The notes under the pieces: generated by a model | What the model was told of the DNA's origin: nothing | The model's database searches: none | The model's input: the letters and a program-made list of their open reading frames with translations, nothing else | Shown: one piece after another, positions 1-32,000 of the stretch | Numbering within the stretch: position 1 is the stretch's first letter | How the letters are laid out: each line of letters starts with the position of its first letter | Source of the DNA: Thermococcus kodakarensis KOD1 | GTDB taxonomy: Archaea; Methanobacteriota_B; Thermococci; Thermococcales; Thermococcaceae | Direction: 5' to 3' | DNA: 32,000 nt | Assembly: GCF_000009965.1 (NCBI RefSeq) | Contig: NC_006624.1 | Coordinates: forward strand, 1,350,001 to 1,382,000 | Position numbers and translations under genes: made by a program

Positions 1-1198
1 TCGCTTCCCTCTCTTTGAGCTCCTTCCACTTAACCTCAACGAACAGCGCCTTCTTTTCACGCTCGTTGAGGGCAACGAGGTCAATCTCCTCGCCCTTGTG
101 CCACCAGCGGCCGAAGCGGTGGTACAAGCTGGGAAGGTGCCCCTTGGCCGAGAGCATTATCAGGAACTCCCTCGCAACCTTTTCGAAGGTAGTCCCCAGG
201 TAGGTGTTGAAGTTCTTCCTGAAGTCCTCTATGGCGGGCTCAGGATTGAGGCCCTCAATGTCCTCATAGTGCGGGCTGACGAAGCGGTAGTAGAAGCGGA
301 AGTACTCATCCTCGATTGTGTAGATCCCCCTCTTCGAGACCCTTTTGGTGACCGGAACCTCGCGCTTGACTATTCCAAGATTCTGGAGAACCCGAAGGTA
401 GGCCGGAAGGTCCTTCGCCTCCATCATCGCGTACTGGGAGATCTCGGTGAGCCTCGTCTTCCCCAGGGCTATGGCCTCGATGATCTGGGCGTAGGTCGTC
501 GGGTTTCTAAGCTCCTCCATTAGCAAAAGCCTCGCCTCGTTGAAGAGGAAAGCCGTTGGCTCAAAGAAGTTCGCGATTATCTCCTCGTCGCTCCCGTCCT
601 TTAAGAGCTCCATGTACCTCGGAACTCCCCAGGTGACGCCGTAGAGGCGGACGAGCCTCTCAAAATCGCTCCCGTACCATTCCACCATGTCAAAGAACCT
701 GAAGGGCTTCAGCTTCATTATACCCCTGGCCCTGCCGTAGAGGGGAGCCTTGTAGCCCAGAACCTCCCGCTCCATCATCCCCACACTTGAGCCCGAGAGG
801 ATGAGGGTGACCTGGGAGTCCTTGATTATGAGGTCTACTATCTCCTGGAACACTGAAACTATGGGTCTGTAGGCCTCTATGAGATAGGGAAACTCATCGA
901 TTACCACTACGAGCTTTCCCTGCTTTGTAAGGAACCTAAAAGCGTCCTCAAAGCTCCCGAACCTCACTGGCATACCAATGAACTCGCTCACTTCCTCCGA
1001 GAACCGTTCGAGGTCCTTTTCATACCCCCTCTGAGAGCACAGGAAGTAAATCCCCCTCTTGCCCTCAAGGAACTTTCTAAGGAGTGTTGTTTTCCCAACT
1101 CTCCTCCGCCCGTACACTACAATCAGGTTTGCCCCTCTGTTGTAGAGCTCCTCCAGCACCTCAAGCTCCCGTTTTCTGTTCACGAATTTACGGATCAT
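1..1198 (-). CDS. Archaeal AAA-type ATPase (Arch_ATPase-like) + wHTH + C-terminal DUF234-like PD-(D/E)xK module; 3' end lies beyond window start
   Basis: Edge ORF missing from the supplied track. My hand translation of the minus strand from ATG (complement of 1196-1198) stays open to base 1 (~399 codons): MIRKFVNRKRELEVLEELYNRGANLIVVYGRRRVGKTTLLRKF... Walker A GRRRVGKTT, Walker B LVVVIDEF, later ...WHKGEEIDLVALNEREKKALFVEVKWKEL (D..ExK). Confidence 0.85.
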   Translation of the reverse strand, partial: MIRKFVNRKRELEVLEELYNRGANLIVVYGRRRVGKTTLLRKFLEGKRGIYFLCSQRGYEKDLERFSEEVSEFIGMPVRFGSFEDAFRFLTKQGKLVVVIDEFPYLIEAYRPIVSVFQEIVDLIIKDSQVTLILSGSSVGMMEREVLGYKAPLYGRARGIMKLKPFRFFDMVEWYGSDFERLVRLYGVTWGVPRYMELLKDGSDEEIIANFFEPTAFLFNEARLLLMEELRNPTTYAQIIEAIALGKTRLTEISQYAMMEAKDLPAYLRVLQNLGIVKREVPVTKRVSKRGIYTIEDEYFRFYYRFVSPHYEDIEGLNPEPAIEDFRKNFNTYLGTTFEKVAREFLIMLSAKGHLPSLYHRFGRWWHKGEEIDLVALNEREKKALFVEVKWKELKEREA

Positions 1199-1220
1199 AA
1201 TTATAATAACCGTGATTCGA

Positions 1221-1230
1221 ATATTTAAAC
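1221..1230 (-). promoter_or_regulatory. TATA-box candidate for the ATPase gene (leaderless geometry)
   Basis: Minus-strand TTTAAATAT centred ~27 nt upstream of the ATG at 1198, with no SD in between. Confidence 0.45.
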
Positions 1231-1261
1231 CTTTCCCAGCTTGGAAATGAATGGAAATCCT

Positions 1262-2404
1262 TCAGTCCACGAACGCCAGCCCGTTCCACAGCTCCCGGAT
1301 TTCCCTCGTCGCGTCCGGATAGACCCGCTTGAAGGTTATCCTCCAGTAACCGTTGCCGAGGTCTTCGATGTCCTCGATATGTATCTTAACCCCCAGCCTC
1401 TCAAAGTGGGTCACCATCTTGTGAGCGGTCGTTATGTTCTTGACGCGGACGGTGAAGGTCTCGTCAACCTCGCCGCCGTTGGCAACTTCATGAATGCTCT
1501 CGACGAAGGGCCTCAGAAGGGCAGTGCCGAGGGCCTTTGCATAGTTTTCGAACTCCTCTCCCCTAACGTGGTTTTCGGCGAGATAGAAGGCGAGCCTCTT
1601 TATCCTCCCCATGAAGTAGCCGTGAGGTAAGTCGAAGAAGATGTGTGAGCCTATCTTTATGTCGTTTATGTTGGCGTAGGGAGTGACGTACTTCGCGATT
1701 CTCCTCATGTCGGGGCTTTTCATGACTATGCCCTCTCTTTTTTCCTCGCTGAGCCACTCAATAAGCTCTTTCAGCTCCCCAACCTTGGAAGAGTCGTAGA
1801 GGCCGAAGCGCTCCACCTGCGGGATTCCGTACTCCTCAGCCAGCCTGTACCTTTCCTCCGCCGGAAGACTCCTCCCGGTTCCCTTCTCTTGAATATCGAA
1901 GAGGAAGAACTCAATGTCCTCCTTGACGTAGGGCGGCCCCTCAACGAGGTAGGGGCTTTCAGGCCCGGCCATCTCACCGACCAGGACGAGGTTTGGATAG
2001 TCCTTGAAGAAGTCGAAGTTCACGAAGTCCTCAATCCTCTCGGTCGTGAAGGGGCAGACGAAGCCGCCTCGCGTTATCGCAAGAATCTTATCCTTTACCT
2101 TGACGACGCGGACGTTGTACCCATCAACCTTCTCCTCCACGTAGAAGGGTTTGTTCTTGAAAACGCGCCTTATGCCGTTTTCAAGCTGGACGACGCGCTT
2201 TATGTGTGGAAAACCGAGAACAGCTTCCCCAGTTTCGAATACCACAGTCCCCCTCCTGAAGTTCCTCGCCGAATCCCTGAAGCGGACGTACCTGATTCCC
2301 TCGAACTCGTCCTCGGCTAAGGCCCCCTTTCCTTCAAGGACTTCCAGCCTCTCCTCTGGAAGGCCCAGCTTGAGGAGCAGGTTCCTGAAGTACGAGCTTA
2401 CCAT
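1262..2404 (-). CDS. ATP-dependent RNA ligase, Rnl3 family (Pab1020-like)
   Basis: Track ORF is 1262-2446. Preferred start is ATG at 2402-2404 (MVSSYF...), preceded by GGTGGTGAGAGG. Nucleotidyltransferase motif I EEKVDGYNVR (KxDG lysine) and EGIVMKS (motif IV-like). The ~380 aa length and overall sequence match my memory of the Pyrococcus abyssi Pab1020 RNA ligase. Confidence 0.9.
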   Translation of the reverse strand: MVSSYFRNLLLKLGLPEERLEVLEGKGALAEDEFEGIRYVRFRDSARNFRRGTVVFETGEAVLGFPHIKRVVQLENGIRRVFKNKPFYVEEKVDGYNVRVVKVKDKILAITRGGFVCPFTTERIEDFVNFDFFKDYPNLVLVGEMAGPESPYLVEGPPYVKEDIEFFLFDIQEKGTGRSLPAEERYRLAEEYGIPQVERFGLYDSSKVGELKELIEWLSEEKREGIVMKSPDMRRIAKYVTPYANINDIKIGSHIFFDLPHGYFMGRIKRLAFYLAENHVRGEEFENYAKALGTALLRPFVESIHEVANGGEVDETFTVRVKNITTAHKMVTHFERLGVKIHIEDIEDLGNGYWRITFKRVYPDATREIRELWNGLAFVD

Positions 2405-2552
2405 CCTCTCACCACCAGTAAGTATGGCAGCATCATTAATAATCATTATTATGAATCTGCATCACCCAGAAACACAAGACAAAACGTGAGGACTGAAGGC
2501 AGTACAGAACCTGCTTGAGGGATAAAGCATAGAAAAGTAGGGAAAAGTCGGT

Positions 2553-3101
2553 TCAGAGCTTCATCGTGGAGAGAACCTTGGTGGTAACGTCGTTGCCTTC
2601 CTTGTCGTAGATCCTGTAGTAAGCACTGTACGGAAGCTTCATCTTGGCCCTGTGCATTGCACCAAGGGCGAACTTGAGGTGCTGGCCGTTCACCCAGACG
2701 GTGAGTATCTTCTGGTCCTTCCTGACGCGAGCAGCTAATCCAATCGGCTTTCCGAAGGGCCTGCGCATACCGTTTCCGTAACGGTCGGCCTTCCTTCCGG
2801 TAGCCATCGGGTTCTCACGGAGAACCTGGAACGGGTAAACCCTTATCTTGAAGTGGTAGTTGCTCCTACCGACGTTCTTCTGGAGGTATCTGTTGACCTG
2901 GATACGGATGGCCTCGAGGGCGTTCTGCCTGATCTGCATGGCCTGCTCGGCGTGAAGGCTCACCTCGTACTCGAACTCGGCTGAGAGGTTGCCCATGTCG
3001 AAGATCGTTATCTTTGGACCGGGGGCACCGCGGATGTATTCCCTCCTCGTGTAAGCGGGCTTGTCAACGTCCCTATCAATCTTTGCTGGCCTAAGTCCCA
3101 T
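2553..3101 (-). CDS. rpl10e: 50S ribosomal protein L10e (uL16)
   Basis: Track ORF is 2553-3209. The internal ATG at 3099-3101 ([38 protein letters not shown]...) is preceded by GGAGGTGAG (3104-3112). 182 aa, typical L10e sequence. Confidence 0.93.
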
Positions 3102-3153
3102 ACTCTCACCTCCAAATGAGCGTAAGTTAAAGCCTAAACTTAGCTGGCCATCG

Positions 3154-3165
3154 CTTTTATAAAAG
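3154..3165 (-). promoter_or_regulatory. Palindromic TATA-like element upstream of rpl10e
   Basis: CTTTTATAAAAG lies ~55-60 nt upstream of the rpl10e ATG, just downstream of the MFS gene stop. Assignment as the promoter is tentative. Confidence 0.35.
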
Positions 3166-3195
3166 TTTTGGATGGTGAAATCTCCAACAGAGTCC

Positions 3196-4425
3196 TTACT
3201 CCCTCCCACCTTTAAGCTTAACGGCCTGAATTAGAAGGGCCAGCGAGACCGGCGTAAATGCCAAAAGCGCCCCGTTCAAGGTAACCCCAATGTGGATTTC
3301 TCCTATTGAGTACACAAGGCCAAAGAAAACCCCTCCGATGAAAGTCGATAGGTTCTGGACACCGTTAACCCCGCCTATGGCCAGGGAGGAGCGGTGGTAG
3401 CTGGCGAGCACCTTCCTAGATATGGGCCTAAAGCTCTGGAAGCCGAAGAGCGCGAGGAATATTCCGAGGAAAACGGTGAACGATGTTTTAACGGCCGCGA
3501 GGATCGGAGAAATCCCCGCAAGTACGGCCGTCAGCTTTACCATCCCAACCTCGCTGACCTTATCCGCGAACCAGGAGGAGAAGTAGCTGAGAAGGGAAGC
3601 GAAGAAGCCAACCCACCCCAGCAGGGTCGCGGTAGTTGCCTTTTCCAGTCCAAGGGCCTCGGAGACGTAGACGTACGTTATCTCTCCGGAGGTAAAGGCC
3701 ACTATGACCGCCATCAGGGAGGCTATCACGAGGACTTTTCTCGGGTCGAGGGAGGGCCTTTGAGAGCTCTTTTTCTCCCTTTTCGGTGCTACCCAGTCGT
3801 TCAGGAGGATGTAAGCGATTATCATTATCAGCCCGGTCAGCACAAAGAAGACAGAAGATACCCACATCTGGCCAGAAAGTCCCAAATCTATTGTGTAGGC
3901 ATAAACGTAGTTGCCGAGGAGGGAAGCGATGCTGCCGAAAAAGAAGTAAACGGCCGTAACCCGGGCCCTTATCTCCTGTGGAGCCGCCACGGCAACGACG
4001 AACTGGGCCATGGGCCAGCTGAGGCCGTTGAGAAAGCCGTTGAGGAGCTTTATTCCAGCCACCTGAATCCAGTTAGAGGTGAGGGGGTAGAGGTGAACGG
4101 CCAGGGCGTTCCCCATCATGGCGATTCCGCCGATGTGGAGGATGGACTTCCTCTTCTCAAGGAGGAGGCCACCGAACACCGAGGAAAAAGCCCTCGCCAG
4201 AACAAAGGACATGGAAACTATTGAAACCGCCAGCATGCTCGCGCTGAGCGTGTCCCTCGTGTAGAAGGCTATGGCGGGTGTGGCGAGACGAAAGGCGAGA
4301 GTGCCCGTGAAGGCAGAGAGCACGAGCAGGACGATGCCGGCGAGTCTTCTCCGTTCCATCAGACCACCGACTGAACGTTTGAGTACCTGTTTAAAAGTCT
4401 TGGGTGGAGTGAATGAAATTCTCAT
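3196..4425 (-). CDS. MFS-type transporter (about 12 TM helices)
   Basis: 409-aa ORF that is hydrophobic throughout with two six-helix halves. AGTTAATC TATA-like element ~30 nt upstream of the ATG at 4425. Alternative start is M23 (4359). Confidence 0.8.
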
Positions 4426-4522
4426 TAAAGATGAAGTTTCCGATTAACTTTCGGAGAGCCTTTGATAGGTCTAAAGCAAACCCTTTTTACCCCCTTGAGC
4501 AACTAAGGGCGAGGTGATAACT

Positions 4523-5680
4523 ATGGAGCTCCACTTTGACATGACCTATGAGGACGCCTACAGAGAAGTTTACGAGATGGTGAAGCCGAAGTACAAGCTC
4601 TTTACAGCCGGTCCCGTCGCGTGCTTCCCCGAGGTTCTCGCTATTATGAGCGTCCAGATGTTCAGCCACCGCTCTGCCGAGGCGAAGGCCGTTCACGTTG
4701 ACACGCTCAACAGGCTCAAGGCCTTTCTCGAGGCCGACAAGGGGGAGATAATACTATTCCCGAGCTCCGGAACAGGCTTCATGGAGGCAGCAGTCAGGAA
4801 TACGATTCCACGCGGCGGAAAGGTTCTTGTCACGGTTATTGGAGCGTTTGGAAAGCGCTTTGCAGATGTTGTGAACGCCAACGGAAGGGAAGCCGTTATC
4901 CTTGAGAAAGAGCCTGGAAAGGCCATAAAGCCCGAGGAACTCGACGATGCCCTCAGGAAAAATCCAGACGTCCACGCGGTTACGATAACCTACAACGAGA
5001 CCTCAACCGGTGTCCTCAACCCGCTCCCCGAGCTGGCCAAGGTGGTTCAGGAGCACGACAAGCTCCTCTTCGTCGATGCGGTCTCAGCTATGGGCGGAGC
5101 GGACATCAAGTTCGACAAGTGGGGTCTCGACATGATATTCGCGAGCTCTCAGAAGGCCTTCGGCGTCCCGCCGGGACTGGCCGTAGCGGCTGTCAGTGAG
5201 AGAGTCTTCGAGATAGCCGAGAAGATGCCGGAGCGCGGCTGGTACTTTGACTTGCCCCTCTACAAGAAGTTCAACGAGAAGAAGAAGGGAACGCCCTCGA
5301 CTCCACCGCTCCCGCAGATATTCGGTCTCAACGTCGTTCTCAGGATAGTTGAGAAAATGGGCGGCAAGGAAGCCTGGCTCGACATGTACAGGAAGAGAAG
5401 CGAGATGATAAGGGAAGGCGTGAAGGAGATGGGCCTCGGAATCCTCGCCGAGCCGGGCTACGAGAGCCCCACTATTACAGCTGTCGTTGTCCCGGAGGGA
5501 ATGAAGGGAGTTGACGTTTACAACGCGATGCGCGAGAGGGGCTTCGAGCTTGCCAAGGGCTACGGAAGCGTCGCCGAGAAGACCTTCCGCATTGGCAACA
5601 TGGGTTACATGACCTTCGACGACATAAGGGAGATGCTCGACAACCTCAGGGAAGTCATAGAGGAGCTCAAGAAGAAGTGA
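4523..5680 (+). CDS. Class V PLP aminotransferase (alanine/serine-glyoxylate aminotransferase-like)
   Basis: Track ORF starts at GTG 4514. ATG 4523 follows GAGGTGAT (4511-4518). The SSQKAFGVPPGLA block carries the class V PLP-lysine motif. ~385 aa. Confidence 0.88.
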   Translation: MELHFDMTYEDAYREVYEMVKPKYKLFTAGPVACFPEVLAIMSVQMFSHRSAEAKAVHVDTLNRLKAFLEADKGEIILFPSSGTGFMEAAVRNTIPRGGKVLVTVIGAFGKRFADVVNANGREAVILEKEPGKAIKPEELDDALRKNPDVHAVTITYNETSTGVLNPLPELAKVVQEHDKLLFVDAVSAMGGADIKFDKWGLDMIFASSQKAFGVPPGLAVAAVSERVFEIAEKMPERGWYFDLPLYKKFNEKKKGTPSTPPLPQIFGLNVVLRIVEKMGGKEAWLDMYRKRSEMIREGVKEMGLGILAEPGYESPTITAVVVPEGMKGVDVYNAMRERGFELAKGYGSVAEKTFRIGNMGYMTFDDIREMLDNLREVIEELKKK

Positions 5681-5760
5681 TTCCAATTCTCCCTCTTTTC
5701 CCCTTCTTATCCCCCATAATTGAAGAATTTGGCTAAAGTACGAGAAAAGAAAATCGATGG

Positions 5761-6342
5761 TTAAAGAATCTGGATCAGCTCCCCGTCCTTGACCTTGTAA
5801 ATCCTGTTTATCTTCCTGAGCCCGGTTCTCCAGTCCCTCGCCAGCTCGACAACCACGTCAAACCTGTTGAAAGTGTCCTCGTCTATCCTGAGCCAGTGCA
5901 TAACCTCGCCTTTGATGTCATCAGTCAGCGCGAGTGACGTCACAATAAACGCATAGTCGTCTATTAGGGTCTTGAGTATCGTAGCGACGTCAACCGTGTG
6001 AACCGTATCGATGACAACGTAATCCGGGTTGATGCGCCTTATTTTCTCTATGACTTCAGAAGTTCTAACATCCGTAGAGCGCCTGTCGAACTCCGTGTCA
6101 ACGACCTCGATGTTGGGCCTGAAGGGCTTGAACTCACCGTAGGCCGTGATAACGGCGATCTTCCATTCGTCGGGGACGTAGTGAAGGAGAGCCTCAACGA
6201 GCTTTGTCTTTCCGCTCCTGCTCGTTCCAACTATGAGGATGTCCTTTTTTTCGAGAACTGCCTCCCTGAGAACTTCCAGCTGTTCGGGCCTTGCGGAACC
6301 GTACCTGACGAGGTCTTCGGGGGTAAAGATGTAGACTCCCAT
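5761..6342 (-). CDS. Stand-alone P-loop NTPase resembling the ATPase core of type II/IV secretion (VirB11/FlaI/PilT) ATPases, with degenerate downstream motifs
   Basis: 193 aa. Walker A GTSRSGKT. RINPDYVVIDTVHT aligns by eye to the R.RPD.IIVGE.R Walker B region but lacks the GE. SD GGTGGT lies 3 nt before the ATG. Confidence 0.7.
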   Translation of the reverse strand: MGVYIFTPEDLVRYGSARPEQLEVLREAVLEKKDILIVGTSRSGKTKLVEALLHYVPDEWKIAVITAYGEFKPFRPNIEVVDTEFDRRSTDVRTSEVIEKIRRINPDYVVIDTVHTVDVATILKTLIDDYAFIVTSLALTDDIKGEVMHWLRIDEDTFNRFDVVVELARDWRTGLRKINRIYKVKDGELIQIL

Positions 6343-6554
6343 GATACCACCGATTTTAGTTGTTTCTCAGTGGTTATAACGATATCGAGTCTCAAAACCC
6401 GGAAAAGATTGAACACTGCTATCCTGATTGGCACTACATTCTTGTCTTTATGTCAAAAATTTAGGAAATAATCTGTTAAAATTGGCCCAAATGACAGCTA
6501 TTTTTGGATAAAAGACATAAAGAAGAAGCGCTCAATTATCCACCGGTGATGCTC

Positions 6555-7454
6555 ATGAACGCAGTCCAGATGGTAAGCAGGAGAATAGAACCCGTTGTTA
6601 GGGTGCAGACCGAGGCCATAAGATACCTCACCAGCGAGCTGACTTCCAGAGGGTTTAGGTGGCTATTACCAGTCATGCTCAGCTCGATAACAGACCCGCT
6701 CTGGCCCGACCCGGCCGCGAGCAAGATGAGAGCGCCTGAGATTGAAGCGTATGGCAGTAAGCTGAAGCTCATGCACAGCATGATCCTCCATAAGCAGTTT
6801 GCTGTAGCAATGGGTCTGGAAAAGATCTTCGTCCTTTCGCCAAACATCAGGCTTGAGGAGAGAGAAAGCGACGACGGAAGACACGCCTACGAGTTCACCC
6901 AGCTCGACTTTGAAATATCCCACGCCAGCATGGACGACGTTATGAGGCTGGTAGAAGAACTAATCGTGGGCCTGTTCAGGGAGCTCAGGGGGCCAGTGTG
7001 GGAAACTTTTGAGAGAGAACTGCCGAGAGTGAAGCGGCCCTTCAAACGCTTTACCCTTGAAGAAGTTATTGAGGAGTTTGGCAGTGAAGAGAAAGCAAGC
7101 AGAGAGATGGGCGAACCCTTCTGGATAACAGACATACCAAGGGAGTTCTACGACAGGGAAGTCGATGGAGTCTGGAGGAACTACGATCTCTATCTCCCGG
7201 AAGGCTACGGCGAGGTCTCCAGCGGCGGCGAGAGGGAGTGGGAGTACGAGAAGATACAGAGGAAGATTAGGGAAGCGGGGCTGAGCGAAGAGGCCTTCAG
7301 GCCCTACCTCGAAGTTGCTAAGGCCGGGATGCTGAAGCCGAGTGCGGGGGCCGGGATTGGCATCGAGAGACTGGTCAGGTACATAGTCGGGGCGAAGCAC
7401 ATCGCCGAAGTTCAGCCATTCCCGAGAGTGCCGGGAATTCCGGCGGTGATATGA
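6555..7454 (+). CDS. asnA: Archaeal asparagine synthetase A (AsnRS-like class II aaRS catalytic core without anticodon-binding domain)
   Basis: Track ORF starts at TTG 6504. ATG 6555 (MNAVQMVSRR...) follows GGTGAT and matches the N-terminus I recall for the P. abyssi enzyme. Blocks GLEKIFVLSPNIRLE, DGRHAYEFTQLDFE, GYGEVSSGGEREWEYEKI, SAGAGIGIERLVR and AEVQPFPRVPGIPAVI (class II motifs 2/3). Confidence 0.9.
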   Translation: MNAVQMVSRRIEPVVRVQTEAIRYLTSELTSRGFRWLLPVMLSSITDPLWPDPAASKMRAPEIEAYGSKLKLMHSMILHKQFAVAMGLEKIFVLSPNIRLEERESDDGRHAYEFTQLDFEISHASMDDVMRLVEELIVGLFRELRGPVWETFERELPRVKRPFKRFTLEEVIEEFGSEEKASREMGEPFWITDIPREFYDREVDGVWRNYDLYLPEGYGEVSSGGEREWEYEKIQRKIREAGLSEEAFRPYLEVAKAGMLKPSAGAGIGIERLVRYIVGAKHIAEVQPFPRVPGIPAVI

Positions 7455-7456
7455 GC

Positions 7457-8290
7457 TTATCGTTCAATTTTTCCCTCAAGGTTCAGCTTTTTCAGGACGA
7501 TTTCCCACTGCCTCTCGGGAACTTCGGGGGGAGCGGTAAGCTTCTCAGCCCTCTCCCTGTCCATTAAGCCGTACCTCACGAGGGCCGCTATCCTCCTGTG
7601 CTCAAAGGAGTGCCCGTGAACCTTGTAGTAGCGCTCAAGAGCCGGGCCAAGAACGAGGCAGTTGGTCGTGTAGCCTGGGAGCTCAGGGAACTCAAAGGGG
7701 AGCTTTTCCAGGATTTCAAACCTCTCGCGCTCCGTCATCAGGGAGAGTAGCCTTATCTGGATAACACCACCGCTCATGAGCCTGTAGGGCTTGTGGCCGA
7801 AGGGAAGCTCATGGCCGGTGATGATGTAGCGGTAGCCGTTTTTCAGGGCGTACTTTCGGAGTCTCTCCATCGTCCTCCTCGAACAGGCCCTGCAGGGACT
7901 TTGGGCCTTCAGCAGGGCCTCCCTGAAGATGTCCGAGTAGTCGTAGCGGAGGATTTTGAAGAGGACTCCAAGGGCCTCGGCCATCCTCCGGGCGTTCTCG
8001 ATGGCTTCCTCTGCCATTAACCCGTGGTCTACCATTACAGCCTCAAGCTCCGGGACTTTGTAGACTTCCTTCGCCAGATAAAGGGCAACGACGCTGTCCT
8101 TCCCTCCAGAGTAAGCCACGATGGCCCTATCAACTTTCTCCATCAGCTCATCAAGTTCTCTTCTGATTTTCTCCCTGTCAAAGGGATGCTTTAGATAAAC
8201 CTGGCACTCCCTACATATCGGATTTCCGTTGATTATGTCTATCGTCGCAGTCCTCTCATCATGAATGCAGATTGAACACTTCAGCACCAC
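7457..8290 (-). CDS. PP-loop (adenine nucleotide alpha-hydrolase) family ATP pyrophosphatase with N-terminal zinc ribbon; function unknown
   Basis: 277 aa, GTG start. CSIC...CREC N-terminal cysteine pairs, PP-loop AYSGGKDS, second cysteine pair SPCRAC. TTTTTAAG TATA-like element ~30 nt upstream. Confidence 0.8.
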   Translation of the reverse strand: MVLKCSICIHDERTATIDIINGNPICRECQVYLKHPFDREKIRRELDELMEKVDRAIVAYSGGKDSVVALYLAKEVYKVPELEAVMVDHGLMAEEAIENARRMAEALGVLFKILRYDYSDIFREALLKAQSPCRACSRRTMERLRKYALKNGYRYIITGHELPFGHKPYRLMSGGVIQIRLLSLMTERERFEILEKLPFEFPELPGYTTNCLVLGPALERYYKVHGHSFEHRRIAALVRYGLMDRERAEKLTAPPEVPERQWEIVLKKLNLEGKIER

Positions 8291-8380
8291 TAACCCCCAC
8301 TCGGTCGGTGAATGGGGGTCTTAAAAACACTTCTCTCTTTACTTCTTTTGAAAGCCTCGCCGTTCACGGCGGGGAGAAGG

Positions 8381-10642
8381 TCAGCTTGATTCGTTTATCA
8401 CCACCTTTAACCTGCGTCTCCAGAAGAACTCGACCAAGAGGTACGCGAGGACAACCACCCACCCGATTGCAGAATACGCCCTAAGGCGCATAAACGGGTC
8501 GCGGAACTCGGCGTCCACCGTGGATTTCCCCGAGACAGTAATCAGCGTAAGCCCCGTGCGGTCGTCCCTAATTGGTTCCACAAGCTTTCCGTTCACCCTA
8601 ATTTTCCAGTGGGGGTAGTAGCTCTCGGATATCCGCACAAGCATCGGTCTCGACGGTGAGAGTCCAAGCGAGTACTCACCGTCCGATCTGGAAAAGAGCG
8701 TGTAGTTCAGGCTTCCATCGATCCCTGCGAGGCCGAAGATCAACTCCGCCTCCTTCTTTGAGTTCCAGTAGAGGCTGTGGTACAGGAGGTTGCCCCCAAC
8801 GAGGTAGAGGGTGCCGTTTCCAAGCTTCACCAAACCGATTATAGCCTTATCCCCAACCGAGAGGAGCGGCGTCACGTTCTCAAAGACGGGACCGTACCAG
8901 GGCATTCCCTCGTACTCGAAGGGGGCAAAGATCGAGACGTTGAAGACATCAGAGCTTAGGCGAGAATTATCAATGCGCTCCATTACGCCGCACACACCAA
9001 AGAGGCATCCGCTCCCCTCGGGAACCCATACGACCGTACCGCCGTTCCTCACGAAGTTCCAGAGAAGACCCTCCTCTTCCTTTGACGGGTTTCCAGCGTA
9101 AACAACGCCAACGGAACCTGGTGGAATCGCAGCAAGGTTAGACGGATCCTCAAAGTAGGCGTAGTCCACCGGGAGGTCATAGAAGTTTCCAAGGAGCACT
9201 GCCCCAACGGGTTCAACGAAACTGACGTTGGAGGTGTAGATCCAATAGTTACCTATCCTCTCAATCCGAGAATAGTCTTTCACAGTGACGTTGATGGACG
9301 CCATCAAAAACTTCGCAGCGTAGATCTTGAGGTATAAGGATGCATCATTACCAGTGGACAGAGCATACCACATCCTAAGGTGTCCCTCTTCTGCGGGATC
9401 CCCCTCGTGGTACCATCCGTTTAGAGTAGATTTACCCGTAAGAACGGGCAGGTAGCTATGGTGTGAAACACCCGGATGCACTACAAACCTCCAATCTTCC
9501 CCTGGCTGTTCGCGGAGGAACTCGGCGACCTCCATCAAGTCCCCGGGATAAGGCGGGATGGGCTCGGCATAGGGCAGTGCACCGAAGATCAAAATGCCCA
9601 CAGATAAGGCTCCAGCAACGAGCCTCCACTTAAGTTCTACTCCCGTTAAGGCGTCGGCAACGATGAGGGGAACCAGCAGGTTGACCATGTCCATCCATCT
9701 ATACTGGGGTATCATCGAGAGAACCGGAAGGGAATGAATCCATGGGGTCGGCGAGTAGTACCCGAGCGCGAGGTAGATATAAAGTGCGATGAGGCCAAGG
9801 GTGCGGCGCTGGAGAGTCCCCCTGAAATAAGCAACGATAAGGAACGCTGAAAAGACGGCGGTTGATGCTATCCCCACCGGCTCAAGAAAGCGCGAAGGCG
9901 ACACGCTGTAACTCTTGAAGAGCCAAGAATACTGGTATATCTTCCAAAAGTTTGTCCATTCTCTCTCTAAGAGGAATGGGACGTACCAAAAAGATGTAAG
10001 TGCCACGACGATTCCGCCGACCTTGAAAAAGTTTGAGAGAACGCGGGTTTTCCTGAAGTTTTCAAAGAGCAGTACGAGACCAGTGATAACGAGCGGAACC
10101 ATGGCCGAGTGATGGATCAAAGAGATAACCGAGATCGCCACGGCGGATGCCGCCAGGTACCTTTCACGAATGTCAACCGCCCAGAGAAGTGCGAGAAGAA
10201 AGAGGGGAAACAGGTTTATTGAGTTGGCCCTCGGAAAGTTGGCCTCGATATATGCAACTCCAAGGTGCCAGGGAAAGAGCAGAAAAACAACGGGAGCAAC
10301 GTACGGCTCGCGTCCGGTCCTCCTCAGGTAGAAGTGTAGCGCGACAGCACCCACGAACGAGGTCAGCATCAGGGTTGCGGCGTATCCCCTTATATCGCTC
10401 CCGAGCAAGATGCCAAGGAAAGCCCCTATGAGGTACGACAGGGGAGGATAAAATCTGAGGAACGGAAAGCCTGAGTACCAGTCTTCAATCCACGGCTCCC
10501 ACCCATCGCTCATGAGCTTGTGTATCTTGAATAGATGACCGTTGCCGTCCGTATTGAGGGCCGGGGGAGACGGAGCAGTGAACAGCGGGAGGTATAAGAG
10601 CACCGCAATTACCGCCAGAAGGATGAAGTAGGCTCTCCTCAA
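8381..10642 (-). CDS. Polytopic membrane protein with GT-C-like architecture (N-terminal multi-TM domain, large extracytoplasmic domain, C-terminal TM anchor)
   Basis: 753 aa. TTG start at 10640-10642 with GGAGGG SD 7 nt upstream, overlapping the upstream stop (TTGA). ~11-13 TM helices in residues 1-360. First loop is TDGNGHLFKIHKLMSDGWEPWIEDWYSGFPFLRFYPPL. Soluble part carries several NxS/T sequons. Last helix is AIGWVVVLAYLLVEFFW. Confidence 0.8.
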   Translation of the reverse strand: MRRAYFILLAVIAVLLYLPLFTAPSPPALNTDGNGHLFKIHKLMSDGWEPWIEDWYSGFPFLRFYPPLSYLIGAFLGILLGSDIRGYAATLMLTSFVGAVALHFYLRRTGREPYVAPVVFLLFPWHLGVAYIEANFPRANSINLFPLFLLALLWAVDIRERYLAASAVAISVISLIHHSAMVPLVITGLVLLFENFRKTRVLSNFFKVGGIVVALTSFWYVPFLLEREWTNFWKIYQYSWLFKSYSVSPSRFLEPVGIASTAVFSAFLIVAYFRGTLQRRTLGLIALYIYLALGYYSPTPWIHSLPVLSMIPQYRWMDMVNLLVPLIVADALTGVELKWRLVAGALSVGILIFGALPYAEPIPPYPGDLMEVAEFLREQPGEDWRFVVHPGVSHHSYLPVLTGKSTLNGWYHEGDPAEEGHLRMWYALSTGNDASLYLKIYAAKFLMASINVTVKDYSRIERIGNYWIYTSNVSFVEPVGAVLLGNFYDLPVDYAYFEDPSNLAAIPPGSVGVVYAGNPSKEEEGLLWNFVRNGGTVVWVPEGSGCLFGVCGVMERIDNSRLSSDVFNVSIFAPFEYEGMPWYGPVFENVTPLLSVGDKAIIGLVKLGNGTLYLVGGNLLYHSLYWNSKKEAELIFGLAGIDGSLNYTLFSRSDGEYSLGLSPSRPMLVRISESYYPHWKIRVNGKLVEPIRDDRTGLTLITVSGKSTVDAEFRDPFMRLRAYSAIGWVVVLAYLLVEFFWRRRLKVVINESS

Positions 10643-11076
10643 GACGATCCCTCCAGGAGTTCGACGAGCTCAACAAGCCCCTCCAGGTTCGAAGCGAAGA
10701 ACGTTGAGTGCCCATCGGTGCCAAGCCAAAGTCCCCTAACAACCTTCAGGATTTCAACCCTCCCCCAAGAAGCATCTATGAAGCCGCTCGGCACGCCTTT
10801 AACTGGAACGTTGGCGACACCTATTATCACCGCCTTTCGAAGGTGCTCTTCGTGGAGGATGAGGTCACTGAGAACGAATTTCAATAAATCAGGTTCAAAC
10901 CACACCGTTACCGTGTTTTCGGGATAATGACAAACGAGACGTACGTTCCCGCCGTCAACTGAGTACTCGGCTAGGTACCTGTCCCTGCCCTGCCAAGCAC
11001 TCACCCTGTTCTCCCTCAGAAACTTGTCCAGGAACTTCACAAGGTAGGCAACGTTTCTTATTTGTACCACCGCCAT
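10639..11076 (-). CDS. Hypothetical soluble protein (145 aa), translationally coupled to the 753-aa membrane protein
   Basis: Track ORF is 10639-11106. I prefer ATG 11074-11076 (MAVVQIRN...) because the longer start would lie inside the TATA-like TTTTATTT (11105-11112). No recognisable motif. Confidence 0.6.
   Translation of the reverse strand: MAVVQIRNVAYLVKFLDKFLRENRVSAWQGRDRYLAEYSVDGGNVRLVCHYPENTVTVWFEPDLLKFVLSDLILHEEHLRKAVIIGVANVPVKGVPSGFIDASWGRVEILKVVRGLWLGTDGHSTFFASNLEGLVELVELLEGSS
10646..10662 (-). repeat. 17-mer GAACTCCTGGAGGGATC (copy 1) at a coupled stop/start junction
   Basis: Identical to 31228-31244. It ends 3 nt before the downstream start codon (TTG 10642) and encodes ELLEGS of the upstream protein plus the GGAGGG SD. 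Confidence 0.9.
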
Positions 11077-11089
11077 TTCAACCAGTAGG

Positions 11090-11112
11090 TATTTTAAGCA
11101 CCTCAAATAAAA
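11090..11112. promoter_or_regulatory. Back-to-back divergent TATA boxes in a 44-bp intergenic spacer
   Basis: Plus-strand TATTTTAAG (11090-11098) lies 27 nt before ATG 11121. Minus-strand TTTTATTT (11105-11112) lies ~32 nt before ATG 11076. Neither gene has an SD, which fits two leaderless transcripts. Confidence 0.45.
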
Positions 11113-11120
11113 CCCTTACC

Positions 11121-12401
11121 ATGAAACCGGCCCTGAAGTTTCAATCAGCCCTCTATCTGTACATTCTGATAACCATCGGACTGACACTCATAGTTCCGCC
11201 GGCCTATGCACTAGAGGCGGTCCTGATATTCCTGTTCCTAATTGTGTTTTCTGGAACGATATTCTACTCCTTACTGATCGCTGCCTCAAGACGTGACTAT
11301 CCCTTTAAAGTTGAAGCCCATAAGGGAAACCCCTTCTTTGAACCGCTCGTTTACGTCCTGATTCCTGCCCACAATGAAGAGAAAGTCATAGAGATAACGG
11401 CCAGAACCGTACTCAACCAGGACTACCACAACTTCAAGCTGTTCCTGATAAACGACAACTCCACTGACTCAACGAAAGAGATCATGGAGAGAATAGCCTC
11501 TGAAAATCCAAAAAGGGTCGTTGTAATTGACGTTCCCCCCGAAAGGGGAAGGAGCAAGCCAAGGGCCCTTAATTACACCCTTGAACTAATAGAACAGTCA
11601 AGGGATCACCCCGATTACGTTTTCATTCTCGATGCAGACTACCTCTTACCTTCCAACGCCCTCCGCACCCTCGTCGGGATAATGGAAAATGCCCCCGAGT
11701 ACGTCCTGGGCGTTCAAGGGAACGTGAGGCCTAGGAACTGGGACAGGAACTTCGTAACAAAATTCATAACCCTTGAAAGGCTGGTGGGCTTCAACGTCGC
11801 CATAGAGGGGGACATGAAGCTAAACGAAAACGGGAAATACGGTGGGACAGTTGCCCTCCTGAGGTTTTCACACCTTCTCAGGCTCGGCATGTTCAGGGAG
11901 GATTCCGTCACTGAGGACACAGACCTGTGGGCCAGGGCCATGATTTCGGGCTACCGCTTCTGGTACTACCATGGGGTAATCGGCTGGGAGGAGGCCGTAG
12001 AGACCTTGAAGGACTACATAAAGCAGAGGTCGCGCTGGGCACAGGGCCACTTCCAGGTAATGCTCGATTACTACTGGAACGTCCTGAGGAGCTGCTCCGG
12101 AATCACGGAGGGGTTTATAGAGCACTTTTATCTAATAAGCTACCTCGTTCCAGTGTTCTGGTTCCTCTCGGTTGTCTTGAACGGCTACATCATCCTGTCA
12201 GGCAACGTACCGCTCATGCTGGCCAAACCCGGGCTGTTCCTTGCCGTCTCGATAACCGCGTTTTTGGTGTTCTGGGCATCGGTAGCGTATTCCAACTGGG
12301 TGGAGATGAAGAGACACAACTACCACGTGCCCTGGAGCTTCGTCGCGGCGTATCCCTGTACTTCATGGTTTTCGTCCTTGCGGGGGTTGTGTACACCATG
12401 A
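11121..12401 (+). CDS. Membrane-embedded family 2 glycosyltransferase with processive-synthase signature (D, DxD, TED, QxxRW); apparent frameshift near its 3' end
   Basis: 426-aa ORF with 2 N-terminal TM helices. VLIPAHNEE, ILDADY, SVTEDTDL, QRSRWAQGH, then >=4 TM helices. The tail of this frame (VPWSFVAAYPCTSWFSSLRGLCTP) is non-helical, while the -1 frame encodes a proper last helix (see next feature). Confidence 0.85.
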   Translation: MKPALKFQSALYLYILITIGLTLIVPPAYALEAVLIFLFLIVFSGTIFYSLLIAASRRDYPFKVEAHKGNPFFEPLVYVLIPAHNEEKVIEITARTVLNQDYHNFKLFLINDNSTDSTKEIMERIASENPKRVVVIDVPPERGRSKPRALNYTLELIEQSRDHPDYVFILDADYLLPSNALRTLVGIMENAPEYVLGVQGNVRPRNWDRNFVTKFITLERLVGFNVAIEGDMKLNENGKYGGTVALLRFSHLLRLGMFREDSVTEDTDLWARAMISGYRFWYYHGVIGWEEAVETLKDYIKQRSRWAQGHFQVMLDYYWNVLRSCSGITEGFIEHFYLISYLVPVFWFLSVVLNGYIILSGNVPLMLAKPGLFLAVSITAFLVFWASVAYSNWVEMKRHNYHVPWSFVAAYPCTSWFSSLRGLCTP

Positions 12402-12463
12402 GGGGCCTCACAAAGCTCCTGATAGGAAAACTCACATGGGAGAAGACGCAGAGGTTCACTTGA
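12329..12463 (+). other. Out-of-frame (-1) continuation that looks like the authentic C-terminus of the GT2 synthase
   Basis: Frame of track ORF 11927-12463 reads ALELRRGVSLYFMVFVLAGVVYTMRGLTKLLIGKLTWEKTQRFT*. This is a clean TM helix plus a basic W-x-K-T-x-R tail. Upstream of ~12329 that frame is Gly/Arg/Pro-rich nonsense. Confidence 0.55.
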
Positions 12464-12953
12464 AGGGGTCTTTGAGGGAGAGCCTATCAAAGTCGCCTCC
12501 TATTACCGAGGCATAAAGAACGGACGCCACTTTCAAGTCATCCCTAAAGAGTCCCAGGACGTACTCAACTATACCCTTTAGCAGCAGCAGGGTGGCAACG
12601 AGCGCATACCCACCCCTGAGCACGTCGGCAGTGTAAAAGATTACGGAAGCAAGGACGTGGACTGAGGCGTATGCCCCAAAGGGAGGGCTGAAATATTCCT
12701 CAAGGGCACGGAAATATTGGACAAACCTGGTTTTCCTTAGAGAGAGGTAAACCTCACGGTACATCAGGAACGAGGCAAAGAAAAACATCGACGCTACAAG
12801 GTAAACGATGGCATGGGGGAGACTGGCCTCCATAACCCAGAACGCGGTAAAGGCCGAACAAATAACCGCACTAACAAGCAGCGCTACCATGTAGAATCTT
12901 AGAAGGGCCAGCACGCGCCTTCGTTCCCCAGGAAACTTTACCACGACCCTCAT
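12456..12953 (-). CDS. Small integral membrane protein (165 aa, ~4 TM), translationally coupled to ttuA
   Basis: ATG 12951-12953 overlaps the ttuA stop (ATGA). Four hydrophobic segments. No recognisable motif. Confidence 0.65.
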   Translation of the reverse strand: MRVVVKFPGERRRVLALLRFYMVALLVSAVICSAFTAFWVMEASLPHAIVYLVASMFFFASFLMYREVYLSLRKTRFVQYFRALEEYFSPPFGAYASVHVLASVIFYTADVLRGGYALVATLLLLKGIVEYVLGLFRDDLKVASVLYASVIGGDFDRLSLKDPFK

Positions 12954-13870
12954 TTTTCCACCCTGAAGTCAATCGGCTTTTCCAGCCTCCAGAAGCGGCA
13001 GAACGAACAGACCTCTCCGCTCGACGGCATACCGCAGACCTTGCACTCCCTAAGCTCGGTCTCTTTCAGCTCGGCCTCGAAGAGGTGCTTCTTCCTCAGG
13101 TAGCCCTTGACGAAGTTTATCTTCGTTCCGGGCCTCTTCTCCTCCATCTCGTTGAGGATTGCCTTCCACTCGAGGGTCGTGGCTCCCCTCGCATAGGGAC
13201 ACTCGTCTATCTCGTACTCTATGCCGTTGGCCAAAGCGTAGGCAACAACCTCCCTTTCGGTCACCTCGTAGAGGGGCTTTACTTTCTTCACAAGCTTTCC
13301 GTTGAACTGGGAGGGGGTTACCGGGCCCTGCTTCGCCAGGTACTGCGTGTTCCAGTTCATTATGTTGTTGAAGATGAAGCTCGCCTCATCGTCGAGGTTG
13401 TGACCGGTGGCAACTGCGTCGAAGCCGTTGTCGTAGGCGAACTTGTTGAAGATATAGCGCTTGGTTAAGCCGCAGTAGGAGCACGTCGGCCTCCTCGTTC
13501 TCACCTCGCCGATACCATAGCCGAGAAGCTCTTTGAGCCTGACAATGTGAAGGGGAGCACCTATCTTCTCGCACTGCTCCCTAGCGTATCTCTCACCCTT
13601 CTCCGAGTACTCGCCGATGCCGAGGTTTATGTGGAGGCACTCGATATTGTAGCCGAGCTTCTTGAGGACGTGGGCTGTAACTGCCGAGTCCTTACCACCA
13701 CTGACGACGACCAGGACTTTTTCGTCGGGTTTGAGCATCTTGTAGCGCTCTATCGTTCTCTTTACTTTCCTCTCAAAGTACTCGGTGAAGTGCTCCTCGC
13801 AGAGGTACATTTTTGGATAGTGGAGCTTGATGAAGGCTGGTCTCTCACAGAACTTACATTTCATCGGCAT
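12950..13870 (-). CDS. ttuA: tRNA 2-thiolation protein TtuA/NcsA family (PP-loop, Fe-S, zinc fingers)
   Basis: 306 aa. N-terminal CKFC...CEEH, PP-loop VVSGGKDS, cluster cysteines CSYCG and DECPY, GHNLDDE, C-terminal CKVC...CSFC. GGTG lies 6 nt upstream of the ATG. Confidence 0.88.
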   Translation of the reverse strand: MPMKCKFCERPAFIKLHYPKMYLCEEHFTEYFERKVKRTIERYKMLKPDEKVLVVVSGGKDSAVTAHVLKKLGYNIECLHINLGIGEYSEKGERYAREQCEKIGAPLHIVRLKELLGYGIGEVRTRRPTCSYCGLTKRYIFNKFAYDNGFDAVATGHNLDDEASFIFNNIMNWNTQYLAKQGPVTPSQFNGKLVKKVKPLYEVTEREVVAYALANGIEYEIDECPYARGATTLEWKAILNEMEEKRPGTKINFVKGYLRKKHLFEAELKETELRECKVCGMPSSGEVCSFCRFWRLEKPIDFRVEK

Positions 13871-13901
13871 TTTCTACACCAGCAGAGAAAAAGAAGGAGA
13901 G

Positions 13902-13910
13902 TTTAAAAAA
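13902..13910 (-). promoter_or_regulatory. TATA-box candidate for the ttuA operon
   Basis: Minus-strand TTTTTTAAA centred ~36 nt upstream of ATG 13870. The same T-run could terminate the upstream FAD-protein gene. Confidence 0.45.
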
Positions 13911-13911
13911 C

Positions 13912-15405
13912 CTATCCATTGAGGGACTCAACAACACTCTTCCAGTTGCCCGGCTTCCTGAAGTCCTTCTCAGTGTAAAGACCTTCCTTCTTGAGTATCC
14001 CCCTCGCGGCGAGAAGGCCAGTCGCGGCAGCGTTCACTATGTCCCTGCTCAGCCCGGCCCCGTCTCCAGCGGCAAAGATGTTCTCGATGCTCGTCTCAAG
14101 GTTCTCATTCACCTCTGCTCTCATCGCGTAGTACTTAATCTCCGGGGCGTAAAGTAGGGTGTGGTCGCTGGCAACGCCCGGAAGGACTCTGTCAAGCTTC
14201 TCAAGGCCCTCTATGATGTTTGTGACGACGCGGTGTGGCAGGGCCATCGCTATATCTCCCGGAGTAACGTGCTTGAGGGTCGGCTCAACGTCGCTCCTCC
14301 GTATCCTGGCCCAGGTGCTCCTCCTGCCCCTCCTCAGGTCTCCAAGGCGCTGGATTAGGGGTTTTCCGCCGCCTATAGTTGTAGCAAGCTGGGCGATGCT
14401 CTTTCCGTAGGCTGTCGTGTCCTCGACCGGCTCGGTCAGTTCTATCCTCGTCAGGAAGGCGAAGTTGGTGTTGTTGCTCTTCTTTTCGTGCATGGAGTGG
14501 CCGTTCACGCCGACGTAGGAATCGTACTTCTCCTCAACCACGAAGCCGTTCGGGTTTGTGCAGAAGGTCCTCACGAAGTCGTCGTAGGTGTCTGTGTAGA
14601 TGTGGAACTTGGGGTCGTGGTTTATGCTCGTTATTGGCTCCATAACTATGGCCGGAACCTCGACGCGAACTCCAACGTCAATCGGCCCGTGCCTTGCCTT
14701 CAGCCCAATCTTCTGGGCAACGTCGTGGAACCAGTCGGCGCCTCCCCTCCCCGGGGCGACTATGATGTATCTAGTTCTAATCTCAAAGACGTCCTTTCCG
14801 CGCTTTACCTTCACCCAACCCTTGTTGAACTCAAGGGCCTTCGTCCAGAGAAGGAATTTGACACCCTTGCTCTCCAGGTATCGCTTAATGTCGCCTATTA
14901 CCTCGGGCGTCCTGTCGGAGCCTATGTGCCTCTGGATTATCGGGATGAACTTCACCCCAGCCTGGGCAGCCCTCTGTTCCCAGTACTTGACCTGCTCTGG
15001 ATCGCCCTTGAAGAGGTTCCTTGGGGCCTTATGTCTCAGGAGAATCTGGTCGACCTCCCAGACGAGCTGCCAGGCGTAGTTCTCGTCGTTGGTCAGCTCC
15101 CTAAGGTCGCCGCCGATGTCCGGGCGGAGGTTTATCGTGCCATCGCTCAGCCCGCCCGCGCCACCGACGCCGCTCATTATGTGGCAGGGCTGGCAGCCGA
15201 CACAGTAGCCGAGCTCGTACATTGGGCACTTCCTCTGGTCAACGTCGCCACCCTCGTCGATGACGAGAACCTTAAAATCGCTCTTTTCGGCAAGCTCGTA
15301 GGCTGCAAAAAGGCCAGCGGGGCCAGCACCGATTATAACAACATCGTACGCCTTTCCGCTTCCGTTTCCAGAAACCATATTTCCCTTACCGATGTCTATG
15401 GCCAT
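13912..15405 (-). CDS. FAD-dependent oxidoreductase of the uncharacterised COG2509-like type
   Basis: Track ORF runs to 15447. I prefer ATG 15403-15405 (MAIDIGKGN...). Dinucleotide fold YDVVIIGAGPAGLFAAYE and C-terminal FAAGDGAG. ~497 aa. Confidence 0.8.
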   Translation of the reverse strand: MAIDIGKGNMVSGNGSGKAYDVVIIGAGPAGLFAAYELAEKSDFKVLVIDEGGDVDQRKCPMYELGYCVGCQPCHIMSGVGGAGGLSDGTINLRPDIGGDLRELTNDENYAWQLVWEVDQILLRHKAPRNLFKGDPEQVKYWEQRAAQAGVKFIPIIQRHIGSDRTPEVIGDIKRYLESKGVKFLLWTKALEFNKGWVKVKRGKDVFEIRTRYIIVAPGRGGADWFHDVAQKIGLKARHGPIDVGVRVEVPAIVMEPITSINHDPKFHIYTDTYDDFVRTFCTNPNGFVVEEKYDSYVGVNGHSMHEKKSNNTNFAFLTRIELTEPVEDTTAYGKSIAQLATTIGGGKPLIQRLGDLRRGRRSTWARIRRSDVEPTLKHVTPGDIAMALPHRVVTNIIEGLEKLDRVLPGVASDHTLLYAPEIKYYAMRAEVNENLETSIENIFAAGDGAGLSRDIVNAAATGLLAARGILKKEGLYTEKDFRKPGNWKSVVESLNG

Positions 15406-15537
15406 TGCCTTAAAAAGTTTTTGGCTAAAATTAGTCAAAAAATTCAAAAGATTTCGAGATATTTAAACATTTTTATGTCAAAAAACGCCCGAAACATTTA
15501 AACGCATTCAGACAATAGACTTGTACCAGTGAGTACA

Positions 15538-16095
15538 ATGGAGGACGTTTCAGGTGTCTCGAATACAAAAGCAACCAAGGCCAAGAAAGTCCACATAATC
15601 CACAGCAAGAGGCGCCTTCTGATGCTCCAGAGAAAGGAGGAGCTGAGCCACAACATCCGCTACATCTCAAAGGTCCCGGTGAGCCTCGTGATGGATACGG
15701 AGTTCCTGACGCTTCACCCAAGTGACTCATTATCCAAGCTCGTTCAGGAGTTGAGGGGAGAGGAGAGCTCCGCGGTTGTCATCGACGGGGAAGGTAAGCT
15801 TCTGGGCTTCGTAACCATGAAGGATCTGCTCAACTTCTTTGCACCGCCGAAAAGGTACTCCATAGTGGGCTTAGACCTGCTGAAGAGGTACTCCATCAAC
15901 AGAGCTTCCCGCGTTGAGGACATAATGGTTAAGAAGCCGATAACGATTCACGTTGACGAAAACCTGGGAAGGGCCATTCAAATCATGCTCGAAACCGGAA
16001 AACACCACCTTCCCGTCGTTGACGATGAAAACCGCGTCCACGGCGTCCTTGAGGTTAAGGACATCATCCGGCTCATCCGCATAGTTTCGTACTGA
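15538..16095 (+). CDS. CBS-domain pair protein with basic N-terminal extension
   Basis: ATG 15538 (track start is GTG 15529), with TATA-like CATTTAAAC at 15495-15503. Two CBS repeats (VMDTEFLTLHP...VVIDGEGKLLGFVTMKDLL; IMVKKPITIHV...LPVVDDENRVHGVLEVKDII). Confidence 0.85.
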   Translation: MEDVSGVSNTKATKAKKVHIIHSKRRLLMLQRKEELSHNIRYISKVPVSLVMDTEFLTLHPSDSLSKLVQELRGEESSAVVIDGEGKLLGFVTMKDLLNFFAPPKRYSIVGLDLLKRYSINRASRVEDIMVKKPITIHVDENLGRAIQIMLETGKHHLPVVDDENRVHGVLEVKDIIRLIRIVSY

Positions 16096-16108
16096 GGTTT
16101 GGCAACCA

Positions 16109-16131
16109 CTGCAGGGTTGAATAAACTGCAG
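16109..16131 (+). promoter_or_regulatory. Intercistronic hairpin/direct repeat between the CBS gene and the first antiporter gene
   Basis: ACTGCAGGG occurs twice (CTGCAG at 16109-16114 and 16126-16131). CTGCAG is self-complementary, so the two copies can form a 6-bp stem with an 11-nt loop ending 3 nt before ATG 16135. Confidence 0.25.
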
Positions 16132-16134
16132 GGG

Positions 16135-17286
16135 ATGACAATCATGGACGTGTTCCTGGAACTGGCGCTGATACTGGTAGTTGCAAAGCTGTTCGGATAC
16201 CTCACTGTTCGCCTCGGCTTTCCAGCCGCTCTCGGCCAGCTCATTGGGGGGATTCTCATAGGGCCTTCTATACTCGGAATAGTCTCCTACGACGAGGCCG
16301 TCAGGCTCATTGGGGAACTCGGTGTCGTTATGCTCCTCTTTTTGGCCGGTCTTGAAACGGACATCGAGGAGTTCAAGCACGTCGGGATTCCTGCCTTTAT
16401 AGTTGCGGCGATGGGCGTTCTCGTCCCCTTTCTCCTCGGCTATTTTGGCGCCCTCGCCTGGGGGTATTCGCACGTCCAGGCCCTCTTCCTCGGGGGTATT
16501 CTCACGGCGACGAGCGTCGGCCTGACTACCAGCATTCTGATGGAGATGAAGAAGCTAAGGACAAGGGTCGGGACAACGATTTTAGCTGCCGCCGTAGTTG
16601 ATGACGTCCTCGGCATCATCGCCCTGACGATCCTCGTGGGGATAAACACGCGTGGAAGCGTCTACGCCAAGGACCTCCTCATAATCATTGGAGAGGTAGC
16701 ACTATTCTTCCTCATTGGCCTTCTCGTGGGGACTCCCGCGGTTAAAGAGGCCCTGAAGGCGTCGGAAAAGATAACCCTGCCCGAGACGGTAACGGCCATG
16801 GCAATAGCAATCATGCTAATCTTCGCCTACCTTGCCGAACAGTTCCAGATAGCCGGAATAACCGGTGCTTACTTAGCTGGAATACTAGTGGCAACGACCG
16901 AGGAAGCCAGGAAAGTGGCCGACAAGACGGTGACGATAGGGTACTCCCTCTTCATTCCTGTCTTCCTTGTGAGCATCGGAATAGAGAGCGACGTCAGGAT
17001 TCTAACCACGGCTGGAACCTTCGCCCTCGTCTATGCCCTGCTCGCCGTAGTTAGCAAAGTGGTTGGCTGTGGACTCGGCGCACTCTTTGCCAAGTTCAAA
17101 CCCATTGAAGCGATCCAAGTCGGTGTCGGCATGGTTCCGAGGATGGAAGTTGCCCTCATCATGGCCAACGTCGCCCTTAGAGAAGGCGTCTTTGACAGGG
17201 GTGTTTTCGCGATTCCGGTCACAATGGTGGTGATAACGACGATTGTAACCCCGTTCCTCCTGAAGTGGGCGTTCTCAAGGGAGTAG
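16135..17286 (+). CDS. CPA2-family monovalent cation:proton antiporter (NapA/Kef-like), copy 1
   Basis: Track ORF starts at TTG 16099. First ATG is 16135 (MTIMDVFLELALILVVAKLFG...). Polytopic, with the twin-aspartate motif LAAAVVDDVLGI. Confidence 0.88.
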   Translation: MTIMDVFLELALILVVAKLFGYLTVRLGFPAALGQLIGGILIGPSILGIVSYDEAVRLIGELGVVMLLFLAGLETDIEEFKHVGIPAFIVAAMGVLVPFLLGYFGALAWGYSHVQALFLGGILTATSVGLTTSILMEMKKLRTRVGTTILAAAVVDDVLGIIALTILVGINTRGSVYAKDLLIIIGEVALFFLIGLLVGTPAVKEALKASEKITLPETVTAMAIAIMLIFAYLAEQFQIAGITGAYLAGILVATTEEARKVADKTVTIGYSLFIPVFLVSIGIESDVRILTTAGTFALVYALLAVVSKVVGCGLGALFAKFKPIEAIQVGVGMVPRMEVALIMANVALREGVFDRGVFAIPVTMVVITTIVTPFLLKWAFSRE

Positions 17287-17296
17287 AGGCGGTAAC

Positions 17297-18421
17297 ATGG
17301 AGATACTGCTCCTCATAGCCATAATGCTCGCAACGGCAAAGGTGATGGGCTACCTCTTCGAGAGGATCGGCCAGCCCGTCGTTCTGGGCCAGATATTCGG
17401 GGGTCTGTTAATCGGCATCTTCTTCGAAACTAACCCGGTCATCGCCCAATTCTCCAACCTCGGTGTCCTGCTCCTCCTGTTCATGGCCGGCCTCGAGAGC
17501 GAGCTCGAGGAGTTCAAGCGCGTCGGAAAGCAGAGCGTCTTCGTTGCTGGAGTAGGTGTCATAGTTGCATTTCTCTTTGGATTCGGCGTTGCATACTTCT
17601 TTGTGCCGTTCCATGAGGCGGTTCTCTACGGTGCATTGATGACGCCTACGAGTGTGAGCATAACCGTCAAAGTCCTAATGGAGCTGAGGAAGCTGAACAC
17701 GCGCGAGGGGACGACGATTCTCGCTGCTGCCGTCGTTGACGATGTTCTTGGAATCCTCGTGCTCACCGTCGCGATATCAATGATTAAGGGAGGTTCGGTT
17801 AATTATTCTAGCTTGGCAGAGGTGCTCATCTCAGTTTCCCTTCTCCTGTTCTTCTTCCTCTACTTCGGCCCGGAGATTGCAGATAGAGTCTTCCGCTACG
17901 TCTCAAAGATCGACCTCCCCGAGAGCGAGACTGCCTTCGCCCTCGTCTTCCTGATAGTCTTTGCGTACCTCGCCGAGCACCTGAACCTCGCCTCGATCCT
18001 CGGTGCTTACCTCACCGGCCTTGCCCTCGGCCAGATTCCGAAGAAAAAGGCCATCATGGAGCATATGAACGTCCTCGGTTATTCCCTCTTCATCCCGCTC
18101 TTCTTCGTTGAGGTGGGCATGAGGATAGAGTTGTCCTACATCCTCCACGCGGGTCTCTTTGCGGTTCTCTACACCACTGCGGCAATAGTCAGCAAGGTAA
18201 TCGGCTGTGGACTTGGGGCGAGACTTGGCGGCTTCGACTGGGCGGCTTCCCTGAGGATAGGCGTCGGAATGATACCGAGGATGGGTGTCGAGCTGGCTAT
18301 GCTGGCCGTTGCGATGTCGAGCGGCGTAATAAGCGGCGATGCCCTTACTGTGGCAATCCTGATGATCTTCACGACGACGATAATAACGCCTCCACTCCTC
18401 AAGTGGCTCTACTCAAGGTAG
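17297..18421 (+). CDS. CPA2-family monovalent cation:proton antiporter, copy 2 (tandem paralog)
   Basis: 374 aa. Same blocks as copy 1 (LAGLES.LEEFKRVG, TTILAAAVVDDVLGI, IPRM.VEL). SD GAGGCGGT lies upstream of the ATG. Confidence 0.88.
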   Translation: MEILLLIAIMLATAKVMGYLFERIGQPVVLGQIFGGLLIGIFFETNPVIAQFSNLGVLLLLFMAGLESELEEFKRVGKQSVFVAGVGVIVAFLFGFGVAYFFVPFHEAVLYGALMTPTSVSITVKVLMELRKLNTREGTTILAAAVVDDVLGILVLTVAISMIKGGSVNYSSLAEVLISVSLLLFFFLYFGPEIADRVFRYVSKIDLPESETAFALVFLIVFAYLAEHLNLASILGAYLTGLALGQIPKKKAIMEHMNVLGYSLFIPLFFVEVGMRIELSYILHAGLFAVLYTTAAIVSKVIGCGLGARLGGFDWAASLRIGVGMIPRMGVELAMLAVAMSSGVISGDALTVAILMIFTTTIITPPLLKWLYSR

Positions 18422-18475
18422 CTCAGACAACCGAGTGCTCATCACTGATCAGCCAGTGCCGGTGTCATCATAGCA
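18421..18475 (-). ncRNA. C/D box sRNA (2'-O-methylation guide)
   Basis: Minus strand reads gcu-AUGAUGA-CACCGGCACUGG-CUGA-uca-GUGAUGA-GCACUCGGUUGU-CUGA-gc. C box is at 18465-18471, D' at 18449-18452, C' at 18439-18445 and D at 18423-18426. Both spacers are exactly 12 nt with a 3-nt loop. It sits in the spacer between the antiporter stop and the MarC-like gene promoter. Confidence 0.85.
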
Positions 18476-18491
18476 AGGGAAATTGGCATAG

Positions 18492-18501
18492 CTTTTTAAA
18501 T
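18492..18501 (+). promoter_or_regulatory. TATA-box candidate for the MarC-family gene (leaderless geometry)
   Basis: CTTTTTAAAT centred 26 nt upstream of ATG 18522, with no SD. Confidence 0.45.
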
Positions 18502-18521
18502 CCCTTTTCCAACGCGACGAT

Positions 18522-19133
18522 ATGAGCGAACTGGGGACGATACTGAGTTCAGCTTTACTCATGCTCATCATGATAGACCCGAGCGACAAGATACTCCTAG
18601 TTACGTTCCTCCGCGAAGACTTCCACATAGAGGACATAAAAGCCCTCATAATCAGGGCAAACCTCATCGGGTTCATTCTCCTGGCCAGCTTCGCCGTCGC
18701 CGGCCAGATAATCCTCCAGGAGATATTCCACATTGATATAAACGCCCTCAAGGTTGCGGGCGGTTTCGTCCTCTTCAAGATAGGCCTTGAGGCCCTCGAG
18801 GGCGGTGGCATGTTCACACTCAAGAGGGAAAAGGACATACTGGCTTTGGCGGCCGTTCCGGTGGCAATGCCCCTGATAGCTGGCCCGGCCGCGATAACCG
18901 CCGTAATAACAATGACGGCTGAGTACGGCTACTTCGTCTCCCTCACCGCAACGGCCATAGCAATTCTAATAGTCGCGATCTCAATGTTCATAGCCCTCTA
19001 CATGATGAAATCCGTGAACAAGAGCTTCCTCAGCATAACCATCAGAATAATCGGTCTCTTCATCATGGCAATCGGCGCCCAGATGATGGTGGAAGGGGTC
19101 ATAGGGATATACCTTCTGATGACCGGAGCGTAG
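18522..19133 (+). CDS. MarC/UPF0056-family integral membrane protein
   Basis: 203 aa, ~6 TM helices. N-terminal [12 protein letters not shown] and central [17 protein letters not shown] blocks are typical of the family as I recall it. Confidence 0.8.
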
Positions 19134-19196
19134 TTTCTGATTTTCATTCAGCAACCCTTTTAACCTCCAAAACCCTCCTTCTGCCAGGTGTTGAAA

Positions 19197-20507
19197 ATGG
19201 CGAGACTTGATAAAGTCAAGGGGACGAGAGACTTACTCCCCGAGGAAATGGCGAAGAGGAGATGGGTGTTTGAGAGAATAAGGGAAGTTTTCGAGGGCTT
19301 TAACTTCCAGGAAGTTCTAACACCAACGTTTGAATATACCGAGCTGTTCAAGCTGAGGAGTGGAGAGGAAGTCGTCAAACAGCTCTACGCCTTCCAAGAC
19401 AAGGGCGGAAGGGACATCTCTCTAAGGCCGGACATGACATCAAGCGTCGCCCGGCTCTACGTGAACAGGTTCCAGAACGCGCCGAAGCCGATAAAGTGGT
19501 ACTACATAGCGAATATGTTCCGCTATGAGGAACCGCAGAGCGGCCGTTATCGCGAGTTCTGGCAGGCGGGAGTGGAGCTGATAGGAAGTGACAGAGTGGA
19601 GGCCGATGCGGAGGTCATAGCCCTCTTCACCCAGAGCTACCTCGCGGTCGGCCTTGAGGACTTCACAGTGAACATCGGGGACAGAATCCTCCTCGACGAG
19701 TTCGCCAAGATGCTGGGCGTTGAGGACGATATCGGCCTTATGAGGCTCATCGACAAGAAGGACAAGATGAGCAGGGAAGAGTTCGTGGGGGCGCTCAGGG
19801 AGTTCGGGCTGAACGATGATGGCGTTGAGAAAGTCCTCTCGCTGATCGAGATTAAAGGTCTCCCCGATGAAGTCCTTCCAAAGGCTGAAGAGCTCTTCAC
19901 GAGCGAGGAGGCGAAAGCCGAAATAAAGAGGCTCTACGAGCTCGTTGACCTTCTCGATGCCTACGGTGTCTCCAAGTGGGTAAGGATAGACCTCGGCATA
20001 GCCCGCGGTTTCGACTACTACACCAGCGTCGTCTTCGAGGCGATAGCCCCCAACGACCTCGGAATAGGCTCCATCGGTGGCGGCGGCCGCTACGACAACC
20101 TCATCGAGGTTTTTGGCGGGAAGCCAACCCCCGCAACCGGTTTTGCCATTGGCATCGAGAGACTCATCCCGATACTTGAATGGAAAGGCCTCCTCCCTGA
20201 GATCAAGCTCAGGCCGGACGTTTACGTTATTCCAATCGGAGATGATAGAGAGGTGAAGAAGACTGCCATAGAGATAACCCAGGGCCTCAGGGAAGCCACC
20301 GTGAGGGCGGATATTGAGCTTACTGGGAGAAAGCTCAGAAAAGCCCTCGACTACGCCGGAAAGCTCGGAGTCCCCTACGTGGTTTTAGTCGGCAAGAAAG
20401 ACCTCGAAGCTGGAAAAGTGACCCTCAGGGATATGAAATCGGGCGAGCAGAAGAGCATAGAGAAGGAAAGAGCCGTTGAGGAAATCCTCAACATCTTGGG
20501 AGTTTAA
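19197..20507 (+). CDS. hisS: Histidine--tRNA ligase
   Basis: ATG 19197 lies 6 nt after AGGTG (track start is GTG 19188). KGTRDLLP, FRYEEPQSGRYREFWQ (motif 2), GGGRYDNL and GFAIGIERL (motif 3). Confidence 0.95.
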   Translation: MARLDKVKGTRDLLPEEMAKRRWVFERIREVFEGFNFQEVLTPTFEYTELFKLRSGEEVVKQLYAFQDKGGRDISLRPDMTSSVARLYVNRFQNAPKPIKWYYIANMFRYEEPQSGRYREFWQAGVELIGSDRVEADAEVIALFTQSYLAVGLEDFTVNIGDRILLDEFAKMLGVEDDIGLMRLIDKKDKMSREEFVGALREFGLNDDGVEKVLSLIEIKGLPDEVLPKAEELFTSEEAKAEIKRLYELVDLLDAYGVSKWVRIDLGIARGFDYYTSVVFEAIAPNDLGIGSIGGGGRYDNLIEVFGGKPTPATGFAIGIERLIPILEWKGLLPEIKLRPDVYVIPIGDDREVKKTAIEITQGLREATVRADIELTGRKLRKALDYAGKLGVPYVVLVGKKDLEAGKVTLRDMKSGEQKSIEKERAVEEILNILGV

Positions 20508-20566
20508 CATTTCCTAGCTTCTTTTCCCGTTTTACTGTTAATGGATTGTCCTTGTAAAAAACAAAA
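20508..20566. terminator. Convergent oligo-T termination zone between hisS and the PLD-family gene
   Basis: Plus strand has CTTCTTTTCCCGTTTT just after the hisS stop. Minus strand has TTTTGTTTTTT just after the PLD gene stop. Archaeal termination typically uses T-runs. Confidence 0.45.
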
Positions 20567-21517
20567 TCAGGGACCCCTAACACTCCAGAAGTAGTTGATC
20601 ACCTCCTCCGCGAGCTGTTTGGAGATTATCTTAACGCTAACCTCGTGGTTCCAGTGGAGGGCGGATTCACTCCAGTTGTGGCTTCCAAGGAAGACTATCC
20701 TGCCGTCGACAACGACAATCTTGGCGTGGAGGGTCGTTGATGGGGAGTCGTATGAAACGTCGATTCCATTGGACTTAAGGTAGTTATACGCTTCCCTGTT
20801 GGTATCTAGGCTGTTCTCCAGAAGAATGTGGACCTCAACGCCGCGGCGTCTGGCGCGGATCAGTGCGTTTATCAAATCGTTGGCCTCGTCCGACCAGTCG
20901 TCTGGGTCGTAGAGCATCGAGAACATCATTACGTATATTTCCTGCGTTGCGCCATCAATTGCCTCAATCGCCTCCTCGTAGTAATCACGCTCTATGAGGA
21001 GTTCAACACTTCCATCGGTGTAAGTCCTGTTGAGGACGTCATAGGTTTCATTGAGCTTCAGTCGGCACTCTTCCAGCTCCGAAGAAAGCTGGTCAGAGGT
21101 TACCCTACACTCCTTGAGCTCCTCTTGAGCGCTTTCAAGCTCTTTCTGGCAGTTCTCAAGTTTCAAACTGGTCGAGTTGCAGGTTGAGAGATGAGCCAGA
21201 CACCCATTATACTCAGAAGTCAGGACGGCCAACCTGCTCTGGGTAACGTTGAGCGAATACTTCAAAAGGGAGGCGTTGCTGCGGCACTCCCTCAGGCTCG
21301 CGTTCAAAAGCTCTACCTTAGTTTTGAGGTCGGAGAGCTCTTTACTAAGATCGCTTGAGACGTTGCGGACACACTTTTCTTCCGAAACGGTTGCTACCGT
21401 GGTCCTTGATGCGGGTGAATAGTTAGAGGAGTTAGAATGAGTTCCAGGACTAGGGGTGCCCAAGCATCCAGCCGCTACCAAAACCAGCACCATCAAAACT
21501 GAAATTATTCCCCTCAT
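20567..21517 (-). CDS. Secreted/lipid-anchored single-HKD phospholipase D-superfamily protein with cysteine-rich coiled-coil stalk
   Basis: 316 aa. Signal peptide with lipobox-like LVAAGC (Cys18). Residues ~45-165 are heptad-like with 8 Cys and many NxS/T sequons. One HKD motif HAKIVVVDGRIVFLGSHNWSESA (nt ~20675-20728). Confidence 0.85.
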   Translation of the reverse strand: MRGIISVLMVLVLVAAGCLGTPSPGTHSNSSNYSPASRTTVATVSEEKCVRNVSSDLSKELSDLKTKVELLNASLRECRSNASLLKYSLNVTQSRLAVLTSEYNGCLAHLSTCNSTSLKLENCQKELESAQEELKECRVTSDQLSSELEECRLKLNETYDVLNRTYTDGSVELLIERDYYEEAIEAIDGATQEIYVMMFSMLYDPDDWSDEANDLINALIRARRRGVEVHILLENSLDTNREAYNYLKSNGIDVSYDSPSTTLHAKIVVVDGRIVFLGSHNWSESALHWNHEVSVKIISKQLAEEVINYFWSVRGP

Positions 21518-21560
21518 AATGGGTCACTGCGGAAGAACTAGCTTAAAAGTATTTTTGTAG

Positions 21561-21677
21561 TCAGAGCTTCACCTTAAACTCCTTTGCCCTCCTTTTCATC
21601 CTCCAGGCTTCTAACTTTCTCACGAATGGACACCTTGAGCGCCATTTCAGGTAGAGGACTTTAAGTCTGCTCTTCAT
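21561..21677 (-). CDS. Possible 38-aa highly basic small protein (below the track's size cutoff)
   Basis: ATG (complement of 21675-21677) is preceded by GGTGGT with 4-nt spacing. Translation is MKSRLKVLYLKWRSRCPFVRKLEAWRMKRRAKEFKVKL*. Codons are typical of neighbouring genes. No homology recognised. Confidence 0.3.
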   Translation of the reverse strand: MKSRLKVLYLKWRSRCPFVRKLEAWRMKRRAKEFKVKL

Positions 21678-21728
21678 TCCGACCACCAGGTTTTTATTCA
21701 TGGAAAGGTTTAAGCCATTAACGGTTTA

Positions 21729-21785
21729 CGGGATGATGAGTCTGGAGCCCCCTGAGAGGTGAAGAGGTTTCGCGGGGCTGACCGG
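21729..21785 (+). ncRNA. C/D box sRNA (2'-O-methylation guide), immediately 5' of the 92-aa ORF
   Basis: cggg-AUGAUGA(21733-21739)-GUCUGGAGCCCC-CUGA(21752-21755)-gag-GUGAAGA(21759-21765)-GGUUUCGCGGGG-CUGA(21778-21781)-ccgg. Both spacers are 12 nt with a 3-nt loop. C' is slightly degenerate (UGAAGA). TTTTTATT (21691-21698) is a possible TATA. Confidence 0.78.
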
Positions 21786-21786
21786 C

Positions 21787-22065
21787 ATGATAAAAAGAAA
21801 GCTCTGCAGGGAGTACGTTGAGGAGATAGAGAGGCTTGAACGCTCAATAGTAGAGTTAGAAGAGCAGATAAACGAGCTGAAGATGCAGCTCCGCCTTAAA
21901 GTAGAGGAAGCCAACAGCCTCGCGATAGAGAACACGAGCCTCAGGCACAAACTTGACATGATGAAGAAAAGGGAAAAGTACCTCATTGAACTTCTCAAGA
22001 AATTTGGAGTCCCCTTTGTCATCGTTGACGAAGACGAGTTCGAGGACGTGGATATATCAGAATGA
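21787..22065 (+). CDS. Small coiled-coil protein with acidic C-terminus (92 aa), function unknown
   Basis: The heptad-rich sequence EEIERLERSIVELEEQINELKMQLRLKVEEANSLAIENTSLRHKLDMMKKREKYLIELLKK followed by VDEDEFEDVDISE looks protein-like. The ATG lies 5 nt after the sRNA D box. An antisense ORF (21726-22022) is a low-complexity artefact. Confidence 0.55.
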   Translation: MIKRKLCREYVEEIERLERSIVELEEQINELKMQLRLKVEEANSLAIENTSLRHKLDMMKKREKYLIELLKKFGVPFVIVDEDEFEDVDISE

Positions 22066-22261
22066 ACCGATGATACGTTTTGCTCAAAAGCTCTTGAGAC
22101 TATATCAGCTTCGATGATTCTCCAGTAGCAGAGTCAAACGGTTTGTGGTACCAAGATCGGTTTTCATAAACATCAACATCGGACAATATAACCAAGCCAT
22201 ATCCTCAGACAGTAAATTTTTTATGAAAATGTGCTTATCTTATAACTAAGGTGGTTAGTAA

Positions 22262-23692
22262 GTGTTGGGGCGGAAGAGGGTTCTAGTGATGCTCTTGATA
22301 ACGATCATTGGCGTAAGCATCGTCTCACTAGTAGTTGCGATAACCTGGAGACTTAGCGAGGAGGAACCCCTCCGAATCTTTGGTTATGATGTTTACAAGT
22401 TTGAAGGCTCGGGCCACTACGCCATCTTCTACCCAATGCCAGACGGGACAATAAAACTCCTAAAAACCGGAAAAATCGGAATCTTCCCAACTTTTGTCAA
22501 GGTTCCCAGAAACGCGTGGCTAAAAGAGTACGCTAACAGAGAAAACACGCTAAAAGCCATGCCAACCCCGATAGTGATATTCGTGAACGATAAAGGATTG
22601 GGAATAGCAAGCCTCAAAGGAAGCAAAGTAAAACTCAAAGAACTAGAAATCCCGGAGATCTCAAAAATTACCACTGCATCAGCCCACTCCTGTCCCAAGG
22701 ATTACATCCCCGAAGGATACCGCTACTGCATCCCAAAAAACCCCGAAAGAAACTGGATTAGAGTGATCACCTCAAAAACTGTAACAGAAAAAATATCCTT
22801 CCTCGGACTCAGAATAGACAACCACGTCCTAAAAGACATAGACTTCGATATGAGGCTATTCCTAAGCGAAGCCACGTACTCGCACTGGACCGCTGGCATC
22901 GACGTCGGACCAGTAACACTCACCACGACAAAATTCGGGGAGAGCTTCAAAGGAAAGGGCCTGAAGCTGGAGTACACCACCCCCCGCGAAGTCAATCCTC
23001 AAAGCTCTATGTGGTCTCGTTATGTGAATCTGGACGTCAAGTATGTGGTTACCGTATATGGTGTTCTCGCCTATGACCGTTATACTGGTAAATATACTGA
23101 AATGCCATTAATCCTCACTTACCCACTCGAAATACTCACCACGGGCAGCTACAAAATCTACGAAACCCCGGACGGCAGTCAAAAGTATGTTGAGTCCAAG
23201 CCGGGATCAACGTTCTACACTCCAAGCATAACCAGAGAACCGCACTATCTAGAGATTCCTGGCTCTGCAGATTCAGAGAGGATATTGATAAATCAAGGGG
23301 ACGGTAGGGGGCTCATAATTGACGAGTGGCTCAACGAAAGCTGGCACCTTTCGAGTGAGTCTAGCTTTTCAATACCGATAGGGCCGGCCGCGGTTAAGGC
23401 CCTGGAAAAAGAGGGAGTACTGAAGAAATACCCGCAAGTCCGCAGAATCCTAAACAGCATATCACTAACCATCGGATTCCACAAAACAGCAAACCAAAGG
23501 TCAATGCTGATTTACCGCCTGCAGGCGACTCCGCGGGAGGACTGCTATGCCTTAAGGTACTATCAAAAACTGGACGTTGCCGAGGACTACAATAAGGTGA
23601 AAGTGCCAATGTTCCTGGTTACAGTGACGAATGGAAAATCACCCGGGTTCTGCGACCCGAGAACAGGCCTCTGCACAACCAGCACTGGATAA
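22262..23692 (+). CDS. Orphan N-terminally membrane-anchored/secreted protein (476 aa)
   Basis: GTG 22262 lies 7 nt after AAGGTGG. N-terminal TM VLVMLLITIIGVSIVSLVVAI. The remainder is beta-rich and soluble with two Cys pairs (CPKDYIPEGYRYC; CDPRTGLC). No motif recognised. A/T-rich codons. Confidence 0.7.
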   Translation: MLGRKRVLVMLLITIIGVSIVSLVVAITWRLSEEEPLRIFGYDVYKFEGSGHYAIFYPMPDGTIKLLKTGKIGIFPTFVKVPRNAWLKEYANRENTLKAMPTPIVIFVNDKGLGIASLKGSKVKLKELEIPEISKITTASAHSCPKDYIPEGYRYCIPKNPERNWIRVITSKTVTEKISFLGLRIDNHVLKDIDFDMRLFLSEATYSHWTAGIDVGPVTLTTTKFGESFKGKGLKLEYTTPREVNPQSSMWSRYVNLDVKYVVTVYGVLAYDRYTGKYTEMPLILTYPLEILTTGSYKIYETPDGSQKYVESKPGSTFYTPSITREPHYLEIPGSADSERILINQGDGRGLIIDEWLNESWHLSSESSFSIPIGPAAVKALEKEGVLKKYPQVRRILNSISLTIGFHKTANQRSMLIYRLQATPREDCYALRYYQKLDVAEDYNKVKVPMFLVTVTNGKSPGFCDPRTGLCTTSTG

Positions 23693-23850
23693 TCAAGAAG
23701 CAGGCCAATGTGGCATTGTTTTCTGTTTTTATCCTTCTATACCTCGCCTGTTCTTTCTTCCTATGCACCTCAAGTTTCAGCCAGCCGGAACGGAAACCTT
23801 AATTAACTCCCCCTCTTTTTTAGGTTCAGCTAAATGAACGGGTGATGCTT

Positions 23851-26604
23851 ATGAGCATGGACATGACAACTCGAATGTTCAAGGAAGAGGGATGGATAAG
23901 GAAGAAGTGCCCCAAGTGCGGTAAGTACTTCTGGACGCTCGACCCGGACAGGGAGACCTGCGGAGACCCGCCGTGTGACGAGTACCAGTTCATAGGAAAG
24001 CCCGGAATCCCGAAGAAGTACACACTCGACGAGATGCGCGAGAAGTTCCTGAGCTTCTTCGAAAAGCACGAGAGCTATCCCCACGGCAGGGTCAAGCGCT
24101 ACCCCGTCCTTCCGCGCTGGAGGGACGATGTGCTCCTCGTCGGGGCTTCAATCATGGACTTCCAGCCCTGGGTCATAAGCGGCGAAGCTGATCCCCCCGC
24201 AAACCCGCTCACAATAAGCCAGCCCTCGATTCGCTTTACTGACATTGACAACGTCGGAATAACCGGAAGGCACTTCACGATATTCGAGATGATGGCCCAC
24301 CACGCCTTCAACTACCCCGGCAAGCCGATATACTGGATGGACGAGACTGTCGAGCTAGCCTTCGAATTCTTCACCAAGGAGTTGAAGATGAAGCCAGAGG
24401 ACATAACTTTCAAGGAGAACCCCTGGGCGGGTGGCGGAAACGCCGGGCCGGCATTCGAGGTTCTCTACCGCGGCCTTGAGGTGGCTACGCTCGTCTTCAT
24501 GCAGTACAAGAAGGCCCCGGCCGATGCTGACCCGAGCCAGGTCGTTGAGATAAAGGGAGACTACTACGTCCCGATGGAGACGCGCGTAGTTGACACAGGC
24601 TATGGCCTTGAGAGGCTCGTCTGGATGAGCCACGGAACCCCAACGGCCTACGACGCGGTTCTCGGCTACGTCATTGAGCCGCTCAAGAAGATGGCTGGAG
24701 TTGAGAAGATAGACGAGCGCATCCTGATGGAGAACTCCAGGTTGGCTGGGATGTTCGACATCGAGGACATGGGCGACCTGCGCTATCTGAGAGAGCAGGT
24801 TGCCAAGCGCGTCGGCATAAGCGTCGAGGAGCTTGAGAAGGCCGTTAGACCCTACGAGCTGATCTATGCGATAGCCGACCACACAAAAGCCCTAACCTTT
24901 ATGCTCGCCGACGGAGTTATCCCGTCCAACGTGAAAGCGGGTTACCTGGCGCGCCTGCTGATAAGGAAGAGCATAAGGCACCTCCGCGAGCTCGGCCTTG
25001 AGATTCCGCTCGCTGAGATAGTCGCCATGCACATCAAGGAGCTCTCTCCGACTTTCCCCGAGTTCAAGGAGATGGAGGATGTAATCCTCGATATAATCAA
25101 CGTCGAGGAGAAGCGCTACGCCGAGACTCTCAGGCGCGGAAGCGACCTCGTGAAGAGGGAGATAGCCAAGCTCAAGAAGAAGGGCATCAACGAGCTCCCG
25201 CTGGAGAAGCTCATACTGTTCTACGAGAGCCACGGATTAACGCCGGAGATAGTTGCGGAGGTCGCGGAGAAGGAGGGCATAAAGGTTAACATCCCGGACA
25301 ATTTCTACACCCTGGTGGCGAAGGAAGCCGAAAAGCAGGCCGAGAAGAAAGAGGCGGCGGAATATGTCGTAGACTTCGAGCTGGTCAAGGACTTACCAGA
25401 CACGAGGACGCTCTACTACGAAGACCCGTTCATGAAGGAATTCGACGCGAGAGTCCTGAAGGTCATAGCCGACTGGGTTGTCCTCGACCAGACTGCCTTC
25501 TACCCGGAGGGCGGCGGTCAGCCCTACGACACAGGCGTTTTGGAAGTGAACGGTGAGAAAGTTAAGGTCACGAACGTCCAGAAGGTCGGAAAGGTCATTC
25601 TCCATAAGGTTGAGAAGCCGGAGCTCTTCAAGGAAGGTGTCACCGTCCACGGGAGGCTCGACTGGGACAGGAGAATACAGCATATGCGCCACCACACTGG
25701 AACCCACGTCCTTATGGGAGCGCTCGTTCGCGTATTAGGAAAGCACGTCTGGCAGGCTGGCTCACAGCTCCACACCGATTGGGCCAGGCTCGATATCTCC
25801 CACTACAAGCGCATCACCGAAGAGGAGCTGAGAGAGATTGAGAGGCTCGCCAACAGGGTCGTCATGGAGAACAGGAAGGTCACCTGGGAGTGGCTCCCGA
25901 GGACCGAGGCGGAGATGAAGTACGGTTTCAGACTCTACCAGGGCGGTGTCGTCCCGGGAAGGGTCATCAGGGTTCTCAAGATAGAGGACTGGGACGTCCA
26001 GGCCTGTGGTGGAACCCACCTGCCGAACACCGGCCTAATAGGTCCGATCAAGATACTCAGAACCGAGAGGATACAGGACGGTGTGGAGCGCATCATATTC
26101 GCGGCTGGAGAAGCCGCTATCAACTGGATGCAGGAAACCGAGAGGCTCCTCAAGAGGACGGCAGAGATATTCCGCGTCCCGCCCGAGAAGGTGCCAGAAA
26201 CTGCCGAGAGGTTCTTTAACGAGTGGAAGGAGGCCAGGAAGGAAGTCGAGAAGCTCAGGAAAGAGCTTGCAAAGCTCCTCGTCTACGAACTCCAGGAGAA
26301 GGTCGAGAAAGTGGGTAACGTAGAGTTCATCGGAGCTGTAGTTGAAGGAACAATAGACGACCTCAGGGAGGCTGCCAACAGGCTCAGGAAGGAGAACCGC
26401 GTCGTCGTGCTGATAAGCAGGGAAGGTCACTTCGTGGTTGCTGTCGGAGACGGCCTCGACCTCAAGGCCGGAGAGCTGGCGAAGGTGATAACGAGCGTCG
26501 CCGGCGGTGGTGGAGGCGGAAGGAAGGAGCTCGCTCAGGGCAGGATAAAGAACCCGCTCAAGGCCGAGGAAGCGATTGAAGAGGTCAAGAAGATGCTTGG
26601 ATGA
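23851..26604 (+). CDS. alaS: Alanine--tRNA ligase
   Basis: ATG 23851 lies 4 nt after GGTGAT (track start is GTG 23842). Archaeal N-terminal zinc knuckle [13 protein letters not shown]...CGDPPC. Editing-domain HTGTHVL and CGGTH. C-terminal [13 protein letters not shown]. Confidence 0.95.
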
Positions 26605-26875
26605 CTTTTATTTTTCTATGCCCCAAAATTTCTCCATTCTTGCCTTTTTCTTTTGAGAGCTTGTCCTTAAGGGCGGGAAGTCAACCCCCTACAGCCTACC
26701 CAAAGTTTCTGTATGCCTGTGTGATTTACATTCCAAATTTAATGATTCATGAATACAACTGAGTGAATTGTCATACCTTAACGTATAGTTTAACACCACA
26801 AGTTGCAAAAAGCATTATAAAAACAATAAAGTACAATAGAGTGCATATTGGTACGTTGAAATGGGAGGGTGCACA

Positions 26876-28342
26876 ATGGAAGCCCAGACTCAAATGTTGA
26901 TTGTTCTGGTTGGGTATCTTTTGTTTTTGATAAGCGTCGGTATCTACCAGGGCAGGAAGACCAAGAGCAGTAAAGACTTCGCCATAGCCGGCCGACAGTT
27001 GCCCGGATGGGTCGCCGCACTGTCAGAGCGCGCCACTGGAGAATCTGCATGGGCTCTTCTTGGACTACCAGGGTTTGCGTTCGCGGCGGGCCTGGCGGCA
27101 ATCTGGCCAGCTATAGGCTGTGTCCTCGGAATCGTCGTCGCTTGGGTAATCTTCGCTCCCAGACTGAGAAGGGAGGCCGAAAAATACGACGCATCGACTT
27201 TCGTGGACTACATAGCGAAGAGACATCCCGACGCTGAAAAGTGGATAAGGATTCTCGGCAGTCTGACGATAGCGTTCTTCTTTTTCTTCTACGTCGGTGC
27301 ACAGTTCATAGGCGGCGGAAAGACCCTAAATGCCCTCTTCGACATTGACCCCAAGATTGGAATGATCATCACAGCGATGATAATACTCCCGTACACGGTA
27401 GCGGGAGGCCTGAAGAGCGTTGCGTACACGGACACAATCCAGGCAATCGTCATGATAGTCACGCTCATCATCGCCCCAATAGTTGGAATCCACTACATCT
27501 CCACGCACCATGATGTCTTTGCTCACTCGGTTACTGAGGCGCTCAAAGCTTCCGGACCAGAATACTCAACGATACTCGGGGGACTCGCCGGGAGTGCGGC
27601 AATCATATTCGTGATAGCCGAGTTCTCCTGGTTCTTTGGATACCTCGGCGGAATGCCACAGCTCAGCATAAGATTCATGGCAATAAAGGATGAGGAAAAC
27701 GCCAAGCTGGCCAGAAACGTCGGCGTTGCATGGACGATAATAGCCTACATAGGTGCCCTTCTAATCGGCTGGATCGGCATAGCGATCTTTGGGCCGAGCG
27801 GACTCGCGGATCAGGAGCAGGTTATGCCGGAGGTAATGCTCAAGCTCTTCCCGCCTGCCTTGGCGGCGGTCTTCATAACAGGCGCTGTAGCGGCCATGCT
27901 CTCCACTGCGGACTCTCTCCTCATCCTCGCGTCAACGGAGCTCTCCGAGAATTTCCTCAGGCCATTTGTGCTCGCCAAAGACATGGATCCACGCAGGGGC
28001 CTGACGATCTCCAGAATCACAACCATCGCACTCGGAATAATAGCCCTCATAATGGCCTTCATTGTTCCGTCGGACCTAATCTACACAATAGTCGGCTACA
28101 CCTGGGCAGGAATCGGGGACACGTTCTCGGTCATAGTGATCCTGACTCTCTTCTGGAAGAAGTTCCACGGAAAGGCGGTCCCACCGACGATAATCGCAGG
28201 ACTGCTCTTCACGGTATTCTGGGTCAGCTCGGGTCTCGATGCAAAGGTCTCAGCGAGGCTGATGACGTTCATAGTGACTGCCATCGTGGCCGTTGTTGCA
28301 ACGTACGCCATAAAGCCTGAGAACACCCGGACAGGGGCATGA
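26876..28342 (+). CDS. Sodium:solute symporter family transporter (PutP/PanF-like)
   Basis: The second ATG (26876) follows GGGAGGGTG. GRQLPGWVAALSERATGESAWALLGLPG is the SSF signature region. ~13 TM helices. Confidence 0.88.
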   Translation: MEAQTQMLIVLVGYLLFLISVGIYQGRKTKSSKDFAIAGRQLPGWVAALSERATGESAWALLGLPGFAFAAGLAAIWPAIGCVLGIVVAWVIFAPRLRREAEKYDASTFVDYIAKRHPDAEKWIRILGSLTIAFFFFFYVGAQFIGGGKTLNALFDIDPKIGMIITAMIILPYTVAGGLKSVAYTDTIQAIVMIVTLIIAPIVGIHYISTHHDVFAHSVTEALKASGPEYSTILGGLAGSAAIIFVIAEFSWFFGYLGGMPQLSIRFMAIKDEENAKLARNVGVAWTIIAYIGALLIGWIGIAIFGPSGLADQEQVMPEVMLKLFPPALAAVFITGAVAAMLSTADSLLILASTELSENFLRPFVLAKDMDPRRGLTISRITTIALGIIALIMAFIVPSDLIYTIVGYTWAGIGDTFSVIVILTLFWKKFHGKAVPPTIIAGLLFTVFWVSSGLDAKVSARLMTFIVTAIVAVVATYAIKPENTRTGA

Positions 28343-28409
28343 ATTCCCCAACGTTTCTTTGCTTTTTCAAAAGTCAAAATGGGAAGGTCTGTACCCCCAA
28401 ATTCTGAAC

Positions 28410-29474
28410 TCAGTATGCCCTCCTGTAAATCTCCTCAAGATCCTCAACGCTCAGATTCCCCGGCGTGACGTCTATAACACCCTTCATCATCCTGTAGGCC
28501 GTTTCCGCCATCTTCGGAATGTCCTCCTCCTTCACGCCGAGCTCCCTGAGCTTCTTGTTGACTCCAAAGAGACTCTGGAAGTCGCGGAGCTTCTTGACCG
28601 CGAGCTCTGCAGCCTTTCTGTCGTTGCTCTCGTAGACCCCGAAAACCTCCCTGCCAACGATTGCAAGGCGCTCGTAGGCGTGATCGAGGATGTACTCGAA
28701 CAGGTATGGCCCCAGGATGCACAGTCCCAACCCGTGGGGCACTTCGGGGTAGAACCCGCTGAGCCCGTGTTCGAGAGCGTGGTTCGCTATAACTCCCGTT
28801 AGGGTCTCGGTTATCCCCGCCTCGGTGCTCGCCCAGGCGAGCTGGGTTCTTGCTTCCAGGTCTTGGAGGTTTTCGTAGGCTATCGGGAGGTAGGTAACAA
28901 CTCGTCTCATCGAGTCGAGGGCCAGGACGTCGGAGTATGGCTGGGCCCTGACGTTGAGGAAAGCTTCGATGGAGTGGTAGAAAGCGTCCATCGATGTGTA
29001 GACGGTCTGGTTCTGTGGCAGGGTTACCATGACCTCAGGGTCGACTATTGAAAACTTCGGAAAGAGGACATCGTACCCTATCCCCTGCTTCTCCTTCGTT
29101 TCAGGGTTGGTTATGACCGCGTAGGGGTCTGCCTCTGTGCCAGTCCCGTGGGTTGTGGGGATCGCCACTATCGGCAGCGCCCCGCTCGGCTTTTTTCCTC
29201 CGCCGACGGCCGGAACGTAGTCCCAGTACTTGCCCCCGCTCTTGGCGGTCATGGCTATTGCCTTGGCGCTGTCTATCGCGCTTCCGCCGCCGAGCCCCAC
29301 GACGAAGTCCACATTCTCCCTCCTCGCGAGCTCAGCGGCTTCATCCACGTGGGTTGAAATCGGATTCGGAATGACTCTGTCGAAGACGATGCTCTCAACG
29401 CCCGCCTTCTTGAGAAGCTCCTGAACCCTGTAGAGGAGGCCAGTTTTCTTAGTGCTGCTCCTCCCCGTGACCAT
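28410..29474 (-). CDS. Iron-containing (group III) alcohol dehydrogenase, apparently lacking its original 5' end
   Basis: GLGGGSAIDSAKAIA (GGGSxxDxxK) and metal-binding histidines ALEHGLSGFYPEVPHGLG. Homology-like sequence (NFGRKRLPELLERHGLSGKAL-MVTG) continues in frame upstream of the first start codon, with no ATG/GTG/TTG available there. Confidence 0.85.
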   Translation of the reverse strand: MVTGRSSTKKTGLLYRVQELLKKAGVESIVFDRVIPNPISTHVDEAAELARRENVDFVVGLGGGSAIDSAKAIAMTAKSGGKYWDYVPAVGGGKKPSGALPIVAIPTTHGTGTEADPYAVITNPETKEKQGIGYDVLFPKFSIVDPEVMVTLPQNQTVYTSMDAFYHSIEAFLNVRAQPYSDVLALDSMRRVVTYLPIAYENLQDLEARTQLAWASTEAGITETLTGVIANHALEHGLSGFYPEVPHGLGLCILGPYLFEYILDHAYERLAIVGREVFGVYESNDRKAAELAVKKLRDFQSLFGVNKKLRELGVKEEDIPKMAETAYRMMKGVIDVTPGNLSVEDLEEIYRRAY

Positions 29475-29588
29475 CAGGGCCTTTCCTGAAAGCCCGTGCC
29501 TTTCTAAAAGCTCGGGGAGCCTCTTTCTCCCAAAATTTTTGTTCGAGCTATCGCAAAGATTTTGAAGGAAGGGTAGAAAAAAGGAGGG

Positions 29589-29954
29589 GTGCCAAAAATT
29601 AAGGTCAAAACTCTGACCCGCCAGATTGTAGAGCTTTCAGAAAAGCTTGGTCTTCAGGCCGTTCCCGAATACAGAACTCCAGACGGCACGAGAATAGACG
29701 TTGCAATTCTCAACGGAGATGAGAAAATTCTCGCCATCGAGCTTGAAGCTTCCTTCAAGTGGTTTCCCCAAAGACTCCTCTACGACGTCGTTAAGGCACA
29801 GAGGGCGGGTTTCCCAGAGCTGTGGGTGGTAACTTCAATGCCCCAAAAGCCCGGCTGGATTGAGGGGTACGCAGAAGAGATTGGGATAAAACTCAAATTA
29901 ATAAAGGAGAAAGAAGTCCTTCAGCTCTTCTCTTCCTTGCGGTACTTAATGTAG
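29589..29954 (+). CDS. Small PD-(D/E)xK-like (DUF234-core/Hjc-like topology) protein, 121 aa
   Basis: GTG start with GGAGG only 1 nt upstream (poor spacing). GTRIDVAILNGDEKILAIELEASFKW aligns by eye with the C-terminal modules of both edge ATPases (EIDLVALNEREKKALFVEVKWK; EIDVVALDETGKRAIFGECKWR). Confidence 0.55.
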   Translation: MPKIKVKTLTRQIVELSEKLGLQAVPEYRTPDGTRIDVAILNGDEKILAIELEASFKWFPQRLLYDVVKAQRAGFPELWVVTSMPQKPGWIEGYAEEIGIKLKLIKEKEVLQLFSSLRYLM

Positions 29955-30385
29955 ATGACATCTTCACTGTGCCAGAATGGGAGTTTATCGCCAGTTATTT
30001 TGATTTCTGGAGTTGCCCCTTCGTAGATCACTTTCTTGGTGAGATCCTCCGGAAGCTGAAAATGAACGTAAACTTCCTGAGGAGCGTCTCCCTTGTGAAC
30101 CTTAACCTTGAACGTTGTCTCTCCCTTAAACTGCTCGGAACCATAGCGGACGAGGTAAGTGGTGCCCTCCGGGAACTCAATCTTAAGCTCGAAGTTGTCC
30201 ACGTGCGGGCTAACCTTCATTGTGAACAGCCCAAAGCCGTCCTGGGTAACAAATGTAACGCTCTGGTTATCCACGTAAAAGACCTCCGTGTACTCTATAC
30301 TGGCCGGTGGAAGCTGGGCGGTTTCAAAGGCATAAACCACCAGCGCTATTGTGATGACTGCCATGATGACGAGAGCTTTGTTCAT
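29921..30385 (-). CDS. Secreted/membrane-anchored beta-rich protein (154 aa), function unknown
   Basis: ATG is preceded by GGAGGG. N-terminal hydrophobic anchor ALVIMAVITIALVVYAF. The 3' end overlaps the convergent 121-aa gene by 34 nt. Confidence 0.65.
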   Translation of the reverse strand: MNKALVIMAVITIALVVYAFETAQLPPASIEYTEVFYVDNQSVTFVTQDGFGLFTMKVSPHVDNFELKIEFPEGTTYLVRYGSEQFKGETTFKVKVHKGDAPQEVYVHFQLPEDLTKKVIYEGATPEIKITGDKLPFWHSEDVIYIKYRKEEKS

Positions 30386-30471
30386 AGTGGTCCCTCCAAA
30401 TAGGTTACGCCCATTCCGTTATTAACCCTTTTGTGTAGGTTGTTACGCGCCATGATGAAGAAAATCAAAAA

Positions 30472-31224
30472 TCAAAGGCCGGTCGGCTCGTCGATGAAAA
30501 ATACATCCAGCCCGAACTTCTTCCCGAGGACTGGCATCAGGGCCTTAACGCCAAGGGTCTCCGTTTTGTAGTGGCCGGCAACGAGAACGCTCTGCGGCAG
30601 GTCAACGGCCGTTAGGTAGTCCGCGTGCCCAAACTCCCCTGTTATGAGCAGGTCGATTCCCTTTCTCCAGGCCTCTTCAAGGGCAAACGCCCCCGCCCCG
30701 CTGATTGCTCCAACGGTCTTTATCTCCCTCTTCCCGAACTCGTAGGCCCTAACCGTCGTGTCGAGCTTCTCCGCGACTATCTGCGCGATCTTCTCTATGG
30801 GCTGAGGCTCCTCAAACTCGCCCCAGAAGCCTATGGTCAGCCCCCTATACTCGCCAAAGGGCCCCTTCGGCTCCAGGCCAAGGAGTCTGAGCAGTTCCAC
30901 GTTGTTCCCCACCTCTGGGTGGGCATCGAGGGGAAGATGGGCAACGTAGAGGTTCAGACCGTTCTCTATGAGAGCTTTCAGACGCCTGTAGTGCACCCCC
31001 GTTACGTACTCTAACCCGCCCCAGATCATGCCGTGGTGGACTACCATCATGTCAGCCCCGGCTTTAGCGGCGCGTTCTATGGTTCTGAGTGTAGTGTCAA
31101 CGGTGAACGCTACCCTCTCAACTTCTTCATTCCCCTCAACCTGAAGGCCGTTGCTCGACTTGTCTGGGTAGGCAGATATGTTTAGGTACTCGTCGAGGAA
31201 AGAGACGAGTTCATCGCGGTTCAT
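30472..31224 (-). CDS. NIF3-family dinuclear-metal-centre protein (YbgI/GTP cyclohydrolase 1 type 2 homolog)
   Basis: 250 aa. SNGLQVEG, VVHHGMIWGG, YVAHLPLDAH, VAGHYKTE blocks. The ATG overlaps the upstream stop (ATGA), and GGAGGG SD is present. Confidence 0.88.
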   Translation of the reverse strand: MNRDELVSFLDEYLNISAYPDKSSNGLQVEGNEEVERVAFTVDTTLRTIERAAKAGADMMVVHHGMIWGGLEYVTGVHYRRLKALIENGLNLYVAHLPLDAHPEVGNNVELLRLLGLEPKGPFGEYRGLTIGFWGEFEEPQPIEKIAQIVAEKLDTTVRAYEFGKREIKTVGAISGAGAFALEEAWRKGIDLLITGEFGHADYLTAVDLPQSVLVAGHYKTETLGVKALMPVLGKKFGLDVFFIDEPTGL

Positions 31225-32000
31225 TCTGATCCCTCCAGGAGTTCTCTAATCCTGTCCTCATCTATAACCTTAACCCCCTCAGGGACGTGCTTGAAACTCT
31301 TACCAATCAGGAGATAGTGGGCTTCCCCCTTCCAGCCAGTCAGCTCTACATTCTTTCTGAGTTCTTCCACGAGTTTCTTCCCATTCTGGGCACGGTTTCT
31401 CCATTTGCACTCTCCGAATATTGCGCGCTTTCCGGTCTCGTCAAGGGCGACAACGTCTATTTCGTACACCTTCTTAACTCCGTCTTCCCTGTAATATCCC
31501 CAGTGTCTTCCGATGGTCGCTGGCCTGAAGGGCAGTTCCTCAAGGAGAACCAGCTCCCTGCAGGCGAAGTCAAACCTCTTGCCCATGTAATCGCCCAGCC
31601 CCTTTTTCACTTCTTCCCACACTTTCCTTCTCTCGAACTCGTACATGCTCAGCTTTGGCTGAACGAACCTGAACCAGAAAGCTATCAGCGGGTGGCTTAT
31701 GTGGAGGATGCTCCTTTTCCCAAGAACTGCCCTGTCGTAGTCAACAAGTCTGAAATAGTAAACGAGCTCCCTGAGCTGTCTAGTCAGAGAAGTTTCGTCC
31801 CTGTTGAGATAGCCGGCTATTCCGCTTATCGAGGTGGCCCCGTTGGCTATGGCCTCCAAGATATCATAGTAAACCCCAGATCTCTTTCCGAACTCAAGGG
31901 AGAGCATCTTGGGCACTTCTTCGGCGAGAGGGGCGTATTCCTCGAAAAACAGCTCCCTCAGGATTTCCTCTGCGCTTCTCCCTTCCAGACCTTCATCCTC
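31221..32000 (-). CDS. Second archaeal ATPase/DUF234-type protein; only wHTH + DUF234-like C-terminal part is in the window (5' end beyond window end)
   Basis: Track lists 31221-31916, but my translation stays open upstream to base 32000 (EDEGLEGRSAEEILRELFFEEYAPLAEEVPKMLSLEF...). C-terminal VYEIDVVALDETGKRAIFGECKWRN (D..ExK). Paralogous to the gene at 1-1198. Confidence 0.8.
   Translation of the reverse strand, partial: EDEGLEGRSAEEILRELFFEEYAPLAEEVPKMLSLEFGKRSGVYYDILEAIANGATSISGIAGYLNRDETSLTRQLRELVYYFRLVDYDRAVLGKRSILHISHPLIAFWFRFVQPKLSMYEFERRKVWEEVKKGLGDYMGKRFDFACRELVLLEELPFRPATIGRHWGYYREDGVKKVYEIDVVALDETGKRAIFGECKWRNRAQNGKKLVEELRKNVELTGWKGEAHYLLIGKSFKHVPEGVKVIDEDRIRELLEGSE
31228..31244 (-). 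repeat. 17-mer GAACTCCTGGAGGGATC (copy 2) at a coupled stop/start junction
   Basis: Identical to 10646-10662. It ends 3 nt before the downstream start codon (ATG 31224) and encodes ELLEGS of the upstream ATPase plus the GGAGGG SD. Confidence 0.9.

What the first reader, a model, noticed from the sequence alone, without database searches (positions are those of the whole stretch)
8381..12953. Candidate undescribed archaeal surface-glycan module: processive-type GT2 synthase facing a GT-C-like giant membrane protein and a coupled orphan
Seen in sequence: (1) 11121-12401(+) encodes a polytopic GT2 with the complete signature I associate with processive beta-glycan synthases (BcsA/PgaC/IcaA/chitin- and hyaluronan-synthase type). 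The motifs are ILDADY (DxD), SVTEDTDL (TED) and QRSRWAQGH (QxxRW), bracketed by 2 N-terminal and >=4 C-terminal TM helices. (2) From promoters packed into a 44-bp spacer, the opposite strand carries a 145-aa soluble orphan. It is translationally coupled (TTGA overlap, GGAGGG SD, TTG start) to a 753-aa protein. That protein has ~11-13 TM helices, an acidic/aromatic first loop, a ~370-aa extracytoplasmic domain and a C-terminal anchor, which is GT-C-like (YfhO/ArnT/PMT/STT3-type) architecture. (3) A 165-aa 4-TM protein lies convergent. Inference: either a polymerise-and-translocate synthase plus an extracytoplasmic transferase or handling partner, or a lipid-sugar donor synthase plus a GT-C acceptor transferase, analogous to bacterial CsbB/YfhO or Gtr systems. 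Neither matches the described archaeal Agl N-glycosylation gene sets as far as I know.
Basis: partly seen in the sequence, partly recalled or inferred. Interest (0 to 1): 0.7.

Follow-up and report, generated by a model that had tools for sequence, protein, structure and literature searches.

The report
Conserved archaeal GT2–GT-C membrane glycan module
Four adjacent genes of Thermococcus kodakarensis (TK1552–TK1555) pair a cellulose/PNAG-synthase-type sugar-polymerising enzyme with a large outward-facing glycosyltransferase of an uncharacterised family; the gene set is conserved across Thermococcus and Pyrococcus but has never been studied, so it is a real and easily testable candidate for an unknown archaeal surface-sugar pathway.

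Summary
The window is T. kodakarensis KOD1 (NC_006624, 1,350,001–1,382,000) and the genes are TK1552–TK1555.

- **TK1554:** a membrane GT2 with DAD, TED and QRSRW motifs. It scores best to PgaC/IcaA, and BcsA is the only solved structure that aligns through the acceptor half.
- **TK1552:** a full-length Pfam PF10131 match (E 2e-165). PF10131 belongs to the GT-C clan and has no known function. Its AlphaFold model (pLDDT 90) matches AftD, ArnT and STT3/PglB.
- **Synteny:** the order ttuA–4TM–GT2–small protein–GT-C recurs in every related Thermococcus and Pyrococcus locus examined.
- **Sister cassette:** a paralogous set (GT2 + archaeosortase ArtF + PF10131) repeats the GT2/GT-C pairing.

- The GT2 reading frame is broken in the reference by a one-base C-run deletion (12354–12356). 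The intact 447-aa form, ending at 12463, is on 79 read-based contigs.
- The "orphan" is a conserved Thermococcales family.
- The GT2 has three, not four or more, C-terminal TM helices.

Whether the GT2 polymerises a glycan or makes a lipid-linked donor is unresolved. Operon contexts of its distant relatives (BcsB, DUF2334, GGDEF, exosortase) favour a synthase. No paper was found on these genes.

The parts
8381..10642 (-). TK1552, 753-aa GT-C-fold membrane glycosyltransferase of Pfam family PF10131 (PTPS_related). Residues 1–360 (nt 9563–10642) form the polytopic TM/catalytic domain, with an invariant WI-x-[DE]-WY motif in the first outer loop. Residues 361–717 (nt 8492–9562) form the soluble domain. 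Residues 718–753 (nt 8384–8491) form the C-terminal TM anchor.
   Evidence: PF10131 E 2e-165, model positions 1–621/621. AF2 pLDDT 90.3. Foldseek hits to AftD, ArnT, STT3/PglB, AftA and DPY19 for the TM part, and to GH42/GH164 non-catalytic domains for the soluble part. Invariant residues from alignment A1. NxS/T sequons: 6 in the soluble domain versus 2.0±1.3 expected, 0 in the TM domain.
10639..11076 (-). TK1553, 145-aa soluble protein with no TM segment. It is translationally coupled to TK1552 and belongs to a family found so far only in Thermococcales.
   Evidence: 4-nt TTGA overlap, and equivalent 4-nt overlaps in T. stetteri, P. abyssi, L001 and L003. 14 homologue clusters, no Pfam match. 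AF2 pLDDT 93 with a duplicated beta-sheet-plus-helix fold; no significant PDB match, best E 2.3e-3.
10649..10654 (-). GGAGGG Shine-Dalgarno-like motif, 6 nt upstream of the TTG start (10640–10642) of TK1552, lying inside the 3' end of TK1553.
   Evidence: Read directly from the sequence.
11077..11120 (.). 44-bp divergent intergenic spacer with two AT-rich boxes: TATTTTAAG at 11090–11098 and AAATAAAAC at 11105–11113. They are inferred to be back-to-back TATA boxes giving leaderless or near-leaderless mRNAs in both directions.
   Evidence: Sequence. Both boxes are conserved in six orthologous spacers. Their spacing to the start codons, about 27 nt (GT2) and 33 nt (TK1553), fits archaeal TATA-to-TSS distance; this is inference. 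No TSS data could be retrieved.
11121..12463 (+). TK1554, membrane GT2 of the synthase type. The true length is 447 aa. It has 2 N-terminal TM segments, a GT-A domain with DAD (nt 11631–11639), TED (11910–11918) and QRSRW (12024–12038), and 3 C-terminal TM segments. As written in the window the frame breaks at 12354–12356, so the annotated ORF stops at 12401 (426 aa).
   Evidence: Pfam Glyco_trans_2_3 1.2e-27, Glyco_tranf_2_3 2.2e-25, Glyco_transf_21 25.9 bits (cutoff 21.7). NCBIfam PgaC_IcaA 118.6 bits over residues 40–417. Orthologues are 447 aa and 74–87% identical. Hydropathy.
12354..12356 (+). Site of a single-base deletion: C3 here versus C4 in other assemblies of the same organism. It shifts the last 35 codons of TK1554, which encode the last TM helix and the conserved W-E-K-T-x-R-F tail.
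   Evidence: Alignments with T. stetteri, P. abyssi and L016–L018. L021 and L022 are identical to the window over 8.2 and 5.9 kb except for this base. The 426-aa product is on 3 finished-genome contigs; the 447-aa product is on 79 read-based contigs.
12456..12953 (-). TK1555, 165-aa membrane protein with four hydrophobic segments and a conserved C-terminal tail. It is convergent with TK1554 and overlaps its true 3' end by 8 nt. Its start overlaps the stop of ttuA (ATGA).
   Evidence: ORF and hydropathy. No Pfam or NCBIfam match, including GtrA. Only 12 representatives in a library of 1.84 billion proteins. Always found between ttuA and the GT2.
12950..13870 (-). TK1556 (ttuA, tRNA 2-thiouridine synthetase). 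This is a context gene co-transcribed with TK1555, and probably not part of the glycan module.
   Evidence: Pfam families TtuA_LIM_N and ATP_bind_3 on the orthologues. ttuA = tk1556 in PMC11323500. Coordinates from Table S7 of PMC4247193.

Best explanation
TK1552–TK1555 form a conserved but patchily distributed Thermococcales module for making a membrane-associated or extracellular glycan.

Shown:
- TK1554 is a polytopic inverting GT2 of the BcsA/PgaC/NodC ('synthase') type.
- TK1552 is a GT-C-fold enzyme of the uncharacterised family PF10131, with its large soluble domain predicted to face outside.
- The two genes are divergently arranged around a 44-bp shared control region.
- This arrangement, together with the two small genes, is kept from Thermococcus to Pyrococcus.

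Inferred:
1. TK1554 uses a cytoplasmic NDP-sugar to build a beta-linked chain and passes it through the membrane via its own 2+3 TM helices. The 4-TM protein TK1555 may act as a small accessory subunit, in the manner of PgaD or IcaD.
2. On the outer face, TK1552 uses a dolichyl-phosphate-linked sugar, as all known GT-C enzymes use polyprenyl-phosphate donors. It would decorate, extend or anchor that chain. Its GH42M-like plus beta-sandwich domain would hold the glycan, much as the soluble domains of AftD do for arabinan.
3. TK1553 is made in step with TK1552 through translational coupling and acts as a cytoplasmic partner or regulator.
For: - **GT2 type:** DAD, TED and QRSRW motifs are present and invariant in orthologues. 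The best family match is PgaC_IcaA, covering the TM regions; it is followed by the XrtP-associated GT (NF053846, 74.9 bits), CelA, HpnB, the XrtG-associated GT (TIGR03111, 49.8 bits) and, lower, NodC. BcsA is the only solved structure aligned across residues 36–314.
- **Context of the GT2's nearest non-Thermococcales relatives (27–36% identity):** 44 metagenome loci with usable flanks were taken from the scan and censused. Among their neighbours, 17 carry DUF2334, 9 BcsB and 3 GH42M (of 61 large neighbours), and 6 carry GGDEF and 2 an exosortase domain (of 72 small neighbours). These are typical of synthase-dependent exopolysaccharide operons.
- **GT-C identity:** PF10131 E 2e-165. PF10131 is listed in GT-C clan CL0111 (PMC7801869). 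Fold matches to AftD, ArnT, PglB and STT3. A conserved acidic residue sits in WI-x-[DE]-WY of the first loop. Sequons are enriched in the soluble domain.
- **Linkage:** identical gene order in all 7 distinct contexts with enough flank, plus a short metagenome contig (L026) that keeps the small gene beside the GT2. A second, paralogous PgaC-like GT2 (26% identical) sits in one cluster with a paralogous PF10131 protein and archaeosortase ArtF in 3 of 3 loci. One metagenome contig carries exosortase-like–GT2–PF10131.
- **Expression:** all four genes have reads in the KOD1 dRNA-seq table, with baseMean 62, 33, 217 and 22.
Against: - No experiment bears on any of the four genes.
- The GT2 is far below the PgaC_IcaA equivalog cutoff (118.6 versus 422.3 bits).
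- It also passes the Pfam Glyco_transf_21 threshold. That family (ceramide glucosyltransferase) carries the same motifs but adds a single sugar to a lipid, so the motifs do not prove processivity.
- No structure of TK1554 was predicted here, so a translocation channel is not shown.
- TK1555 and TK1553 have no detectable relatives of known function. PgaD/IcaD-like and regulator roles are analogy only.
- No known system combines a channel-forming synthase with a GT-C enzyme, so the proposed division of labour has no precedent.
- PF10131 homologues in Thermoproteota have no GT2 neighbour.
- The three finished KOD1-type genome records carry a frameshifted TK1554.
Confidence: 0.5

Rival explanations
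1. This is a Gtr / CsbB–YfhO / GacI–GacL-like three-component glycosylation system. TK1554 puts a single sugar on dolichyl phosphate at the cytoplasmic face. The 4-TM TK1555 assists or flips the lipid-sugar, as GtrA or GacJ do. The GT-C enzyme TK1552 then transfers the sugar outside onto an S-layer protein, an N-glycan or a lipid.
For: - The part list (small 4-TM protein + membrane GT2 + GT-C) mirrors GtrA/GtrB/GtrC.
- GT-C enzymes need a polyprenyl-phosphate sugar donor, and a dedicated donor synthase next door is the usual bacterial arrangement (established knowledge).
- The GT2 passes the Glyco_transf_21 threshold, a single-addition lipid glycosyltransferase family with the same D/D/D/QxxRW motifs.
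- An archaeal GT2 with a minimal cellulose-synthase-like fold (PDB 6yv7) is among the sequence hits. From memory, that enzyme is not a polymer exporter.
Against: - The GT2 scores poorly to every polyprenyl-phosphate sugar synthase model: AglJ 22.7 bits, ArnC 21.4, PpgS and DPM-type not listed. To solved DPMS and ArnC it aligns only in the nucleotide-binding half.
- Its TM layout (2 N-terminal + 3 C-terminal) is that of PgaC, not GtrB's two C-terminal helices.
- TK1555 has no GtrA (PF04138) match at E ≤ 0.1.
- Neighbours of the GT2's relatives are BcsB, DUF2334 and GGDEF, not GT-C enzymes.
Confidence: 0.27
2. The genes are functionally unrelated neighbours. The GT2 and the GT-C enzyme work in different pathways and are kept side by side only by local synteny around ttuA and a shared bidirectional promoter.
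For: - Flanking genes are housekeeping (ttuA, a PP-loop ATPase, an AsnA-like synthetase), and much of the wider region is syntenic between KOD1 and T. stetteri.
- TK1555 is coupled to ttuA rather than to a glycan gene.
- Thermoproteota PF10131 genes have no GT2 neighbour.
Against: - The four-gene block survives where its flanks differ. In P. abyssi, in L023 and in L001 the gene downstream of the GT-C is different.
- The GT2 + PF10131 pairing recurs independently in the ArtF cassette (3 of 3 loci) and in L051.
- The four genes appear to share one taxonomic distribution: Thermococcus and Pyrococcus for the GT-C, Thermococcus only among the named small-protein hits. The 4-TM hits carry no organism names.
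Confidence: 0.13
3. In KOD1 the module is decaying. TK1554 is a genuine pseudogene, and the locus has no function in this strain.
For: The window and three finished-genome protein records (BAD85743.1, WCN27503.1, WCN29793.1) carry the frameshifted 426-aa form.
Against: - 79 read-based contigs encode the intact 447-aa protein, and two of them are otherwise base-for-base identical to the window.
- The lesion is a one-base change in a homopolymer, the commonest kind of assembly error.
- There are no other defects in any of the four genes.
- TK1554 has the highest read count of the four.
Confidence: 0.1

Closest known systems
PgaC/PgaD and IcaA/IcaD poly-β-1,6-GlcNAc synthases, and BcsA/BcsB cellulose synthase (bacterial synthase-dependent exopolysaccharide systems)
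   Same: - The GT2 has the same size (447 aa), the same 2+3 TM layout and the same D, DxD, TED and QxxRW motifs.
- PgaC_IcaA is the best-scoring curated family, and BcsA is the only solved structure aligned through the acceptor half.
- A small polytopic membrane protein is encoded next door, as PgaD and IcaD are.
- Distant relatives of the GT2 sit beside BcsB, DUF2334 and GGDEF genes.
   Different: - The score is far below equivalog level (118.6 versus 422.3 bits).
- The window has no PgaB/IcaB-type deacetylase, no BcsB, no PilZ and no c-di-GMP genes.
- TK1555 is not homologous to PgaD or IcaD.
- The conserved partner here is a GT-C enzyme, which none of these bacterial systems has.
GtrA/GtrB/GtrC, CsbB/YfhO and GacI/GacJ/GacL three-component extracytoplasmic glycosylation systems
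   Same: A membrane GT2, a small 4-TM protein and a GT-C-fold transferase with an outward-facing domain are encoded together.
   Different: - The GT2 is of the synthase type (QxxRW, flanking TM bundles), not the GtrB/ArnC/DPM1 type.
- The 4-TM protein has no GtrA-family match.
- The GT-C belongs to PF10131, not to YfhO, PMT_2 or Glucos_trans_II.
Mycobacterial arabinofuranosyltransferase AftD (GT-C; PDB 6w98)
   Same: It is the best structural match to the TK1552 model (E 2.5e-10). Both have a GT-C membrane core plus a large soluble extracytoplasmic region and a C-terminal TM helix. AftD acts on a polymer built by cytoplasmic GT2 enzymes (established knowledge).
   Different: - Sequence identity is only 12–13%.
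- AftD is much larger (about 1,400 aa) and has CBM-type domains, not a GH42M-like domain.
- The two belong to different Pfam families: PF11847 scores only 13.1 bits here against a cutoff of 26.
ArtF / XrtG-type mini-exosortase cassettes (NCBIfam TIGR04293, TIGR03110, TIGR03111)
   Same: Sister cassettes in T. pacificus, an AM4-like Thermococcus and a MAG combine a PgaC-like membrane GT2 with a PF10131 GT-C protein. A metagenome contig does the same. The window's GT2 also hits the XrtG- and XrtP-associated GT models.
   Different: - The window's module has no exosortase-family gene, no GH42M-domain protein and no HTH regulator.
- It has instead the lineage-specific TK1553 and TK1555.
- The GT2s are only 26% identical and the GT-Cs about 32%.
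- These cassettes are themselves known only from comparative genomics.

Membership tests
GT-C glycosyltransferases (Pfam clan CL0111), family PF10131 PTPS_related | Significant full-length match to the family model | tested here: met
   552.2 bits, E 2e-165, model positions 1–621/621, gathering cutoff 26.4. Clan membership of PF10131 is stated in PMC7801869.
GT-C glycosyltransferases (Pfam clan CL0111), family PF10131 PTPS_related | GT-C fold: polytopic N-terminal membrane core plus an extracytoplasmic domain | tested here: met
   AF2 model with pLDDT 90.3. Foldseek hits to AftD 2.5e-10, ArnT 5.7e-6, yeast and human STT3, PglB, AftA and DPY19.
GT-C glycosyltransferases (Pfam clan CL0111), family PF10131 PTPS_related | Conserved acidic residue in the first extracytoplasmic loop | tested here: met
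   W51-I52-x-[D/E]54-W55-Y56 is conserved in all 28 aligned homologues. Its position relative to the active site of solved GT-Cs was not superposed.
GT-C glycosyltransferases (Pfam clan CL0111), family PF10131 PTPS_related | Uses a polyprenyl-phosphate-linked sugar donor on the outer face | not testable with these tools
   Needs biochemistry. Outward orientation is supported only by sequon enrichment in the soluble domain.
Processive membrane β-glycan synthases (BcsA / PgaC / IcaA / NodC / chitin and hyaluronan synthase type GT2) | GT-A domain with D, DxD, TED and QxxRW motifs | tested here: met
   D112, D171-A-D173, T264-E-D266 and Q302-R-S-R-W306 are all invariant in 7 orthologues.
Processive membrane β-glycan synthases (BcsA / PgaC / IcaA / NodC / chitin and hyaluronan synthase type GT2) | TM helices on both sides of the GT domain that form a glycan channel | tested here: inconclusive
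   2 N-terminal and 3 C-terminal hydrophobic segments are present once the frameshift is corrected. No structure of the GT2 was predicted, so a channel is not shown.
Processive membrane β-glycan synthases (BcsA / PgaC / IcaA / NodC / chitin and hyaluronan synthase type GT2) | Equivalog-level score to a characterised synthase family | tested here: not met
   PgaC_IcaA 118.6 versus 422.3, CelA 59.1 versus 699.1, NodC 40.8 versus 550.
Processive membrane β-glycan synthases (BcsA / PgaC / IcaA / NodC / chitin and hyaluronan synthase type GT2) | Processive polymerisation coupled to export | not testable with these tools
   Needs an in vitro assay or glycan analysis.
Gtr-type three-component glycosylation (GtrA flippase, GtrB-type GT2, GT-C) | GtrB/ArnC/DPM1-type polyprenyl-phosphate sugar synthase | tested here: not met
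   ArnC model 21.4 bits (cutoff 529), AglJ 22.7 bits (cutoff 325). Solved DPMS and ArnC align only to residues of about 70–209.
Gtr-type three-component glycosylation (GtrA flippase, GtrB-type GT2, GT-C) | GtrA-family (PF04138) small 4-TM protein | tested here: not met
   No Pfam or NCBIfam family at E ≤ 0.1 for TK1555. Only 12 representatives were found by an exhaustive phmmer search.
ArtF/XrtG mini-exosortase cassette | Exosortase/archaeosortase-family gene in the cluster | tested here: not met
   None among the window's ORFs in or around the module. One is present in the paralogous cassette: ArtF 171.8 bits, cutoff 150.

The most novel reading that the evidence does not exclude
A PgaC/BcsA-type synthase and a PF10131 GT-C transferase work as an obligate pair. 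This would be a 'synthase plus outside decorator/anchor' route for an archaeal envelope or biofilm glycan. It comes in two forms: with a mini-archaeosortase (ArtF cassette) or, as here, with the lineage-specific proteins TK1553 and TK1555. That would give PF10131 its first function and define a kind of glycan secretion–modification system not described in any domain of life.
Probability: 0.3. Interest if true: 0.7.

Novelty: new variant of a known kind. Interest (0 to 1): 0.45.

Why it matters
- Apart from AglB-dependent N-glycosylation, little is known about how Thermococcales build surface or matrix glycans.
- PF10131 is a widespread GT-C family with no assigned function.
- No known system pairs a channel-type GT2 synthase with a GT-C enzyme.
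- The module sits in T. kodakarensis, which has routine gene-deletion tools, so the question can be tested directly.
- As a practical by-product, the reference gene model of TK1554 is truncated by a one-base error or variant. Anyone cloning or deleting it should use the 447-aa frame ending at 1,362,463.

Tried and rejected
2. **TK1553 versus the paralogous cassette.** A profile–profile comparison of the TK1553 family with the unknown protein upstream of the paralogous GT-C gave probability 0.1, so they are unrelated.
3. **Distant relatives of TK1555.** An exhaustive phmmer search returned 12 representatives, all about the same length. Two are short fragments. No link to GtrA, PgaD or IcaD emerged.
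4. **GT2 next to PF10131 in Thermoproteota.** None was found. The neighbours are ChrB_C, ParA-like, HerA-like, beta-helix and radical SAM proteins.
5. **PF10131 next to distant GT2 relatives in metagenomes.** Only 1 of 79 loci (L051) had one.
6. **Relationship of the TK1552 soluble domain to the stand-alone GH42M-domain proteins.** It is marginal: 27% identity over 118 aa, E 0.002 in a pairwise comparison, and no phmmer hits.
7. **Transcription start sites for TK1553/TK1554.** The stored copy of Table S2 of PMC4247193 is cut before this region.
8. **Literature.** Nothing was found for TK1552–TK1555, PF10131 or PTPS_related function, XrtG, or synthase-dependent EPS in Thermococcales. The Haft archaeosortase paper is not held.
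9. **GT-C profile against PDB sequences.** There were no meaningful hits.

Full report
**What the window is**

Table S7 of the T. kodakarensis primary-transcriptome paper (PMC4247193) lists five genes on NC_006624.1:
- TK1552 at 1,358,381–1,360,642 (−)
- TK1553 at 1,360,639–1,361,076 (−)
- TK1554 at 1,361,121–1,362,401 (+)
- TK1555 at 1,362,456–1,362,953 (−)
- TK1556 at 1,362,950–1,363,864 (−)

For TK1552–TK1555 these are the window's ORF coordinates plus 1,350,000. For TK1556 the 3' end matches and only the called start differs by 6 nt. TK1556 is ttuA according to PMC11323500. An exact-sequence look-up names the window's GT2 product as BAD85743.1 / WP_011250505.1, 'glycosyltransferase, family 2 [Thermococcus kodakarensis KOD1]'.

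**Check of the observation**

The four ORFs are present as described.
- **GT2.** It contains ILDADY, SVTEDTDL and QRSRWAQGH at residues 171–173, 264–266 and 302–306.
- **Translational coupling.** The 145-aa gene ends in TGA, overlapping the TTG start of the 753-aa gene (TTGA at 10639–10642). GGAGGG lies at 10649–10654, six bases upstream.
- **Spacer.** The gap between the divergent ATG codons is 44 bp. It holds two AT-rich boxes, TATTTTAAG at 11090–11098 and AAATAAAAC at 11105–11113, both conserved in six orthologous spacers. They lie about 27 nt (GT2) and 33 nt (TK1553) from the start codon they would serve. That fits two back-to-back archaeal TATA boxes producing leaderless or nearly leaderless mRNAs. 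This is inference, because the stored TSS table is cut before this region.
- **Expression.** All four genes have reads in the dRNA-seq table: baseMean 62, 33, 217 and 22 for TK1552 to TK1555.

**A correction: the GT2 frame is broken in the reference**

- Orthologues of the GT2 are 447 aa, whereas the window's ORF is 426 aa.
- The last 35 codons of the orthologues match a different frame of the window, ending at 12463.
- DNA alignment places a one-base deletion in a C run: CCC at 12354–12356 in the window, against CCCC in 94–96%-identical relatives and TATCCTTTG in T. stetteri.
- Two independent read-based assemblies of the same organism (SRR12717848, DRR794392) are identical to the window over 8,262 and 5,916 bases except for this single base. 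They encode the intact protein.
- In the protein collection, the truncated form is on 3 contigs, all finished genomes. The intact 447-aa form is on 79 read-assembled contigs.

The gene is therefore most likely intact in the organism, and its true span is 11121–12463. That span overlaps the convergent 165-aa gene by 8 nt, as in the orthologues. After correction, hydropathy gives two N-terminal and three C-terminal TM segments, not four or more.

**What the proteins are**

*TK1554.*
- It matches Glyco_trans_2_3 (1.2e-27), Glyco_tranf_2_3 (2.2e-25), Glycos_transf_2 and, just above threshold, Glyco_transf_21.
- Among curated NCBIfam models the best is PgaC_IcaA: 118.6 bits, residues 40–417 on model positions 14–377 of 407. 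It is followed by the XrtP-associated GT (74.9 bits), CelA (59.1), HpnB (53.8), the XrtG-associated GT TIGR03111 (49.8) and, lower, NodC (40.8). Dol-P- and Und-P-sugar synthase models score about 21–23 bits.
- All of these scores are far below equivalog cutoffs.
- A profile of seven orthologues, searched against PDB sequences, aligns through the acceptor half (residues 36–314) only with BcsA. Pyrococcus DPMS and ArnC align weakly to the nucleotide-binding half alone.

*TK1552.*
- It is an end-to-end match to Pfam PF10131, 'PTPS_related' (552 bits, E 2e-165).
- The one paper in the library that mentions this family lists it among GT-C clan CL0111 members with 'function unknown' (PMC7801869).
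- An AlphaFold2 model built on 28 homologues has mean pLDDT 90.3.
- By Foldseek, its membrane part matches AftD (E 2.5e-10), ArnT, yeast and human STT3, PglB, AftA and DPY19. Its soluble part matches the non-catalytic domains of GH42, GH164 and GH35 enzymes.
- The first loop carries an invariant WI-x-[D/E]-WY motif. Other invariant polar residues are E133, R138, H177, R315 and D318.
- The soluble domain has six NxS/T sequons, against 2.0±1.3 in composition-matched shuffles (P≈0.009). The membrane domain has none, which is consistent with an outward-facing soluble domain.

*TK1553.*
- It has no TM segment and no Pfam or NCBIfam family.
- It is not an orphan. A profile search finds 14 clusters, and every named one is a Thermococcus. 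Every orthologous locus also carries it at the same position, P. abyssi included.
- Its model (pLDDT 93) is a duplicated four-or-five-strand sheet plus helix. It has only weak TBP / Pur-alpha-like matches, best E 2.3e-3.

*TK1555.*
- It has four hydrophobic segments and no family match, GtrA included.
- It has only 12 representatives in a 1.84-billion-protein library.

**Conservation of the arrangement**

- The order ttuA – 4-TM – GT2 (opposite strand) – small protein – GT-C is found in T. stetteri, P. abyssi, three Thermococcus/Thermococcaceae metagenome loci (L001, L003, L023) and a 94–96%-identical relative of KOD1.
- The block persists where the gene beyond the GT-C differs, as in P. abyssi, L001 and L023.
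- Identity to KOD1 is 74–87% for the GT2, 49–81% for the GT-C, 35–78% for the 4-TM protein and 28–75% for the small protein.
- The 4-nt overlap between the small gene and the GT-C gene is kept in all loci read.
- The named hits for the GT-C are a subset of Thermococcus and Pyrococcus species. That suggests a patchy, accessory distribution, but a full presence/absence survey was not possible.

**A sister cassette**

A second clade of PF10131 proteins (about 808–835 aa, about 32% identical) occurs in T. pacificus, an AM4-like Thermococcus and a Thermococcus MAG. In all three, a single cluster holds:
- a GH42M-domain protein;
- a PgaC-like membrane GT2 (PgaC_IcaA 139.7 bits; TIGR03111 'XrtG-associated' 99.7 bits; 26% identical to TK1554);
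- an HTH protein;
- in T. pacificus and the AM4-like strain, a mini exosortase-family gene (Exosortase_EpsH) that in T. pacificus scores as archaeosortase ArtF (TIGR04293, 171.8 bits, cutoff 150); no such gene was identified in the MAG;
- one to three unknown proteins;
- the GT-C.

A metagenome contig (L051) carries exosortase-like – GT2 – three unknowns – PF10131 fragment. The GT2/PF10131 pairing therefore recurs independently, which argues for a functional link. From memory, the bacterial XrtG cassettes are also said to include PF10131-type proteins. I could not check this. By contrast, the shorter PF10131 homologues of Thermoproteota have no GT2 neighbour.

**What the GT2's wider relatives do**

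A metagenome scan with the GT2 profile gave one true orthologue, L026, with the small gene next to it. It also gave 79 relatives at 27–36% identity. A Pfam census covered their neighbours in 44 loci with usable flanks:

| Neighbour set | Family | Count |
|---|---|---|
| 61 large ORFs | DUF2334 | 17 |
| | BcsB | 9 |
| | Glyco_hydro_42M | 3 |
| 72 small ORFs | GGDEF | 6 |
| | Exosortase_EpsH | 2 |

BcsB and GGDEF are hallmarks of bacterial synthase-dependent exopolysaccharide operons. DUF2334 is, from memory, a deacetylase-like family. This supports placing TK1554 among polymer synthases, although at about 30% identity the function may have changed.

**Most likely mechanism**

Shown:
- a synthase-type GT2 and an outward-facing GT-C enzyme are co-conserved and divergently arranged;
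- the two small genes travel with them.

Inferred:
- TK1554 polymerises a β-glycan from an NDP-sugar and threads it across the membrane, possibly with TK1555 as an accessory subunit.
- TK1552 then uses a dolichyl-phosphate sugar to decorate, extend or anchor the chain outside, with its GH42M-like/β-sandwich domain holding the glycan.
- TK1553, made in step with TK1552, acts on the cytoplasmic side.

I put this at about 0.5.

**Rivals**

- **Gtr/CsbB–YfhO-like scheme (about 0.27).** TK1554 would make a Dol-P-monosaccharide that TK1552 consumes. The part list and the GT21 match favour it. The poor fit to all known polyprenyl-phosphate sugar synthases, and the absence of a GtrA match, count against it.
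- **Chance neighbourhood (about 0.13).**
- **Real pseudogenisation in KOD1 (about 0.10).**

**Comparison with what is known, and novelty**

All four genes already carry generic annotation, and both enzymes belong to catalogued families. NCBIfam also holds models for the XrtG-associated GT2 (TIGR03111) and for ArtF (TIGR04293). What is not described, as far as the searchable literature shows, is:
- any function for PF10131;
- any study of TK1552–TK1555;
- any system in which a channel-type GT2 synthase is partnered with a GT-C enzyme.

I rate this a new variant of a known kind. It is a solid, testable lead in a genetically tractable archaeon, not a demonstrated new mechanism. Interest 0.45.

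Noticed in passing
window 12354–12356 (NC_006624.1 1,362,354–1,362,356): The KOD1 reference and two later finished T. kodakarensis records carry a one-base deletion in a C4 run. It truncates TK1554 to 426 aa. 79 read-based contigs encode the intact 447-aa protein. This is either a propagated assembly error or a strain polymorphism.
   Followed up: yes
L019 713–10472; L020 2807–10427; L010 4710–12454: A paralogous cassette is present in other Thermococcus genomes. Its order is GH42M-domain protein – PgaC-like GT2 – HTH protein – archaeosortase ArtF (in L019 and L020) – unknowns – PF10131 GT-C. The archaeal mini-exosortase has no known substrate or function.
   Followed up: partly
L051 336–5010: A metagenome contig of unknown lineage carries an exosortase-like protein (175 aa), a membrane GT2 (440 aa), three unknown ORFs and the N-terminus of a PF10131-like protein. 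The cassette therefore appears to exist in at least one further, unidentified genome.
   Followed up: partly
window 12950–12953: The start of the membrane protein TK1555 overlaps the stop of ttuA (ATGA). A lineage-specific membrane protein is thus co-translated with a tRNA-thiolation enzyme. The adjacency is kept in all related loci, although in L023 the two genes are 15 nt apart. The reason is unknown.
   Followed up: partly
window 7457–8290 (-) and 12950–13870 (-): The module is bracketed by two PP-loop ATPases: TK1551 (QueC/ATP_bind_3-like, with an N-terminal Cys cluster) and TtuA (TK1556). They are about 26–28% identical to each other. In P. abyssi the TK1551-like gene is not at this position.
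   Followed up: no
window 8492–9562 (TK1552 soluble domain); L019 713–2008: A GH42M-like (beta-galactosidase trimerisation domain) fold turns up in three places. It is a domain of the GT-C enzyme, a stand-alone protein in the sister cassette, and a neighbour of 3 distant GT2 relatives. It may be a recurring partner of this GT2 family, but the sequence link is marginal (E 0.002).
   Followed up: partly
window 21000–24000: This stretch has lower G+C (45–48% against about 53%). It contains the C/D-box sRNA sR23 (21731–21783, 74.8 bits) and a 476-aa ORF (22262–23692) with no Pfam match. A PLD-like protein (20567–21517) lies beside it.
   Followed up: no
window 14488–15501 (+): A 337-aa ORF runs antisense to the FAD-dependent oxidoreductase gene TK1557 (13912–15447, -). 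Several shorter antisense ORFs lie within the GT-C and GT2 genes. These are probably non-coding by-products of composition.
   Followed up: no

What the first reader, a model, noticed from the sequence alone, without database searches (positions are those of the whole stretch)
21729..21790. Second C/D box sRNA whose D box ends 5 nt before the start codon of a coiled-coil ORF
Plus strand: AUGAUGA-GUCUGGAGCCCC-CUGA-GAG-GUGAAGA-GGUUUCGCGGGG-CUGA-CCGGC-AUG. The box spacing is again 12/3/12, and C' is slightly degenerate. Predicted targets contain 5'-GGGGCUCCAGAC-3' and 5'-CCCCGCGAAACC-3'. The sRNA occupies the whole would-be 5' UTR and RBS of ORF 21787-22065. Either the ORF is translated from an sRNA-containing leader, where RNP assembly could gate translation, or the sRNA is processed out of the mRNA, or the ORF is not real. 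It lies in the low-GC islet, back-to-back with a possible 38-codon ORF.
Basis: seen in the sequence. Interest (0 to 1): 0.6.

Follow-up and report, generated by a model that had tools for sequence, protein, structure and literature searches.

The report
Known tRNA-Trp guide sRNA leading TK1565
This is an already catalogued small methylation-guide RNA of Thermococcus kodakarensis (Rfam sR23, Tko-sR50) that most likely directs ribose methylation of tryptophan tRNA. It is transcribed as the leader of a real, conserved 92-residue coiled-coil protein gene, an arrangement noted in print but kept across almost the whole family.

Summary
Window 21733-21781 (+) is a textbook C/D box sRNA with 12/3/12 spacing, and its D box ends 5 nt before the ATG of ORF 21787-22065. 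It is not new:
- Rfam RF01138 (sR23) scores 74.8 bits, E 1.4e-16.
- The genome is T. kodakarensis KOD1, where this RNA is published as Tko-sR50 / sR46. The published data give a TSS at 21720, 176,232 small-RNA reads and a circular form spanning 21729-21790.
- It is listed as the 5' part of the TK1565 transcript.

What I add:
- The D' guide pairs with 10-11 Watson-Crick bp to tRNA-Trp, which puts the methylated base at C32.
- The D guide most likely pairs with tRNA-Trp 39-46, putting it at G42. That pairing is weak on its own but fits how the guide varies between genera.
- The ORF is real. It shows a coding substitution pattern, occurs in 57 of 61 genomes and is restricted to Thermococcales.
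- 50 of 61 Thermococcaceae genomes keep the ORF start within 12 nt of the D box.
- The mature circular sRNA includes the whole AUG.

The scan also noted an sRNA with matching guides in another genome, probably the orthologue (e1-2642641). Interest is low to moderate.

The parts
21691..21698 (+). TATA-like box (TTTTTATT) of the sRNA/TK1565 promoter
   Evidence: Sequence. Its centre lies about 25 nt upstream of the published TSS, matching the median TATA-TSS distance of 23 nt reported for T. kodakarensis (PMC4247193). A/T-rich boxes sit at the same distance in the orthologous loci.
21720..21720 (+). Primary transcription start site (genome 1371720)
   Evidence: Literature only: PMC4247193 supplementary file 8 lists 'TTS1371720_+ ... 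Tko-sR50', and PMC9014305 Table 1 repeats it. Not testable from sequence.
21729..21790 (+). Mature and circularised C/D box sRNA (Rfam sR23 = Tko-sR50 = sR46), 62 nt. Ends 21728-21789 are equally compatible.
   Evidence: Rfam hit at 21731-21783, 74.8 bits. The circular junction is 1371729-1371790 (+/-5 nt), with 176,232 small-RNA reads and 188 circular reads in wild type against 3 in the rnl knockout (PMC9014305). The flank lengths fit the genome-wide 5+8 nt pattern.
21733..21739 (+). C box AUGAUGA
   Evidence: It reads ATGATGA in 56 of the 57 orthologues recovered and GTGATGA in G001, still within the RUGAUGA consensus.
21740..21751 (+). D' guide GUCUGGAGCCCC. Pairs with tRNA-Trp G29-A38 (and C39 in the spliced tRNA); the N+5 base is C32.
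   Evidence: 10 Watson-Crick bp with the pre-tRNA and 11 with the spliced tRNA. Only 50 of 5000 shuffled guides do as well. Guide positions 2-11 are invariant in 56 of 57 genomes, while the two outermost positions, 1 and 12, vary.
21752..21755 (+). D' box CUGA
21759..21765 (+). C' box GUGAAGA (fifth position degenerate: A/G/U/C among orthologues)
21766..21777 (+). D guide GGUUUCGCGGGG. Most likely pairs with tRNA-Trp C39-A46; the N+5 base is G42.
   Evidence: 8 contiguous pairs (7 WC + 1 G-U). Not significant alone: 827 of 5000 shuffles reach it. However, the guide variants in other genera (C/U at position 7, U/C at 8, U/G at 10) keep at least 8 pairs with the invariant tRNA-Trp sequence in 15 of 17 variants, and they lose the rival rRNA sites.
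21778..21781 (+). D box CUGA
21782..21786 (+). 5-nt spacer CCGGC. Its first 2-3 nt form the GG/CC terminal clamp of the sRNA. It holds no Shine-Dalgarno sequence.
   Evidence: CCGNN is conserved in length across the two Thermococcus-like genera. The strongest anti-SD match in the leader lies at -31, inside the D'/C' region.
21787..22065 (+). TK1565: 92-aa coiled-coil protein specific to Thermococcales, function unknown
   Evidence: Annotated in NC_006624.1. Found in 57 of 61 family genomes. Coding substitution pattern. All named homologues are Thermococcus or Pyrococcus. No Pfam family above its cut-off. The AlphaFold2 model is one helix, residues 2-73, mean pLDDT 90.5.

Best explanation
Window 21729-21790 encodes the T. 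kodakarensis orthologue of Pyrococcus sR23 (published as Tko-sR50 / sR46). It is a canonical double-guide box C/D sRNA.

Guide function. Like other archaeal C/D sRNAs, it should assemble with L7Ae, Nop5 and fibrillarin. Its D' guide would then place the methyltransferase on C32 of tRNA-Trp. Its D guide most likely places it on G42 of the same tRNA, so the two guides clamp the two strands of the anticodon stem.

Transcript. The sRNA has its own TATA box and its TSS at 21720. There is no terminator behind it, and the same transcript runs on into TK1565, a real coiled-coil protein gene conserved across Thermococcales whose AUG starts 5 nt after the D box.

Coupling. Mature sRNA ends follow the general rule seen in this organism, about 5 nt before the C box and 8 nt after the D box. 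The stable, Rnl-circularised sRNA therefore contains the AUG. A given primary transcript is thus either translated while still unprocessed or trimmed down to the sRNP. An assembled sRNP should also occlude the start codon.

Status of each step:
- Shown here or in cited papers: the identity of the sRNA, its expression, its ends, co-transcription with TK1565, conservation of both parts, and the reality of the ORF.
- Inferred: the tRNA targets, and the competition between sRNP assembly and translation initiation.
For: Identity. RF01138 scores 74.8 bits, E 1.4e-16, with a single copy in the genome. It is found in 60 of 61 Thermococcaceae genomes across six genera.

Expression and ends. PMC9014305 Table 1 gives sR46 at 1371729-1371790, 176,232 reads, and circular reads that depend on Rnl. 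PMC4247193 gives TSS 1371720 and the entry 'Tko-sR50 + hypothetical protein' for TK1565.

D' target. There are 10-11 contiguous WC bp with tRNA-Trp, and N+5 falls on C32. Only 50 of 5000 shuffled guides match as well. The tRNA-Trp anticodon stem-loop is identical in 49 of the 50 tRNA-Trp genes recovered; the exception, G049, lacks two stem bases outside the paired segment. The paired guide positions 2-11 are invariant in 56 of 57 genomes, and only the two outermost positions, 1 and 12, vary. PMC7668247 states that P. furiosus tRNA-Trp C32 is a predicted fibrillarin-C/D target.

D target. Guide variants across genera keep at least 8 pairs with tRNA-Trp 38-48 in 15 of 17 variants, and they lose the 16S and 23S alternatives.

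ORF. Present in 57 of 61 genomes. Codon-position differences are 0.31/0.19/0.59. 17 columns of the 30-sequence alignment are invariant.

Coupling. 50 of 61 genomes keep the start codon 4, 5 or 12 nt after the D box. Where the two are uncoupled, the ORF has gained its own signals: a terminator, promoter and GGAGG in G046 and G058, a GGGGAT in G029, and a TATA about 25 nt before the ATG in G012 and G033.

AUG inside the mature sRNA. Most circular C/D sRNAs in this organism carry 5+8 flanking nt. This one fits 4+9 or 5+8.
Against: No methylation, RNP binding or translation was measured here.

The D guide pairing (7 WC + 1 G-U) is not better than chance by complementarity alone. GC-rich T-arm sequences of other tRNAs score about as well.

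The P. furiosus mass-spectrometry survey did not detect the predicted Cm32 in the tRNAs it analysed.

My recollection that Hirata et al. 2019 found m5Cm32 and Gm42 in T. kodakarensis tRNA-Trp could not be checked, because the paper is not held.

Circular-junction coordinates were pooled within +/-5 nt, so a share of 3' ends could lie just before the AUG.

About half of T. kodakarensis mRNAs lack a recognisable RBS anyway, so the missing SD is not in itself unusual.

No protein-level evidence for TK1565 was found; only one held paper mentions it.
Confidence: 0.85

Rival explanations
1. Processing releases a translatable message. An endonuclease cuts between the D box and the AUG. The 5' product becomes the sRNA, and the 3' product is a leaderless or near-leaderless TK1565 mRNA translated by the leaderless pathway.
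For: No SD lies in the 4-5 nt spacer. Two Pyrococcus-type genomes that have uncoupled the ORF (G012, G033) place a TATA box about 25 nt before the ATG, which is a leaderless-type layout. T. kodakarensis uses leaderless mRNAs. ATG is the start codon in 47 of the 49 start codons that could be read among the 54 distinct orthologues. Junctions were pooled within +/-5 nt.
Against: The listed circular junction puts the sRNA 3' end at G or A of AUGA, after the start codon. That matches the generic 8-nt trailer of other sRNAs in the same data set, which points to footprint-limited trimming rather than a site-specific cut before the AUG. In three genera the spacer is 12 nt and carries a GGUG, which is not a leaderless layout.
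Confidence: 0.2
2. Neutral promoter sharing. The ORF simply depends on the sRNA promoter because of genome compaction. It is translated inefficiently from the long leader, and the sRNA is what survives mRNA decay. The tight junction is a frozen accident with no regulatory role.
For: In T. kodakarensis, 11 snoRNAs lie in 5' UTRs and 12 in 5' coding regions (PMC4247193). Other sRNA-ORF pairs exist in this genome. Positions of sRNAs relative to ORFs are described as dynamic in Pyrobaculum. The pair has been uncoupled or the ORF not found in about 10 of 61 genomes, with the sRNA kept. Upstream and downstream synteny varies.
Against: The junction has been kept within 12 nt in all six genera (50 of 61 genomes). 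This holds even though the locus has moved relative to its neighbours. Other sRNA-ORF pairs in this genome carry a clear SD between the D box and the ATG, whereas this one does not. Placing the AUG inside the RNP-protected trailer makes some interference physically hard to avoid.
Confidence: 0.3
3. The D guide, or both guides, act on rRNA rather than tRNA-Trp. Candidates are 16S near index 348 (9 WC bp at guide positions 4-12), 16S index 137 and 23S index 2115.
For: In T. kodakarensis these sites pair with 8-11 WC positions of the D guide. Most archaeal C/D guides target rRNA (PMC7994747).
Against: Each has a mismatch next to the target nucleotide, or starts only one pair before it. The Pyrococcus-type D guides lose these pairings, falling to 6 bp or fewer, while keeping 8 pairs with tRNA-Trp. 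This assumes the conserved rRNA segments do not change. The D' guide has no rRNA match better than 1 mismatch plus 2 G-U.
Confidence: 0.1

Closest known systems
Pyrococcus sR23 (Rfam RF01138); T. kodakarensis Tko-sR50 (Jager et al. 2014) = sR46 (PMC9014305)
   Same: Same gene family and, for Tko-sR50/sR46, the very same locus. It shares the box architecture, 12-nt guides, the D' guide core UCUGGAGCCC and the D guide core GCGG.
   Different: Nothing in kind. The C' box has A at its fifth position. Beware the names: the Pyrococcus 'sR50' in the literature is the tRNA-Trp intron, a different RNA.
tRNA-Trp intron box C/D guide (Cm34/Um39; Clouet d'Orval et al. 2001, cited)
   Same: It is also a C/D guide acting on the anticodon arm of tRNA-Trp. 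The intron with its own C/D boxes is present in this genome.
   Different: That guide sits in cis inside the pre-tRNA and targets positions 34 and 39. The sRNA studied here is a separate trans-acting gene whose predicted sites are 32 and 42.
L7Ae autoregulatory k-turn in the l7ae 5' UTR (Daume et al. 2017, PMC5539422)
   Same: An L7Ae-binding k-turn sits immediately upstream of a start codon, and protein binding is proposed (and, for that case, tested) to repress translation.
   Different: There the element is a minimal k-turn that masks an SD and is not a guide RNA. Here a complete, functional, abundant guide sRNA forms the leader, no SD is masked, and repression is untested.
Sense-strand C/D sRNA genes overlapping or abutting the 5' ends of ORFs (Pyrobaculum, Lui et al. 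2018, PMC6009581; T. kodakarensis Tko-sR04/TK0108 and Tko-sR67/TK2284)
   Same: Co-transcription of an sRNA with an mRNA. The published discussion raises the same ideas: excision from the mRNA, L7Ae/Nop5/fibrillarin interfering with initiation, and the RNP protecting the sRNA from decay.
   Different: In Pyrobaculum, 5' overlaps usually cost the overlapping guide its target and are often not conserved. Here both guides are intact, only the 3' trailer overlaps the AUG, and the junction is kept in 50 of 61 genomes. Tko-sR67/TK2284 has an SD (GGUGGU) between the D box and the ATG; this pair has none.

Membership tests
Archaeal box C/D sRNA (Rfam RF01138 sR23) | Covariance-model score above the curated gathering threshold | tested here: met
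   74.8 bits against a threshold of 45, E 1.4e-16, model positions 1-54 of 54.
Archaeal box C/D sRNA (Rfam RF01138 sR23) | C box RUGAUGA near the 5' end and D box CUGA near the 3' end, with a short terminal clamp able to form the k-turn | tested here: met
   AUGAUGA at 21733-21739; CUGA at 21778-21781; GG before the C box and CC after the D box. Conserved in 57 orthologues.
Archaeal box C/D sRNA (Rfam RF01138 sR23) | Internal D' and C' boxes with about 12-nt guides and a 3-8 nt linker | tested here: met
   CUGA at 21752-21755 and GUGAAGA at 21759-21765, with guides of 12 and 12 nt and a 3-nt linker. The C' box has one deviation, at a position that also varies among orthologues.
Archaeal box C/D sRNA (Rfam RF01138 sR23) | Guide complementary to a stable RNA, with the target base pairing to the fifth nucleotide upstream of D/D' | tested here: met
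   D' guide: 10-11 WC bp with tRNA-Trp, N+5 = C32. The D guide remains inconclusive: 8 pairs with tRNA-Trp, N+5 = G42, supported only by the comparative pattern.
Archaeal box C/D sRNA (Rfam RF01138 sR23) | Accumulates as a discrete small RNA | not testable with these tools
   Literature only: 176,232 small-RNA reads, a 62-nt circular form and a TSS at 1371720 (PMC9014305 and PMC4247193).
Archaeal box C/D sRNA (Rfam RF01138 sR23) | Binds L7Ae/Nop5/fibrillarin and directs 2'-O-methylation at the predicted sites | not testable with these tools
I recall that m5Cm32 and Gm42 were reported in T. kodakarensis tRNA-Trp (Hirata et al. 2019), but I could not open the paper.
Leaderless mRNA (5' UTR of 8 nt or less, as defined in PMC4247193) | Transcript 5' end within 8 nt of the start codon | tested here: not met
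   The published TSS lies 67 nt upstream of the ATG. I see no AT-rich TATA-like stretch about 25 nt before the ATG (reading). The sRNA 3' end maps after the AUG. A processed leaderless species has not been excluded experimentally.
L7Ae/k-turn translational repressor element (l7ae 5' UTR type) | A k-turn overlapping or flanking the ribosome-binding site, such that L7Ae binding lowers translation | tested here: inconclusive
   The C/D k-turn ends 5 nt before the AUG, and the AUG lies within the retained 8-9 nt trailer. No SD is present to be masked, and no binding or reporter assay was run.
YabA / ZapB coiled-coil proteins (names given to TK1565 homologues by some databases) | Pfam score above the gathering cut-off, and for YabA a C-terminal zinc-binding domain | tested here: not met
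   PF06156 scores 26.9 bits against a cut-off of 30, and PF06005 scores 15.3 against 31.5. Both are only generic heptad matches. The model is a single helix with an acidic tail and one conserved Cys.

The most novel reading that the evidence does not exclude
The sRNA-TK1565 junction is a conserved RNP-gated switch. Co-transcriptional assembly of L7Ae/Nop5/fibrillarin on the leader buries the AUG, which lies inside the RNP-protected trailer. TK1565 would then be made only from transcripts that escape assembly. This would tie the level of this Thermococcales-specific coiled-coil protein inversely to the free pool of C/D core proteins. TK1565 might in that case itself act in sRNP or tRNA-Trp biology.
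Probability: 0.15. Interest if true: 0.6.

Novelty: already known. Interest (0 to 1): 0.3.

Why it matters
As a feature it is ordinary. The sRNA, its abundance, its circular form and its co-transcription with TK1565 are all published.

The modest added value is threefold:
- It links a specific guide RNA to two 2'-O-methylations that I recall being reported, without an assigned guide, in the anticodon arm of T. kodakarensis tRNA-Trp (positions 32 and 42). This can be tested with one guide-mutant strain.
- It shows that the sRNA-ORF junction is kept in all six genera of the family sampled, with the start codon inside the mature sRNA. That makes it a clean natural case for asking whether C/D sRNP assembly and translation initiation compete on one transcript. 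The idea has been raised in the literature but not tested.
- It shows that TK1565 is a real, family-specific small protein of unknown function.

Tried and rejected
**Target searches**
- Exact 12-nt targets: none in the genome apart from the gene's own antisense.
- The 1-mismatch genomic sites at 1426949, 1949599 and 1829458: no Rfam family there. They were not pursued as mRNA targets.
- rRNA targets for the D guide (16S index 137 and 348; 23S index 2115 and 2303): each is flawed near N+5 and incompatible with the Pyrococcus-type guide variants.
- A combined WC/G-U shuffle test proved uninformative for these G-rich guides. I replaced it with a WC-only test.

**Other hypotheses checked**
- Covariation between the D' guide and tRNA-Trp: impossible to score, because both are invariant. 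Only the conservation pattern is usable.
- A processed leaderless mRNA as the main route: disfavoured by the circular-junction ends.
- A strong SD in the leader: the only good anti-SD match (GAGGUGA) lies at -31, inside the D'/C' region, too far from the AUG. It reflects the general likeness of GGUGAUGA to an SD.
- Second weak 'sR23' hits in two genera: these are a different sRNA with unrelated guides.
- YabA/ZapB assignment for TK1565: below the cut-offs.
- Fold search of the TK1565 model: not run, because a single long helix gives meaningless matches.
- No complex prediction was attempted.

**Literature**
- Hirata et al. 2019 and Clouet d'Orval et al. 2001 are not held.
- Searches for Gm42 and m5Cm32 found nothing relevant.

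Full report
**1.

The plus strand at 21733-21781 reads as follows:
- C box AUGAUGA
- 12-nt D' guide GUCUGGAGCCCC
- D' box CUGA
- linker GAG
- C' box GUGAAGA
- 12-nt D guide GGUUUCGCGGGG
- D box CUGA

CCGGC follows, and then the ATG of a 92-codon ORF at 21787-22065.

Rfam's model for Pyrococcus sR23 (RF01138) matches 21731-21783 end to end at 74.8 bits. The gathering score is 45 and the E-value 1.4e-16. It is the only such match in the genome.

The surrounding 21300-23850 is indeed lower in G+C, at 0.40-0.50, than the flanking hisS and alaS genes at 0.55-0.59.

**2. It is a published RNA**

The window is positions 1350001-1382000 of a single 2,088,737-bp contig. Supplementary tables of Jager et al. 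2014 name the record NC_006624.1 (T. kodakarensis KOD1). They list TK1564 at 1371561-1371701 (-), TK1565 at 1371787-1372065 (+) and a transcription start 'TTS1371720_+ ... Tko-sR50'.

The main text of that paper lists TK1565 among the most-read genes as 'Tko-sR50 + hypothetical protein'. It states that the sRNA lies in the 5'-terminal region of the transcript. It also notes that 11 snoRNAs lie in 5' UTRs and 12 in 5' coding regions.

The Rnl study (PMC9014305) lists 'sR46, 1371729 to 1371790, 62 nt, alias Tko-sR50'. It reports 176,232 small-RNA reads, with 188 circular-junction reads in wild type against 3 in the ligase knockout. Junctions there were pooled within +/-5 nt.

**3. Targets**

I scanned all tRNAs (ARAGORN, with and without introns) and both rRNAs.

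*D' guide.* It pairs at positions 2-11 with 10 Watson-Crick bp to the intron-containing tRNA-Trp, and with 11 bp to the spliced form. The fifth nucleotide from the D' box faces C32. Only 50 of 5000 shuffled guides reach an 11-bp WC run covering N+5 in the 8.3-kb pool of stable RNAs.

Across the family genomes, the tRNA-Trp anticodon stem-loop (CGCGGGCUCCAGA) is identical in 49 of the 50 tRNA-Trp genes recovered. The exception, G049, lacks two bases of the stem outside the paired segment. The paired guide positions 2-11 are invariant in 56 of 57 genomes. The two outermost positions, 1 and 12, vary.

An independent paper states that C32 of P. furiosus tRNA-Trp is a predicted fibrillarin-C/D target. 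It adds that the modification was not seen in the tRNAs that study analysed.

*D guide.* The best fit is to tRNA-Trp C39-A46, with 7 WC pairs and 1 G-U, placing N+5 at G42. This is not significant on its own, since 827 of 5000 shuffles do as well. GC-rich T-arms of other tRNAs score about the same.

What favours tRNA-Trp is the way the guide varies between genera. Position 7 is C or U and position 8 is U or C, both facing G. Position 10 is U in Thermococcus (a mismatch) but G in the Pyrococcus-like genus, where it pairs with C. So 15 of the 17 variants keep at least 8 pairs with the invariant tRNA. The rival 16S and 23S sites fall to 6 bp or fewer.

The two guides would thus grip the two strands of the same anticodon stem.

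From memory, the abstract of Hirata et al. 2019 reports 5,2'-O-dimethylcytidine at position 32 and 2'-O-methylguanosine at position 42 of T. kodakarensis tRNA-Trp. That would match both predictions. I could not open the paper or find the statement elsewhere, so it stays a lead.

**4. The ORF is real**

- A homologue of TK1565 is found in 57 of 61 Thermococcaceae genomes, in all six genera, at 47-89% identity.
- Pairwise differences per codon position are 0.31, 0.19 and 0.59, the signature of purifying selection on a protein.
- A 30-sequence alignment has 17 invariant columns.
- All database homologues that carry an organism name are Thermococcus or Pyrococcus.
- No Pfam family passes its cut-off; YabA, ZapB and similar names reflect heptad repeats only.
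- AlphaFold2 gives one helix, residues 2-73, at mean pLDDT 90.5, followed by an acidic tail.
- Function is unknown.

**5. The junction is conserved**

The sRNA is present in 60 of 61 genomes. In the one exception, the stretch upstream of the ORF in the locus fetched reads as N.

In 50 of the 61, the ORF starts within 12 nt of the D box. The spacer falls into three types:
- CCGNN (5 nt) in the two Thermococcus-like genera.
- 4 nt (UAUC, UAAC or GAUC) in most of the Pyrococcus-like genus.
- CCGGUGUUNNNN (12 nt, containing GGUG) in three further genera.

Sequence upstream of the promoter is not conserved. Neighbouring genes differ as well, so the pair travels as a unit.

The exceptions are informative:
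- In G046 and G058 the sRNA is followed by a T-run. The ORF then has its own A/T box and a strong GGAGG.
- In G029 the ORF lies on another contig, with GGGGAT seven nt before the ATG.
- In G012 and G033 it lies elsewhere, with a TATA box about 25 nt before the ATG.
- In G010, G020 and G027 the sRNA remains and the ORF was not found.

Each partner can therefore exist alone. When the ORF leaves, it needs new expression signals, which shows that in the common arrangement it depends on the sRNA promoter.

**6. How the pair most likely works**

I see no AT-rich TATA-like stretch about 25 nt before the ATG (reading), and no SD in the spacer. The only strong anti-SD match in the leader lies 31 nt upstream, inside the D'/C' region.

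Other sRNA-ORF pairs in this genome do carry an SD between the D box and the ATG. Examples are GGUGGU before TK2284, and GGGGAGG and GGUGGUGG before two other ORFs.

I compared the published circular-junction coordinates with the box positions. Eight of the 13 sRNAs in which I could locate the boxes carry 5 nt before the C box and 8 nt after the D box. This one is listed as 4+9. Because A21728 and A21790 make the junction ambiguous by one nt, it fits 5+8 (21728-21789) equally well.

Either way the mature sRNA contains the whole AUG. Its ends follow a generic rule, so they look like the limits of RNP protection rather than a site-specific cut.

Two inferences follow:
- A transcript trimmed to the sRNA can no longer encode full-length TK1565. 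This argues against the rival in which processing yields a leaderless mRNA.
- An assembled sRNP should cover the start codon. Translation must therefore come from primary transcripts on which the RNP has not yet formed, or never forms.

It is also an idea already voiced for sense-overlapping sRNAs in Pyrobaculum, and it is related to the tested L7Ae/k-turn repression of the l7ae mRNA.

A weak G-rich tetramer lies 6-9 nt before the AUG in all three layouts: GGGG, GGAG in the Pyrococcus-like genus, and GGUG in the 12-nt spacers. It might serve as a poor SD. That is speculation.

Whether the competition has regulatory meaning or is a tolerated side effect of promoter sharing cannot be decided from sequence.

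**7. Verdict**

The feature is real and correctly described, but already known.

New here:
- Assignment of the D guide to tRNA-Trp G42.
- Family-wide conservation of the junction.
- The point that the start codon lies inside the mature sRNA.

The scan also noted an sRNA with matching guides in another genome, probably the orthologue. Interest is 0.3.

Noticed in passing
window 18420-18475 (-): A second C/D box sRNA. snoPyro_CD scores 43.4 bits, just under the 45-bit cut-off. It corresponds to the published Tko-sR49 with a TSS at 1368474. Its targets were not examined.
   Followed up: partly
window 21561-21701 (-): TK1564 is a 46-aa very basic ORF whose ATG abuts the sRNA promoter's TATA box. 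tblastn finds it at 59-85% identity in several other Thermococcus loci, near the PLD-family gene. It is therefore probably a real small protein rather than noise.
   Followed up: partly
window 8292-8397 (+): A weak match to the HgcC family RNA (RF00062): 30.8 bits against a cut-off of 50, E 0.0016.
   Followed up: no
L140 (G038:C1:1533850-1533960, minus strand): A truncated second copy of the sRNA 5' half (C box plus the complete D' guide, then a T-run). It carries the upstream region that flanks the full-length sRNA in the related genome G008. The full sRNA-ORF unit of G038 sits 19 kb away behind a different upstream sequence. This looks like a relic of the unit having moved.
   Followed up: partly
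L044 (G046) and L041 (G058): In these two Thermococcus genomes the sRNA and the TK1565 homologue are split by 130-160 nt. That stretch holds a T-rich terminator, an A/T box and a strong GGAGG Shine-Dalgarno. These are natural 'uncoupled' controls for any experiment on the junction.
   Followed up: yes
genome 2070055-2070116 (-), outside the window: Tko-sR67 precedes TK2284 with GGUGGUUUCA between the D box and the ATG. Its published circular-junction 3' end falls between that SD and the ATG, 2 nt before the start codon. It is another sRNA-mRNA pair worth comparing.
   Followed up: partly
L083 (genome 1945687-1945826): The tRNA-Trp gene carries the known 62-nt intron with its own C/D boxes. The intron is conserved across the family, with a longer variant in the Pyrococcus-like genera.
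   Followed up: partly
PMC4247193 supplementary file 8: The published table attaches the Rfam name 'sR23' to a different locus (TSS 1257078, TKOcandSno66) and gives none to Tko-sR50. The current RF01138 model matches only the Tko-sR50 locus in this genome. This is a naming inconsistency to keep in mind.
   Followed up: no
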